This document shows, one piece after another, positions 1-32,000 of a stretch of DNA of 32,000 nucleotides (within the stretch, counting starts at the first letter, position 1; every line of letters starts with the position of its first letter). Source of the DNA: Microseira sp. BLCC-F43 (GTDB lineage: Bacteria > Cyanobacteriota > Cyanobacteriia > Cyanobacteriales > Aerosakkonemataceae); assembly GCF_041929235.1 (NCBI RefSeq), contig NZ_JBHFNP010000022.1, positions 97,330 through 129,329 on the forward strand. Reading direction: 5' to 3'. The notes beneath the pieces are model-generated. The model was not told the DNA's origin. It searched no databases and was given only the letters and a program-made list of their open reading frames with translations. The position numbers were made by a program, and so were the translations under genes.

Positions 1-686
1 TATCGATGAATTTTAACTCGCCTTACAAAGCAACTTCCATCAGCGACTTTTGGCGACGCTGGCACATCACTTTATCCAACTTTCTGCGCGACTATTTATA
101 CATTCCTTTGGGTGGAAGTCGCCGGGGAGAAATCCGCCGCTACACCAATCTTTTCATCACCATGTTATTAGGCGGACTGTGGCACGGTGCGGGTTGGACT
201 TTTGTCATCTGGGGCGGACTTCACGGGGTGTATCTTTGCATCAACCATGGGTGGCGACAGTTGAATAAACCATTGCCTAAATTTTTAGCATGGACGATAA
301 CATTTTTAGCCGTCATCGCTGCTTGGGTATTATTTAGAGCGAAAAACGTGCCAGATGCAATGGAAATTTTGCAGGCAATGGCGGGAATGAAGGGAATAGT
401 ATTCCCGGGAGAAGCGCAAGGTAGGTTAGGGATATTAACCCAATTTGGCATCCAGGTTCAGAGTTGGAAAGACATGGTATACGTCCCCGAAGTAAACGGA
501 AATAAAGCCTTGACTTTAGTTGTTTTAGCCGTGGTAACTGTATGCGCTACTAAGTTACCAAATAGCGAGGAAATGCTCAAAAAATTAAAGCCAAACTGGG
601 GATGGGCAATCTGGATAGGTGCTTTAGCCAGTCTGTCTTTACTTTCACTCAACCGCGTGTCTGAATTCCTTTACTTCCAGTTTTAA
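1..686 (+). CDS. MBOAT-family membrane O-acyltransferase (AlgI/DltB-like), C-terminal part; 5' end lies outside the window
   Basis: ORF is open to the window edge. Motifs WRRWHITLSNFLRDYLYIPLGG and LWHGAGWTFVIWGGLHG are typical of the conserved MBOAT His region. Hydrophobic helices throughout. Confidence 0.85.
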   Translation, partial: SMNFNSPYKATSISDFWRRWHITLSNFLRDYLYIPLGGSRRGEIRRYTNLFITMLLGGLWHGAGWTFVIWGGLHGVYLCINHGWRQLNKPLPKFLAWTITFLAVIAAWVLFRAKNVPDAMEILQAMAGMKGIVFPGEAQGRLGILTQFGIQVQSWKDMVYVPEVNGNKALTLVVLAVVTVCATKLPNSEEMLKKLKPNWGWAIWIGALASLSLLSLNRVSEFLYFQF

Positions 687-697
687 TTTATCCCAAT

Positions 698-1924
698 ATG
701 ACTACAGAACGTCGATTCAATTTAGGTTTCTTAGGTTTCTCCAACCAAAAAAAGCCTCGGGTTTGGGGGAGTAAATACCGTAAGTTTAACTTACTTGTAT
801 TAATAGCGGCATTCACTCCGATGGCGGCGGTAGGTTTATTCAATGTCGCCCTCGATCCCTACGGAGTTTTTGATAGTCCGAAAATCGCGGGAATCAATCA
901 ATCAAAACCGAGAAAGGGAAACAACGATAGGTTATTCAAAGCTACCGATATTATTCGGATTAAACCGGCGACGCTTTTGTTTGGTTCGTCTAGAACCAGA
1001 CAAGGTTTAGATCCAAATTATGCGGCTTTAAAGGATAAACAACCAGCGTATAACTTGGGACTAAATGGCGCGAATCCTTACGAACAACTGCGGTATTTGG
1101 AACATGCGATCGCTAACAACAAAAACCTGAAGACCGTCATCATCGGCATTGATTTCTTTATGTTCAATGCCTACAACCAAAATCAACCGGGTTTTACGGA
1201 AGAAAGATTGGAAAAGCAAAGCATTAGTTTACCAGACACCATGAATGTTGTCTTTTCCATCGATGCCCTTTTTTCCAGTCTAGAAACCCTGGATTCGAGT
1301 AAAAATCCCCAAAATAAAGAAGGGGATAGCCTCAAAGGATTTATGCCTTATAAGAACATCGATTTAGGCAAAAAGGTAACTGATTGGAGGTTTGTTAATT
1401 CTTATAAGGTTTATTTCAAAAACCATGCCAAGTATCAGCTATCGGAGAAATATTTAGCTGATTTTAAAACATTTGTCGAAACCTGCAAAAAACACGGCAT
1501 AACCTTAAAAGTCTATATCTCTCCAGGACATGCCACAGATAACGAAGCAATTCGATCAACTGGACATTGGTCAACCCAAGAAAAGTGGAAACGCGAGATT
1601 GTAAAAATAGTCCCGGTTTGGGATTTTTCTGGCTATAACAGCATTACGTCCGAACCGATTAAAGCAGGCATGAAAAATTACGCCGACAGTTCCCACTATC
1701 GGGAAAATATCGGCAATTTAATCCTGAATCGGGTGCTAAATTATCAATCGAATACAGTGCCTAAAGACTTCGGAGTCCTCATTACTCCAGAAAATCTCGA
1801 ATCCCATCTAGCTAAAATTAACGCTAACCGGGAAAATTGGTTCGTAAAAAACCAGAAAGAAGCCAAGTTAGTGGAAAATATAAAGCGCGATTATGACAAA
1901 CTAATTGCCGAAGAAAATAAATAG
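698..1924 (+). CDS. N-terminally anchored DltD/SGNH-like protein, probable extracytoplasmic acyl-transfer partner of the MBOAT
   Basis: Starts 11 nt after the MBOAT stop. One N-terminal TM (LLVLIAAFTPMAAVGLFNV). FGSSR motif (aa 95-99) resembles the DltD/SGNH block I serine, and DSSH (in NYADSSHYR) resembles SGNH block V DxxH. Confidence 0.55.
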   Translation: MTTERRFNLGFLGFSNQKKPRVWGSKYRKFNLLVLIAAFTPMAAVGLFNVALDPYGVFDSPKIAGINQSKPRKGNNDRLFKATDIIRIKPATLLFGSSRTRQGLDPNYAALKDKQPAYNLGLNGANPYEQLRYLEHAIANNKNLKTVIIGIDFFMFNAYNQNQPGFTEERLEKQSISLPDTMNVVFSIDALFSSLETLDSSKNPQNKEGDSLKGFMPYKNIDLGKKVTDWRFVNSYKVYFKNHAKYQLSEKYLADFKTFVETCKKHGITLKVYISPGHATDNEAIRSTGHWSTQEKWKREIVKIVPVWDFSGYNSITSEPIKAGMKNYADSSHYRENIGNLILNRVLNYQSNTVPKDFGVLITPENLESHLAKINANRENWFVKNQKEAKLVENIKRDYDKLIAEENK

Positions 1925-1946
1925 CAAATTCAACCAATATATAGTC

Positions 1947-3632
1947 ATGAAACAACCCCGGATCTTCGAGATGCTAAATTTGATAAAAAATCAGAAGCTT
2001 ATTATGACAAGCTGGCAAATTTTGCTCGTTATTATATTAGTCTTAGGGTTGTTTTTCCGATTCGCGAATCTCGACCGTAAAGTCTACTGGAGCGATGAAA
2101 CTTTTACTTCCATAAGAGTTTCTGGCTACACAGCAGAAGCATATACAAATAAAATTTTGGAGGGGAATGAATTAGGAATAAAAGACTTTCACAAATATCA
2201 GCATCTCAATTCAGAAAAGAGTTTGCCTGACTTAGTTAATGGATTGGCAGTAGAAGAACCCCAAAACCCACCCCTTTATTTTATGATGGTGCGATTTTGG
2301 GTGCAGTGGTTTGGTGAATCAGCGGCAATTACAAGAAGTTTTTCTGCCGCAATTAGTTTGCTATCATTGCCTTGCATTTATTGGCTATGCCACGAATTAT
2401 TTGGATTACCTTTAGCTGGTGCGATCGCAATGGCACTACTAGCAAGTTCACCATTGCACGTCTTGTACGCACAGGAAGCGCGACCCCATAGTTTGTGGAC
2501 GCTGACAATTTTACTATCCGGTGCAGCACTGCTGCGAGCAATTCGCCTGGGAACAAAGCTCAACTGGAGTATTTATGCAGTCGCTCTAGCTTTGAGCCTT
2601 TATACTTATATGTTTTCGGCGTTGGTGGCGATTGGACATGGCATTTATGTAGTTGTAAACTCAGGCTTTCGATTCACCAAAACAGTTAAGGATTACTTAA
2701 TTGCTTCTCTGGCGGGTATTTTACTTTTCTCACCTTGGATATTCGCTATTGTAACCAGCGTTTCAAAAACCCAGGAAACAACTAGCTGGACTAAGTTAAA
2801 AGTGTCTTTAATATTGCTAATAAGGACGTGGCTGCTTAACCTGAGTCGGGTTTTTATTGATTTAGATTATAACTTCCTGACGCGCAATGATTTGATGTAT
2901 TTAGTCATCCCATTAGTGGCAATTTTGTTCTGTTATTCTATTTATTTTTTAGTGAAGATCGCGCCGATAAAAATTTGGTTATTTATTTTAACGTTGATGG
3001 GAGTGACGGCGATGGCTTTAATCCTGCCGGATTTAATTGTAGGCGGGAGACGCTCTAGTGTAGTGCGATATGTCATCCCCTGTTATTTGGGAATTCAGTT
3101 AGCGATCGCATACCTTTTCGCTGCTAAGATATCTATGTCTTTTCAAATCTGGCAACAGAGGTTATGGCGGATTGCTATGGTCGCACTGATTTCGGGTGGA
3201 ATTGTCTCTTGTGCAGTCAGTTTTCAAGCACAAAGTTGGTGGAATAAATACAACAGCTTCCATATACCCGATGTCGCTAGCATTATTAATCAATCCGAAC
3301 GCCCACTTGTTCTCTGGTCGGGTGTACCTCCTCTAGATTTAACTTATTTACTAAATCCAAATGTAAAACTTCAGCCAGTGATGCGTCAAACCATTGATCT
3401 GCCCGATGGGGAGAGAGTCCAAAAACATTCATTAAAACCTATTGCTGAAGGATTCAGCGATATTTTTGCCTTCGGTCATAACGACCCGAATTCCCACCTA
3501 GTTCAAGAATTTTTGCAGCAACAGCAGTATAAGCTAAAAGAAGTTCATCGCTCGAAGCGATGGATAGATCCGGTTTATGAAACGAAACTCGTACTTTGGA
3601 GGGTGTCAAAGGCACAAAAAACCAATAAATAA
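1947..3632 (+). CDS. GT-C fold membrane glycosyltransferase (GT39 / ArnT-PMT-like)
   Basis: Polytopic membrane protein. First-loop motif YWSDETF (DE motif of ArnT/PMT-type enzymes). ATG at 1947 is preferred over the TTG at 1905, which overlaps the upstream gene. Confidence 0.7.
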   Translation: MKQPRIFEMLNLIKNQKLIMTSWQILLVIILVLGLFFRFANLDRKVYWSDETFTSIRVSGYTAEAYTNKILEGNELGIKDFHKYQHLNSEKSLPDLVNGLAVEEPQNPPLYFMMVRFWVQWFGESAAITRSFSAAISLLSLPCIYWLCHELFGLPLAGAIAMALLASSPLHVLYAQEARPHSLWTLTILLSGAALLRAIRLGTKLNWSIYAVALALSLYTYMFSALVAIGHGIYVVVNSGFRFTKTVKDYLIASLAGILLFSPWIFAIVTSVSKTQETTSWTKLKVSLILLIRTWLLNLSRVFIDLDYNFLTRNDLMYLVIPLVAILFCYSIYFLVKIAPIKIWLFILTLMGVTAMALILPDLIVGGRRSSVVRYVIPCYLGIQLAIAYLFAAKISMSFQIWQQRLWRIAMVALISGGIVSCAVSFQAQSWWNKYNSFHIPDVASIINQSERPLVLWSGVPPLDLTYLLNPNVKLQPVMRQTIDLPDGERVQKHSLKPIAEGFSDIFAFGHNDPNSHLVQEFLQQQQYKLKEVHRSKRWIDPVYETKLVLWRVSKAQKTNK

Positions 3633-3676
3633 ATTGGCGATAATTCAAAATATAGTTATTAGCAGCAGGTAAAGAC

Positions 3677-4687
3677 ATGCTAGACCGCTTACAAGAAATC
3701 AAAACACCCTCGCTGAAAAACCAGCGCATTGCCGTTTTGCTACCTTGTCGCAACGAGGGTTTAACTATTGCCCAAGTAGTGGCAGGTTTTCAAGCGGCGC
3801 TACCAGAGGCGAAAATCTACGTGTACGATAACCGCTCCACCGATAATACAGCAGAACAGGCAGCGGCGGCGGGTGCGATCGTGCGGTACGAACGCATTCC
3901 AGGTAAAGGAAACGTCGTTCGGCGAATGTTTGCCGATATCGAGGCGGATATCTACGTCATGGCAGATGGGGACAACACCTACGAAGCAGCGGCAGTCCGC
4001 AGACTGATCCAGTTTTTGTTAGTTGAACGACTGGACATGGTAGTAGGTGCGAGACGCGAGATAGCCAAAGATAGCGAAGCTTACCGTCCCGGTCACCGCT
4101 TCGGTAATATATTTCTCAAAACCTGCGTTCAATTACTATTTGGAGCGCGCCTAGTCGATATGCTTTCTGGATATCGGGTCTTCTCCCGTCGATACGTCAA
4201 ATCTTTTCCCGCACTATCGAATGGGTTCGAGATTGAAACCGAGTTTACAGTACACGCCCTTGAACTGAAAATGCCGTTTATTGAAGAACCGACGTTATAT
4301 GGTTCGCGTCCGCCCGGTTCAACTAGCAAACTCAGGACATTTCAAGATGGTTGGCGAGTTTTAGGGACGGCAATTTTGTTATTTAAAGAAGCGCGACCTT
4401 TTCTATTTTTTGGCATTATCTTTCTGCTGCTGGCAGCATTTTCCATCCTTTTAGGTATTCCCGTTGTCGAAGATTTTTTCCAAACTGGATTAGTACCGCG
4501 ATTTCCCACTGCAATTTTAGCAGCGTCCACAATGTTGCTCGCTTTTCTCAGCCTCACCTGCGGGATGATTTTAGATTCAGTAGCGCGCGGGCGGCGAGAA
4601 ACCAAACGCATGGTTTATCTTTCCTATCCCGCACCCGAAGCGGGGATTTATGAAAGTGCAACTGATGAAAGTCATCCCCTCAATTAA
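3677..4687 (+). CDS. GT2 family glycosyltransferase with two C-terminal TM helices (GtrB/ArnC/polyprenyl-phosphate sugar synthase-like)
   Basis: N-terminal IAVLLPCRNEG, then DNRSTDNT and ADGD (DxD) motifs. C-terminal helices FLFFGIIFLLLAAFSILLGIPVV and FPTAILAASTMLLAFLSLTCGMIL. Confidence 0.85.
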   Translation: MLDRLQEIKTPSLKNQRIAVLLPCRNEGLTIAQVVAGFQAALPEAKIYVYDNRSTDNTAEQAAAAGAIVRYERIPGKGNVVRRMFADIEADIYVMADGDNTYEAAAVRRLIQFLLVERLDMVVGARREIAKDSEAYRPGHRFGNIFLKTCVQLLFGARLVDMLSGYRVFSRRYVKSFPALSNGFEIETEFTVHALELKMPFIEEPTLYGSRPPGSTSKLRTFQDGWRVLGTAILLFKEARPFLFFGIIFLLLAAFSILLGIPVVEDFFQTGLVPRFPTAILAASTMLLAFLSLTCGMILDSVARGRRETKRMVYLSYPAPEAGIYESATDESHPLN

Positions 4688-4735
4688 CAGCCTAATCATC
4701 TCTTACGCACCTTATTTAAACCATAGCGAGGCAGG

Positions 4736-6328
4736 ATGAAGACCGTTACAAAAATAGCCCTAATTGCCTTATTATGGCTAACCGTCATCAACTCAGGTAG
4801 TCTGGGAAGTTTAGATACCGACCTGAGATTGCAGATGGCTAACGCCTGGTGGACGGGAACTGAAGAAGTAAGAATTCCCCCTGGATATAAACTCAAGGTG
4901 CGGGGAGATATCGTCGCCGGAATTATGGGAGTTGGGGGTAAGCGTTACATCGCTTACGAACAAGGACAGTCGGTGCTGATGCTTCCTGGAGATTGGTTGG
5001 GAACTCAACTGCATCGCTGGTTTCCCGCAATTCCCGAAAAAGATATGCGGGATTTAGTCGTTAATTTCTTAATTTTTATCCCGTTAAATATCGCTGCTGT
5101 AGTTGCTTGTTTTTGGTTGCTGACGCTGTTTAATTTTAGCGAGAGAGTCTCTGGTTTAGCCAGCCTTCTATTATTACTCGGTACGACGTTTTTGCACTAC
5201 GCCCAAGTGCATCAACATAACAATCAAGTGCTGCTGTTTGTCACGATTGGTTACGCTGGTGCTTTAGCTTGCACGCTGCGGGGAAATCTGCGGATGGCTG
5301 CTATTAGCGGGTTGGCTTTGGGTGGGACGGTTTTGCTCAGAATTACCAGCACGATTCATGGCTTTACCATACTAACTTTTCTCGTCGGTTGTATGGCTTA
5401 TAAAACCCGCGACAAGGATAAAACTATCAAGGCGGCGGGACTTTGGATCGCTGGTTTTATTCCCGTTGCTTTGGTAGGAAGAATTTTTGATTTCATCCGC
5501 TACGGCAGCTTTTTTGCCACGGGTAAAAGTGTAGAAAAACAGCAATTAGCCACCGATCCAATGTGGACGGGATTGCCCGATTTACCCGCAAATTATCCCT
5601 TGGTAAATGAACCGCATGTCGGGATTTTAGGGGCGCTGATTACACCGGCAAAAAGTATTTTTATTTACGATCCGTTACTGATACCTTGCATAATCTTGGG
5701 AATTATTTTCTGGAAACGACTTTCCCCTTATATTCAGTGGTATCTGATTACCGGGTTTTTTAACCTGGGTTTACATTTAGCTGCTTATAGTCGATTCATT
5801 TTCTGGCACGGTGATTCAGCTTGGGGTGCAAGGTATCAAGTTACCACGGTTCAGATGATACTGATTCCGCTGCTGGGATTGTTCGTGCATCAAATTTTAT
5901 CGGAACGGGGGTTAAGGGCTTGGCTGATGCGTGGTATTGTAACGATAGCCATCATGGTGCAAATTGCCTCTGTGACCATGCCAATGAATCTGGAGATCTT
6001 TCAAACCCAGGTGGGAATGCCAGGGAGTCGCTTGGACTTCCGGTTAGCTCAACGTTTGACTAATATGGTTTGCTTGGTCAACAGTTCTTTTTCTAGGGGG
6101 TGCGTTGAAAGAAATCCTGATAAAAAGCGTTTTGTACAAGAGTGGAATCACATCTATTTTCTGCCGTTTAATTTCAGCCATAAAGCGGCGGAGAATCCAA
6201 ATTTAGTTAATTTTACCAGGATTTTGTATGGGTTATGGGGATTAGTTTTAGTCGGCGCGATCGCTGCCACTCTCTGGTTCGTTTTTTGGTCATCTGGTCA
6301 AGCACCAGAGTTGATGAAATTGAGTTAA
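4736..6328 (+). CDS. Polytopic integral membrane protein, possibly a second GT-C-like transferase (unclassified)
   Basis: 530 aa with more than 10 predicted hydrophobic helices. N-terminal signal/TM followed by an acidic loop (SLDTDLRLQ). Lies in an operon between the GT2 gene and the small 4-TM protein. Confidence 0.5.
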   Translation: MKTVTKIALIALLWLTVINSGSLGSLDTDLRLQMANAWWTGTEEVRIPPGYKLKVRGDIVAGIMGVGGKRYIAYEQGQSVLMLPGDWLGTQLHRWFPAIPEKDMRDLVVNFLIFIPLNIAAVVACFWLLTLFNFSERVSGLASLLLLLGTTFLHYAQVHQHNNQVLLFVTIGYAGALACTLRGNLRMAAISGLALGGTVLLRITSTIHGFTILTFLVGCMAYKTRDKDKTIKAAGLWIAGFIPVALVGRIFDFIRYGSFFATGKSVEKQQLATDPMWTGLPDLPANYPLVNEPHVGILGALITPAKSIFIYDPLLIPCIILGIIFWKRLSPYIQWYLITGFFNLGLHLAAYSRFIFWHGDSAWGARYQVTTVQMILIPLLGLFVHQILSERGLRAWLMRGIVTIAIMVQIASVTMPMNLEIFQTQVGMPGSRLDFRLAQRLTNMVCLVNSSFSRGCVERNPDKKRFVQEWNHIYFLPFNFSHKAAENPNLVNFTRILYGLWGLVLVGAIAATLWFVFWSSGQAPELMKLS

Positions 6329-6350
6329 TTAATGTAAGTAAGGGGTTGAG

Positions 6351-6683
6351 ATGAATAACGTATTAATTCTGATAGCTCTAGTTCCATTCTCGGTTGTCCT
6401 GAATACAATGGGTCAGATTTTACTAAAATCAGGCTCGGGTCAAGGAATGGTAAATCTCAACGTGTTCTTGGGACTTGTTGCTTATGCTGTCAGTACTGTT
6501 TCCTATATTTTAATCTTAAAAAGACTGAACGTATCGGTGGCTTATCCTTTGGTTTTTGGTTTGACGATTGTTGCCACAACTTTGGCGGGATCCAATATTT
6601 TAAAGGAGTCAGTGACGGTGCAACAGTGGATGGGTGTCGGGTTGGTAATTAGCGGAATTTGTGCAATTAGTTTTGGTAAATAA
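6351..6683 (+). CDS. Small 4-TM SMR/EamA-half protein (ArnE/ArnF-like candidate flippase subunit)
   Basis: 110 aa with four evenly spaced hydrophobic segments. Size and topology match SMR/ArnE-F. Starts 22 nt after the upstream gene. Confidence 0.6.
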   Translation: MNNVLILIALVPFSVVLNTMGQILLKSGSGQGMVNLNVFLGLVAYAVSTVSYILILKRLNVSVAYPLVFGLTIVATTLAGSNILKESVTVQQWMGVGLVISGICAISFGK

Positions 6684-6687
6684 GATA

Positions 6688-6734
6688 GGGGAATTGGTAA
6701 TTGGAAATTGGTAATGGCTAATTGCTAATTGCTT
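6688..6734. repeat. Heptamer tandem repeats (GGAATTG/GTAATTG/GCTAATT)
   Basis: Direct reading: ggggaattggtaattggaaattggtaatggctaattgctaattgctt. Confidence 0.9.
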
Positions 6735-6853
6735 AATAAACAGTGTGGAAAATTCAGGCATGATTCCTGAAAAAACTTATGGTAGTTTGAATAAATTGAA
6801 TAAGATACCAGGGTGAATAGGTTAAGAAACTGATTAATTTGAAAGGAAGAATA

Positions 6854-7855
6854 ATGTTGCAACAACCGATGACAGGAATTGCTATTACGGGTAGTGGTTC
6901 GGCTACACCAAGGCTGGCTGTAGATAATTATATGCTCTCGCAGGTGGTCGAAACATCAGATGAATGGATTGCTTCGCGCACGGGGATTAAGCAGCGACGA
7001 TTGGCAGATCCTCAAACCAGTTTAAGCGCGATCGCAACTATTGCAGCACAGAATGCGATCGCTATGGCAGGCATTACGCCAATGGATATCGATTTAATTA
7101 TTCTGGCAACATCCAGCGCCGACGATTTATTTGGTAGCGCTTGTCAAGTTCAGGCAGAATTAGGAGCTTCTCGAGCTGTTGCTTTCGACCTCACTGCCGC
7201 CTGTTCGGGATTTGTTTTTGGTTTGGTGACCGCAGCACAATATATCAGAACCGGCGTTTATCAAAATATATTGTTAATTGGCGCCGATATGCTTTCTCGC
7301 TGGGTAGATTGGTCAGACCGTAGCACTTGTGTATTATTCGGCGATGGAGCGGGTGCTGTAGTACTTCAAGCAAGCGAAAAAGATCGCCTGCTTGGTTTTG
7401 AACTCCGCAGCGATGGAACGCAAAATAAATCCCTCAATCTCGCTTATCAAGGACAAGCGAAAGAATTATTTGAAGGCACAACAATTAGTCAGGGAAATTA
7501 TCACCCGGTTACCATGAACGGTCAAGAAGTGTATCGCTTTGCCGTGCAGAAAGTTCCCGAAGTAATTGAAAAAGCTTTACATCGGGCAAATTTAAGCGTC
7601 GAGGGGGTAGACTGGTTACTGTTGCATCAAGCAAATCAACGGATATTGGATGCAATCGCCAACCGTCTCAAAATACCTACCGAAAAAGTTATCAGCAATC
7701 TTGCTAACTACGGCAATACTTCCGCCGCTTCTATTCCCCTCGCTTTGGATGAACAAGTAAGACAGGGAAAAATTAAACCAAACGACACAATTGTAACTTC
7801 AGGTTTTGGTGCCGGACTGACTTGGGGTGCAGCAATTTTCCAATGGGGAAGGTGA
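6854..7855 (+). CDS. fabH: 3-oxoacyl-ACP synthase III
   Basis: GIAITGSGSATP N-terminus, active-site region DLTAACSGFVFGL, HQANQRI and GNTSAASIPLAL motifs. ATG at 6854 is preceded by an AAGGAAG Shine-Dalgarno sequence. Confidence 0.92.
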   Translation: MLQQPMTGIAITGSGSATPRLAVDNYMLSQVVETSDEWIASRTGIKQRRLADPQTSLSAIATIAAQNAIAMAGITPMDIDLIILATSSADDLFGSACQVQAELGASRAVAFDLTAACSGFVFGLVTAAQYIRTGVYQNILLIGADMLSRWVDWSDRSTCVLFGDGAGAVVLQASEKDRLLGFELRSDGTQNKSLNLAYQGQAKELFEGTTISQGNYHPVTMNGQEVYRFAVQKVPEVIEKALHRANLSVEGVDWLLLHQANQRILDAIANRLKIPTEKVISNLANYGNTSAASIPLALDEQVRQGKIKPNDTIVTSGFGAGLTWGAAIFQWGR

Positions 7856-7888
7856 CTTGAGCAGGTGAGCAATGCTAGTTATAAACTC

Positions 7889-7959
7889 GCTAATTGCTAA
7901 TTGCTAATTGCTAATACAGCATTTCTCCTAACACTAGCCATTAGCCATTAGCCATTAGC
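7889..7959. repeat. Heptamer arrays GCTAATT x3-4 and GCCATTA x3
   Basis: Direct reading. Confidence 0.9.
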
Positions 7960-7994
7960 TCCAGGTTTGAAATAACTAGCAACTTGAGTTAATA

Positions 7995-8069
7995 GGTAAT
8001 TGGTAATTGGATTCATTCGTGCTGGAACCGTGACAATTACCAATTACCAATTACCCATTACCTATTACC
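7995..8069. repeat. Inverted GGTAATT / AATTACC heptamer arrays forming a long hairpin between convergent fabH and the ABC gene
   Basis: GGTAATTGGTAATT (7995-8008) is complementary to AATTACCAATTACC in 8034-8049. The loop is ~23 nt. Confidence 0.8.
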
Positions 8070-9970
8070 TAATTCCCCAACATTTGCAACTTGTACAAAC
8101 TAGCATAAAGTCCGCCTTGTTGTAGCAATTCCTGATGACTACCCGACTCGATTAATTGCCCCCGCTTTAATACTAAAATCCGATCTACATTGCGAATAGT
8201 AGAAAGGCGGTGGGCAATAATAATTGCCGTGCGTCCTACTAAAAGTCGGTCTAAAGCATCTTGAATTAATGCTTCCGTTCGCACATCTAAACTCGCGGTT
8301 GCTTCATCTAGCACTAAAATTCTCGGAGCGCGGATCGCAGCACGAGCAAAGGCTAAAAGTTGTTTTTGACCGCCAGATAAATTCGTTCCCCTTTCTCTAA
8401 GTTGGGTGTCGTAACCTTGGGGTAATTGTTCGATAAATTGGGCGACATTTGTGTTTTCTGCAGCAGCAACAACTTGCTCAAAAGCATAAGTTTCCCCCAA
8501 GGTTATGTTACTTTTCACATCTCCAGCAAACAGAAATCCGTCTTGCAGAATAACGCCCATATAGCGGCGTAATTCCGTCTGCGGTACGTCTCGGATATCG
8601 ACGCCATCCAAAAGAATCCGACCTTTTGTAGGTTCGTAGAGGCGGCATAATAGCCGGATTATAGAACTTTTACCAGCACCCGTGGGGCCAACTAATGCGA
8701 CTTTTTCACCCGGATGAATCGTAAAGTCTAAGTCTTGAATAACGTATTCGTCTTGTTTGTAAGCAAACCAAACATGTTCAAATTTGATTTCGCCTGGTAA
8801 TGGGTAATGGGTAATTGGTAATTGGTAATTCTCATCTGTGCCTCTGCTCTCCCGCTGTCGCGATCCTCTGCTATCCATCTCGAATGGTAATGATTTAGGA
8901 TTTTCGGGGTCGCGAATTTCGATCGGTTCGTTGAGGATGTCAGCTATGCGTTCTACGGCGGTGAATCCTGCTTGAATTGAGGTGAATTTTTCGGCAAATT
9001 GTCTTAAGGGGTCGAAGAGACGTTGGGCATATAAAATAAAGGCAGATAGAGTACCGAAACTGAGTTTATCTTGCAGAATCTGAAGTCCACCTAACCATAA
9101 AACGCCTGCGATCGCTACCAACGAAATCCACTCCAGCGTGGCAGATACCGCTGAGTCGTGAAAGATGGTTGCATCTACTTCTTTGATATAGCGTTTGTTG
9201 ATAGTTCGGAACAGTTCGGCATTGAACTTTTCCCGCCGGAATAGCTGAACGACATTAATCCCCAAAATATTTTCTTGCAGCGTCGCGTTAAGCGCAGAAA
9301 GTTCTTCCCTGGCAAAATAATTCGCTTGGCGGTACTGCTGTTGAAAATAAATAATTACACCCGTTACGGGAATCAGCATTAGTACTAGCATTGTCGCCAG
9401 TTGCCATTGCAGGGAAAACATAGCGATCGCAATCACCAAAATCGAAAACAAATCGCTCACAATACCGATAGCACCCGTGGTAAACACATCTCCCAACGCT
9501 TCCACATCGCTAGTGAGGCGGGTAATCAATTTTCCTACTGGAGTCCGGTCAAAAAATCTGACCGCCAAAGAGGTAACGTGGTCGAACAAATCCTCGCGAA
9601 TGGCGTTGGTAATTTGTTGTCCCACCTTCTGCACGGTATAACTTTGGGTAGATACAAGCACCAACCGCCCTAATACCGTTAACAGCAGTAAACCGGCTAA
9701 AATATTTAACCCGGTTGATAAATCTCTACCTTGGAGAATCGACCAAGTTTGCTCTTTGCGAATTAAAGAAATTGCCTGTCCGATGATTAGGGGTTGAATT
9801 GCCCCAGATACCGCCACCGGCACCAATAATATCATCGAAAGCAAAAGCAGGCGTCCGCTACGACGCGCATAAGGGATTAACCGCAGGAATAAACGCCAGT
9901 CGCTTTCCCGCCGTTGGCGCTGCGATCGCTTATAATCGAGTTCTTCTGTCTCCCGCGATGACCCCGTCAT
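8069..9970 (-). CDS. ABC exporter, fused permease and ATP-binding domains (MsbA/MdlB-like)
   Basis: Six-TM N-terminal half. Walker A GPTGAGKSS, signature LSGGQKQ, Walker B ILVLDEATA. Confidence 0.9.
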   Translation of the reverse strand: MTGSSRETEELDYKRSQRQRRESDWRLFLRLIPYARRSGRLLLLSMILLVPVAVSGAIQPLIIGQAISLIRKEQTWSILQGRDLSTGLNILAGLLLLTVLGRLVLVSTQSYTVQKVGQQITNAIREDLFDHVTSLAVRFFDRTPVGKLITRLTSDVEALGDVFTTGAIGIVSDLFSILVIAIAMFSLQWQLATMLVLMLIPVTGVIIYFQQQYRQANYFAREELSALNATLQENILGINVVQLFRREKFNAELFRTINKRYIKEVDATIFHDSAVSATLEWISLVAIAGVLWLGGLQILQDKLSFGTLSAFILYAQRLFDPLRQFAEKFTSIQAGFTAVERIADILNEPIEIRDPENPKSLPFEMDSRGSRQRESRGTDENYQLPITHYPLPGEIKFEHVWFAYKQDEYVIQDLDFTIHPGEKVALVGPTGAGKSSIIRLLCRLYEPTKGRILLDGVDIRDVPQTELRRYMGVILQDGFLFAGDVKSNITLGETYAFEQVVAAAENTNVAQFIEQLPQGYDTQLRERGTNLSGGQKQLLAFARAAIRAPRILVLDEATASLDVRTEALIQDALDRLLVGRTAIIIAHRLSTIRNVDRILVLKRGQLIESGSHQELLQQGGLYASLYKLQMLGN

Positions 9971-10428
9971 GTGTATCCCACCCTACAGCACGCTTTCCAA
10001 CTGTAGCGCAGGAGCGCCCCCAGGGGTGCTACCTCCAGACATAAGTAGGGACGTGGTATTAAGTTATCGATTCCTGGGATAGCATCGCCCTGTTGCTATT
10101 TAAACTTTGCTGGAAATTCCTTTAAGCTGGCAGGAACCTTACATCTATCATTGCAATTTTAAAAGCAAAACTTGCCCGATTTCTACAGCCCTAACTGCTC
10201 GTTTATCTATATACTTACGATCAAAAGCTTTCTTTGAGTCCACTTGAGTGGACTTGAGCTATTAGCCAGGGAATTTATTCCCTGGCGGGGTAAAACGGCA
10301 GGTGCAAGATCTGAGTATTGCAATGCTTCCCCATGCGCGCTATTGATCCCATGTATCCGGACTCCACCCCAATCTGCGTGAATCACTGAGTTAAGATAAC
10401 AACAACCCGCATAACCACCAAAGCAGAC

Positions 10429-11688
10429 ATGGCGAGAAATTGGTTGCGCGTCAATCATGTAGCAAATACGATCCAAATTTCCTGGCAACGCGGACAATCA
10501 ACCCCTCGATCTGCTCCAGAAGTAGCATTTCAACACCCTTTTGACGAGCAAGCACTGACAGATTTGCGGTGGTATTTAGAACAATACCTGCGCTTTCCCT
10601 ACGGACTTGAACCCCAAAAAGCAGAACAGATAGAACAGAAATTGCAAGCTTGGGGACAGCAACTATTTGACATCATCTTCCGCAGCAGCGAGGAAGCGCG
10701 GACATTTTTTCAGGAGGCGACGCGAGAAGGGCTAGATCGATGCGAACTCAGTATTATTTCGGATGAACCGGAGATACTTAATTTACCTGGGGAATTGCTG
10801 TAATCGCCGGATTACCAATTTCTCGCGCCGTTGCTGGCTGGAACTTACCGCAGTCTCAGCAGTTATGCCGTGCGGGCAGAAATGGGGGCAATGTCGGATG
10901 AGAAGTTAAATATTTTACTCGTTATCGCGCGACCTTATGGTGAGCAGGATATTAATTTTCAAACGATTGCCCGTCCGGTGCTAGAAGCGCTGCAACCGAT
11001 TCGGCAGCAGGTGAATCTCAAGGTATTGCGTCCCCCTAGTTTAAAGCAGTTTGAGGCAGAACTTCAGGCGCATAAAGGGTTTTATCAAATCGTCCATTTT
11101 GACGGACATGGGGATTTTGAAGCGAATAGCAAAACCGTTCAAACTCAATATGGAAAATTGGGACAAGGGATTTTAGTCTTTGAAGATGCAGAAGGCAACC
11201 CGGAAATTGTCACCGCTAGGGAGATTGCCCAATATTTAACCGATTGTCGCGTCCCGATTTTTCTGCTGAATGCTTGCAAATCGGGACAAGCGGGAGAAGA
11301 ACCCTTTTCATCGGTGGCGGGACAGTTGGTGAAATTGGGTGCCAAAGGCGTGGTAGCAATGGCTTATTCTGTCTACGCGGAAGGGGCGAAACACTTCATG
11401 GCACGCCTGTATGGGGAATTGGTGCGGGGGGAAAGCATCGCCAGTGCTGTAGCGGCGGGGCGGAAATCCATGTCCATCCAGAAGCTGCGCCCCAGTCCCA
11501 AGGGCGATTTACCGTTGCAAGATTGGCTGGTGCCGGTATTGTATCAGCAAGAACCTTGCACGCCGTTTACTCCTAACACTGCACCGCCCAGCTTTTTAGA
11601 CTTAATCAACGCCGCAGAAAACGCCCAATCCAAAATCGGCGTTCCCAGGCAGGAGCCAGGGAACGAGTTAAAATCCATCTTGGTTGAT
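10429..11688 (+). pseudogene. 5' part of a CHAT (caspase-like peptidase)-STAND-TPR gene; contains an in-frame TAA at 10801-10803 and is truncated by an IS insertion
   Basis: ORFs 10429..10803 and 10831..11751 are both in frame 1, separated by a single stop. CHAT His/Cys dyad context IVHFDGHG and FLLNACKSG. The N-terminal DLRWYLEQYL region is typical of this family. The last ~20 codons of the second ORF read into the IS left end. Confidence 0.75.
11641..11664. repeat. Small palindromic insert GTTCCCAGGCaggaGCCAGGGAAC inside the CHAT-NTPase linker (translated VPRQEPGN)
   Basis: 10-bp stem with one mismatch and a 4-nt loop. Related to the GCCAGGGAA/TTCCCTGGC palindrome at 10265-10286. Confidence 0.6.
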
Positions 11689-13040
11689 TTACCGAAAATT
11701 TTGGGTTTAAAGCCCCGCACTTCAGGGCGGCTTTTAGAATCTATGCTATAATCTTATCAGAGGATAAAACGATAAGAATGATTGTCTACGAAAGCAAATT
11801 AGAAGGAGAACAAAACCAGTATGAAAAGCTCGACGGGGCTATTCGTACTGGTCGTTTTGTTCGTAATTCTATTATTCGTGCTTGGATGGATAATCTAATC
11901 AAAAGTCGTAATGATGCTTATGCCTACTGTAAAACTCTAGGGGATAATCCTAAATTCCCTTGGGCTAAACAATTAAACTCTCAAGCCAGACAAGCTCATG
12001 CTGAGAGGGCTTGGGCTTCAATTGAGCGTTTTTATCATAATTGTAGAGCAAAAACACAAGGGAAAAAAGGATACCCGAAGTTTAAAAAATATCAAGTTAG
12101 AGACTCGGTTGAATACAAAGTAAGCGGTTGGAAATTATCAGAAGACCTCCGCTACTTAACATTCACCGATGGATTCAAAGCTGGAACTTTTAAACTTTGG
12201 GGAAGTAGAAACCTTCACTATTATCAACTAGAACAAATTAAGAGAGTTAGAGTTGTTAGAAGACATGATGGTTATTATGCACAATTTATAATCGACCATA
12301 AACGGGAGGAAAGTAAAGAATTAACGGGTAGGCAAATTGGCTTAGACGTTGGGTTAAATCATTTCTATACTGATAGTTTTGGTCAGAAAGTTGATAATCC
12401 TAGATTTCTGAGAAAAGACGAACATAGAATCAAAAAACTACAGCGTCGTCTCTCTAAGACAGAAAAAGGTAGTAAAAATAGAGCCAAAGCGAGAACTAAA
12501 TTAGGTAGAGCGCATCTCAAGGTATCACGCAGACGTAACGACTGGGTTTGTAAATTAGCTCAGCACGTCATACGGTTTAACGACTTAGTAGCAGTTGAGA
12601 ACCTAAAAGTGCGTAATATGATTAAAAACCACTGTCTAGCTAAATCAATATCTGATGCTGCATGGTATCGTTTTCGAGAGTGGTTAGAGTATTTTGGCGT
12701 TGTGTATGGAGTTCCAGTAATAACTGTTAATCCAAAATATACAAGTCAGAATTGCTCTAATTGCGGACAGATAGTGGTTAAAACACTAAGTACCCGTACC
12801 CATAAATGTCCTGATTGTGGTTATGTGGCGGACAGGGACGAAAATGCAGCATTGAATATTTTAAAAGCAGCCTTGAAAGAATGGGCAAATACCGTGGGGC
12901 GCACGGAATTTGAAGTCTCTGGAGAGATTCCCCTCTGTTTGAATCTGGAAACAGAAACAAATAAGGGAACTCGAAGAAAGAGAAAACCTAAGAAGTGATT
13001 CTTAGAATCTCCGCGCGTTCACGCCGGAGAGTACGTCAAC
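11689..13040 (+). mobile_element. TnpB-only IS200/IS605-family (IS1341-like) element; no tnpA
   Basis: Candidate target/TAM TTGAT at 11684-11688. Related imperfect subterminal hairpins at 11709-11734 (LE) and 13008-13030 (RE). Shared 9-mer TTAGAATCT at 11734-11742 and 13002-13010. RE ends ..GTACGTCAAC. The region appears AT-richer by eye than the flanks. Boundaries are uncertain by a few nt. Confidence 0.7.
11778..12998 (+). CDS. tnpB: RNA-guided endonuclease TnpB (IS605 OrfB family)
   Basis: RuvC-I IGLDVGLNHF, RuvC-II VAVENLKVRNM, zinc finger CSNCG...HKCPDCG, RuvC-III DRDENAALNI. All catalytic residues are present. Confidence 0.9.
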   Translation: MIVYESKLEGEQNQYEKLDGAIRTGRFVRNSIIRAWMDNLIKSRNDAYAYCKTLGDNPKFPWAKQLNSQARQAHAERAWASIERFYHNCRAKTQGKKGYPKFKKYQVRDSVEYKVSGWKLSEDLRYLTFTDGFKAGTFKLWGSRNLHYYQLEQIKRVRVVRRHDGYYAQFIIDHKREESKELTGRQIGLDVGLNHFYTDSFGQKVDNPRFLRKDEHRIKKLQRRLSKTEKGSKNRAKARTKLGRAHLKVSRRRNDWVCKLAQHVIRFNDLVAVENLKVRNMIKNHCLAKSISDAAWYRFREWLEYFGVVYGVPVITVNPKYTSQNCSNCGQIVVKTLSTRTHKCPDCGYVADRDENAALNILKAALKEWANTVGRTEFEVSGEIPLCLNLETETNKGTRRKRKPKK

Positions 13041-13056
13041 GGAAGTCAGCGCCTAT
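12850..13056 (+). ncRNA. Predicted omega-RNA (reRNA) scaffold overlapping the tnpB 3' end and RE, plus a ~16-nt flank-derived guide (13041-13056 GGAAGTCAGCGCCTAT)
   Basis: By analogy with characterised TnpB systems, the scaffold spans the 3' end of tnpB and the RE hairpin (13008-13030). The 5' boundary is not determinable by eye. Confidence 0.4.
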
Positions 13057-15156
13057 GGCTTTATCGGGCGAGGTTACGACATTTTGCGCTTAGAACGCGC
13101 TTTTCGCCAAAATTATGTGGTGCTGTTGCAGGGGATGGGCGGGGTTGGCAAAACCGAGTTAGTAGGGGGATTTGCTCGCTGGTTGGATGACACCCAGGGA
13201 CGCACGGGGGGCATTTTCTTCACTAGCTTTGAGCGCGGTGCGGGGTTGAGTCAGGTGGTGAATCAAATTGGCAGAAGCTTGGGGGGTGAGAAATTCGCCC
13301 AGTTAAAGCCAGAACAACAGCAGGCGGTGGTGCGACAATACTTGCAAACCCATCCTTGTCTGCTGATTTGGGATAACTTTGAACCCGTCAATGGGTTTCC
13401 CGCCGGAAATCTGCCATTGTTACCCGCCGCCGAAAGAGAAGAATTGAAGCGGTTTCTCAAAGAATTGCGCGGGGGGCAAACTTGGGTACTAATTACCAGT
13501 CGGCGGGAAGAAGGTTGGTTAGATTGCGGTTACGCGCTGCTGAGTTTGAAGGGACTGGTAAAACAGGATGGGGAAGAGTTAGCGGCGAAGATTCTGCAAT
13601 CAGCGGAGATAAACCGGGCGAAACTGCCAAAAGAATATCTGGAGTTGCTGAAACTATTGGGGGGACATCCCCTGTCCTTGCGGGTGGTACTGCCTCACCT
13701 GAAAACCCAGACACCCGTGCAGTTAATCGAGGCATTGCGGCGGGGATTGGATACGTTCAAGGGTGCAGAGGAGGAAGGTAGAGAGAAATCTTTGCTGGTG
13801 TCGCTGGATTATTCGTTTGCGAAGTTGTCGGAACGGGCGCGGCAGCATTTGCCGTTTTTAGCGCTATTTTCTGAGCGAGTGGATGCAGGTTTCCTCCATC
13901 TTTTGTCGGAAAGTTCTGATAATCAGTTTGGACAGGCATATTGGGCGGTGTTTGGAGAAAACTTGCAGAAGCCCGATTGGATGGGATTGCTCAAGGAAGC
14001 CGCCGCCGCAGGGATTGTAGAACATTTGATGGGAACTATCTACAAAATTCACCCAGCACTGCCTTGGTATTTGCGACAACAGTTAGATACAAAAGGTTCG
14101 CAGGAGGTAATCAATAGCCTAGAAAAAAAGTTGCTACTTTTCTACGCAGAGTTGGCAGATATCTACCATGAGGAACTCATCAGCAATGCGGAATTGGCAA
14201 CCTTTGCGCTGCGAGTAGAAGAGCCGAACCTATTGCAGCATTTACGACTGGCAGAACAGCAGCAGGATTGGGGTAATGCCAAATTTATTCTGACAGCCTT
14301 GGCAGAGGTATATACACGATGGGGGCGCAAACCAGAATTTAAGTCCCTGCGAGAACGGGCGCTGAACCAAATTGGTATCCACTTGGCACAAGCAAAGGCA
14401 AAGGGACGAAATGCCTTTGATTTCTGGATTTATCTGCGGGGAGTAGATGCAAATGAAGCTTTTAAAAGTGCCGACTTGGAAACAGCAAGAGCCTTTTATC
14501 AAGAAATTCTGGATGAATTGACAGCTTTAAATGACCCCTCCGTCAATGGCAATATCGCCTCTTTTAATCACAATCTTGGCTATATTGCCCAAAGGCAACG
14601 ACGGTTTGACGATGCGATCGCTTTTTACAATAAAGCTCTCCAAATTAAAGAAGATGCGGGGGCTTTCTACAGTGCTGCTAGCGACTATCACCATCTAGGA
14701 ATGGTAGCCGAAGATCAACGGCGGTTTGACGATGCGATCGCTTTTTACAATAAATATCTCCAAATTTATGAAGCTGCGGGGGATGCTTACATGGCTGCAT
14801 ATCCCTGTAAGCTTTTAGGAGAAATTGCCAAAGATCAAGGAGATTTTGAGACTGCTGTTGCCTATTTCCAAAAAGCATTTGAAGCCTTAAGTTCAGCAAA
14901 TGATTGGCACAACGCATCTTTAACCCTAGTTGCATGGGGCGAAACCCTGGAAGCCCAATCAAATTGGACTGAAGCCGCGAAAATTTACATCCACGGCTTG
15001 GTCATCGAGGTTAAGCATAATAAAGAGTGGATTGGCTGGTATCTCAAAAATTTAAGGCGAATGCTCAAACAGTTGGGAGACAGCCAATTTGCCACAATTT
15101 GGCGCGAGGTAATAGGCGAAGAATTGCCAGAAGAATGGCGTTCAGTTATTCAATAA
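13042..15156 (+). pseudogene. 3' part of the same gene: NB-ARC-like STAND NTPase plus TPR array
   Basis: Same frame as the CHAT part. FIGRGYDILRLERAF lead-in, Walker A GMGGVGKT, Walker B CLLIWDNFE, LITSR and GGHPLSL motifs, then ~40-aa TPR-like repeats. The first in-frame start after the IS is a TTG at 13084. Confidence 0.75.
14596..14780 (+). repeat. Near-identical 120-nt-spaced intragenic duplication of a TPR unit (QRRFDDAIAFYNKxLQI)
   Basis: 14603-14634 and 14723-14754 are identical over 32 nt. The flanking sequence is similar. Confidence 0.8.
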
Positions 15157-15187
15157 GCCAGCGAAACAAACGAGGAGTGAAATCGAC

Positions 15188-15649
15188 GTGGAAACCCAAT
15201 TAACCACCCCCGAAGTCAACGAAAAACGGCAGCTATTGCAAGATTACGAACCCGCTGCCGAGGCATTCGCCATCCTGGAAGAACAGCAAGGCAGACTCGA
15301 TCTTAGTTTTGACGAACTGTGGGCAAAAAAAACAGGTCAAGTGTTTGAAGATCCCAGCAAACGCCAATCCCTCTGGCAAACCACGCTGCAAGTCCTGCGC
15401 CAAGAACTCTGCGGCGATGAAGGCTTTCGCGCCCAATTCAAAGAATATACCAAAAACCCAGGCAGCGCCCCTTTACTCACCGGTTTAATTGTTTCCCTCA
15501 CCACCCTATCCGGCTTGCCCCTCGACCCGGCAATTTCGACGATTATTGTGTTGTATCTGCTCAAAATTGGCTTGAATATCTTTTGCGAATATACGGAATC
15601 TGCGAGTAATTCTGATGGGTCTGGGAGTGCTGATTCACAGGGGAAATGA
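15188..15649 (+). CDS. Hypothetical protein with a hydrophobic C-terminal region; GTG start
   Basis: AGGAG lies ~10 nt upstream of the GTG. Starts 31 nt after the TPR gene stop. C-terminal hydrophobic stretch LLTGLIVSLTTLSGL...ISTIIVLYLLKIGLNIF. Confidence 0.6.
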   Translation: METQLTTPEVNEKRQLLQDYEPAAEAFAILEEQQGRLDLSFDELWAKKTGQVFEDPSKRQSLWQTTLQVLRQELCGDEGFRAQFKEYTKNPGSAPLLTGLIVSLTTLSGLPLDPAISTIIVLYLLKIGLNIFCEYTESASNSDGSGSADSQGK

Positions 15650-15692
15650 GGAGAGAATTAACCAAGTTGCTAGGGAAAACGATCCCCCCAAA

Positions 15693-15711
15693 CCCCCCTT
15701 GCCAAGGGGGG
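15693..15711. terminator. GC-rich hairpin CCCCCCTTGcCAAGGGGGG between convergent genes
   Basis: Perfect 9-nt inverted repeat. No clear U-tract on either strand. Confidence 0.4.
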
Positions 15712-15731
15712 CTTAAGAGAGTAGTATGTAG

Positions 15732-15758
15732 GGTGCGTTAGCGATCGCGTAACGCACC
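15732..15758. repeat. Dispersed palindrome GGTGCGTTA-gcgatcgcg-TAACGCACC (preceded by ATGTAG)
   Basis: A related copy lies at 24412-24442 (TATGTAGGGTGC...TAACGCACCAT). Confidence 0.7.
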
Positions 15759-15772
15759 ATGCTAACTACACG

Positions 15773-16045
15773 TTACCGTCCCGATTTCCTGGTCGATGAA
15801 TCGGTGGCAGGTTGCTTCCGGTAGCGAATGAGAATTGTCATCACCAAATCGGTTTTGGGTAATGGCGTCAAGGGACTCCATTCATCCACCTGGGCAAATC
15901 CGATAGCGTAAAAATTCTTGATTTCTTCGATTACTCCTTCGCGGGTACCGATAATCAGAAACCGAATCGGTTCGCGTTCGGGCATTTCTGGCGAGGAATT
16001 TTCACGCACAGATCCGATAGCATCAGACAAAAACTCTTGTGCCAT
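15773..16045 (-). CDS. Small conserved-looking hypothetical protein (90 aa)
   Basis: ATG with an AGGAGA Shine-Dalgarno sequence 8 nt upstream. Composition looks like a globular protein (IRFLIIGTREGVIEEIKNFYAIGFAQVDEWSPL). Confidence 0.7.
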   Translation of the reverse strand: MAQEFLSDAIGSVRENSSPEMPEREPIRFLIIGTREGVIEEIKNFYAIGFAQVDEWSPLTPLPKTDLVMTILIRYRKQPATDSSTRKSGR

Positions 16046-16077
16046 GATATTTTCTCCTATTTTTTGGATGGGAAACC

Positions 16078-16120
16078 AAAAAATCTAGCCACCCCGCAAG
16101 CAGCGCAAAGCAGGGTGGCT
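16078..16120 (-). terminator. Intrinsic terminator on the minus strand, ~30 nt upstream of the 90-aa ORF start
   Basis: RNA reads AGCCACCCUGC-uuugcgcugcuu-GCGGGGUGGCU, an 11-bp stem with one G-U pair, followed by AGAUUUUUUGG. Confidence 0.75.
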
Positions 16121-16440
16121 ACAGAGAGGTGTTAAAATGCTCTGTTAGCCTCCAGACTGATTTTGGCAGTGTGGGGGTCAAGCTGTCCTTTGCCGCTTCC
16201 AACGGCATAGGGCAGCGTACTAGATTTTTAGGCGGACACGGGTTGCTGTGGTTGAACTCAACCAACCTTAAAGAGAGAGCATAGCCCGATTGGGGACAAC
16301 AGTCAAGATAATAGTTGATTTCGTTACGAAACTTTAGATGGTGGGGCGAATTGCTCGAATTGCAACAAGTTTGAGTTTGCAGTAATACAACATTATTGCC
16401 GGGACACGGCAGTCGAAGAATTTTCGCTGACAACAAAACT
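16121..16440 (-). promoter_or_regulatory. Structured leader / candidate riboswitch-like attenuator, or an independent sRNA (class unknown)
   Basis: Antiterminator helix 16114-16153 (GGAGGCUAACAGAG / CUCUCUGUAGCCACC) overlaps the terminator 5' arm. A 13-bp hairpin lies at 16183-16215. No upstream minus-strand gene could feed this terminator. Confidence 0.5.
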
Positions 16441-16756
16441 TACTTTAGCCTTTAGTCCCTACCTGGCGTTGATTTGAATGAAGAAAGAAGGAAGGGATGC
16501 GATCGCTTTAATTTCATACACCATATTTTACTATATTTGGGTAATTTATAATTCAAAAGCTTTTTTCAGTAAAATATTGCGTCATATTTATGTATTTCAG
16601 TTGATGGTTTCGCTTCGTTGATAGCCCGCCCGCAAATAAATCATCAACCAGAATATGATTGGCAACAGCATCATATTGTTGACGTTCCCTACGAGGAACC
16701 ATCGGGAATTAATTGGATATGATATAACAAGTAGATAACCAACAGCGAGGATTACT

Positions 16757-17551
16757 ATGCCATCCCCATTTCCCGGCATGAACCCTTATTTAGAAGCTCC
16801 TCAATTATGGCCCGATGTCCATCACCGACTCATTACAGCCATTGCTGACTTGTTAGCCCCTCAATTGGAACCTAAATATATTGTCGCAATTGAACGCCGA
16901 ATTTATGAAGTTATAGACGAAACACCTCTATTAGTAGGACTGCCCGATGTCATGGTGCAGCGTTCTACAACTACTCCAGAGCAAACAAATACTAATGTCG
17001 CTACTTTATCACCTCCAGCCCAACCAATTACAGTAACAGTTCCCATACCCGAAACTGTGGGACAAGGTTATTTAGAAATCCGCCTAGTGGGAAGCAATCA
17101 AGTCATCACCGCTATAGAAATTCTCTCGCCTGTGAACAAGCGACCGGGGAAAGGGCGGGAAACTTACGAAGCAAAACGGCAAAATGTTCTGACTAGCTTA
17201 ACCCATTTAGTAGAAATTGATTTACTGCGCCAGTGGCAACCAATGCCAATTTTAGAAACCAATATTAAAAGCCATTATCGCATTTTAGTTAGCCGCAGAC
17301 AACGCCGACCGCTAGCAGATTTATATGCGTTTAATTTACAAAATTCAATTCCAACATTTCCCTTACCTTTATTACCAGGCGATGCCGAACCTATCATCGA
17401 TTTGAAAGCATTATTAGATTCAATTTACGACCGCGCCGTTTATCGCTTGCAAATCAACTATAACAACGAACCCATACCCGCCTTGACCGAAGCAGATGCA
17501 ACCTGGGCAGATCCACTATTAAAAGAACAGGGAAACAGAATTGCAGATTGA
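16757..17551 (+). CDS. DUF4058-like protein (PD-(D/E)XK nuclease-fold candidate)
   Basis: Characteristic N-terminus MPSPFPGMNPYLE..LWPDVHHRLI. PDVMV, IEILSPVNK and VEIDLL motifs resemble the D...ExK arrangement of Uma2-type proteins. Confidence 0.7.
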   Translation: MPSPFPGMNPYLEAPQLWPDVHHRLITAIADLLAPQLEPKYIVAIERRIYEVIDETPLLVGLPDVMVQRSTTTPEQTNTNVATLSPPAQPITVTVPIPETVGQGYLEIRLVGSNQVITAIEILSPVNKRPGKGRETYEAKRQNVLTSLTHLVEIDLLRQWQPMPILETNIKSHYRILVSRRQRRPLADLYAFNLQNSIPTFPLPLLPGDAEPIIDLKALLDSIYDRAVYRLQINYNNEPIPALTEADATWADPLLKEQGNRIAD

Positions 17552-17692
17552 AGAAAATTGCAGATTTTAGATCTCAGATGGCAGATTTAATATCAAATCA
17601 GTTAACCTCTCTTTTCTTTCTCTGCGTCCTCTGCGCCTGGAGCGGTTCATTCAGATAGCTCAAATCTAAAACCTGCAATCTTCAATCTAAAA

Positions 17693-18337
17693 TCAAACCG
17701 CAGATAGAGATTGTTCTCGCAATTGTTCAACCAATGAGTGCAGATTATAACTATCGAGACGATAACTCAAAGGATTGGCAATTAATCGCGCCGTACTTTG
17801 ATACAAAACCTCAATTTCAACCAAACCATTTTCGCGCAAAGTTTTACCCGTGGAAACTAAGTCTACAATCGCTTCCGACATGCCGGTAATTGGCCCTAAT
17901 TCCACCGAGCCGTATAAAGGTACAATCTCTACAGGCATATCCAAATTTTGAAAGTATTCGCGGGCGCAGTTAACAAACTTAGACGCAACTCTACCGTGGG
18001 GCGGCAATTCCAACGCCGATCGATATGGACTTGATTGCTTCACCGCTACCGACAGGCGACAGCTACCAAACCCCAAATCAGCTAAATGGGCAACTTTAGG
18101 TTGTTTTTCCCGCAACACGTCGTAACCGACAATTCCCAGTTGCGCTTGTCCGTATTCTACATAAACCGGGACGTCATGAGTCCGGACTAGCAAAGCTTTG
18201 GCGGTATTGGTGGGGTCGGTAATTTGCAGTTGGCGATTGGAGGAGTCGAGAAAGGCGCTAAAGTCTAGTCCTACCGCAGAAAGCAGGCGAATACTATCTT
18301 TAAGTAGGGCACCTTTTGGTAATGCAACAGTCAGCAT
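17693..18337 (-). CDS. hisG: ATP phosphoribosyltransferase, short form
   Basis: [20 protein letters not shown]-terminus. The 214-aa length and overall sequence are typical of HisG-S. Confidence 0.9.
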
Positions 18338-18340
18338 CAG

Positions 18341-18379
18341 GATTTTAGATTTGAGATTTTAGATTTTTGATTTTAGATT
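18341..18379. repeat. TAGATTT-type heptamers in the hisG / response-regulator divergent region
   Basis: Direct reading. Confidence 0.85.
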
Positions 18380-18410
18380 AAATTTGAAGCGAAAATCTAA
18401 AACGATCGAG

Positions 18411-19106
18411 ATGCAGATTCTTTTGGTTGACGATGAAGTTGAACTAACCGATCCCCTGAGTCGCGTCTTGACTCGCGAGGGTTATCGGGTTGATGTCGCT
18501 TATGATGGCACATCTGGTACTCAAATGGCGTTGCAAGGCGATTATGACTTGCTGATTTTAGATTGGATGCTACCGCAGATGTCCGGGTTAGAGATTTGTC
18601 AGAGAGTCCGATCGCACGGACTATCCACACCCGTCCTGTTTCTCACCGCTAAAGATACTTTAGACGATCGCGTGCAAGGTTTAGACGCCGGTGCAGATGA
18701 TTATCTGATCAAACCCTTTGAACTGCGGGAATTACTAGCGCGAGTCAGGGCGCTATTGCGGCGAAAAACTGTCTCAGACTCAGAAAAATGGCAAAAACGC
18801 CTGCGCGTTGGCGATTTAGAACTAGATTGCGACAACCAGCTTGCCTATCGTCGCTTACGCCCCATCGAGTTATCGGAAAAAGAAACCCAACTACTGGAAT
18901 ATTTTATGCGCCATCCCGGTCAATTATTAACCCACGCCCAAATTCACGAACATTTGTGGGGCGAAGGCGAACAACCCAGCAGCAACGTTTTAGCAGCATT
19001 AATTCGCCTGCTGCGCCGCAAAATCGAGGGGAAAAATGAAAGTCAGCTAATTCATACAGTTTATGGTAAAGGTTATCGCTTTGGAGAGGTAATGGGTAAT
19101 GGGTAA
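18411..19106 (+). CDS. OmpR/PhoB-type response regulator
   Basis: REC domain (ILLVDDE, LLILDWMLP, LTAKD) plus a winged-helix C-terminus (VYGKGYRF). ATG at 18411 is preferred over the upstream alternative start. Confidence 0.88.
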   Translation: MQILLVDDEVELTDPLSRVLTREGYRVDVAYDGTSGTQMALQGDYDLLILDWMLPQMSGLEICQRVRSHGLSTPVLFLTAKDTLDDRVQGLDAGADDYLIKPFELRELLARVRALLRRKTVSDSEKWQKRLRVGDLELDCDNQLAYRRLRPIELSEKETQLLEYFMRHPGQLLTHAQIHEHLWGEGEQPSSNVLAALIRLLRRKIEGKNESQLIHTVYGKGYRFGEVMGNG

Positions 19107-19281
19107 TTGCTAATTGCCATCAGACCCTGAATTACTCCCTTCTCTCTCCAAAATTACCTACCTCTCCTTTTCTCTTACCTCTGCGTTCTCTGCGTCTCTG
19201 CGTTTCAATAAAAGGATTAGATAGAGTAACCCATGCGCATTTTTATCGTCCAAACTGCCATTGATGGAAATAGAGATCAGA

Positions 19282-20040
19282 TCAACTGTTCAATTTGAAC
19301 AGACTTTCTAAACAAACAACCACGCCAAACCCACCTACAGGTAAAAATGGCAAGTGTCCTGGAGGCGCATTTAAATTGAACTTGAGACGATCGTATTCAA
19401 CCCAACAATGCTTCACCCGCCATCCGACGCGATCGCAAAACCGATACCAAGTACTATAATCTGCTTTACCATTACCTCCAAGGCTTTTCCAAATCGATGC
19501 TTGAACCTGCAAACCAAACTTGCCGTTACTGCATCCATCCCACAACCGATCGATTTTCTTGATTAACTTACCAGACAATCTTTCAATATCTTGCAGTTTG
19601 AGGCAAGTTCCATTTTCCCTTCCACCTGCTTTTAGCATGATTGCCGCTGTTTCTTTATCTGCTTCTTGCCAATTTCCCACCGCCAATAAACCCCCCAACC
19701 GACTACAGTCGATTTCTCCTGGATAAATTGCCGGTAAATATTCTGTTAAAACCTGCTGAATTCTGGGTTCTGCTTGTTCTAGCAAAATTGCATAAGCTTG
19801 CCAACGAACTTGTTCTGAATAGTCTCCTAAAGCTTGAATAACTAAATCTAACCCTGCTTCTCCATAGGTTATAGCTTTTGAGAGAGTTTCTATTTTCTGT
19901 TCTGCTGTACAACGCGAGAACCGATGCTTTAGTCCGGCAATTCCGCCTAAAACTGCGCCATCTACCGGCGGTAAAGCTAAAACTTGACCGCCTCCCAAAA
20001 CAGCATCGTATTCTCTTGGTTGGTTAGGTATATCTGTCAC
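19282..20040 (-). CDS. HEAT-like N-terminal module plus GUN4 domain protein (GTG start)
   Basis: C-terminal half has GUN4-type motifs (LLAVGNWQEADKET, IDRLW, GKFGLQVQ..IW, GHLP). Confidence 0.75.
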   Translation of the reverse strand: MTDIPNQPREYDAVLGGGQVLALPPVDGAVLGGIAGLKHRFSRCTAEQKIETLSKAITYGEAGLDLVIQALGDYSEQVRWQAYAILLEQAEPRIQQVLTEYLPAIYPGEIDCSRLGGLLAVGNWQEADKETAAIMLKAGGRENGTCLKLQDIERLSGKLIKKIDRLWDGCSNGKFGLQVQASIWKSLGGNGKADYSTWYRFCDRVGWRVKHCWVEYDRLKFNLNAPPGHLPFLPVGGFGVVVCLESLFKLNS

Positions 20041-20088
20041 CGCTATTTGACCTTATTTGAATTTAGTATTGACTACAACACCAGTTTC

Positions 20089-21285
20089 CTAAATTCCCCA
20101 AATCTTGATAGTTTTATCATTACTGCCAGCACTCAAACTTTGACCATCCGAACTAAAAGCAAGGCAATTTGGCAAAATATCATCTCCGGTTAAACTATGC
20201 ATTAATTTACCCGTTCTTACATTCCAAAAATTGATTGATTTTTGATAACCATCCCCGATAACAAGAGTTGTTCCATCTGGACTGAAAGCACTACAACGAA
20301 ATAGGTAATGTAACAAGTGGGGATGTGGATCTAAAGTTTGAATTATTTTCCCATCCGGTGTTAAAATTGTAATGGTGCCTTTGAAACAACCAGCAGCAAG
20401 CATTTGTCCATCTGGACTAATAGCAAGCGAATAACCAACCATATTTAACGTGTGGGGTTCGCTTCTATTTTGCCAGTTCCATAACTTAATCGTTCGACTT
20501 ATATCGTTACTGATAAGTGTTTTTCCATCTGGGCTAAATGCTAGGCGAATAATGCTTTCTTTATGGGTTCCCCACATCAGTAAAGGACTGATATTTAAAA
20601 TTAACTTGCCGCTGGTAATATCCCAAATTTTGATACATCTATCGTCGCCGCCAGTGGCAAGGGTTTTAGAGTCATGACTTAGTGCGATCGCTCGAATTTC
20701 CCCTTGATGTCCGTAGAGGGTATGCTGTAATTCTCCCTCCACCCAAATTTCCACAAAACTCTTAGCAGCTTTGATGTTTCTTACCAAAATTTCCCCATCA
20801 TCGCTGATAATAAAAGATTGCTGGTTCCTGGGATATTTAGGAATCGCGTAAAGCAATTCCATCGCGTTCAAATCTACAACTTTTATCGTTCTATTACTCG
20901 CTAAAAATGCTGCTTTATCCCCGGTTGAATTTAATGCAATCTGTTCCCCAGCTTTAACGGTGCGGAGGCATTCAAAAAAACGATAATAATTGATTTTGCT
21001 CAATGCCTGCTTTACTTCTTCTTCTTTCCTTCTTCGCAATTGTAAATAAGCCGTTTTTTGCACCAATTCCGATTCATCTTCTAAAGCTTTAATCCCTATT
21101 TCTAATCCAGCTTTGCCATATTTTTTTGCTTCTTTAACTGCCGCGACTCTGTGTTCCGCAACCGCACTCGCAAAGCGTCTCTTAACTCCAGCAATTCCTC
21201 CCAAAACAGCCCCCGTCGCGGGGATTATATTTTGTCCGCCAAGTACAACATCGTACTCTCTAGGTTCCTGGGTATTCTGTGTCAT
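20089..21285 (-). CDS. HEAT-like N-terminal module plus WD40 repeat protein
   Basis: Repeated WD40 signatures (IKIWDI, IKLWNW, INFWNV, IKIWGI). The N-terminal ~95 aa are homologous to the adjacent GUN4 gene. Confidence 0.85.
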   Translation of the reverse strand: MTQNTQEPREYDVVLGGQNIIPATGAVLGGIAGVKRRFASAVAEHRVAAVKEAKKYGKAGLEIGIKALEDESELVQKTAYLQLRRRKEEEVKQALSKINYYRFFECLRTVKAGEQIALNSTGDKAAFLASNRTIKVVDLNAMELLYAIPKYPRNQQSFIISDDGEILVRNIKAAKSFVEIWVEGELQHTLYGHQGEIRAIALSHDSKTLATGGDDRCIKIWDITSGKLILNISPLLMWGTHKESIIRLAFSPDGKTLISNDISRTIKLWNWQNRSEPHTLNMVGYSLAISPDGQMLAAGCFKGTITILTPDGKIIQTLDPHPHLLHYLFRCSAFSPDGTTLVIGDGYQKSINFWNVRTGKLMHSLTGDDILPNCLAFSSDGQSLSAGSNDKTIKIWGI

Positions 21286-21384
21286 TTCCTCAATTACTGG
21301 ATTTTAAATCTACGTATTATTATAAATCATCGGTTGACGCTGGTAATAGGTAATGGGTAATGGGTAATTGTCCGTTAAATTGCC

Positions 21385-21428
21385 AATAATAAAAAAGCCT
21401 CACCCCGTTGTTGCGTAGGGACTAAGGC
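21385..21428 (-). terminator. Intrinsic terminator on the minus strand, ~215 nt downstream of the acyltransferase gene
   Basis: RNA reads GCCUUAGUCCC...GGGGUGAGGC followed by UUUUUUAUUAUU. Confidence 0.55.
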
Positions 21429-21641
21429 TAAAGAGATATCTCGGACAAACAGATAACGTTAATAATGCCGTGTCCCGGCTTCTAATTATGGGTAATCGAC
21501 CGGACATGATATTACCAGCCATTCTGTGAAAAGAAACCGGGTTTCTGTGAAAAATGGTTTAGCAAGTAAAGATAGCTACAAAGAAACCCGATTTCTGATT
21601 TCGTTAACCCCACCCCTGCTGCCAATCAATCCCATTAACAA

Positions 21642-22613
21642 TTAGCAATTAGCAATTAGCAAGGTATTAATTGTATTTTGCATCTTTTCTCGCAATCTTT
21701 GTGCTTGAACGTAATCATTTGAACGATTGCTATCTAAATCAACTGCTGTTTCTGAGTCTGGTTGAATAAAGTAACGCAGGCGAGTTTTCATTGCCCAAAC
21801 TCCCATTGATGGAAATAGGATAAAGAAAATCATTAAAGGGGAAATTGGCAAGAAAGGCAAGTTTAATCTTTTAGCCAATTTCCGCAAATGCACGGTGAAA
21901 GGATGTAAGTATTCATTCCCAATGCAAACAATTGGTAAAATAGGAATTTGATAGATATTGCTCAAGCGAATAAAACTCGGATGAAATGTTTCTAGTTGAT
22001 AGCGGTTTTGCCAAGCTTTACCGGGTCCGCGCAAACCTTCTGGGGCGTAGAGTAAAATGGTTTTTTGCGCTAATGCTGCTGCAAATTCCTCTTTTTCTGC
22101 CCTGACTGCACCCAAAACCTGCGACCATCCAGGTGGTAACCACCAAATCACCCAAGGATGGTCAAATAATGATACTCCAGCTAGGGGTTGCGTTGCCCAT
22201 CCTCGTGCTTTTCCTAACAAATAAGCCAATATCATAAAATCCCAGGGAAAACACATCCCGGCATGGTTCATCGCCACAATTAACGGACCGTTTTGGGGTA
22301 AATTTTCCATTTGTTGCAGTTCGGCGCGATAATAATATTGGGCAATCGGCGCTAAAACTTCTTCCCGGAAAGCTTGCTGATAATTTGGCTCGAATTTAGC
22401 CGTTTCTTGGCGCGGTAAACGACAACCAAGGCGCAACCAACGGATTAACAATGCCACATAAAAACCACCGGGAATCAGAAATAGCGGATATTCCAGCCAA
22501 GTCCAACCATCGGGGTCGCTATGATAATGTTGCCAGTGGCGGTTAAATAAAATCAACCACCCTGGAGGATACCACAGGCAAAATCTATCAAACCAGCTAA
22601 ACCGATAGGACAT
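21642..22613 (-). CDS. Lysophospholipid/glycerol-3-phosphate acyltransferase family (PlsC-like) membrane protein
   Basis: NHAGMCFPWD acyltransferase-type His motif, PEGLRG motif, hydrophobic N-terminal region. Confidence 0.6.
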   Translation of the reverse strand: MSYRFSWFDRFCLWYPPGWLILFNRHWQHYHSDPDGWTWLEYPLFLIPGGFYVALLIRWLRLGCRLPRQETAKFEPNYQQAFREEVLAPIAQYYYRAELQQMENLPQNGPLIVAMNHAGMCFPWDFMILAYLLGKARGWATQPLAGVSLFDHPWVIWWLPPGWSQVLGAVRAEKEEFAAALAQKTILLYAPEGLRGPGKAWQNRYQLETFHPSFIRLSNIYQIPILPIVCIGNEYLHPFTVHLRKLAKRLNLPFLPISPLMIFFILFPSMGVWAMKTRLRYFIQPDSETAVDLDSNRSNDYVQAQRLREKMQNTINTLLIANC

Positions 22614-22620
22614 AGGGAAT

Positions 22621-22745
22621 TTCAGATTTTAGATTTTAGATTTTAGATTTGGGATTTGGGATTGAATACAATCTGCCATCTAGAATCCGAAATTGGCAAT
22701 CGATCTAATTACCTATTACCCATTACCCATTACCCATTACCATTC
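22621..22745. repeat. TAGATTT/GGGATTT heptamers (22621-22663) and CCATTAC heptamers (22707-22745)
   Basis: Direct reading. Confidence 0.85.
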
Positions 22746-23070
22746 AAGGAGAAAACATCTCCCAAGATAGATGAACTCTCCGGTTGAGTTTGGCTTCTAC
22801 AGGTTTTCCACAGCGCAAATGCTGTTCGATGATAACAGGTACGTCATTCGGTTTGACTTGCCAATACCAAGTTTCCTCTGGCAGAATTCGCACGGTAGGG
22901 CCAGAACTGCACTGACCCTGACAACCGCTGCTTTCTACCTGCACTCCCGGAATTTTAACAGCACCAAACGCTTCCAGCACCTTGGCGGAGCCGTTTTTTA
23001 AGCAAGTTTGGTGCTGACAAACTAACACGCAACGTTCATTAGGTTCGTGGCAGGGGTTGTTGTTTGCCAT
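22744..23070 (-). CDS. Thioredoxin-like (2Fe-2S) ferredoxin domain protein
   Basis: Cys ligand pattern CQHQTC ... CQGQCSSGP. Confidence 0.8.
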   Translation of the reverse strand: MANNNPCHEPNERCVLVCQHQTCLKNGSAKVLEAFGAVKIPGVQVESSGCQGQCSSGPTVRILPEETWYWQVKPNDVPVIIEQHLRCGKPVEAKLNRRVHLSWEMFSP

Positions 23071-23108
23071 GAGTTAAGAAATGTTAACGAGCAACGCTGT
23101 TTTTATTG

Positions 23109-24308
23109 TTACCCCAAAACTCCTGCCTCTGCCTGATAGCGAATATTAGCTTGTTTTAAGCGTTTGAGAGCTTCGCCTAAGCGATCGCACTCTGCAATCA
23201 AGCTTACCCGCACGTACCCCTCACCGGCAACGCCAAAGGCATTCCCAGGGGTCACCACCACACCCGTCTGCTGCAAAACCGACAGAGCAAAATCCGTCGA
23301 TCCGACACCGGGAGGCGTTGGTACCCATACATACATCGTAGCCTTGGGTTTGGGAATGCTCCAACCAAGTTGTGCCAATCCATCAATTAAAAAATCCCGC
23401 CGCGTGCGATAGCGTTGTTGCACCTGTTGCAAATAACTATCGGGTAACTGAAGTGCGGTTTCCGCCGCGCATTGCAATGCGGCAAATAAACCGTAATCTA
23501 AATTAGTTTTTAACGTCCGCAACCCTTGCACGATGCGGCGGTTACCCACAACAAAACCCACGCGCCACCCTGCCATATTGTAAGTTTTGGACATCGTATG
23601 AAATTCCACGCCAATATCTTTGGCACCTGGAATTTCTAGCAAGCTGGTAGGTTGATAACCATCAAATGCCAATTCTGCGTAACACAAGTCGTGAACGAGT
23701 AATATTTCATACTTGCGGGCAAAGGCGACAATTTCCTCAAAAAATTCGCGGGGGGCGGTGGCGGCGGTAGGATTGCTGGGATAGTTGAAATAGAGTATCT
23801 TGGCTTGTTGGGCAACTTCGTCGGGAATTGCCGCTAAATCGATTACCCAGTCGTTTTCCGGTTTTAAAATTAAGCTGTGAACCTTGCCGCCAGCGATCGC
23901 CGGACCGCGAAAATGGGGAGGATAGGCAGGAGTTGGCACTAAAATTACATCCCCTGGGTTGATATAAGCAAGTGCCAGATGGGTTAAACCTTCTTTAGAA
24001 CCCAATAAAGGCAACGCTTCGCTATCCGGATCGAGTTCAACCTCGTAGCGACGCTTGTACCAATTAGTTATAGCGCGGCGGAAGCTAGCGGTGCCTTCAA
24101 ACGGCGGATAACCGTGATTGGCGGGGTTTTTTAGCGCCGCGATCGCTGCCTCGATCACTGGTTCCGGTGCCGATCCATCCGGGTTGCCCATCCCCAAATC
24201 TATTAAATCAAGTCCTTGCTCGCGGGCGCGAGCTTTCAATTCGTCCAAACGGGCAAATACGTAAGGCGGTAGTGCTTGCAGTCGCTCAGCGGGACTAATC
24301 CAATCCAT
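23109..24308 (-). CDS. Class I/II PLP-dependent aminotransferase (AspC/AlaA-like)
   Basis: LPPYVFARLDELK N-terminus, GNPDG, NYPSNPT, and PLP-lysine region SKTYNMAGWRVG. Confidence 0.88.
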   Translation of the reverse strand: MDWISPAERLQALPPYVFARLDELKARAREQGLDLIDLGMGNPDGSAPEPVIEAAIAALKNPANHGYPPFEGTASFRRAITNWYKRRYEVELDPDSEALPLLGSKEGLTHLALAYINPGDVILVPTPAYPPHFRGPAIAGGKVHSLILKPENDWVIDLAAIPDEVAQQAKILYFNYPSNPTAATAPREFFEEIVAFARKYEILLVHDLCYAELAFDGYQPTSLLEIPGAKDIGVEFHTMSKTYNMAGWRVGFVVGNRRIVQGLRTLKTNLDYGLFAALQCAAETALQLPDSYLQQVQQRYRTRRDFLIDGLAQLGWSIPKPKATMYVWVPTPPGVGSTDFALSVLQQTGVVVTPGNAFGVAGEGYVRVSLIAECDRLGEALKRLKQANIRYQAEAGVLG

Positions 24309-24314
24309 TTTATA

Positions 24315-24390
24315 TTTCAGATTTCAGATTTTAGATTTTAGATTGAAACATGGGTAATTGGTAATTGGTAATTGGTAATTGCTAATTGGT
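24315..24390. repeat. CAGATTT/TAGATTT and GGTAATT heptamer arrays
   Basis: Direct reading. Confidence 0.85.
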
Positions 24391-24394
24391 CAGG

Positions 24395-24475
24395 ACTTAG
24401 GCAACTTCTATATGTAGGGTGCTCTCTTCGCAGTAACGCACCATTTCCACTATATCTGGAGTTGGCTGCCTAAGT
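24395..24475. repeat. ~80-nt imperfect palindromic element (ACTTAGGCA ... TGCCTAAGT arms enclosing a GTAGGGTGC..GCACC palindrome), MITE-like
   Basis: 9-bp terminal inverted repeat at 24395-24403 / 24467-24475. Inner GGTGC/GCACC at 24418-24442. Confidence 0.55.
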
Positions 24476-24555
24476 ACTGTTGGTAATTTTGACGGGAAAG
24501 TTATTGCGGGCAAGTTTTGTTCTAGTTGAACCATTGTCGATCAAAATCGCTAACC

Positions 24556-24613
24556 GGGGCGGGTTTAGTCAAATTGTCTGTTTTTCCCAAATTTTATGGG
24601 TAAAACCCGCCCC
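24556..24613. repeat. Hairpin GGGGCGGGTTT-N36-AAACCCGCCCC immediately downstream of the dehydrogenase gene
   Basis: 11-bp perfect arms. Confidence 0.7.
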
Positions 24614-24621
24614 TACATCTC

Positions 24622-25815
24622 TCACGCGCTCACTTGCTCCTCTACTCGCCTGCTTCCCTCCCCGCGTCTCCCCGTCTCCCCGTCTCCCCGTCTCCCCACC
24701 CCGGATTCAATCGGCGTTGTGGTAGACACCATTGCTGCCATTAGCTGTTCGGGTACGACTTTAAACGGTAGGCGGTGGATATCGGAATTAGGATTGCAGG
24801 CAATTTCAGCTGCTTGCCGCAATTCTTTTAAGGTAATATTCCCCAGTGCCAAATCGTCTAAGGTTTGAGGTAAGCCGATTTCGGCATAAAATTTCAACAG
24901 TTGCTGTCTGGCAGTTGCTGCTAGTTGATTGCCCTGCACCATTTCTTCCAATCGCAGTTGCACGAGGATACCGTAGGCGACTTTTTCCCCGTGTAAGGCA
25001 TCGTGGGCGGCGGGGATATGAGTTAATCCATTATGAACCGCGTGGGCGGCGACGGTGCGACACTGGGCGCCTCCCAATCCGCCAATCACTCCCGCCAGCA
25101 ATACCGTTGCATCCACGACTTCGCGCCAAACTTCGCCCCCCGGTTCTTTAAGGGCATCTGCGGATTTTTGGAACAGGATATCTCGTAAAATTCTGGCTTG
25201 TTGTACCGCAGCAATAATCAAAGTTTGCTCTGAAGTGCCGCTGCTTACCGATGCTTCGTACCACTTCGCCAAAGCATCGCCAATTCCAGCGACTAAGGTA
25301 CGTTGGGGGGCAGTTTGAATCAAACTGTAATCGAGTACCAGCAAGTCGGGACAGCGGTCTAAGGGTACGTCGTAGAGGAATGCGCCCTGTGGGGAATAGA
25401 CGTTAGAAAGCGCGGTCCAAGCGGCACAGGTAGCGCCAGAAGTGGGGATGGTGACGATGGGTAGGTGGCACTGATGGGCGAGTAATTTAGCGGTATCGAG
25501 GGCTTTGCCGCCGCCAACACCGATAATAAAGTCGGCTTGGTGCTGTTCGATTTGCGATCGCAACATCGCCAAACTATCCTCGCTACAATCTGGACTGTAG
25601 GATGCCCAAGCCGCAGACAGTTGTTGGCAGGCAATCGCTGGCTGTAATCTAGGATGAACGACAGCTAGCGTCCGATCGCCTCCCACCACCAAAGGACGGT
25701 TGCCCATGCGGGCAAGATCGACATTCTCCAATGCCAAGTTCCCCCGTACAACTTGCGCGGGGGCAACGGTCAAAGTCAGCGAACCAGTAGCAGTTAAAGA
25801 TGACACGTTAGACAA
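24622..25815 (-). CDS. Iron-containing alcohol / glycerol dehydrogenase family protein with a repeat-encoded C-terminal tail (TTG start)
   Basis: GGGKALDTAK motif and conserved His region HAVHNGLTH..HGEKVAYG. The tail GVGRRGDGETGRRGEG is encoded by the CGTCTCC heptamers. Confidence 0.8.
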   Translation of the reverse strand: MSNVSSLTATGSLTLTVAPAQVVRGNLALENVDLARMGNRPLVVGGDRTLAVVHPRLQPAIACQQLSAAWASYSPDCSEDSLAMLRSQIEQHQADFIIGVGGGKALDTAKLLAHQCHLPIVTIPTSGATCAAWTALSNVYSPQGAFLYDVPLDRCPDLLVLDYSLIQTAPQRTLVAGIGDALAKWYEASVSSGTSEQTLIIAAVQQARILRDILFQKSADALKEPGGEVWREVVDATVLLAGVIGGLGGAQCRTVAAHAVHNGLTHIPAAHDALHGEKVAYGILVQLRLEEMVQGNQLAATARQQLLKFYAEIGLPQTLDDLALGNITLKELRQAAEIACNPNSDIHRLPFKVVPEQLMAAMVSTTTPIESGVGRRGDGETGRRGEGSRRVEEQVSA

Positions 25816-25950
25816 AGTTTAACTGGGACTATAACAATACCATGTTAGCTGCACAACAACAGACTTTTTGCCAAACAAGATTTCACATCAAGTCCCCCCC
25901 ATCGTTATCGTATCGGTTCGAGCGGGTTTATCTAGAATGAATTTCTGGTT

Positions 25951-26014
25951 GTAGGGGCACGGCATAGAATAACTTTTGGTTTATCCCAAAGGTTTTAAAA
26001 TGCCGTGCCCCTAC
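25951..26014. repeat. Hairpin GTAGGGGCACGGCAT-N34-ATGCCGTGCCCCTAC
   Basis: 15-bp perfect inverted repeat. Confidence 0.85.
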
Positions 26015-26038
26015 TACAAACATTTTTGGAGATAACAT

Positions 26039-26092
26039 AACCCGTTTTAACGGGTTTTAGATGTAGAGACGTTACATGTAACGTCTCTACAT
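26039..26092. repeat. Two adjacent perfect palindromes: AACCCGTTttAACGGGTT and the 32-nt ATGTAGAGACGTTACATGTAACGTCTCTACAT
   Basis: Direct reading. Both are self-complementary. Confidence 0.85.
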
Positions 26093-26134
26093 CGTGAAAT
26101 TTATTTCACCGCTCTTTCACCGTTCCCACCCAAT

Positions 26135-27052
26135 CTAATCCTTAAGCGAAATTGAATAAACCCAACTAGCGTAATTCGGATCGCGGTTTTCTGTAATCGC
26201 TGTCAGTTTTTCCCGCAGCTTTTCCGTAATCGGACGGTTATTAGAGAATTCGTACCCTTCAATCCGTTTTACCGGCGTTATTTTTGCCGCCGTCCCGCTT
26301 AAGAAGACCTCATCAGCGATGTACAATTCTGATTTATCCACTGGTCTTTCTATCGTTTTAATTCCCATATCTTTAGCCAGGGTCAGGATACTATCGCGCG
26401 TAATTCCTTCTAAGATATCCTGTTCGAATCCTGGCGTAATCAGTTGTCCGTTTCGCACCAAAAAGATATTCATTCCCGAAGCTTCGCTGACTTTCCCTTG
26501 GGAATTCATTAAAATTGCTTCATCGAATCCCGATTCTACCGCTTCAGTTTTAGCTAAAGAAGAAGTAATGTAAGCGCCGCTGACTTTTCCTCGTAGCGGT
26601 AAACTGCGGTCTTCTTGACGATACCAGGAACTGATGCGACAACTCACCCCTTCTGCCGCTAAATAATCTCCTAACTCTAACCCATACACAAAAAAGTCTT
26701 TTTCGATTTTATGCAATCTGGGGGCAATTCCCAAATCCGACGTATAAACAAAAGGTCTAATATAAAAAGACGTTTTCGGCTGATTTTTTTTCACCCATGT
26801 TACTATAATTTCTTCGATTTTTTCCGCTGGTAAATCGTACCGCAGCAATCTAGCGCTATCGCTTAATCGTTTGCAATGCCGGTCTAATCTAAACAGTAAA
26901 ATATTGTCTTTATTTTGCGGTTCTGGAATGCCTCGCAATCCGCCAAACGCTGCTGTTCCGTAATGTAAAGCATGGGTAGCGATCGATATTTTAGCGTCTT
27001 CAAAATTCACAAATTGATTTTGAAAGTAAGCGATTGGCAGGAAATTGTACAT
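26135..27052 (-). CDS. ilvE: Branched-chain amino acid aminotransferase
   Basis: 305 aa. N-terminal FVNFEDAKISIATHALHYGTAAFGGLRG and the overall class IV aminotransferase pattern. Confidence 0.88.
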   Translation of the reverse strand: MYNFLPIAYFQNQFVNFEDAKISIATHALHYGTAAFGGLRGIPEPQNKDNILLFRLDRHCKRLSDSARLLRYDLPAEKIEEIIVTWVKKNQPKTSFYIRPFVYTSDLGIAPRLHKIEKDFFVYGLELGDYLAAEGVSCRISSWYRQEDRSLPLRGKVSGAYITSSLAKTEAVESGFDEAILMNSQGKVSEASGMNIFLVRNGQLITPGFEQDILEGITRDSILTLAKDMGIKTIERPVDKSELYIADEVFLSGTAAKITPVKRIEGYEFSNNRPITEKLREKLTAITENRDPNYASWVYSISLKD

Positions 27053-27053
27053 G

Positions 27054-27150
27054 ATTGCAGATTTCTGATTTGAGAATAATTGCAGATTTCTGATTTTATA
27101 TTGCAGATTTTTTACTTGAAAATCTGCAATCTGAAATCTAAAATCTAAAA
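27054..27150. repeat. GCAGATT/AATCTGC heptamer-derived repeats including the hairpin TTGCAGATTTT..AAAATCTGCAA
   Basis: Direct reading, between the ilvE start and the ycf51 stop. Confidence 0.8.
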
Positions 27151-27657
27151 TTTTGGTATTTGAGCCAACTTTTCCGAATAAATTTCGATATCTAGATTTT
27201 GGTCTTCGCGACTGGCGAGACTGCGTTTGACCTGACCCAAATAAAGTGGTTGAGAAACCCCAGGTTTGGGATGGGTAATAGTACGCGCCCGAATCAGCAA
27301 TTGAGCGTTGGCAGAACCCGCTCTACCGTAGGAAAATAAGTCACCGGCAGCTTGGCGGAGGGTAGCATCCAATTCGGATTGAGTAATTTGATTGGGAACG
27401 GCGATCGCAGCCAGGGTCGCCCCATTATCATAAATCACCGAGTAGCGCACTGCACCGGGAATCGCCGTGCGGGTAAACAATCCCAATCCCAAGGCAAACA
27501 AACCCGCCGTCAGGACACCCATAAAACTGGTAGCGCCCACCAGCCGAAAGCGGATACCCCATTTTAAAATAAATCCCATCAGGGTGATGGCAGCGCCGAC
27601 TAAAGTCAGGATACCCGCCCACTGGGAAGCTTGGAAAAAATCAGTTGTTGCTGGCAT
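27145..27657 (-). CDS. ycf51: Ycf51-like membrane protein
   Basis: 170 aa. Two N-terminal TM helices (WAGILTLVGAAITLMGF, ATSFMGVLTAGLFALGLGLF) followed by a soluble domain. Recognised from memory of the family only. Confidence 0.5.
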   Translation of the reverse strand: MPATTDFFQASQWAGILTLVGAAITLMGFILKWGIRFRLVGATSFMGVLTAGLFALGLGLFTRTAIPGAVRYSVIYDNGATLAAIAVPNQITQSELDATLRQAAGDLFSYGRAGSANAQLLIRARTITHPKPGVSQPLYLGQVKRSLASREDQNLDIEIYSEKLAQIPKF

Positions 27658-27982
27658 TGGCGATCTGGCTAATGGCTAATGGATCATGGCGGTGCAAGAC
27701 AAAACTTACTCAAAGCGAGCATTTCGCGCGCTTTGAGGTTTGCTTCCTGCAACTGCGGCTCTGAGTCGGATCCTAACCTGTCCACAGGCGTAAATTCCGC
27801 GCTTGCCGCACGTACTTAGTCTTTGTCATTATCAGTCAAAAGTTGTTTGTCCAGCAAGCTTTCTCGCTCAAAGTTTGAGCGAGATTTGATTGCGTTGCGG
27901 TGTTTGCTGCATAATTTTGGCGGGAATCCTTTAAATACAAGGGTAAACTGCCCAATGCCATACTGGGGGTAAAGTACCAACC

Positions 27983-30412
27983 ATGCAAATCAGTCAAATC
28001 GCCCGAAAATCCAGATTCGTTCTAGATGGAACGGTACTGATAGCGTTATTAATTTTACCTGGGATTCACTACAGCCTTGCTATTTTATGCCGAGATCTGT
28101 ACTTCCAGGATGGTACGACCGCTATTTGGCCTTCAACAGCTGTATATTTGGCGGCAGTGCTGCTGTTGGGATATCGCATCTGGCCTGCTATCCTGGTGAG
28201 CGAACTGATTGCCAATCACTTAATTTTTTATCAAAATAATATATTGTTCGGCACTAGCCAAGCTTTGATTGCTCTGATCGACCCGCTAGTAGCTGGTTTT
28301 CTGATTAATCGCTTTACCCTTCGCCGCCCTATCCTGGAGAAAACTGGAGATGTTTTCCAATTCGTTGTCCTCCTGATGCCGAGTTTGGTGGTTAGTACCA
28401 CGCTTTGCATTACTAGCTTGTGTTTGGTGGGTAAAATGGCTTGGGCAGAATATGGTGACAATTGGTGGGGTTGGTACACTGCCACCTATGCCGGTCAACT
28501 GATCGTCACCCCAGCGATACTGGCGTGGTTTTCGCCATCAAGAGGGCAAAAAAGATATAGCTGGGGAAAGTTTAACGAGTTGTTACTGCTGGTGTTATGC
28601 GCGATCGCCATCTGTCGAATTGCGTTTTGGGGCGGCTATCCCTTGGAGTATATCATCATTGCCCTGCTGATCTGGTCGGCGTTTCGGTTTGGGGCGCCCT
28701 TATCGACTTTAATGGTGGTGGTGGTGAGTGCGATTGCAATTTATGGCACTTCCCACGGTTTCGGATCGTTCTACCGTCAGTCAATCAAAGAATCTTTGTT
28801 ACTTTTGCAATCGTTTATCAGCGTTGTTGCCTTAACCACCTATATTTTATGCGCCGCAATTGAAGATAATAGAATAGCTCAAGCCAAACTGAGAAACTCC
28901 AAAAATGAATTAGAACTCCGCGTCGAAGAACGCACCGCCGAACTAAGACAAGCTAAACTTATCGCCGACCAAGCAAACCAAGCCAAAAGCGAATTCCTAG
29001 CCAACATGAGTCACGAACTGCGTACCCCCCTTAACGGTATCCTTGGGTACGCCCAAATTCTGCAAAACTCCCAAAATTTTAGCCAAAAAGAACGCAAAGG
29101 CATCGACATTATTTACCAGTGCGGTTCCCACCTGCTCACGCTAATTAACGATATCCTAGACCTGTCTAAAATTGAAGCCCGGAAAATGGAACTTTACCCC
29201 AAATATTTCCATTTTTCCTCCTTTCTTGACGGGGTAGCAGAAATTTGCCGCCTCAAAGCCGAGCAAAAAGAAATTGAATTCAACTATCAACCATCCCCTC
29301 AACTGCCCTCTGCCATACATGCCGATGAAAAACGCCTGCGTCAAGTTTTAATTAACCTCTTAGGCAACGCCATTAAATTCACCAACCAAGGAAAAGTAAC
29401 CTTCAAAATCGAAGTAATAAATCCTGGTTCAAGTGAATCTAAAATCTGCCATCTGCCATCTGCAATCTGCCATCCCCTTATTCGCTTTCAAATCGAAGAC
29501 ACTGGCGTTGGCATAAGCGAGGAACAACTCGATAAAATTTTCTTACCTTTCGAGCAGGTTGGCAACACAGAAAAGCGGATGGAAGGCACTGGATTGGGAT
29601 TAGCCATCAGTCAAAAAATTGTATCTTTAATGTCCAGCACAATCTTTGTAAAAAGTCAACCAGAAAAGGGAAGCATTTTCTGGTTTGAGGTAGAATTACC
29701 CCCAGCGTTAAACCTAGAAAGAAATTATAAAAGAATTGAGCAACCCAGCAGCATTATTGGATTTGAAGGCAAAAAACGCAAAATCTTAATTGTCGATGAC
29801 CATTGGGAAAATCGCTCGGTTGTGGTTAATTTACTTTTCCCCCTGGGGTTTGAAGTTTTTGCAGCTAATAACGGTCAAGAAGGGTTAGATAAAGCCAGAG
29901 AAATTCAGCCGGATTTAATTATCACCGATTTGAGAATGCCAGTGATGGATGGGTTAACGATGACCCAGCATATAAGAGAGTCGCCAAATCTGCAAAATGT
30001 AGCGATCGTTGCTTCCTCTGCAAGCGTGTTTGACTACCACCAGCAACAAGCTTTGGCAGCAGGTTGTAATGATTTTCTTCCCAAACCTATCCAAGTCGCA
30101 CAGTTACTAGGGCAATTACAACAACACTTGCAGTTGACCTGGATTTATCAAACTGAAACTGACTATTCAATCAAGGAAAAATCAGCCGCAGATTTAACCA
30201 GTGAAATCCTGTTTCCTCCCGGCGAAGAACTTGTTAAACTGTATCAAGCCGCTGTGAGGTGCGACGTAAATTTGGTTGAGGCAGAAGCAAAACGCATCAA
30301 GCAATTAGACTCTAAATATAAAGCTATTGCCGATAAGTTATTGGCAAGAGCTGACGAGTTTGACGTAGAAGCGATAGCAGAATTATTAGAACCCTATCTT
30401 GCCAGCAACTAA
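27983..30412 (+). CDS. Hybrid sensor histidine kinase: MASE1-like membrane domain, HisKA, HATPase_c, REC, helical C-terminal domain
   Basis: H-box [20 protein letters not shown]-box [13 protein letters not shown]-box DTGVGI / GTGLGL, REC ILIVDD...[14 protein letters not shown]. Confidence 0.9.
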
Positions 30413-30415
30413 CCT

Positions 30416-31708
30416 ATGGTAGACGCTCAAAAAAACACGATTCTAATTGTCGATGACAACCCTAACAACATCCGGGTGTTATTTGAGTTTTTACACCAAT
30501 CTGGCTTCAAAGTTTCAGTTGTTAAAAGCGGTGAAGCAGCAATAGAAAAAATTGCATTGATTCAGCCAGACTTGATTTTGTTAGATGTGATGATGCCTGG
30601 AATTGATGGGTTTGAAACCTGCCGCCGTTTGAAAGCAGATCCGAAGGCAAAAGATATCCCAGTCATTTTTATGACTGCCCTCGCCGATACAGAACATAAG
30701 GTAAAAGGGTTGCAAATTGGAGCGGTAGATTACATTACCAAACCATTCCATTTCAGCGAAGTTTTAGCGCGGGTTAACGTGCATTTGGCACTCAGAAACG
30801 CGCGAGTTCAGTTAATTAATGAAGTCGCAGAACGCAAGCAGATTCAAAAGCAGCTTCAGCAAACGCTAAAAGAGTTAAAAAAAGCCCAAACCCAGCTAAT
30901 TCAAAATGAGAAAATGTCTAGCTTGGGTCAACTGGTGGCAGGGGTGGCACACGAAATTAACAATCCAGTTAACTTTATTTACGGCAACATTACCCATGCA
31001 GAGGAATATATCCAAGACTTGTTGAGACTGCTGCAACGCTATCAACAGTACTATCCTAATCCCGTGTCTCAGGTGCAGGCTGAATTAGAGGCAATTGACA
31101 TAGATTTCTTACTCGAAGATCTGCCTAAAATACTAGACTCGATGAAACTTGGAACGGATCGCATTCGACAAATTGTGCAGTCTTTGCGAATCTTCTCCCG
31201 CACCGATGAAGCTGAAATCAAATCTGTAGATATTCACGAGGGAATTGATAGCACTTTGATGATTTTGTCACATAGATTAAAGGCTTTCTCTAATCGCCCT
31301 AACATTGAAATTATTAAAAAATACGGCAATTTACCGCTAGTGGAATGCTACCCCGGACAACTTAACCAAGTGTTTATGAATATCCTCAACAATGCAATTG
31401 ATGCTTTAGAGGAAGCGATTGATATGCAGAAAATATCCACACCTTCGATTGCAATTCGTACCGAAGTTGTGGAGAGCAAAAGCATAGCCATTAGCATTAC
31501 CGATAACGGAATGGGAATGGCTGAAGATATTAAACAAAAGATATTTGACCCCTTTTTTACAACTAAACCCGTGGGTAAAGGAACGGGTATGGGGCTTTCG
31601 ATTTGCTACCAAATTATAACGGAGAAGCACGGCGGAACGCTGTCTTGTGCTTCACAACCGGGACAAGGTACCGAGTTGGCGATCGCAATTCCCCTGACTC
31701 AAACCTAA
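30416..31708 (+). CDS. Response-regulator receiver fused to a histidine kinase (REC-HisKA-HATPase_c)
   Basis: REC ILIVDD...DLILLDVMMPGIDG, H-box AGVAHEINNP, N-box MNILNNAIDA, G-box DNGMGM / GTGMGL. Starts 3 nt after the upstream stop. Confidence 0.9.
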   Translation: MVDAQKNTILIVDDNPNNIRVLFEFLHQSGFKVSVVKSGEAAIEKIALIQPDLILLDVMMPGIDGFETCRRLKADPKAKDIPVIFMTALADTEHKVKGLQIGAVDYITKPFHFSEVLARVNVHLALRNARVQLINEVAERKQIQKQLQQTLKELKKAQTQLIQNEKMSSLGQLVAGVAHEINNPVNFIYGNITHAEEYIQDLLRLLQRYQQYYPNPVSQVQAELEAIDIDFLLEDLPKILDSMKLGTDRIRQIVQSLRIFSRTDEAEIKSVDIHEGIDSTLMILSHRLKAFSNRPNIEIIKKYGNLPLVECYPGQLNQVFMNILNNAIDALEEAIDMQKISTPSIAIRTEVVESKSIAISITDNGMGMAEDIKQKIFDPFFTTKPVGKGTGMGLSICYQIITEKHGGTLSCASQPGQGTELAIAIPLTQT

Positions 31709-32000
31709 ACAGGTAAGTCAGTCCTGGGATTAAATGTTTCAATTTGCCGCAACTTTTCATACAGTTCCCTCTCCCGCAGACTGGGATTTCTGGGAACTAC
31801 GATCTGAATTTCCACTAACTGATCGCCCTTGTCGCCCTCATCAACAGGATAGCCTTTATTTGCCAGTCGCAAACGCTGACCCGACTTCACTCCAGGCGGA
31901 ACCGACATTTTGACTCGTCCATCGAGGGTGGGGACTTCAATTTGTCCGCCCAAAACAGCTTCGCTGGGAGTCACCGGGACAGAACAAACAATATCCGCAC
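31705..32000 (-). CDS. DnaJ/CbpA-type chaperone, C-terminal domain only (N-terminus outside the window)
   Basis: GGQIEVPTLDGRVKMSVPPGVKSGQRLRLANKGYP is the typical DnaJ C-terminal domain II. The ORF is open to the window end. Confidence 0.8.
   Translation of the reverse strand, partial: ADIVCSVPVTPSEAVLGGQIEVPTLDGRVKMSVPPGVKSGQRLRLANKGYPVDEGDKGDQLVEIQIVVPRNPSLRERELYEKLRQIETFNPRTDLPV

Follow-up and report, generated by a model that had tools for sequence, protein, structure and literature searches.

The locus described here is, in our judgement very probably, a module of two genes from filamentous cyanobacteria that was inactivated not long ago; it is formed by an NLR-like gene (gene 1) and a partner gene (gene 2). 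With similarly good confidence, the product of gene 1 can be described as a 1,126-aa "all-in-one" NLR-like protein, in which a short N-terminal region is followed first by CHAT, a caspase-like cysteine protease of clan CD, then by an NB-ARC-like STAND NTPase and finally by a TPR sensor array. Two lesions, independent of each other, break gene 1: a nonsense codon and an insertion sequence (IS). The features of the module are given below, numbered within the window, i.e., the whole 32-kb stretch of DNA that was analysed.

10429-10800, + strand: codons 1-124 of the ancestral gene; conserved N-terminal region of ~75 aa (DLRWYLEQYL, 10561-10590), then the start of CHAT; ends with LNLPGELL
10801-10803, + strand: premature TAA, codon 125
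10804-11692, + strand: remainder of the CHAT protease domain and variable linker, as far as the TTAC target; HFDGHG (11095-11112) and NACKSG (11269-11286) with the catalytic codons His227 (11107-11109) and Cys283 (11275-11277)
11638-11670, + strand: palindromic 33-bp in-frame insert in the linker (GVPRQEPGNEL)
13040-15156, + strand: NTPase-TPR part with STAND NTPase, helical/winged-helix domains and TPR sensor; the called ORF begins with TTG 13084
13054-13680, + strand: STAND NTPase motifs YGFIGR (13054-13074), Walker A GMGGVGKT (13132-13155), Walker B LLIWDN (13360-13377), LITSR (13489-13503) and GxP-like GGHPLSL (13660-13680)
14584-14838, + strand: tandem 120-bp (40-aa) TPR units
15188-15649, + strand: conserved 153-aa partner gene with a GTG start, no known family

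A sequence-only reading of this region had joined three frame-1 ORFs (10429-10803, 10831-11751 and 13084-15156) into one broken gene. All three are present, each of the motifs it quoted was located in the translations, and alignment with orthologues shows that the ORFs are indeed pieces of a single ancestral gene. The protein is shorter than the ~1,400 aa estimated then: cutting out the 1,347-bp insertion (11693-13039), whose length is a multiple of three, leaves an in-frame reading frame of 1,126 codons with the TAA as its one internal stop. The final 59 nt of the 306-aa ORF (11693-11751) are IS sequence and do not belong to the host gene.

More than 1,200 homologues of the reconstructed protein were found in the database. 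The best 120 of them are mostly single chains of 1,000-1,480 aa with 58-79% identity (BLASTP), and alignment identity with full-length single-chain orthologues is 60-89%. Full-length orthologues from Microseira, Microcoleus, Lyngbya and Nostoc continue unbroken through both lesion sites, with Tyr or Phe at the stop position (LPWELL[Y/F]SPDYQFLAP) and the segment VDLP[E/D]VSAYGFIGR spanning the IS site. The match is covered in its entirety by one open frame in 57 of the 69 complete loci taken from species-representative genomes, and relatives with three natural genes divided at the same boundaries were not found among them. The linker palindrome is common to Microseira wollei and missing from more distant orthologues; it predates the IS. 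The TPR units amount to 2.1 copies at this locus and 11.3 in the Lyngbya orthologue.

The two breaks had both been placed exactly in the linker between protease and NTPase. This holds for the IS, which lies 3' of TTAC at the linker/NTPase boundary, within the codons of the conserved VDLPEV segment, but not for the stop, a Tyr-to-TAA change directly after the conserved LNLPWELL motif and inside the CHAT domain. Close to it, codon 121 (GGG, 10789-10791) encodes Gly in place of the otherwise invariant Trp of LPWELL (W121G). Private changes at otherwise invariant columns number just three (intact orthologues range from 0 to 10); with so few further damaging substitutions, the loss of gene 1 looks recent. 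In the closest relative (L083, 94% identical) the syntenic gene is intact at both lesion positions and was disabled separately, by an out-of-frame deletion of ~1.1 kb that removes the NTPase.

The assumption of a nonsense codon plus an IS was correct on both counts, and the IS can now be specified as a genuine TnpB element whose ends are defined, its mobility and TnpB activity being putative. The ends follow from an empty site in Microseira wollei (L005) and from a second copy at an unrelated locus (L086), with which exact sequence is shared from after TTAC to ...GTACGTCAA, ending in TCAA; the left boundary is ambiguous by 2 nt (CG).

11689-11692, + strand: TTAC target site/transposon-adjacent motif, abutting the left end on its 5' side
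11693-13039, + strand: TnpB-only IS200/IS605-family element, 1,347 bp
11709-11734, + strand: imperfect hairpin 17 nt inside the left end (-5.8 kcal/mol, z=-0.3), conserved in the second copy
11778-12998, + strand: tnpB, 406 aa, apparently intact; RuvC motif residues D190, E274 and D354, CxxC...CxxC zinc finger
12885-13039, + strand: candidate omega-RNA scaffold that overlaps both the 3' end of tnpB and the right end of the element; contains the right-end hairpin (13008-13030) and the terminal TCAA (13036-13039)
13040-13055, + strand: host flank CGGAAGTCAGCGCCTA, putative omega-RNA guide by comparison with Meers et al. 2023

The 406-aa ORF matches OrfB_IS605 and Cas12f1-like_TNB in Pfam, and its product scores 281.8 bits against guided_TnpB NF040570 (cut-off 100). 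Neither of the terminal hairpins is significant individually in the fold test. The candidate omega-RNA region folds with z=-4.3 and is conserved at ~100% in nucleotides even in comparison with copies whose TnpB is 91% identical; no Rfam family matches it. The 1,347-bp element contains no tnpA, terminal inverted repeats or target duplication. As tnpA is missing from the rest of the window as well, the element is non-autonomous. Omega-RNA-guided homing and retention were described for IS200/IS605-family TnpB elements by Meers et al. 2023 (bioRxiv 10.1101/2023.03.14.532601). Our element resembles theirs in the RuvC triad and zinc finger of TnpB, the subterminal hairpins, insertion 3' of a tetranucleotide (TTAC), the TCAA right end, the lack of target duplication and the conserved 3' RNA region, which is non-coding or overlaps the gene; it differs in lacking tnpA and in having an omega-RNA without an Rfam model. 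By this comparison, TnpA acting in trans would have brought the element to this site through single-strand "peel-and-paste" transposition. An omega-RNA reading into the flank could then direct TnpB to cut restored or uninterrupted copies, in which TTAC is followed directly by CGGAAGTCAGCGCCTA; in a polyploid cyanobacterium such cutting would help the disrupted allele to persist. IS200-family TnpA genes and TA modules have also inserted repeatedly into CHAT-STAND module loci.

The CHAT / NB-ARC-type STAND / TPR identity proposed from the sequence is confirmed by HMM matches, invariant catalytic residues and fold comparison. Pfam finds CHAT in the 306-aa piece (E=5e-19) and in intact orthologues (E=1e-23, approximately residues 75-352), and the His/Cys dyad (H227 and C283) is invariant across the aligned orthologues. 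The 690-aa piece matches TPR_12 (E=2e-19). Its NB-ARC match is at threshold (23.8 bits, cut-off 23.5), and two of three orthologues tested score under the cut-off. The AlphaFold model of the NTPase-TPR half (pLDDT 79.6) confirms, at the level of a predicted structure, a STAND NTPase with an Apaf-1/plant-NLR/PH0952-like fold. Its nearest Foldseek match is PH0952 (E=2e-13), followed by Apaf-1 (E about 2e-7) and the plant NLRs NRC3, ZAR1 and NRC1. PH0952, a STAND ATPase with a TPR sensor (PDB 6mfv), is also the top sequence match of this half (HMM E=8e-4), though the overall TM-score is only 0.32-0.35 and no CHAT domain of PH0952 is aligned.

In multicellular bacteria, computational surveys have described "all-in-one" NLR-like proteins, with CHAT or caspase-like domains at the N-terminus as well as NB-ARC or NACHT and TPR or WD40 domains (Dyrka et al. 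2020, bioRxiv 10.1101/2020.01.06.895854, which cites Koonin & Aravind 2002; Kaur et al. 2020, PMC7159879). Gene 1 shares with them the order of effector protease, STAND NTPase and repeat sensor, the bias to filamentous cyanobacteria and TPR units that are internally conserved but variable in copy number; unlike them, the present copy is a pseudogene. With Apaf-1 and the plant NLR resistosomes it shares the predicted NBD-HD-WHD fold (matching Apaf-1, NRC and ZAR1) and, by analogy, a logic in which a sensor drives oligomerisation and thereby activates a caspase-type protease; the NB-ARC sequence similarity is marginal. Its sensor is TPR rather than a WD40 beta-propeller or LRR, and its protease is a directly fused CHAT domain rather than one recruited through CARD.

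The partner gene lies downstream of the big gene on the same strand in 47 of the 52 orthologous loci with at least 3 kb of flank. Its product has no Pfam match and is predicted to fold as an all-alpha, eight-helix bundle whose C-terminal helices form a hydrophobic hairpin. Its dN/dS between the two lineages in which gene 1 is broken is 0.66, a value based on about 18 substitutions and inflated at low divergence; all other pairs lie at 0.05-0.37, the neighbouring ABC transporter has 0.12 and the CHAT part 0.17. These ratios suggest that the partner gene shows relaxed constraint at this locus. The EACC1-caspase "System 4" of Kaur et al. 2020 likewise has a small hydrophobic or transmembrane gene beside a gene for a caspase-superfamily peptidase, whose large product starts with the peptidase and may carry STAND and repeat domains. 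There, however, the small gene is 5', encodes a single Gly-rich transmembrane helix and is mainly actinobacterial; here it is 3', encodes the Pfam-less helical bundle and is cyanobacterial.

That the loss was adaptive is a possibility we hold with considerable doubt: a CHAT-STAND suicide or abortive-infection effector could be costly, through autoimmunity or a growth trade-off, and null alleles would then be selected. Such selection would account for several hits in one lineage (two disabling lesions plus W121G) and for the independent one in the sister lineage, and it fits the premature stops in 12 of the 69 complete loci and the recurrent IS and TA insertions into the module. The same pattern is equally expected if a multi-paralogue family loses one of its members neutrally, since several genomes hold at least two copies and later lesions are free after the first. 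Moreover, several of the 12 broken loci come from MAG or long-read assemblies or are broken only within the TPR array, whose repeats make assembly errors likely. At our own locus an error is hardly credible, even if single-base stops are a common class of draft-assembly artefact; we found no other support for it. Across the locus, five more assemblies built from other samples show 99.8-100% identity, and the identical TAA and IS recur in assemblies that stem from at least five different samples and pipelines (JGI, ENA, Logan). As all six assemblies share the lesions, these are real. The IS, moreover, is complete and occurs a second time at another locus. Readthrough or recoding of the stop, which would leave the gene effectively intact, is just as implausible; TAA is not known to have a recoding signal in cyanobacteria.

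The fragments may keep some residual function, because the remaining ORFs are long and open. That the CHAT fragment and/or the NTPase-TPR half started from TTG 13084 act as separate genes, e.g., as a decoy or regulator of paralogous NLR-like proteins, is nevertheless improbable. The 306-aa and 690-aa frames have few private substitutions, and read-through into the 3' half could come from tnpB and its omega-RNA, which have the same orientation as the host gene. But open frames are expected soon after inactivation, none of the orthologues shares these boundaries, and the scan for promoter-like sequences gave chance-level results. The CHAT fragment is missing ~50 residues at the start of the Pfam domain, LPWELL included, the putative product from TTG 13084 would also be without the near-invariant YGFIGR segment preceding the P-loop, and the partner gene is apparently under relaxed constraint. 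Kinship with the type III-E protease Csx29 (TPR-CHAT, "Craspase"), an architecture invoked by the sequence-only reading, or with the SAVED-CHAT signalling proteases has next to no probability. The CHAT domain is indeed common to all, PADLOC gives weak matches to SAVED_CHAT and BovA (E about 1e-5), and the top PDB sequence match of the CHAT region is 8tl0 ("CHAT domain-containing protein", E=0.012), which we take to be SAVED-CHAT. However, similarity is limited to the catalytic core, the order here is CHAT-STAND-TPR and not TPR-CHAT, and no cas genes, CRISPR array or SAVED domain are present within the 32 kb.

We therefore return to the recently inactivated NLR-like module. By analogy with STAND/NLR and CHAT biology, the intact protein would rest in an ADP-bound, auto-inhibited state. 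Binding of a ligand to the TPR array would lead to nucleotide exchange and oligomerisation, through which the N-terminal protease domains would meet, become active and cleave their targets. The type of gene is already known and is common in cyanobacteria; what is added is that it is almost always in the company of an uncharacterised small partner gene, a pairing with a specific 150-aa gene that goes unmentioned in the consulted portions of Dyrka et al. 2020 and Kaur et al. 2020. Being co-inherited, the partner protein is a plausible target of the protease, and the outcome of its activation may be that the sensing cell in the filament stops growing or dies.

The broken gene at window positions 10429-15156 is spread over three open reading frames, with a fourth lying between them in another frame (end coordinates include the stop codon):

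10429-10803, frame 1, ORF of 124 aa
10831-11751, frame 1, ORF of 306 aa
11778-12998, frame 3, ORF of 406 aa, between the 306-aa and 690-aa ORFs
13084-15156, frame 1, ORF of 690 aa

The frame 1 ORFs are found exactly where the sequence-only reading had placed them. Translation through the first break gives ...LNLPGELL*SPDYQFLAPLLAG..., and since the frame is unchanged past the TAA at 10801-10803, this break is a single TAA. Frame 1 ahead of 13084 already encodes ...EVSAYGFIGRGYDILRLERAF, so the host gene restarts upstream of the called TTG. Removal of the insertion sequence (IS, 11693-13039) leaves a single frame of 1,126 codons with the TAA as its only internal stop. The proposal of one protein is thus upheld, but at 1,126 aa and not the ~1400 aa suggested for it.

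More than 1,200 homologues of the reconstructed protein were found, and of the best 120 most are single chains of 1,000-1,480 aa. Among the sources are Microcoleus, Lyngbya, Tychonema, Nostoc, Calothrix and Coleofasciculus. In a 13-sequence alignment LNLPGELL*SPDYQFLAP of the window corresponds to LNLPWELL[Y/F]SPDYQFLAP in all orthologues, and VDLP[E/D]VSAYGFIGR runs unbroken over the IS site in every one of them. Among 80 loci in species-representative genomes, 57 have one open frame across the whole match, 12 are interrupted and in 11 the match runs off the contig. Because the alignment is continuous over both breaks and these 57 loci are open, the pieces can be assigned to a single ancestral gene, as had been proposed; relatives with three natural genes sharing the same boundaries were looked for among the 80 loci and none was seen.

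The CHAT domain is recognised by Pfam in the 306-aa piece (E=5e-19, 69.2 bits against a cut-off of 24). In intact orthologues it scores 82-85 bits and spans about residues 75-354, so the stop at codon 125 cuts the protease domain in two, instead of falling in the linker between protease and NTPase where it had been put. The window copy, whose CHAT domain is not one uninterrupted frame, is a pseudogene of a CHAT (Pfam PF12770, clan CD) family member. H227 (HFDGHG) and C283 (NACKSG) are invariant in 13- and 14-sequence alignments, which bears out the suggested His/Cys dyad. The closest solved CHAT structure by sequence, PDB 8tl0, was matched at only E=0.012 with a domain-restricted profile; its HFIGHG and VLNAC motifs align with HFDGHG and NACKSG.

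In the 690-aa piece TPR_12 matches at E=2e-19, together with TPR_1, TPR_2 and TPR_8, while NB-ARC only reaches threshold level (23.8 bits, cut-off 23.5). The intact orthologues P0041, P0002 and P0010 score 26.2, 21.3 and 19.8 bits with NB-ARC, and AAA_16, nSTAND1 and NACHT compete for the region with weak matches. Walker A (GMGGVGKT), Walker B (LLIWDN), LITSR and GGHPLSL are invariant among orthologues. A whole-protein profile search against PDB sequences was swamped by TPR proteins, and the NTPase profile found only PH0952 (6mfv), at a marginal E=8e-4. The AlphaFold model of window 13042-15153 (pLDDT 79.6) was closest in Foldseek to PH0952 (E=2e-13), then to Apaf-1 (E=2e-7 to 5e-7) and to NRC3, ZAR1, NRC2 and NRC1 (E about 1e-6), plus TPR proteins, with LGN- and KLC-like folds among the matches of the TPR part. 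The Pfam score alone is insufficient to name an NB-ARC-type STAND NTPase followed by TPRs; motifs and predicted fold support this identity, in agreement with the sequence-only reading. The TPR array is made of 120-bp tandem DNA units, present in 2.1 copies in the window (14584-14838) and in 11.3 copies in the Lyngbya orthologue (L034, 8758-10110). The copy number varies widely between orthologues, much as the repeats of NLR sensors in fungi and bacteria are reported to do.

In multicellular bacteria, 'all-in-one' NLR-like proteins of the NB-ARC/NACHT-TPR/WD type with CHAT at the N-terminus are described by Dyrka et al. (2020) and Kaur et al. (2020, PMC7159879), and bacterial Apaf-1 relatives with caspase-like N-termini have been noted in a 2026 preprint. 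The gene belongs to an already known, abundant and computationally described class of bacterial NLR-like proteins, of which this locus is an ordinary decayed copy. No biochemical data turned up on this family of CHAT-STAND proteins, and neither PADLOC nor NCBIfam has a system-level model that covers the large protein. The likeness to Csx29 that had been proposed is limited to the CHAT domain in common. In Csx29 of the type III-E Craspase the TPRs are N-terminal to CHAT, while the order here is CHAT-STAND-TPR; Csx29 is accompanied by gRAMP/Cas7-11, Csx30/31 and a CRISPR array, while the window has neither cas genes nor a CRISPR array. PADLOC reported no Csx29 match.

The second lesion is indeed an IS insertion, now identified as a TnpB-only IS200/IS605-family element. 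Its 406-aa ORF matches OrfB_IS605 and Cas12f1-like_TNB in Pfam and the RNA-guided endonuclease TnpB in NCBIfam (NF040570, 281.8 bits against a cut-off of 100), with the RuvC triad D190, E274 and D354 and a CSNCG/CPDCG zinc finger. The ends of the element are fixed by an empty site and a second copy. TTAC at 11689-11692 is followed by the element, which terminates with ...GTACGTCAA at 13039. The empty site, GATTTAC-CCGAAGTCAGCGCC, is found in Microseira wollei NIES-4236 (L005), where the two flanks are 92% and 89.5% identical to the window. The second copy (L086), from a related metagenome, is flanked by genes for a histidine kinase and an aminotransferase and codes for a 94% identical TnpB; the two sequences are common from the base after TTAC through the final TCAA and not past it. 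The insertion thus occurred 3' of TTAC without target duplication. The element is 1,347 bp long (449 x 3), with the left boundary ambiguous by 2 nt due to a CG dinucleotide at both junctions. Imperfect, statistically weak hairpins lie just inside both ends.

A Y1 transposase gene tnpA has no room in the 1,347 bp and none was present among the window ORFs scanned; with no tnpA, the element is non-autonomous. IS200-type Y1 transposases occur in related genomes, twice inside the same two-gene module. BLAST against PLSDB plasmids gave only tnpB genes of about 64% identity and no close copies, and TnpB and two near-identical variants, when looked up by exact sequence, led only to the same locus in other samples; other copies were located via TnpBs of 91-94% identity. 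The IS is a common cyanobacterial one. In L085, the same locus from one metagenome, 13 clustered tnpB SNPs (window-equivalent 12770-12868) are identical to the L086 copy of the same sample; gene conversion from one IS copy to the other would account for this, as would a chimeric assembly.

Over its last ~110 nt tnpB hardly varies, even in comparison with copies whose protein is only 91% identical, and RNA folding of 12885-13059 gives z=-4.3. Conservation and fold together are the signature that would be expected of an overlapping omega-RNA. Rfam searches of the whole window at the gathering threshold and of 11600-13150 at E<=1 found no omega-RNA or other family. In IS605-family elements one adjacent motif is recognised by both TnpA and TnpB, and the right flank supplies the guide (Meers et al., 2023). 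By this mechanism, the guide target would be TTAC followed by CGGAAGTCAGCGCCTA, which is the uninterrupted allele. This TnpB-only IS605-family insertion is cleanly resolved, with an empty site as control, and its predicted omega-RNA guide would be directed at the intact form of an immune-type gene. It would be a natural example of the way elements of this kind can make gene loss permanent in polyploid cyanobacteria.

A 33-bp palindrome (window 11638-11670, DNA hairpin of -11 kcal/mol, z=-5.3) lies 24 nt upstream of the IS target and adds 11 in-frame residues, GVPRQEPGNEL, to the variable linker. It is shared with M. wollei (L005), is missing from more distant orthologues, and has no further copies in the window or the fetched loci; conceivably, it is the footprint of a mini-element.

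Both lesions are present in five further assemblies (JGI 3300032362, 3300032185 and 3300037309; ENA ERZ28782727; Logan SRR30638125) in which the locus is 99.8-100% identical. NCBI has an identical TnpB under the name Microseira sp. BLCC-F43. In a comparison with 50 orthologues, just three columns that are otherwise invariant carry a change private to the window copy: L17I, W121G and H220Q. Intact genes have 0-10 such changes, so the window copy is no outlier; this argues for recent inactivation and against an old, heavily decayed pseudogene. W121G in the LPWELL motif is the sole further change that looks damaging. A promoter and terminator scan performed at chance level, and residual function of the fragments seems unlikely.

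The closest relative also has a defective gene in the syntenic position (L083; MAG contig CAYXCW010000014.1, 6001-8537), next to a 90% identical upstream ABC transporter and the same downstream gene. The gene copy is 94% identical to the window, with Trp121 and Tyr125 intact, and lacks the sequence from ~11579 to ~14035 of the window. With the linker, the IS site and all of the NTPase, about 1.1 kb of host DNA is gone. The deletion junction has only 1-2 nt of microhomology and shifts the frame. This gene may have been disabled independently of the window copy; an IS-bearing ancestor may equally have lost the IS along with its flanks, or, less probably, the deletion is an assembly error of the MAG. 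If independent, two knock-outs in sister lineages would be the pattern expected for costly or dispensable suicide effectors. In L083 the ABC transporter and CHAT genes are also separated by a gene for an MFS transporter (4436-5647), which is absent from the window.

Overall, the main observation and interpretation of the sequence-only reading stand, with corrections to protein length, stop position and IS type. The rest of the window is ordinary chromosomal sequence with genes for glycosyltransferases, FabH, an ABC exporter, hisG and two-component regulators. Tandem repeats of 7 nt (AATTGGT, ATTACCC and similar) occur at 6692-6731, 7889-8079, 8795-8830, 18341-18379, 21634-21662, 22619-22741, 24353-24390 and 29444-29474, several of them in or edging intergenic regions, and resemble the short tandemly repeated (STRR-type) sequences of cyanobacteria. 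On the minus strand (19282-21285), a WD40 beta-propeller gene (398 aa) is directly followed by a GUN4-domain gene (252 aa); association of GUN4 with conflict-system domains in cyanobacteria is mentioned by Kaur et al. (2020, PMC7159879).

The part of the locus that may be new is a near-obligate, uncharacterised partner protein of 153 aa, encoded with a GTG start at 15188-15649, 31 bp downstream of the CHAT-STAND gene. It has no Pfam, NCBIfam or PADLOC match. The partner gene lies downstream on the same strand in 47 of the 52 orthologous loci with at least 3 kb of flank and is the only widely conserved neighbour. Its 368 homologues are unnamed proteins, with the named sources cyanobacterial. 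A profile search against 1.84 billion representatives found 137 proteins, all of 227 aa or shorter; no fusions were seen among them, and there is therefore no Rosetta-stone clue. AlphaFold predicts a compact eight-helix bundle (pLDDT 82, pTM 0.78), with two very conserved hydrophobic helices near the C-terminus. Foldseek against PDB and BFVD gave nothing significant (best E 2.4 and 1.2); several Bcl-2-family entries (E=4-10, TM<0.3) were a non-significant lead and were set aside.

Between the window and L083, both with the CHAT-STAND gene broken, the partner has a dN/dS of 0.66 (12.5 non-synonymous against 5.5 synonymous changes). No other pair with dS<0.45 comes as high, the range being 0.05 to 0.37; the neighbouring ABC transporter and the CHAT part have 0.12 and 0.17. 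Small as the substitution counts are, this suggests that the partner loses constraint after loss of the larger gene.

The gap between the two genes is a recurrent landing site. In many Nostocales it holds a PIN-domain toxin gene and an overlapping gene of ~90 aa (L016 10097-10785, L042 10207-10653, L035 9894-10343 and similar), and at other loci an IS200-type Y1 TnpA gene. A GC-rich palindrome with a 17-bp stem (15684-15720), scored as terminator-like on the minus strand, lies just past the partner stop in the window. At a distant locus (L091, 6001-10541) a distant partner homologue, P0476 (136 aa), is convergent to an unrelated 1,377-aa CHAT-domain protein, beside a phage-type integrase gene, which hints that the association with CHAT extends beyond this CHAT-STAND family; tblastn of the reconstructed protein against the distant partner-homologue loci gave nothing.

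The nearest two-gene analogue is the EACC1-caspase pair (System 4) of Kaur et al. (2020, PMC7159879), where a small 5' gene for a single-TM EACC1 domain stands beside a 3' caspase-first protein. Here the partner is 3', its two hydrophobic helices form part of an eight-helix bundle, and the taxonomy differs; the likeness is only thematic. In the Bell-domain/BASS amyloid-signalling pairs (Dyrka et al., 2020), the small protein carries a hydrophobic helix at its N-terminus, and its C-terminal motif recurs at the N-terminus of the NLR. The partner does not fit this type: its N-terminus is polar (METQLTTPEVNEK) and its variable C-terminal tail is, by eye, unlike the NLR N-terminus (MARNWLRVNH...).

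We speculate, while considering it rather improbable, that CHAT-STAND-TPR and the 150-aa helical partner with its buried hydrophobic hairpin could be the two components of a so far undescribed module that serves cell death or immunity in filamentous cyanobacteria. The partner would be the substrate or the executioner, a latent bundle able to insert into membranes, which the CHAT protease would release or unlock when activated by the NLR. If the partner is cleaved, its variable loop around residues 50-60 would be the obvious place. The logic would be like that of caspase/gasdermin or of Bcl-2-type helical-bundle pore formers. If true, the window and the sister lineage would be cases in which both members of the pair decay once the sensor-protease has been lost. 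The near-obligate pairing makes this orphan-fold protein of 150 aa a concrete, testable candidate for the substrate or effector.

Follow-up and report, generated by a model that had tools for sequence, protein, structure and literature searches.

A probable TnpB-only IS200/IS605 insertion sequence with IS608-type ends in a cyanobacterial CHAT-STAND-TPR gene

The window, the whole 32,000-nt stretch of DNA analysed here, holds a CHAT-STAND-TPR (CHAT-NTPase-TPR) gene that is split by an insertion 3′ of TTAC in its coding strand (Table 1). The 5′ part of the host gene ends in the codons tta c(cg), which hold the TTAC target. At about 38%, the GC content of the inserted element is lower than that of the bordering host DNA (about 55%). 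The ATG of tnpB follows TTAC after just 85 nt, and the element holds no tnpA, as the preliminary description had recognised in calling it a non-autonomous, TnpB-only element of IS200/IS605 type with tnpB intact. The termini (C..A) form no terminal inverted repeats, and the target is not duplicated. We conclude that positions 11693-13039 are very probably a non-autonomous TnpB-only IS200/IS605 insertion sequence with the cis-acting ends of IS608. ISfinder places TnpB-only elements of this family in its IS1341 group. The element is an ordinary, well-preserved one of a kind already known, and it belongs to a lineage widespread in filamentous cyanobacteria; a relative on a plasmid of Nostoc PCC 7120 matches it in architecture.

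Table 1. Features of the split host gene and of the inserted element, in window coordinates.
Feature	Position	Strand	Details
Host gene 5′ part, CHAT protease domain	10429..11692	+	Pfam CHAT, E=4e-19
TTAC, host-derived target; TnpA left cleavage site and predicted TnpB TAM	11689..11692	+	
Insertion sequence	11693..13039	+	1347 nt
Left-end signals: AAAG and imperfect palindrome	11709..11734	+	
AAAG, candidate DNA guide G_L	11709-11712	+	invariant in 30 aligned copies
TGCTATAAT, extended -10-like box, candidate promoter for tnpB-omega RNA	11744..11752	+	read from sequence
tnpB, 406 aa	11778..12998	+	Pfam OrfB_IS605 and Cas12f1-like_TNB; NCBIfam guided_TnpB
Predicted omega RNA scaffold	12892..13039	+	covariation, fold energy, dS
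Right-end signals	13005..13039	+	
GAAT, candidate G_R	13005-13008	+	
Imperfect palindrome with bulged C13014 (hairpin 13008-13030)	13009-13029	+	covaries in other copies
TCAA, where the right end is cleaved and the element stops	13036-13039	+	after a 6-nt linker
Predicted 16-nt guide CGGAAGTCAGCGCCTA, host DNA past the right end, reached by read-through	13040..13055	+	inferred
Host gene 3′ part, STAND/NB-ARC-type NTPase and TPR repeats	13040..15156	+	Pfam nSTAND1, NB-ARC, TPR_12

The bases that follow TTAC and TCAA are both C (C11693 and C13040), which leaves the junction of the window copy ambiguous by one base, so that only other copies resolve it. Homology with about 90 cyanobacterial copies extends from TTACC (11689) through GTCAA (13039). 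When 80 family loci are compared with the window by blastn, matches begin at 11688/89 and end at 13039/40. A second copy, at another locus of one metagenome, is 93.6% identical, with homology covering exactly 11689-13039; the flanks of the second metagenome copy read ..atacc/TTAC and GTCAA/acaaag (slashes mark junctions). Across 72 distinct sites the base after GTCAA varies (a in 24, c in 22, g in 6 and t in 20). TTAC occurs at all 53 distinct insertion sites of a search whose pattern itself demanded TTACC; unconstrained blastn shows TTAC too.

The left junction is fixed by the empty site. At the DNA level, the homologue L081 carries it as GGTTGATTTAC/CGGAAGTTAGCGCC, starting CGGAAGT after the junction, 93% identical over 124 nt and gapless. 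Intact homologues of the host protein, about 1200-1480 aa long, are continuous across the junction, and all those in the junction alignment follow the gapless pattern V[DGN]LP[EDK]VSAYGF (for example ..VDLPEVSAYGF..). In the empty site and the protein homologues alike, TTAC/CGGAAG is joined with nothing gained or lost. Since both keep the Leu-Pro codons, TTAC is retained by the host, and excising 11693-13039 (1347 nt) restores ..KSILVDLPEVSAYGF.., as in these homologues and the DNA empty site. Excision would nevertheless not restore the host gene, because its 5′ part carries an in-frame TAA in translation at 10801-10803. No empty site from the same species was recovered; in all the population samples found, the insertion seems to be fixed.

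These comparisons bear on the ISDra2-like model of the preliminary description, in which the TAM is TTGAT (11684-11688), the element runs from 11689 to 13040 or 13041, and the guide is GGAAGTCAGCGCCTAT (13041-13056). TTGAT is present at those positions and directly precedes the conserved block, and deleting 11689-13041 is in frame: both halves of the host gene do share a reading frame, and 1353 is divisible by 3. As a conserved 5′ motif or TAM, however, TTGAT fails, preceding TTAC at one of the 53 distinct sites, the window's own, whereas the closest second copy has ..caatacc there. The 1353-nt deletion yields ..KSILVDEVSAYGF.. without Leu-Pro, against the junction-alignment homologues and the DNA empty site, and the copies end at 13039 (..GTCAA) with base 13040 variable among them. 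Comparison with other copies was the description's own proposed refutation; in those copies both the 5′ motif and the right terminus prove to be different, and the TTGAT model is thereby refuted. We consider it almost certainly wrong, to be rescued only if TnpB required TTGATTTAC. That a guide can be predicted from the right flank still holds, with its start moved by one base to 13040.

A target or TAM longer than TTAC, such as TTTAC or A-N-T-TTAC, in which the T of TTGAT would aid recognition, strikes us as unlikely. T precedes TTAC at 30 of the 53 sites, compared with 28% T in the background, and this position is otherwise unconserved; A stands at -3 in 25 of 53. The remaining 23 sites have another base at -1, which makes T a preference at most, and the bias could come from AT-rich intergenic targets.

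Between these limits, the left and right ends carry subterminal signals of the IS608 type. IS608 uses TTAC as its target (PMC3201880; PMC8612924), and its G_L is AAAG (PMC3201880). In the window family, TTAC lies 19-20 nt from the left hairpin. The inner stem of the left palindrome pairs 11715-11720 with 11725-11730, with one A.G mismatch in its subfamily; compensatory changes occur in 4 of its 6 pairs, and 91% of cells are paired, against 26-53% in shifted controls. GAAT, the candidate G_R of the right end, is reportedly the G_R of IS608, as Barabas et al. are said to have described in 2008. Both hairpins listed in the preliminary description (left, 11709-11734; right, 13008-13030) exist, and both covary in other copies. 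Such single-strand-type ends, TTAC/TCAA with subterminal hairpins after AAAG/GAAT, speak against an IS607-type element moved by a serine recombinase, a reading to which we give next to no credence: TnpB also occurs in IS607 elements, but the IS607_TnpB model matches more weakly (116 bits) than IS200_TnpB (227 bits), and a recombinase gene is absent nearby.

The TnpB protein scores 282 bits with the NCBIfam guided_TnpB model, against a cut-off of 100. Its RuvC residues GLD190VG, VE274NL and DRD354EN align to D191, E278 and D361 of ISDra2 TnpB (8h1j/8exa), and its zinc finger keeps both cysteine pairs, CSNC at residue 326 (C326xxC) and CPDC at residue 344 (C344xxC), bearing out the earlier claim that the RuvC residues and zinc finger are kept. 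Against seven relatives, dN/dS for tnpB is 0.06-0.12, with 0.12 against the closest copy. By these alignments and rates, the RuvC triad of TnpB is intact and the protein is under purifying selection.

Comparison of copies shows the last ~150 nt of the element to form a conserved RNA structure with covarying pairs, part of which lies within the 3′ end of tnpB. The predicted scaffold comprises helices at 12892-12906, 12916-19/12980-83, 12924-32/12965-72, 12936-41/12958-63, 12944-55, 12988-13005 (whose loop contains the tnpB stop codon) and 13008-13030, with a weak long-range pairing of 12837-40 and 13034-37. Over 38 copies, the scaffold's 45 pairs are 96% paired, where shifted controls reach 37-42%; compensatory changes are seen at 30 of the pairs. 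Folded as a single sequence, the scaffold reaches -56 kcal/mol (z=-4.9), and an Rfam search returned no family matching it. Synonymous divergence is 0-0.27 in the overlapped codons versus 0.28-1.5 upstream, a collapse in dS that is as expected of an omega RNA. The length of the predicted guide, 16 nt, is taken from ISDra2 (PMC8612924). Transcription may start from the -10-like box, which sits 26 nt 5′ of the tnpB ATG; TGCTAnAAT is found at the corresponding place in many copies, a promoter consensus scan that needs a -35 box made no call there, and 11748 A>C alters the box in one population variant.

How might the element move? We probed for tnpA with the IS608 protein (the sequence of PDB 2a6m); the positive control came up at E=8e-14, but neither the window nor the surroundings of 89 related loci, out to about 3 kb, gave a match. 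Elements of the TnpB-only subgroup are expected to lack a Y1 TnpA. Some three quarters of tnpB genes have no tnpA as a neighbour and are believed to rely on movement in trans (PMC10055086). We assume likewise that this element would be mobilised in trans, with steps modelled on those of IS608, ISDra2 and the Geobacillus IS. In such a scheme, a Y1 TnpA made from a gene at some other place would recognise TTAC and TCAA via base contacts with AAAG and GAAT, cut behind each of them and release the top strand as a circle; joining of the flanks would give TTAC/CGGAAGTCAGCGCC. Processing of the tnpB transcript would yield an omega RNA extending past the right end into the guide; TnpB and omega RNA would then cut the TTAC-flanked donor joint, and recombination with a sister copy would restore the element.

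The same anatomy could belong to an immobile fossil, with no cognate TnpA in the genome and with TnpB and its RNA unmade or roleless here. We hold this to be a real if distinctly lesser possibility. The absence of tnpA from the window and the vicinity of its 89 relatives is compatible with it, as are the fixation of the insertion in all samples found, a host gene that is already a pseudogene through its TAA, and the mutated -10 box of one variant. Yet the open reading frame is intact with all catalytic residues, purifying selection is seen even against the closest copy, and hairpins, cleavage sites and RNA helices are undamaged; the many tnpB genes thought to move without an adjacent tnpA (PMC10055086) weigh on the same side. 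A patch of 13 sites, identical in two copies of one metagenome, also suggests that exchange between copies is still going on. If IS608-type TnpA proved to be wholly absent from the host genomes, spread or persistence of the lineage would have to proceed without classical TnpA transposition, which we think very improbable; in that case, TnpB-triggered recombination between copies is a possible route, and the patch could be its trace.

Beyond annotation, the significance of this locus is small: one cyanobacterial TnpB element now has exact ends, a TTAC target motif and a predicted guide of 16 nt. Its widespread lineage gains a predicted omega RNA scaffold backed by covariation, which could serve those wanting a native compact TTAC-TAM nuclease for filamentous cyanobacteria. 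The locus also carries a caution of method, in that an in-frame deletion and a familiar adjoining motif are insufficient to place IS200/IS605 ends; placing them requires other copies and the empty site.

Among known systems, the ends are closest to those of IS608 of Helicobacter pylori, which encodes both a Y1 TnpA and TnpB. Like IS608, the window element inserts 3′ of TTAC, has AAAG 5′ of a left hairpin whose foot lies about 19-20 nt from TTAC, closes in TCAA 10 nt past the foot of the right hairpin, and has neither inverted terminal repeats nor a target duplication (PMC3201880). Unlike IS608, it is without tnpA and half the size of a two-gene element, its hairpin sequences are CCGCAC../CTCCGCGCG.., and its host is a filamentous cyanobacterium. 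The protein resembles that of ISDra2 of Deinococcus radiodurans (406 versus 408 aa, RuvC triad and zinc finger, match at E=7e-40). The ISDra2 guide RNA comes from the tnpB 3′ end together with the right end, and some 16 nt of flank act as the guide (PMC8612924), an arrangement also predicted here; ISDra2 differs in using TTGAT, where the window family uses TTAC, and in also having tnpA. Also among the closest are the TnpB-only IS200/IS605 elements of the IS1341 group and the tnpA-less Geobacillus IS (Meers et al.), with a lone tnpB between conserved left and right ends. One report (PMC4615843) describes non-coding RNAs at the 3′ end of IS1341-type tnpB genes. For TnpB-only elements, mobilisation is presumed to occur in trans, with TnpB proposed to cut the donor joint and so to keep the element in place (PMC10055086). 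From these the window element shows no difference in kind; it represents a cyanobacterial lineage with TTAC/TCAA ends.

The ends of the insertion were proposed, in a preliminary description, to be definable from other copies, and such copies fixed both of them. We compared window positions 11400–13400 by blastn with 80 cyanobacterial loci whose TnpB is 61–91% identical, drawn from a scan in which each species was represented by one genome. Homology runs from 11688/11689 to 13039/13040, and every copy, in register, has TTACC at its start and ..GAG(N)A(C/T)GTCAA at its end. The base following GTCAA varies over 72 distinct sites (a in 24, c in 22, g in 6 and t in 20), which places the right end at A13039. 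Because C follows both TTAC and TCAA in the window, this copy by itself allows two cuts, one base apart, and it is the variation after TCAA in other copies that decides between them. Bases 5′ of TTAC are not conserved, the sole biases being T at −1 (30/53 sites) and A at −3 (25/53). TTGAT, previously taken for the TAM, lies five bases off and, among 53 distinct sites, is found at that of the window alone; the right terminus had also been set one to two bases too far, at 13040 or 13041. On these alignments we place the element at 11693–13039, a length of 1347 nt or 449 codons.

Its GC content is ~38%, against ~55% in the adjoining host sequence. The flanking ORFs are, as previously suggested, two halves of a single gene, with CHAT upstream and a STAND/NB-ARC NTPase with TPR downstream by Pfam, and intact homologues are continuous over the junction. 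After joining the halves in silico at TTAC/C, we searched a protein database and recovered hundreds of intact homologues of ~1200–1480 aa, up to 81% identical. All intact homologues in the junction alignment read V[DGN]LP[EDK]VSAYGF across the junction, gap-free, as in the homologue P0002 (KSILVDLPEVSAYGFIGRDYD). The contig encoding P0002 has an empty site, AAAATCCATTCTGGTTGATTTAC/CGGAAGTTAGCGCCTATGG, which aligns gap-free with the joined window flanks at 93% identity over 124 nt. TTAC (codons tta-c/cg, Leu-Pro) is therefore host sequence. The excision envisaged before, of 11689–13041, would be in frame but deletes this Leu-Pro, giving a product wrong by six bases. An exact 32-mer of the empty site had no match in a metagenome contig collection; neither had the window's own 35-nt right end, so the collection does not hold this population and its null says nothing on empty sites.

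The host CHAT gene also contains an in-frame TAA at 10801–10803, between ..LPGELL and SPDYQFLA.., common to all population variants. The gene is thus a pseudogene independently of the insertion, and excision would not restore it. PADLOC returned only generic TPR and weak CHAT matches for the host protein and so assigns it to no known defence system.

Features of the element, of inserts in related copies and of intergenic repeats (L numbers denote loci or contigs with related copies or host homologues)
Feature	Position	Strand	Remark
TTAC target	11689–92		followed by 16-nt linker
AAAG	11709–12		5′ of imperfect left hairpin extending to 11734
tnpB ORF	11778–12998	+	406 aa
GAAT	13005–08		5′ of right hairpin
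Right hairpin	13009–13029		bulged C; followed by AGTACG
TCAA	13036–39		last bases of element
MITE-like inserts	window-equivalent ~12884		L040, L042, L047–L049, L055, L056, L069, L074, L078
MITE-like inserts	window-equivalent ~12020		L058, L070, L074, L077, L078
GC-rich hairpin insert	L033 3291–3394; L051 3287–3339; L072 ~3400–3470
Tandem heptamers	6674–6749, 7867–7928, 8031–8083, 8781–8842, 17547–17697, 18327–18383, 19080–19127, 21334–21381, 22609–22742, 24306–24399, 27044–27152	both

The protein matches OrfB_IS605 (E=2e-27) and Cas12f1-like_TNB (E=4e-25) in Pfam. Among NCBIfam models it scores 282 bits with guided_TnpB (cut-off 100), 227 bits with IS200_TnpB and 116 bits with IS607_TnpB. Among solved structures it aligns with ISDra2 TnpB (8h1j, 8exa; E=7e-40), whose catalytic residues D191, E278 and D361 align with D190 of GLDVG, E274 of VENL and D354 of DRDEN. 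Together with the zinc-finger pairs CSNC (326) and CPDC (344), this bears out the earlier account of the protein. Against seven relatives, tnpB has a dN/dS of 0.06–0.12; the TnpB is intact and under purifying selection. The element contains no tnpA, as had been stated: a probe of IS608 TnpA, identical to PDB 2a6m, found none in the window, nor in ~600 kb of sequence from 89 cyanobacterial loci, and a Thermus tnpA was detected at E=8e-14 as a positive control. Other large ORFs in the window are housekeeping and signalling genes only, by Pfam.

Upstream of tnpB, a promoter and terminator scan found no promoter, since it requires a −35 box; it also found no terminator. Read by eye, an extended −10-like box, TGCTATAAT (11744–11752), is a candidate promoter that may drive a tnpB–omega RNA transcript. 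A population variant on contig L083 has A>C at window-equivalent 11748, the second position of the TATAAT box 5′ of tnpB. Just 5′ of the start codon lies a conserved inverted repeat, CTTATC...GATAAG (11753–11776), which recurs as TTATCG...CGATAA in most copies and may form a hairpin in the 5′ UTR or belong to the left end.

To the 3′ side, the element encodes a conserved RNA structure. From an alignment of 38 non-redundant copies over their final 240 nt, RNAalifold predicted 45 pairs, and compensatory changes occur at 30 of these. Standard pairs form in 96.0% of cells in the predicted structure and in 37–42% with partners shifted; 272 cells are changed on both sides, compared with ~75 in shuffles, and none of 500 shuffles attained the observed values. 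Window positions 12885–13039 (155 nt) alone fold to the same shape (−56 kcal/mol, z=−4.9). The helices span 12892–13030, with the tnpB stop codon in the loop of the 12988–13005 helix. The dS values are 0.28–1.5 upstream of 12892 and 0–0.27 in the codons overlapping the structure, a drop that supports the structure independently and is what a functional RNA overlapping the reading frame leaves behind. Searched across the window at gathering thresholds, Rfam gave no match, and over 11600–13150 at E≤10 it gave only a chance lncRNA match, so the element's RNA has no Rfam family. The ISDra2 guide consists of ~16 nt of flanking sequence (PMC8612924). By analogy, the predicted guide is CGGAAGTCAGCGCCTA (13040–13055), which starts one base upstream of the register first proposed (13041–13056). 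GACG (12837–12840), in the DRDEN codons, may also pair at long range with CGTC (13034–13037) beside the terminal TCAA. This pairing is kept in 97% of cells, mostly via G–U changes, and might correspond to a guide-RNA pseudoknot.

The insertion is present in every sample holding the locus, and looking up the exact TnpB and its 99–100% variants yielded only the same insertion in other samples. Through a 94% TnpB variant we found a second copy, 93.6% identical, at another locus of one metagenome that also holds the insertion. Homology between the two is exactly 11689–13039, and the second copy is flanked by ..caatacc/TTAC and GTCAA/acaaagc. Population variants of the insertion differ from one another at 16 sites, all of them within the element; 4.9–20 kb of flank is invariant. 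Thirteen of the 16 sites form one patch at window-equivalent 12770–12868 (L087, JGI 3300037309; L089, same sample), identical to the second copy in the same metagenome; either gene conversion between the copies or chimeric assembly accounts for it.

Related copies in Lyngbya PCC 8106 and Limnoraphis have inverted-repeat MITE-like inserts of ~107–120 nt within tnpB (AACGGATTAA...TTAATCCGTT); the insert at ~12884 brings stop codons into the TnpB tail and parts the ORF from the RNA scaffold. A distinct GC-rich hairpin insert of ~50–100 nt (AAGCGGTGCGACC...GCGCACCAAG) occurs in several relatives at window-equivalent ~12069 of tnpB. L011 contains a head-to-tail pair of diverged family members (1558–2900 and 2911–4262), spaced by 10 nt and TTAC only (..GTCAA/gcagtcaaaa/TTAC/C..), and L016 has a second TTACC 10 nt upstream of the left end. 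Intergenic regions of the window itself are packed with tandem heptamers of GGTAATT/TAATTGG and AGATTTT types, resembling the short tandemly repeated sequences of filamentous cyanobacteria. HIP1-like GCGATCGC is also frequent.

Of 53 copies, 30 have a linker of 16 nt between TTAC and AAAG, and 12 have one of 15 nt. In the left hairpin, compensatory changes are seen at four of six inner pairs, and 91% of cells are paired, versus 26–53% in shifted controls. A relative on Nostoc PCC 7120 plasmid gamma, 62.6% identical, has the same layout. By analogy with IS608, ISDra2 and the Geobacillus elements, a Y1 TnpA acting in trans would excise the top strand and rejoin TTAC to CGGAAG; TnpB and omega RNA would then cut the TTAC-flanked joint, and recombination with a sister copy would restore the element.

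IS608 is cleaved 3′ of a TTAC placed 19 nt ahead of the foot of the left hairpin, and its TCAA follows the foot of the right hairpin by 10 nt; each cleavage site is recognised by a tetranucleotide 5′ of the hairpin foot, which on the left is AAAG (PMC3201880). The ISDra2 target is TTGAT (PMC8612924). The preliminary description was right in its general idea but not in TAM, right terminus, guide register or excision product, and it had invoked IS608 and ISDra2 together. We conclude that the element is real and well preserved but an ordinary TnpB-only member of the IS200/IS605 family, with ends of IS608 type. Judged by sequence, IS608 is the fitting paradigm, sharing the TTAC target, left AAAG and right TCAA, and ISDra2, with its TTGAT target, is not.

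Follow-up and report, generated by a model that had tools for sequence, protein, structure and literature searches.

The module lies on the minus strand of a 32,000-nucleotide stretch of DNA from Microseira sp. BLCC-F43, referred to as the window. It spans approximately 570 bp and comprises a promoter, a structured RNA of ~195 nt, a terminator, a Shine-Dalgarno sequence and an open reading frame (ORF) of 90 amino acids. The features, in the order in which they would be transcribed, are as follows.

16301-16306, minus strand: -35 hexamer TTGACT, sigma-70-type, from the promoter scan and kept in alignment A2
16278-16283, minus strand: -10 hexamer TATGCT, after a 17-nt spacer, from the promoter scan and alignment A2
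16241-16267, minus strand: P0, the 5' hairpin (GGUUGGU ... AGCAACC), from the MFE and centroid folds
16220-16232, minus strand: 5' arm (CCUAAAAAUCUAG) of the long-range helix P1, which closes the structure, from inverted repeat I1 and the MFE fold of the terminated RNA
16182-16216, minus strand: P2, a long hairpin whose internal loops are conserved and whose end loop varies, from covariation
16149-16177, minus strand: P3, a hairpin of segment 1, CCCCC (16177-16173), with segment 2, GGAGG (16153-16149), from the fold and the alignment
16114-16153, minus strand: P4, a hairpin (GAG.../...CUC) with a conserved loop, and its extension GGAGGCUA:UAGCCACC, together the predicted antiterminator (segment 2:3), from the MFE fold of the nascent RNA
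16078-16121, minus strand: P5, the intrinsic terminator, segment 3 (UAGCCACCC) with segment 4 (GGGUGGCUA), stem at 16121-16086, from the terminator scan, folding and inverted repeats
16076-16088, minus strand: 3' arm of P1 (CUAGAUUUUUUGG), overlapping the foot of the terminator and the U-tract
16060-16083, minus strand: P6, a hairpin of the U-tract plus GG with CCAAAAAA, just 5' of the Shine-Dalgarno sequence, from inverted repeat I3
16053-16058, minus strand: Shine-Dalgarno sequence AGGAGA (GGAGAA invariant in 51/51 aligned copies)
15773-16045, minus strand: ORF of 90 amino acids, a member of an uncharacterised cyanobacterial small-protein family
15684-15720, minus strand: terminator-like hairpin closing the mRNA of the module, from the terminator scan

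Promoter, predicted start site and probable dependence of the ORF on read-through

The initial annotation placed the start of the transcript within 16440-16560. That region shows no conservation among paralogues, and the claim did not hold: the conserved -35/-10 pair lies at 16306-16278, and paralogue similarity begins only at ~16340. A TTGAC motif was present ~262 nt 5' of the start codon in 27/27 protein-anchored copies examined. Based on the conserved promoter and the similarity between paralogues, transcription is predicted to start at approximately 16271-16268, near 16270. The RNA would therefore be ~195 nt in length, not 360-480 nt.

The Shine-Dalgarno sequence at 16058-16053 and the ATG at 16045 were both found on the minus strand as annotated, and the terminator ~30 nt before these elements is conserved. 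The U-tract and the ATG are only ~32 nt apart. Judged by this interval, there is no apparent room for a separate promoter between the terminator and the ORF, and expression of the ORF would thus depend on read-through. Similarity between paralogues extends from just upstream of the -35 hexamer to the stop codon of the ORF and no further. The hairpin at 15684-15720 is thus specific to this locus.

Leader structure and predicted competing pairings

Scanning the whole window with the Rfam 15 covariance models yielded no matches at the gathering threshold, so that the leader matches no known RNA family; the initial annotation had likewise matched it to no riboswitch consensus. At a relaxed E-value, the scan of 15500-17000 returned only two spurious, sub-threshold matches, both to eukaryotic families. 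A simple terminator scan was not above chance, finding 3 sites in 2.5 kb versus 3.1 expected. What sets the element decisively apart from chance is its folding, its conservation and its compensatory changes. The 195-nt RNA had a folding z-score of -3.5, and single-sequence folding yielded the same structure as the comparative model. Covariance-model scores were 165-236 bits over the whole stretch at >100 loci. The terminator, the competing helix and the upstream hairpin were all three kept in >100 related loci. Among paralogues, the leader DNA was 80-90% identical versus 63-68% amino-acid identity for the proteins.

The comparative alignment suggested at the outset revealed compensatory changes above both controls, strongest in P2. 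Specifically, alignment A5 contained 19 pairs with double changes versus 13.6 ± 1.7 in shuffled alignments (0/500 shuffles reached 19) and 5-8 in slid controls. Alignment A7 contained 21 such pairs and 145 cells versus 76.8 ± 5.7 cells in shuffles, the cell counts being inflated by shared ancestry as the sequences fall into few clades. P2, which spans 16216-16182 and corresponds to the annotated 13-bp hairpin, is a helix of 13-14 bp with the best covariation support. Compensatory changes occurred at 9/14 of its pairs; counted clade by clade, they affected 8 pairs in the Microseira-like clade and 4 in the second. In P0, 88% of cells were paired and compensatory changes included U-A to C-G; 3 and 1 pairs, respectively, changed within the same clades. 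In P1, whose arms form a 13-nt inverted repeat (I1) of 92% complementarity, 91% of cells were paired, mainly as invariant A-U, with double changes at 3 pairs. When all columns were compared with one another in search of further pairings or pseudoknots, the differences between the two main clades swamped any signal.

The compensatory changes inside the hairpins indicate that selection acts on the leader at the RNA level. They count against the element being a DNA-level feature, either a small mobile repeat bounded by terminal inverted repeats or the coding sequence of a 105-aa ORF at 16119-16436. I1 does flank the core, metagenome copies are often at contig ends as repeats are, and the 105-aa ORF exists. 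However, the unit extends from the promoter to the stop codon and is not delimited by I1, and it was never found without the gene. As a coding sequence, the 105-aa ORF was rejected: it had no family match, and single-base indels between copies break its frame. A DNA-level reading is already largely refuted and is scarcely credible.

The strong minus-strand terminator of the initial annotation was located at UAGCCACCCUGC / GCGGGGUGGCUA, pairing 16121-16110 with 16097-16086 through 12 pairs, one of which is G-U. The hairpin, with a predicted energy of -23.4 kcal/mol, precedes the dinucleotide GA and a U6 tract (16083-16078). The 2-nt spacer before the U-tract is at the limit of what is usual and less than ideal. 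In relatives, the U-tract is U5-U6. All copies share the same lower 8-9 bp of the stem; above these, stem and loop are entirely different from clade to clade, yet pairing is maintained.

The alternative helix described previously, comprising GGAGGCUA / UAGCCACC and CAGAG / CUCUG at 16153-16114, also exists and has a predicted energy of -13.3 kcal/mol. The proposal that it excludes the terminator is in keeping with the predicted folds, which make a co-transcriptional switch plausible: the antiterminator is the predicted MFE structure of nascent RNA positions 1-165 and is nearly isoenergetic with the terminator in the full RNA. The full RNA folds into the terminator at -72.0 kcal/mol; the forced antiterminator fold, at -70.2 kcal/mol, is 1.8 kcal/mol dearer and re-pairs CCCCC with GGGGU of segment 4. 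In P3, segments 1 and 2 flank an ACUG/CAGU stem whose loop varies. The CCCCC:GGAGG pairs do not vary, and an extra C accompanies an extra G in 6/24 protein-anchored sequences.

Seven pairs of the antiterminator helix are invariant, such that covariation is nearly absent as a test. Two A5 sequences share the one A-U to G-C change, which at the same time disrupts the competing base pair of the terminator. Overall, covariation neither favours nor counters the antiterminator and P3, as their pairings are almost wholly invariant. No part of the RNA varies less than the switching segments. For loci L033 onwards, which were found by searching for three conserved boxes, the invariance of the boxes is partly built in; the segments were also most invariant in the 24 copies found via the protein alone. 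Such invariance would be unusual for the expression platform of a riboswitch.

P6 and P1 are predicted to be mutually exclusive. The arms of P6 correspond to a 9-nt inverted repeat (I3) of 100% complementarity, and the hairpin is lengthened in a compensatory manner in relatives (GGGUUUU/AAAACCC). In a second clade, the same 5' arm of P6 is predicted to sequester the Shine-Dalgarno sequence instead.

Association with a single small-protein family

The RNA was found only before two subfamilies of one uncharacterised cyanobacterial small-protein family. An upstream match to the three conserved boxes was obtained for 106 gene copies, and 106/106 belong to the two subfamilies. Where the strict pattern failed, either the sequence was one base off, or a partial protein match had put the start in the wrong place and the RNA could still be recognised. 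The covariance model matched at every locus of the two subfamilies for which the upstream region was present. The one gene copy that lacks the RNA carries an in-frame stop and is thus a pseudogene. Genomes carry 2-9 copies, all before paralogues of the same gene, and the RNA was never found apart from the gene or before transport or enzyme genes.

The tight association bears on whether the RNA is an independent trans-acting sRNA that lies upstream of the ORF by chance, with the terminator merely ending it. The element has its own promoter and terminator, as well as a compact, stable fold with paired ends, as might be expected of an sRNA. Nevertheless, the ORF without room for a promoter appears to rely on read-through, the RNA does not occur away from the gene, and the only gene copy lacking it is the pseudogene. 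Moreover, the conserved alternative pairing and the P6 and Shine-Dalgarno hairpins tie the RNA to the ORF. We consider an independent sRNA very unlikely.

The module is dispersed, in addition to being multi-copy, and often adjoins toxin-antitoxin, transposase or integrase-remnant genes. Relatives are located on plasmids. Searches of phage, viral-contig and plasmid DNA for the module returned no match. No gene was conserved as a partner around 78 copies; all that recurred was an integrase remnant, near some of them. Metagenome copies frequently sit at the end of a contig. The small-protein family as a whole comprises 464 clusters at 50% identity, is cyanobacterial and carries no annotation.

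The body of the 90-aa protein is acidic and its C-terminal tail, RYRKQPATDSSTRKSGR, is basic; lengths among the family members considered here were 76-105 aa. Arg/Lys-rich C-terminal tails are found in both RNA-linked subfamilies, with a median charge of +4 versus -6 for the bodies. In the relatives without the RNA, the tails carry ~0 to +3, based on only six examples. The 90-aa protein had no sequence matches in Pfam, NCBIfam, PADLOC, PHROG or PDB. Using Foldseek against PDB and BFVD, its fold yielded nothing significant, the best being a weak ACT-like resemblance (E ~0.3). A beta-alpha-beta core is predicted.

Comparison with known systems and a proposed switch

Based on these data, we propose that the leader is a new cis-acting attenuator whose effector is a macromolecule, most likely the encoded protein, and not a metabolite. 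We put the probability of this reading at about 0.6. A protein or other macromolecular effector is favoured over a metabolite because a single gene family is involved and the switching segments are the most conserved part of the RNA.

In the proposed mechanism, transcription would begin near 16270 from the promoter at 16306-16278, and the RNA would fold into P0, P2, P3 and P4. The attenuator would use four segments: 1, CCCCC; 2, GGAGGCUA; 3, UAGCCACCC; and 4, GGGUGGCUA. Pairing of 1:2 and 3:4 would form the terminator, and we infer that polymerase would then halt at the U-tract (16083-16078), the U-tail of the released RNA passing into the long-range helix P1. Alternatively, pairing of 2:3, with segment 1 free or bound to segment 4, would form the antiterminator and permit read-through into the promoterless 90-aa gene. 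In one clade, the hairpin that hides the Shine-Dalgarno sequence would add a lock on the read-through transcripts. The encoded protein is the leading candidate effector of the switch, through its Arg/Lys-rich tail, acting either in autoregulation or in a system in which abundant terminated RNA restrains the protein.

The pairing logic, 1:2 and 3:4 versus 2:3, is that of trp-type four-segment attenuators. In contrast to these, no conserved leader peptide is present. Segment 1 is crossed by a single frame, which indels and differing loop lengths interrupt from copy to copy, so a leader peptide was rejected as the sensor and ribosome stalling would not serve as one. Protein-dependent antitermination at RAT hairpins (BglG/SacY/LicT family) offers a further parallel. 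Here too, a conserved, internally looped hairpin (P4 and its extension, 16153-16114) overlaps and competes with the 5' arm of the terminator, and a competing hairpin with so strongly conserved a sequence is typically one recognised by a protein. The systems differ in that no CAT-PRD regulator is linked to the leader, there is no conserved neighbour gene at the 78 copies and no sugar-utilisation context, and the predicted beta-alpha-beta core is not a CAT domain.

A different reading is that the leader is a metabolite or ion riboswitch in which P1-P4 form the aptamer and a ligand picks between antiterminator and terminator. As with orphan riboswitch candidates, the downstream gene is uncharacterised, and the multi-helix leader before it is conserved, shows covariation and ends in an intrinsic terminator. 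The fold is complex, with many invariant junction and loop bases, the terminator/antiterminator platform is predicted, and sequestration of the Shine-Dalgarno sequence in one clade resembles the dual control seen in riboswitches. Being absent from Rfam, such a riboswitch would be of a new class. However, riboswitches usually control several gene families of coherent metabolic or transport function; this leader, unlike the orphan candidates, is confined to one gene family, with several copies per genome before paralogues, and the association never extends to transport or enzyme genes. Further, the switching segments, that is, the would-be expression platform, are more conserved than the putative sensor helices, and the dedicated repressor of the RNA-less relatives suggests control internal to the module rather than metabolic sensing. 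From the distribution and conservation of the leader, a macromolecular effector appears more likely than metabolite sensing, and we regard a riboswitch as unlikely.

The module also resembles systems in which an RNA restrains a harmful protein. At the RCd22/abiF locus of Clostridioides difficile, a sigma-A-type promoter drives a structured ncRNA without repeats, which is followed by a Rho-independent terminator and a gene expressed by read-through (PMC12373285). The short terminated RNA is the major product, with short forms of 88-115 nt and a full transcript of 132 nt, and RNA-protein binding and toxicity have been proven (PMC12373285). The abiF-motif RNA (RF03085) shares with our leader its layout, the lack of a promoter before the gene and the tie to a single protein family, these being predicted here. 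In contrast, our leader matches RF03085 in neither sequence nor structure, is larger than RCd22 (~195 nt) with an explicit four-segment alternative pairing, and precedes a protein of 76-105 aa without an Abi_2 domain. In type III systems, the antitoxins are tandem repeats processed by the endoribonuclease toxin (PMC8860590).

If the module were a type III-like toxin-antitoxin or abortive-infection system, excess terminated RNA would bind the harmful protein, which read-through would supply. The order of promoter, RNA, terminator and protein gene is that of ToxIN, CptIN and TenpIN as well as of RCd22/abiF. In those type III systems, as would be the case here, the terminator sets the RNA:protein ratio, and small modules occur in multiple copies and in association with mobile elements. 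The proximity of our copies to toxin-antitoxin, transposase and integrase-remnant genes, the plasmid-borne relatives and the basic protein tail fit such a system, and P1 would shield the 3' end of the free RNA. Against this, the RNA contains no tandem or direct repeats, the protein is half the size of ToxN-type toxins and shows no recognisable nuclease or match to toxin or defence models (PADLOC, Pfam, NCBIfam, PDB), and searches of phage and viral collections gave no matches. Finally, the proteins diverge while the RNAs are near-identical, which is not the pattern of cognate-pair specificity. We therefore judge a type III-like system to be improbable.

More broadly, it is possible, and we suggest tentatively, that the RNA and the Arg-tailed mini-protein are the two parts of a hitherto unrecognised system, carried on mobile or accessory DNA of cyanobacteria. 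The RNA would gate transcription and be bound by the protein, in either protein-driven antitermination feedback or a new kind of RNA antitoxin, and a XRE repressor would do the same job in sister lineages.

If confirmed, the leader would define a new, well-populated class of structured RNA, with >100 copies and none in Rfam; mat-forming filamentous cyanobacteria carry several of them per genome. It would also give a first lead to the function of a small-protein family that is widespread in cyanobacteria and has no annotation. The invariant four-segment switch is compact and could perhaps be reused as a regulatory part in cyanobacteria.

The relatives without the RNA carry a dedicated, divergently oriented XRE repressor gene and two palindromic operators; the gene thus seems to need its own tight control. 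The exchange of the RNA leader for the XRE repressor between sister subfamilies represents a natural experiment in the control of the same gene.

Layout of the module on the minus strand

The minus-strand module occupies window region 16310-15773 and comprises the following elements.

Elements of the module
16306-16278, minus: sigma-70-type promoter (TTGACT, 17 nt, TATGCT) from a sequence scan
~195 nt after the promoter, minus: leader, without a credible ORF
16121-16078, minus: terminator, consisting of a G+C-rich hairpin and then GA and U6
between the terminator and AGGAGA, minus: short A/U hairpin
16058-16053, minus: SD, AGGAGA
16045 (ATG) to 15773 (end), minus: 90-aa ORF

The terminator described in the initial annotation was found in place on this strand, as were the alternative 12-bp pairing (16153-16114) and the 13-bp hairpin (16215-16183). 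As inverted repeats, an independent repeat search returned the stem of the terminator, the U-tract/A-tract hairpin and a long-range repeat of 13 nt (16232-16220 with 16088-16076). A simple terminator scan found 3 candidates versus 3.1 expected, which is chance level taken alone, so the case for the module rests on conservation.

The ORF is a genuine gene: close relatives of the 90-aa product occur in Microseira and related Oscillatoriales, with approximately nine copies in Microseira wollei NIES-4236 and two to four in other genomes. In BLAST comparisons of the upstream region with the relative loci, the ~270 nt before the ATG were 80-90% identical, even where the paralogous proteins were only 63-68% identical. 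Because the similarity between copies runs from just upstream of the -35 element to the stop codon, and TTGAC lies ~262 nt before the start codon in every protein-anchored copy examined, the predicted transcript start is most likely near 16270. The start previously proposed, within 16440-16560, was rejected since that stretch is common to true orthologues only. A 105-aa ORF overlapping the leader is not conserved, as single-base indels differ between copies.

Directly after the 90-aa ORF (window 15684-15765, minus) lies a palindrome around a HIP1 site (GGTGCGTTA-CGCGATCGC-TAACGCACC). The 17-pair hairpin with a U-rich tail on its 3' side (15720-15684, minus) is probably the module mRNA's own terminator. 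Both are absent from the paralogous copies.

Distribution and covariation of the leader RNA

A covariance model derived from 51 non-redundant copies matched the window exactly once (16043-16275, minus strand, 217 bits). Wherever the upstream region was present, loci of the two RNA-linked subfamilies all scored 165-236 bits. A pattern combining the three best-conserved boxes (GGAGGCT ... AGCCACC ... GTGGCTAG) gave at least 120 matches in metagenome contigs and none in viral contigs. In 48 of 52 complete matches, a protein of the same family begins 38-50 nt downstream, including members of a very divergent 95-105-aa subfamily (MIEMF...EQMRILLISSPTWV...); the other four are chance matches in unrelated DNA. 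Among all fetched loci, the boxes matched upstream of 106 gene copies. Failures of the strict pattern were either one base off or had a start misplaced through a partial protein match, with the RNA still visible. The only gene copy truly lacking the RNA (relative locus L073:7802-8095, minus) is a decaying pseudogene that lacks a start codon and is interrupted by an in-frame TAG.

Consistent with the initial annotation, which had matched it to no riboswitch consensus, no Rfam 15 family matched the leader. The leader represents a new RNA class with many members, of a general kind that is already known. The phage and plasmid DNA collections yielded no match to the module. No neighboring gene is conserved around the copies. 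Transposases and toxin-antitoxin genes are frequent neighbors, as is a degraded integrase fragment in one clade. Many copies of the second of the two main clades follow a frameshifted, ~116-aa C-terminal remnant of a tyrosine recombinase (...TTMIYTHVLNRGG), on the same strand as the RNA and ending ~50 nt upstream of it (relative loci L131:452-798, L051:2839-3185, L151:3052-3398, L122:6880-7155 and at least 14 others), indicating that a larger segment was duplicated in that lineage.

The following helices emerged consistently from RNAalifold, from manual inspection and from single-sequence folding (z = -3.5).

Helices of the leader RNA (minus strand)
16267-16241: P0, 5' hairpin
16232-16220 with 16088-16076: P1, long-range helix that takes up the terminator U-tract
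16216-16182: P2, long hairpin
16177-16149: P3, holding segments 1 and 2
within 16153-16114: P4, hairpin with a conserved loop
16121-16086: P5, terminator

In alignment A5 (MAFFT, 51 sequences), 19 of 62 pairs had changed on both sides, versus 13.6 ± 1.7 in shuffles (0 of 500 as high) and 5-8 with slid partners. In the model-based alignment A7 (98 distinct sequences), 21 pairs and 145 cells had changed on both sides; the shuffles gave 76.8 ± 5.7 cells and the slid partners, 6-10 pairs. As the sequences split into two main clades, compensatory changes were also counted within clades: 8 and 4 pairs for P2, and 3 and 1 for P0. The Microseira-like clade further contained 3 such pairs in P1, 2 in P3, 3 in P4 and 1 in P5. 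Based on these counts, P2 and P0 are well supported as RNA helices. P1, consisting mostly of invariant A-U pairs with one A.G mismatch throughout the second clade, is plausible. P3, the antiterminator and the terminator foot are invariant, so that covariation speaks neither for nor against them. Invariance of the boxes is partly built into loci L033 onwards, which were found by box search. The boxes are equally invariant in 24 copies reached via the protein alone, in which P0 and P2 vary freely.

The proposed attenuator switch

The leader has four conserved segments with two pairing options: 1:2 together with 3:4 would form the terminator, and 2:3 the antiterminator.

Pairing segments (minus strand)
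16177-16173: segment 1, CCCCC
16153-16146: segment 2, GGAGGCUA
16121-16113: segment 3, UAGCCACCC
16094-16086: segment 4, GGGUGGCUA

In the minimum-energy structure of positions 1-165 of the leader RNA (window copy), 2:3 is paired. The full RNA adopts the 1:2 plus 3:4 fold at -72.0 kcal/mol, and forcing 2:3 costs just 1.8 kcal/mol because CCCCC re-pairs with GGGGU of segment 4. Folded alone, the terminator hairpin outcompetes the antiterminator (-23.4 versus -13.3), so termination should be the default outcome. The foot pair is A-U in most copies and G-C in two sequences of A5, a change that keeps 2:3 and breaks 3:4; no other covariation bears on the antiterminator. Of the initial interpretation, which is partly supported, the attenuator geometry holds in the predicted folds, the start site is wrong and the riboswitch label is putative.

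Beyond the terminator, a predicted hairpin joins the U-tract plus GG(G) to the A-tract/CC(C) adjoining the SD. In Microseira-type copies, the SD stays accessible next to this hairpin. In the second clade, and likewise in L072, a further relative locus, the same 5' arm runs on into an anti-SD CUCUU, sequestering AGGAGAACCCC at -13 to -15 kcal/mol; an additional lock, acting on translation, seems to be present in these copies.

The best-supported reading is that the leader acts in cis as a transcription attenuator and represents a new sequence family. Expression of the 90-aa gene would need terminator read-through, which the conserved alternative pairing would permit.

The small protein and the candidate effector

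A profile search placed the 90-aa product in a family of 464 clusters (50% identity) sharing a ~55-aa core, REPxR-hLhIGS-xxGV-x-hIxxLhxxGFAE-xxEWSPLhP-x-NPGEVMSILTR. AlphaFold predicted a confident beta-alpha-beta core (pLDDT > 90 over ~44 residues). Searches of PDB and BFVD with the product gave no significant match, and no family in Pfam, NCBIfam, PADLOC or PHROG matched it. RNA-linked proteins have acidic bodies (median charge -6) and Arg/Lys-rich C-terminal tails (median charge +4; e.g., RYRKQ...TRKSGR, TRRRQRP); tail charge was ~0 to +3 in RNA-less proteins (n = 6). The C-terminus of Microseira-type proteins is a conserved (T/S)RKSGR (window 15773-15790, minus; alignment A1). This is similar, but not identical, to RGSGR/RGTGR, the motif with which the cyanobacterial pattern-formation peptides PatS, HetN and PatX end. 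In P0126, a 580-aa metagenomic relative with a TIR domain and WD40 repeats, the small-protein domain is at the extreme C-terminus, representing either a true fusion or a gene-calling artefact.

The covariance model found no RNA at distant family members. These occur in two arrangements: ~110 nt from a divergent XRE-type HTH (XRE/HTH_3) gene, or on Nostocales plasmids, next to either ParG/replication genes or a divergent HTH gene.

RNA-less relatives
L015:2890-3000: spacer beside divergent XRE/HTH_3 gene
L016:2890-3000: likewise
L017:2880-2990: likewise
L153:1391-1500: likewise
L154:1386-1500: likewise
L156:1619-1918: family member, small plasmid (Trichormus variabilis plasmid D)
L157:2309-2689: family member, small plasmid (Scytonema plasmid5)

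Of the two plasmid genes, one has ParG and a replication gene as neighbors and the other has a divergent HTH gene. The ~110-nt spacers of L015-L017 and L153 contain two near-identical palindromic repeats (e.g., TGTCGCAnATTTGCGACA twice), probably operators of a dedicated repressor.

We favor a macromolecular effector, most simply the encoded protein, as predicted from four features: the restriction of the RNA to one gene family, the switching segments as its most conserved part, the putative dedicated repressor that sister subfamilies have instead, and the arginine-rich tails gained by the RNA-linked proteins. A metabolite riboswitch is less likely. A precedent with exactly this module layout is the RCd22 RNA upstream of abiF in Clostridioides difficile, which combines attenuation with binding of its protein (PMC12373285). 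Membership in the classical type III toxin-antitoxin systems is unsupported, as the RNA has no repeats and the protein no nuclease domain; a type III-like mode of action is possible. There is a credible chance that leader and protein constitute an RNA-protein system of a type so far undescribed in cyanobacteria.

Elsewhere in the window, an IS605-family TnpB gene (11778-12998, plus; OrfB_IS605 and Cas12f1-like TNB domain) is flanked by a CHAT-domain ORF (10831-11751, plus) and a TPR ORF (13084-15156, plus), an arrangement that looks as though the TnpB insertion had split a single CHAT-TPR gene.
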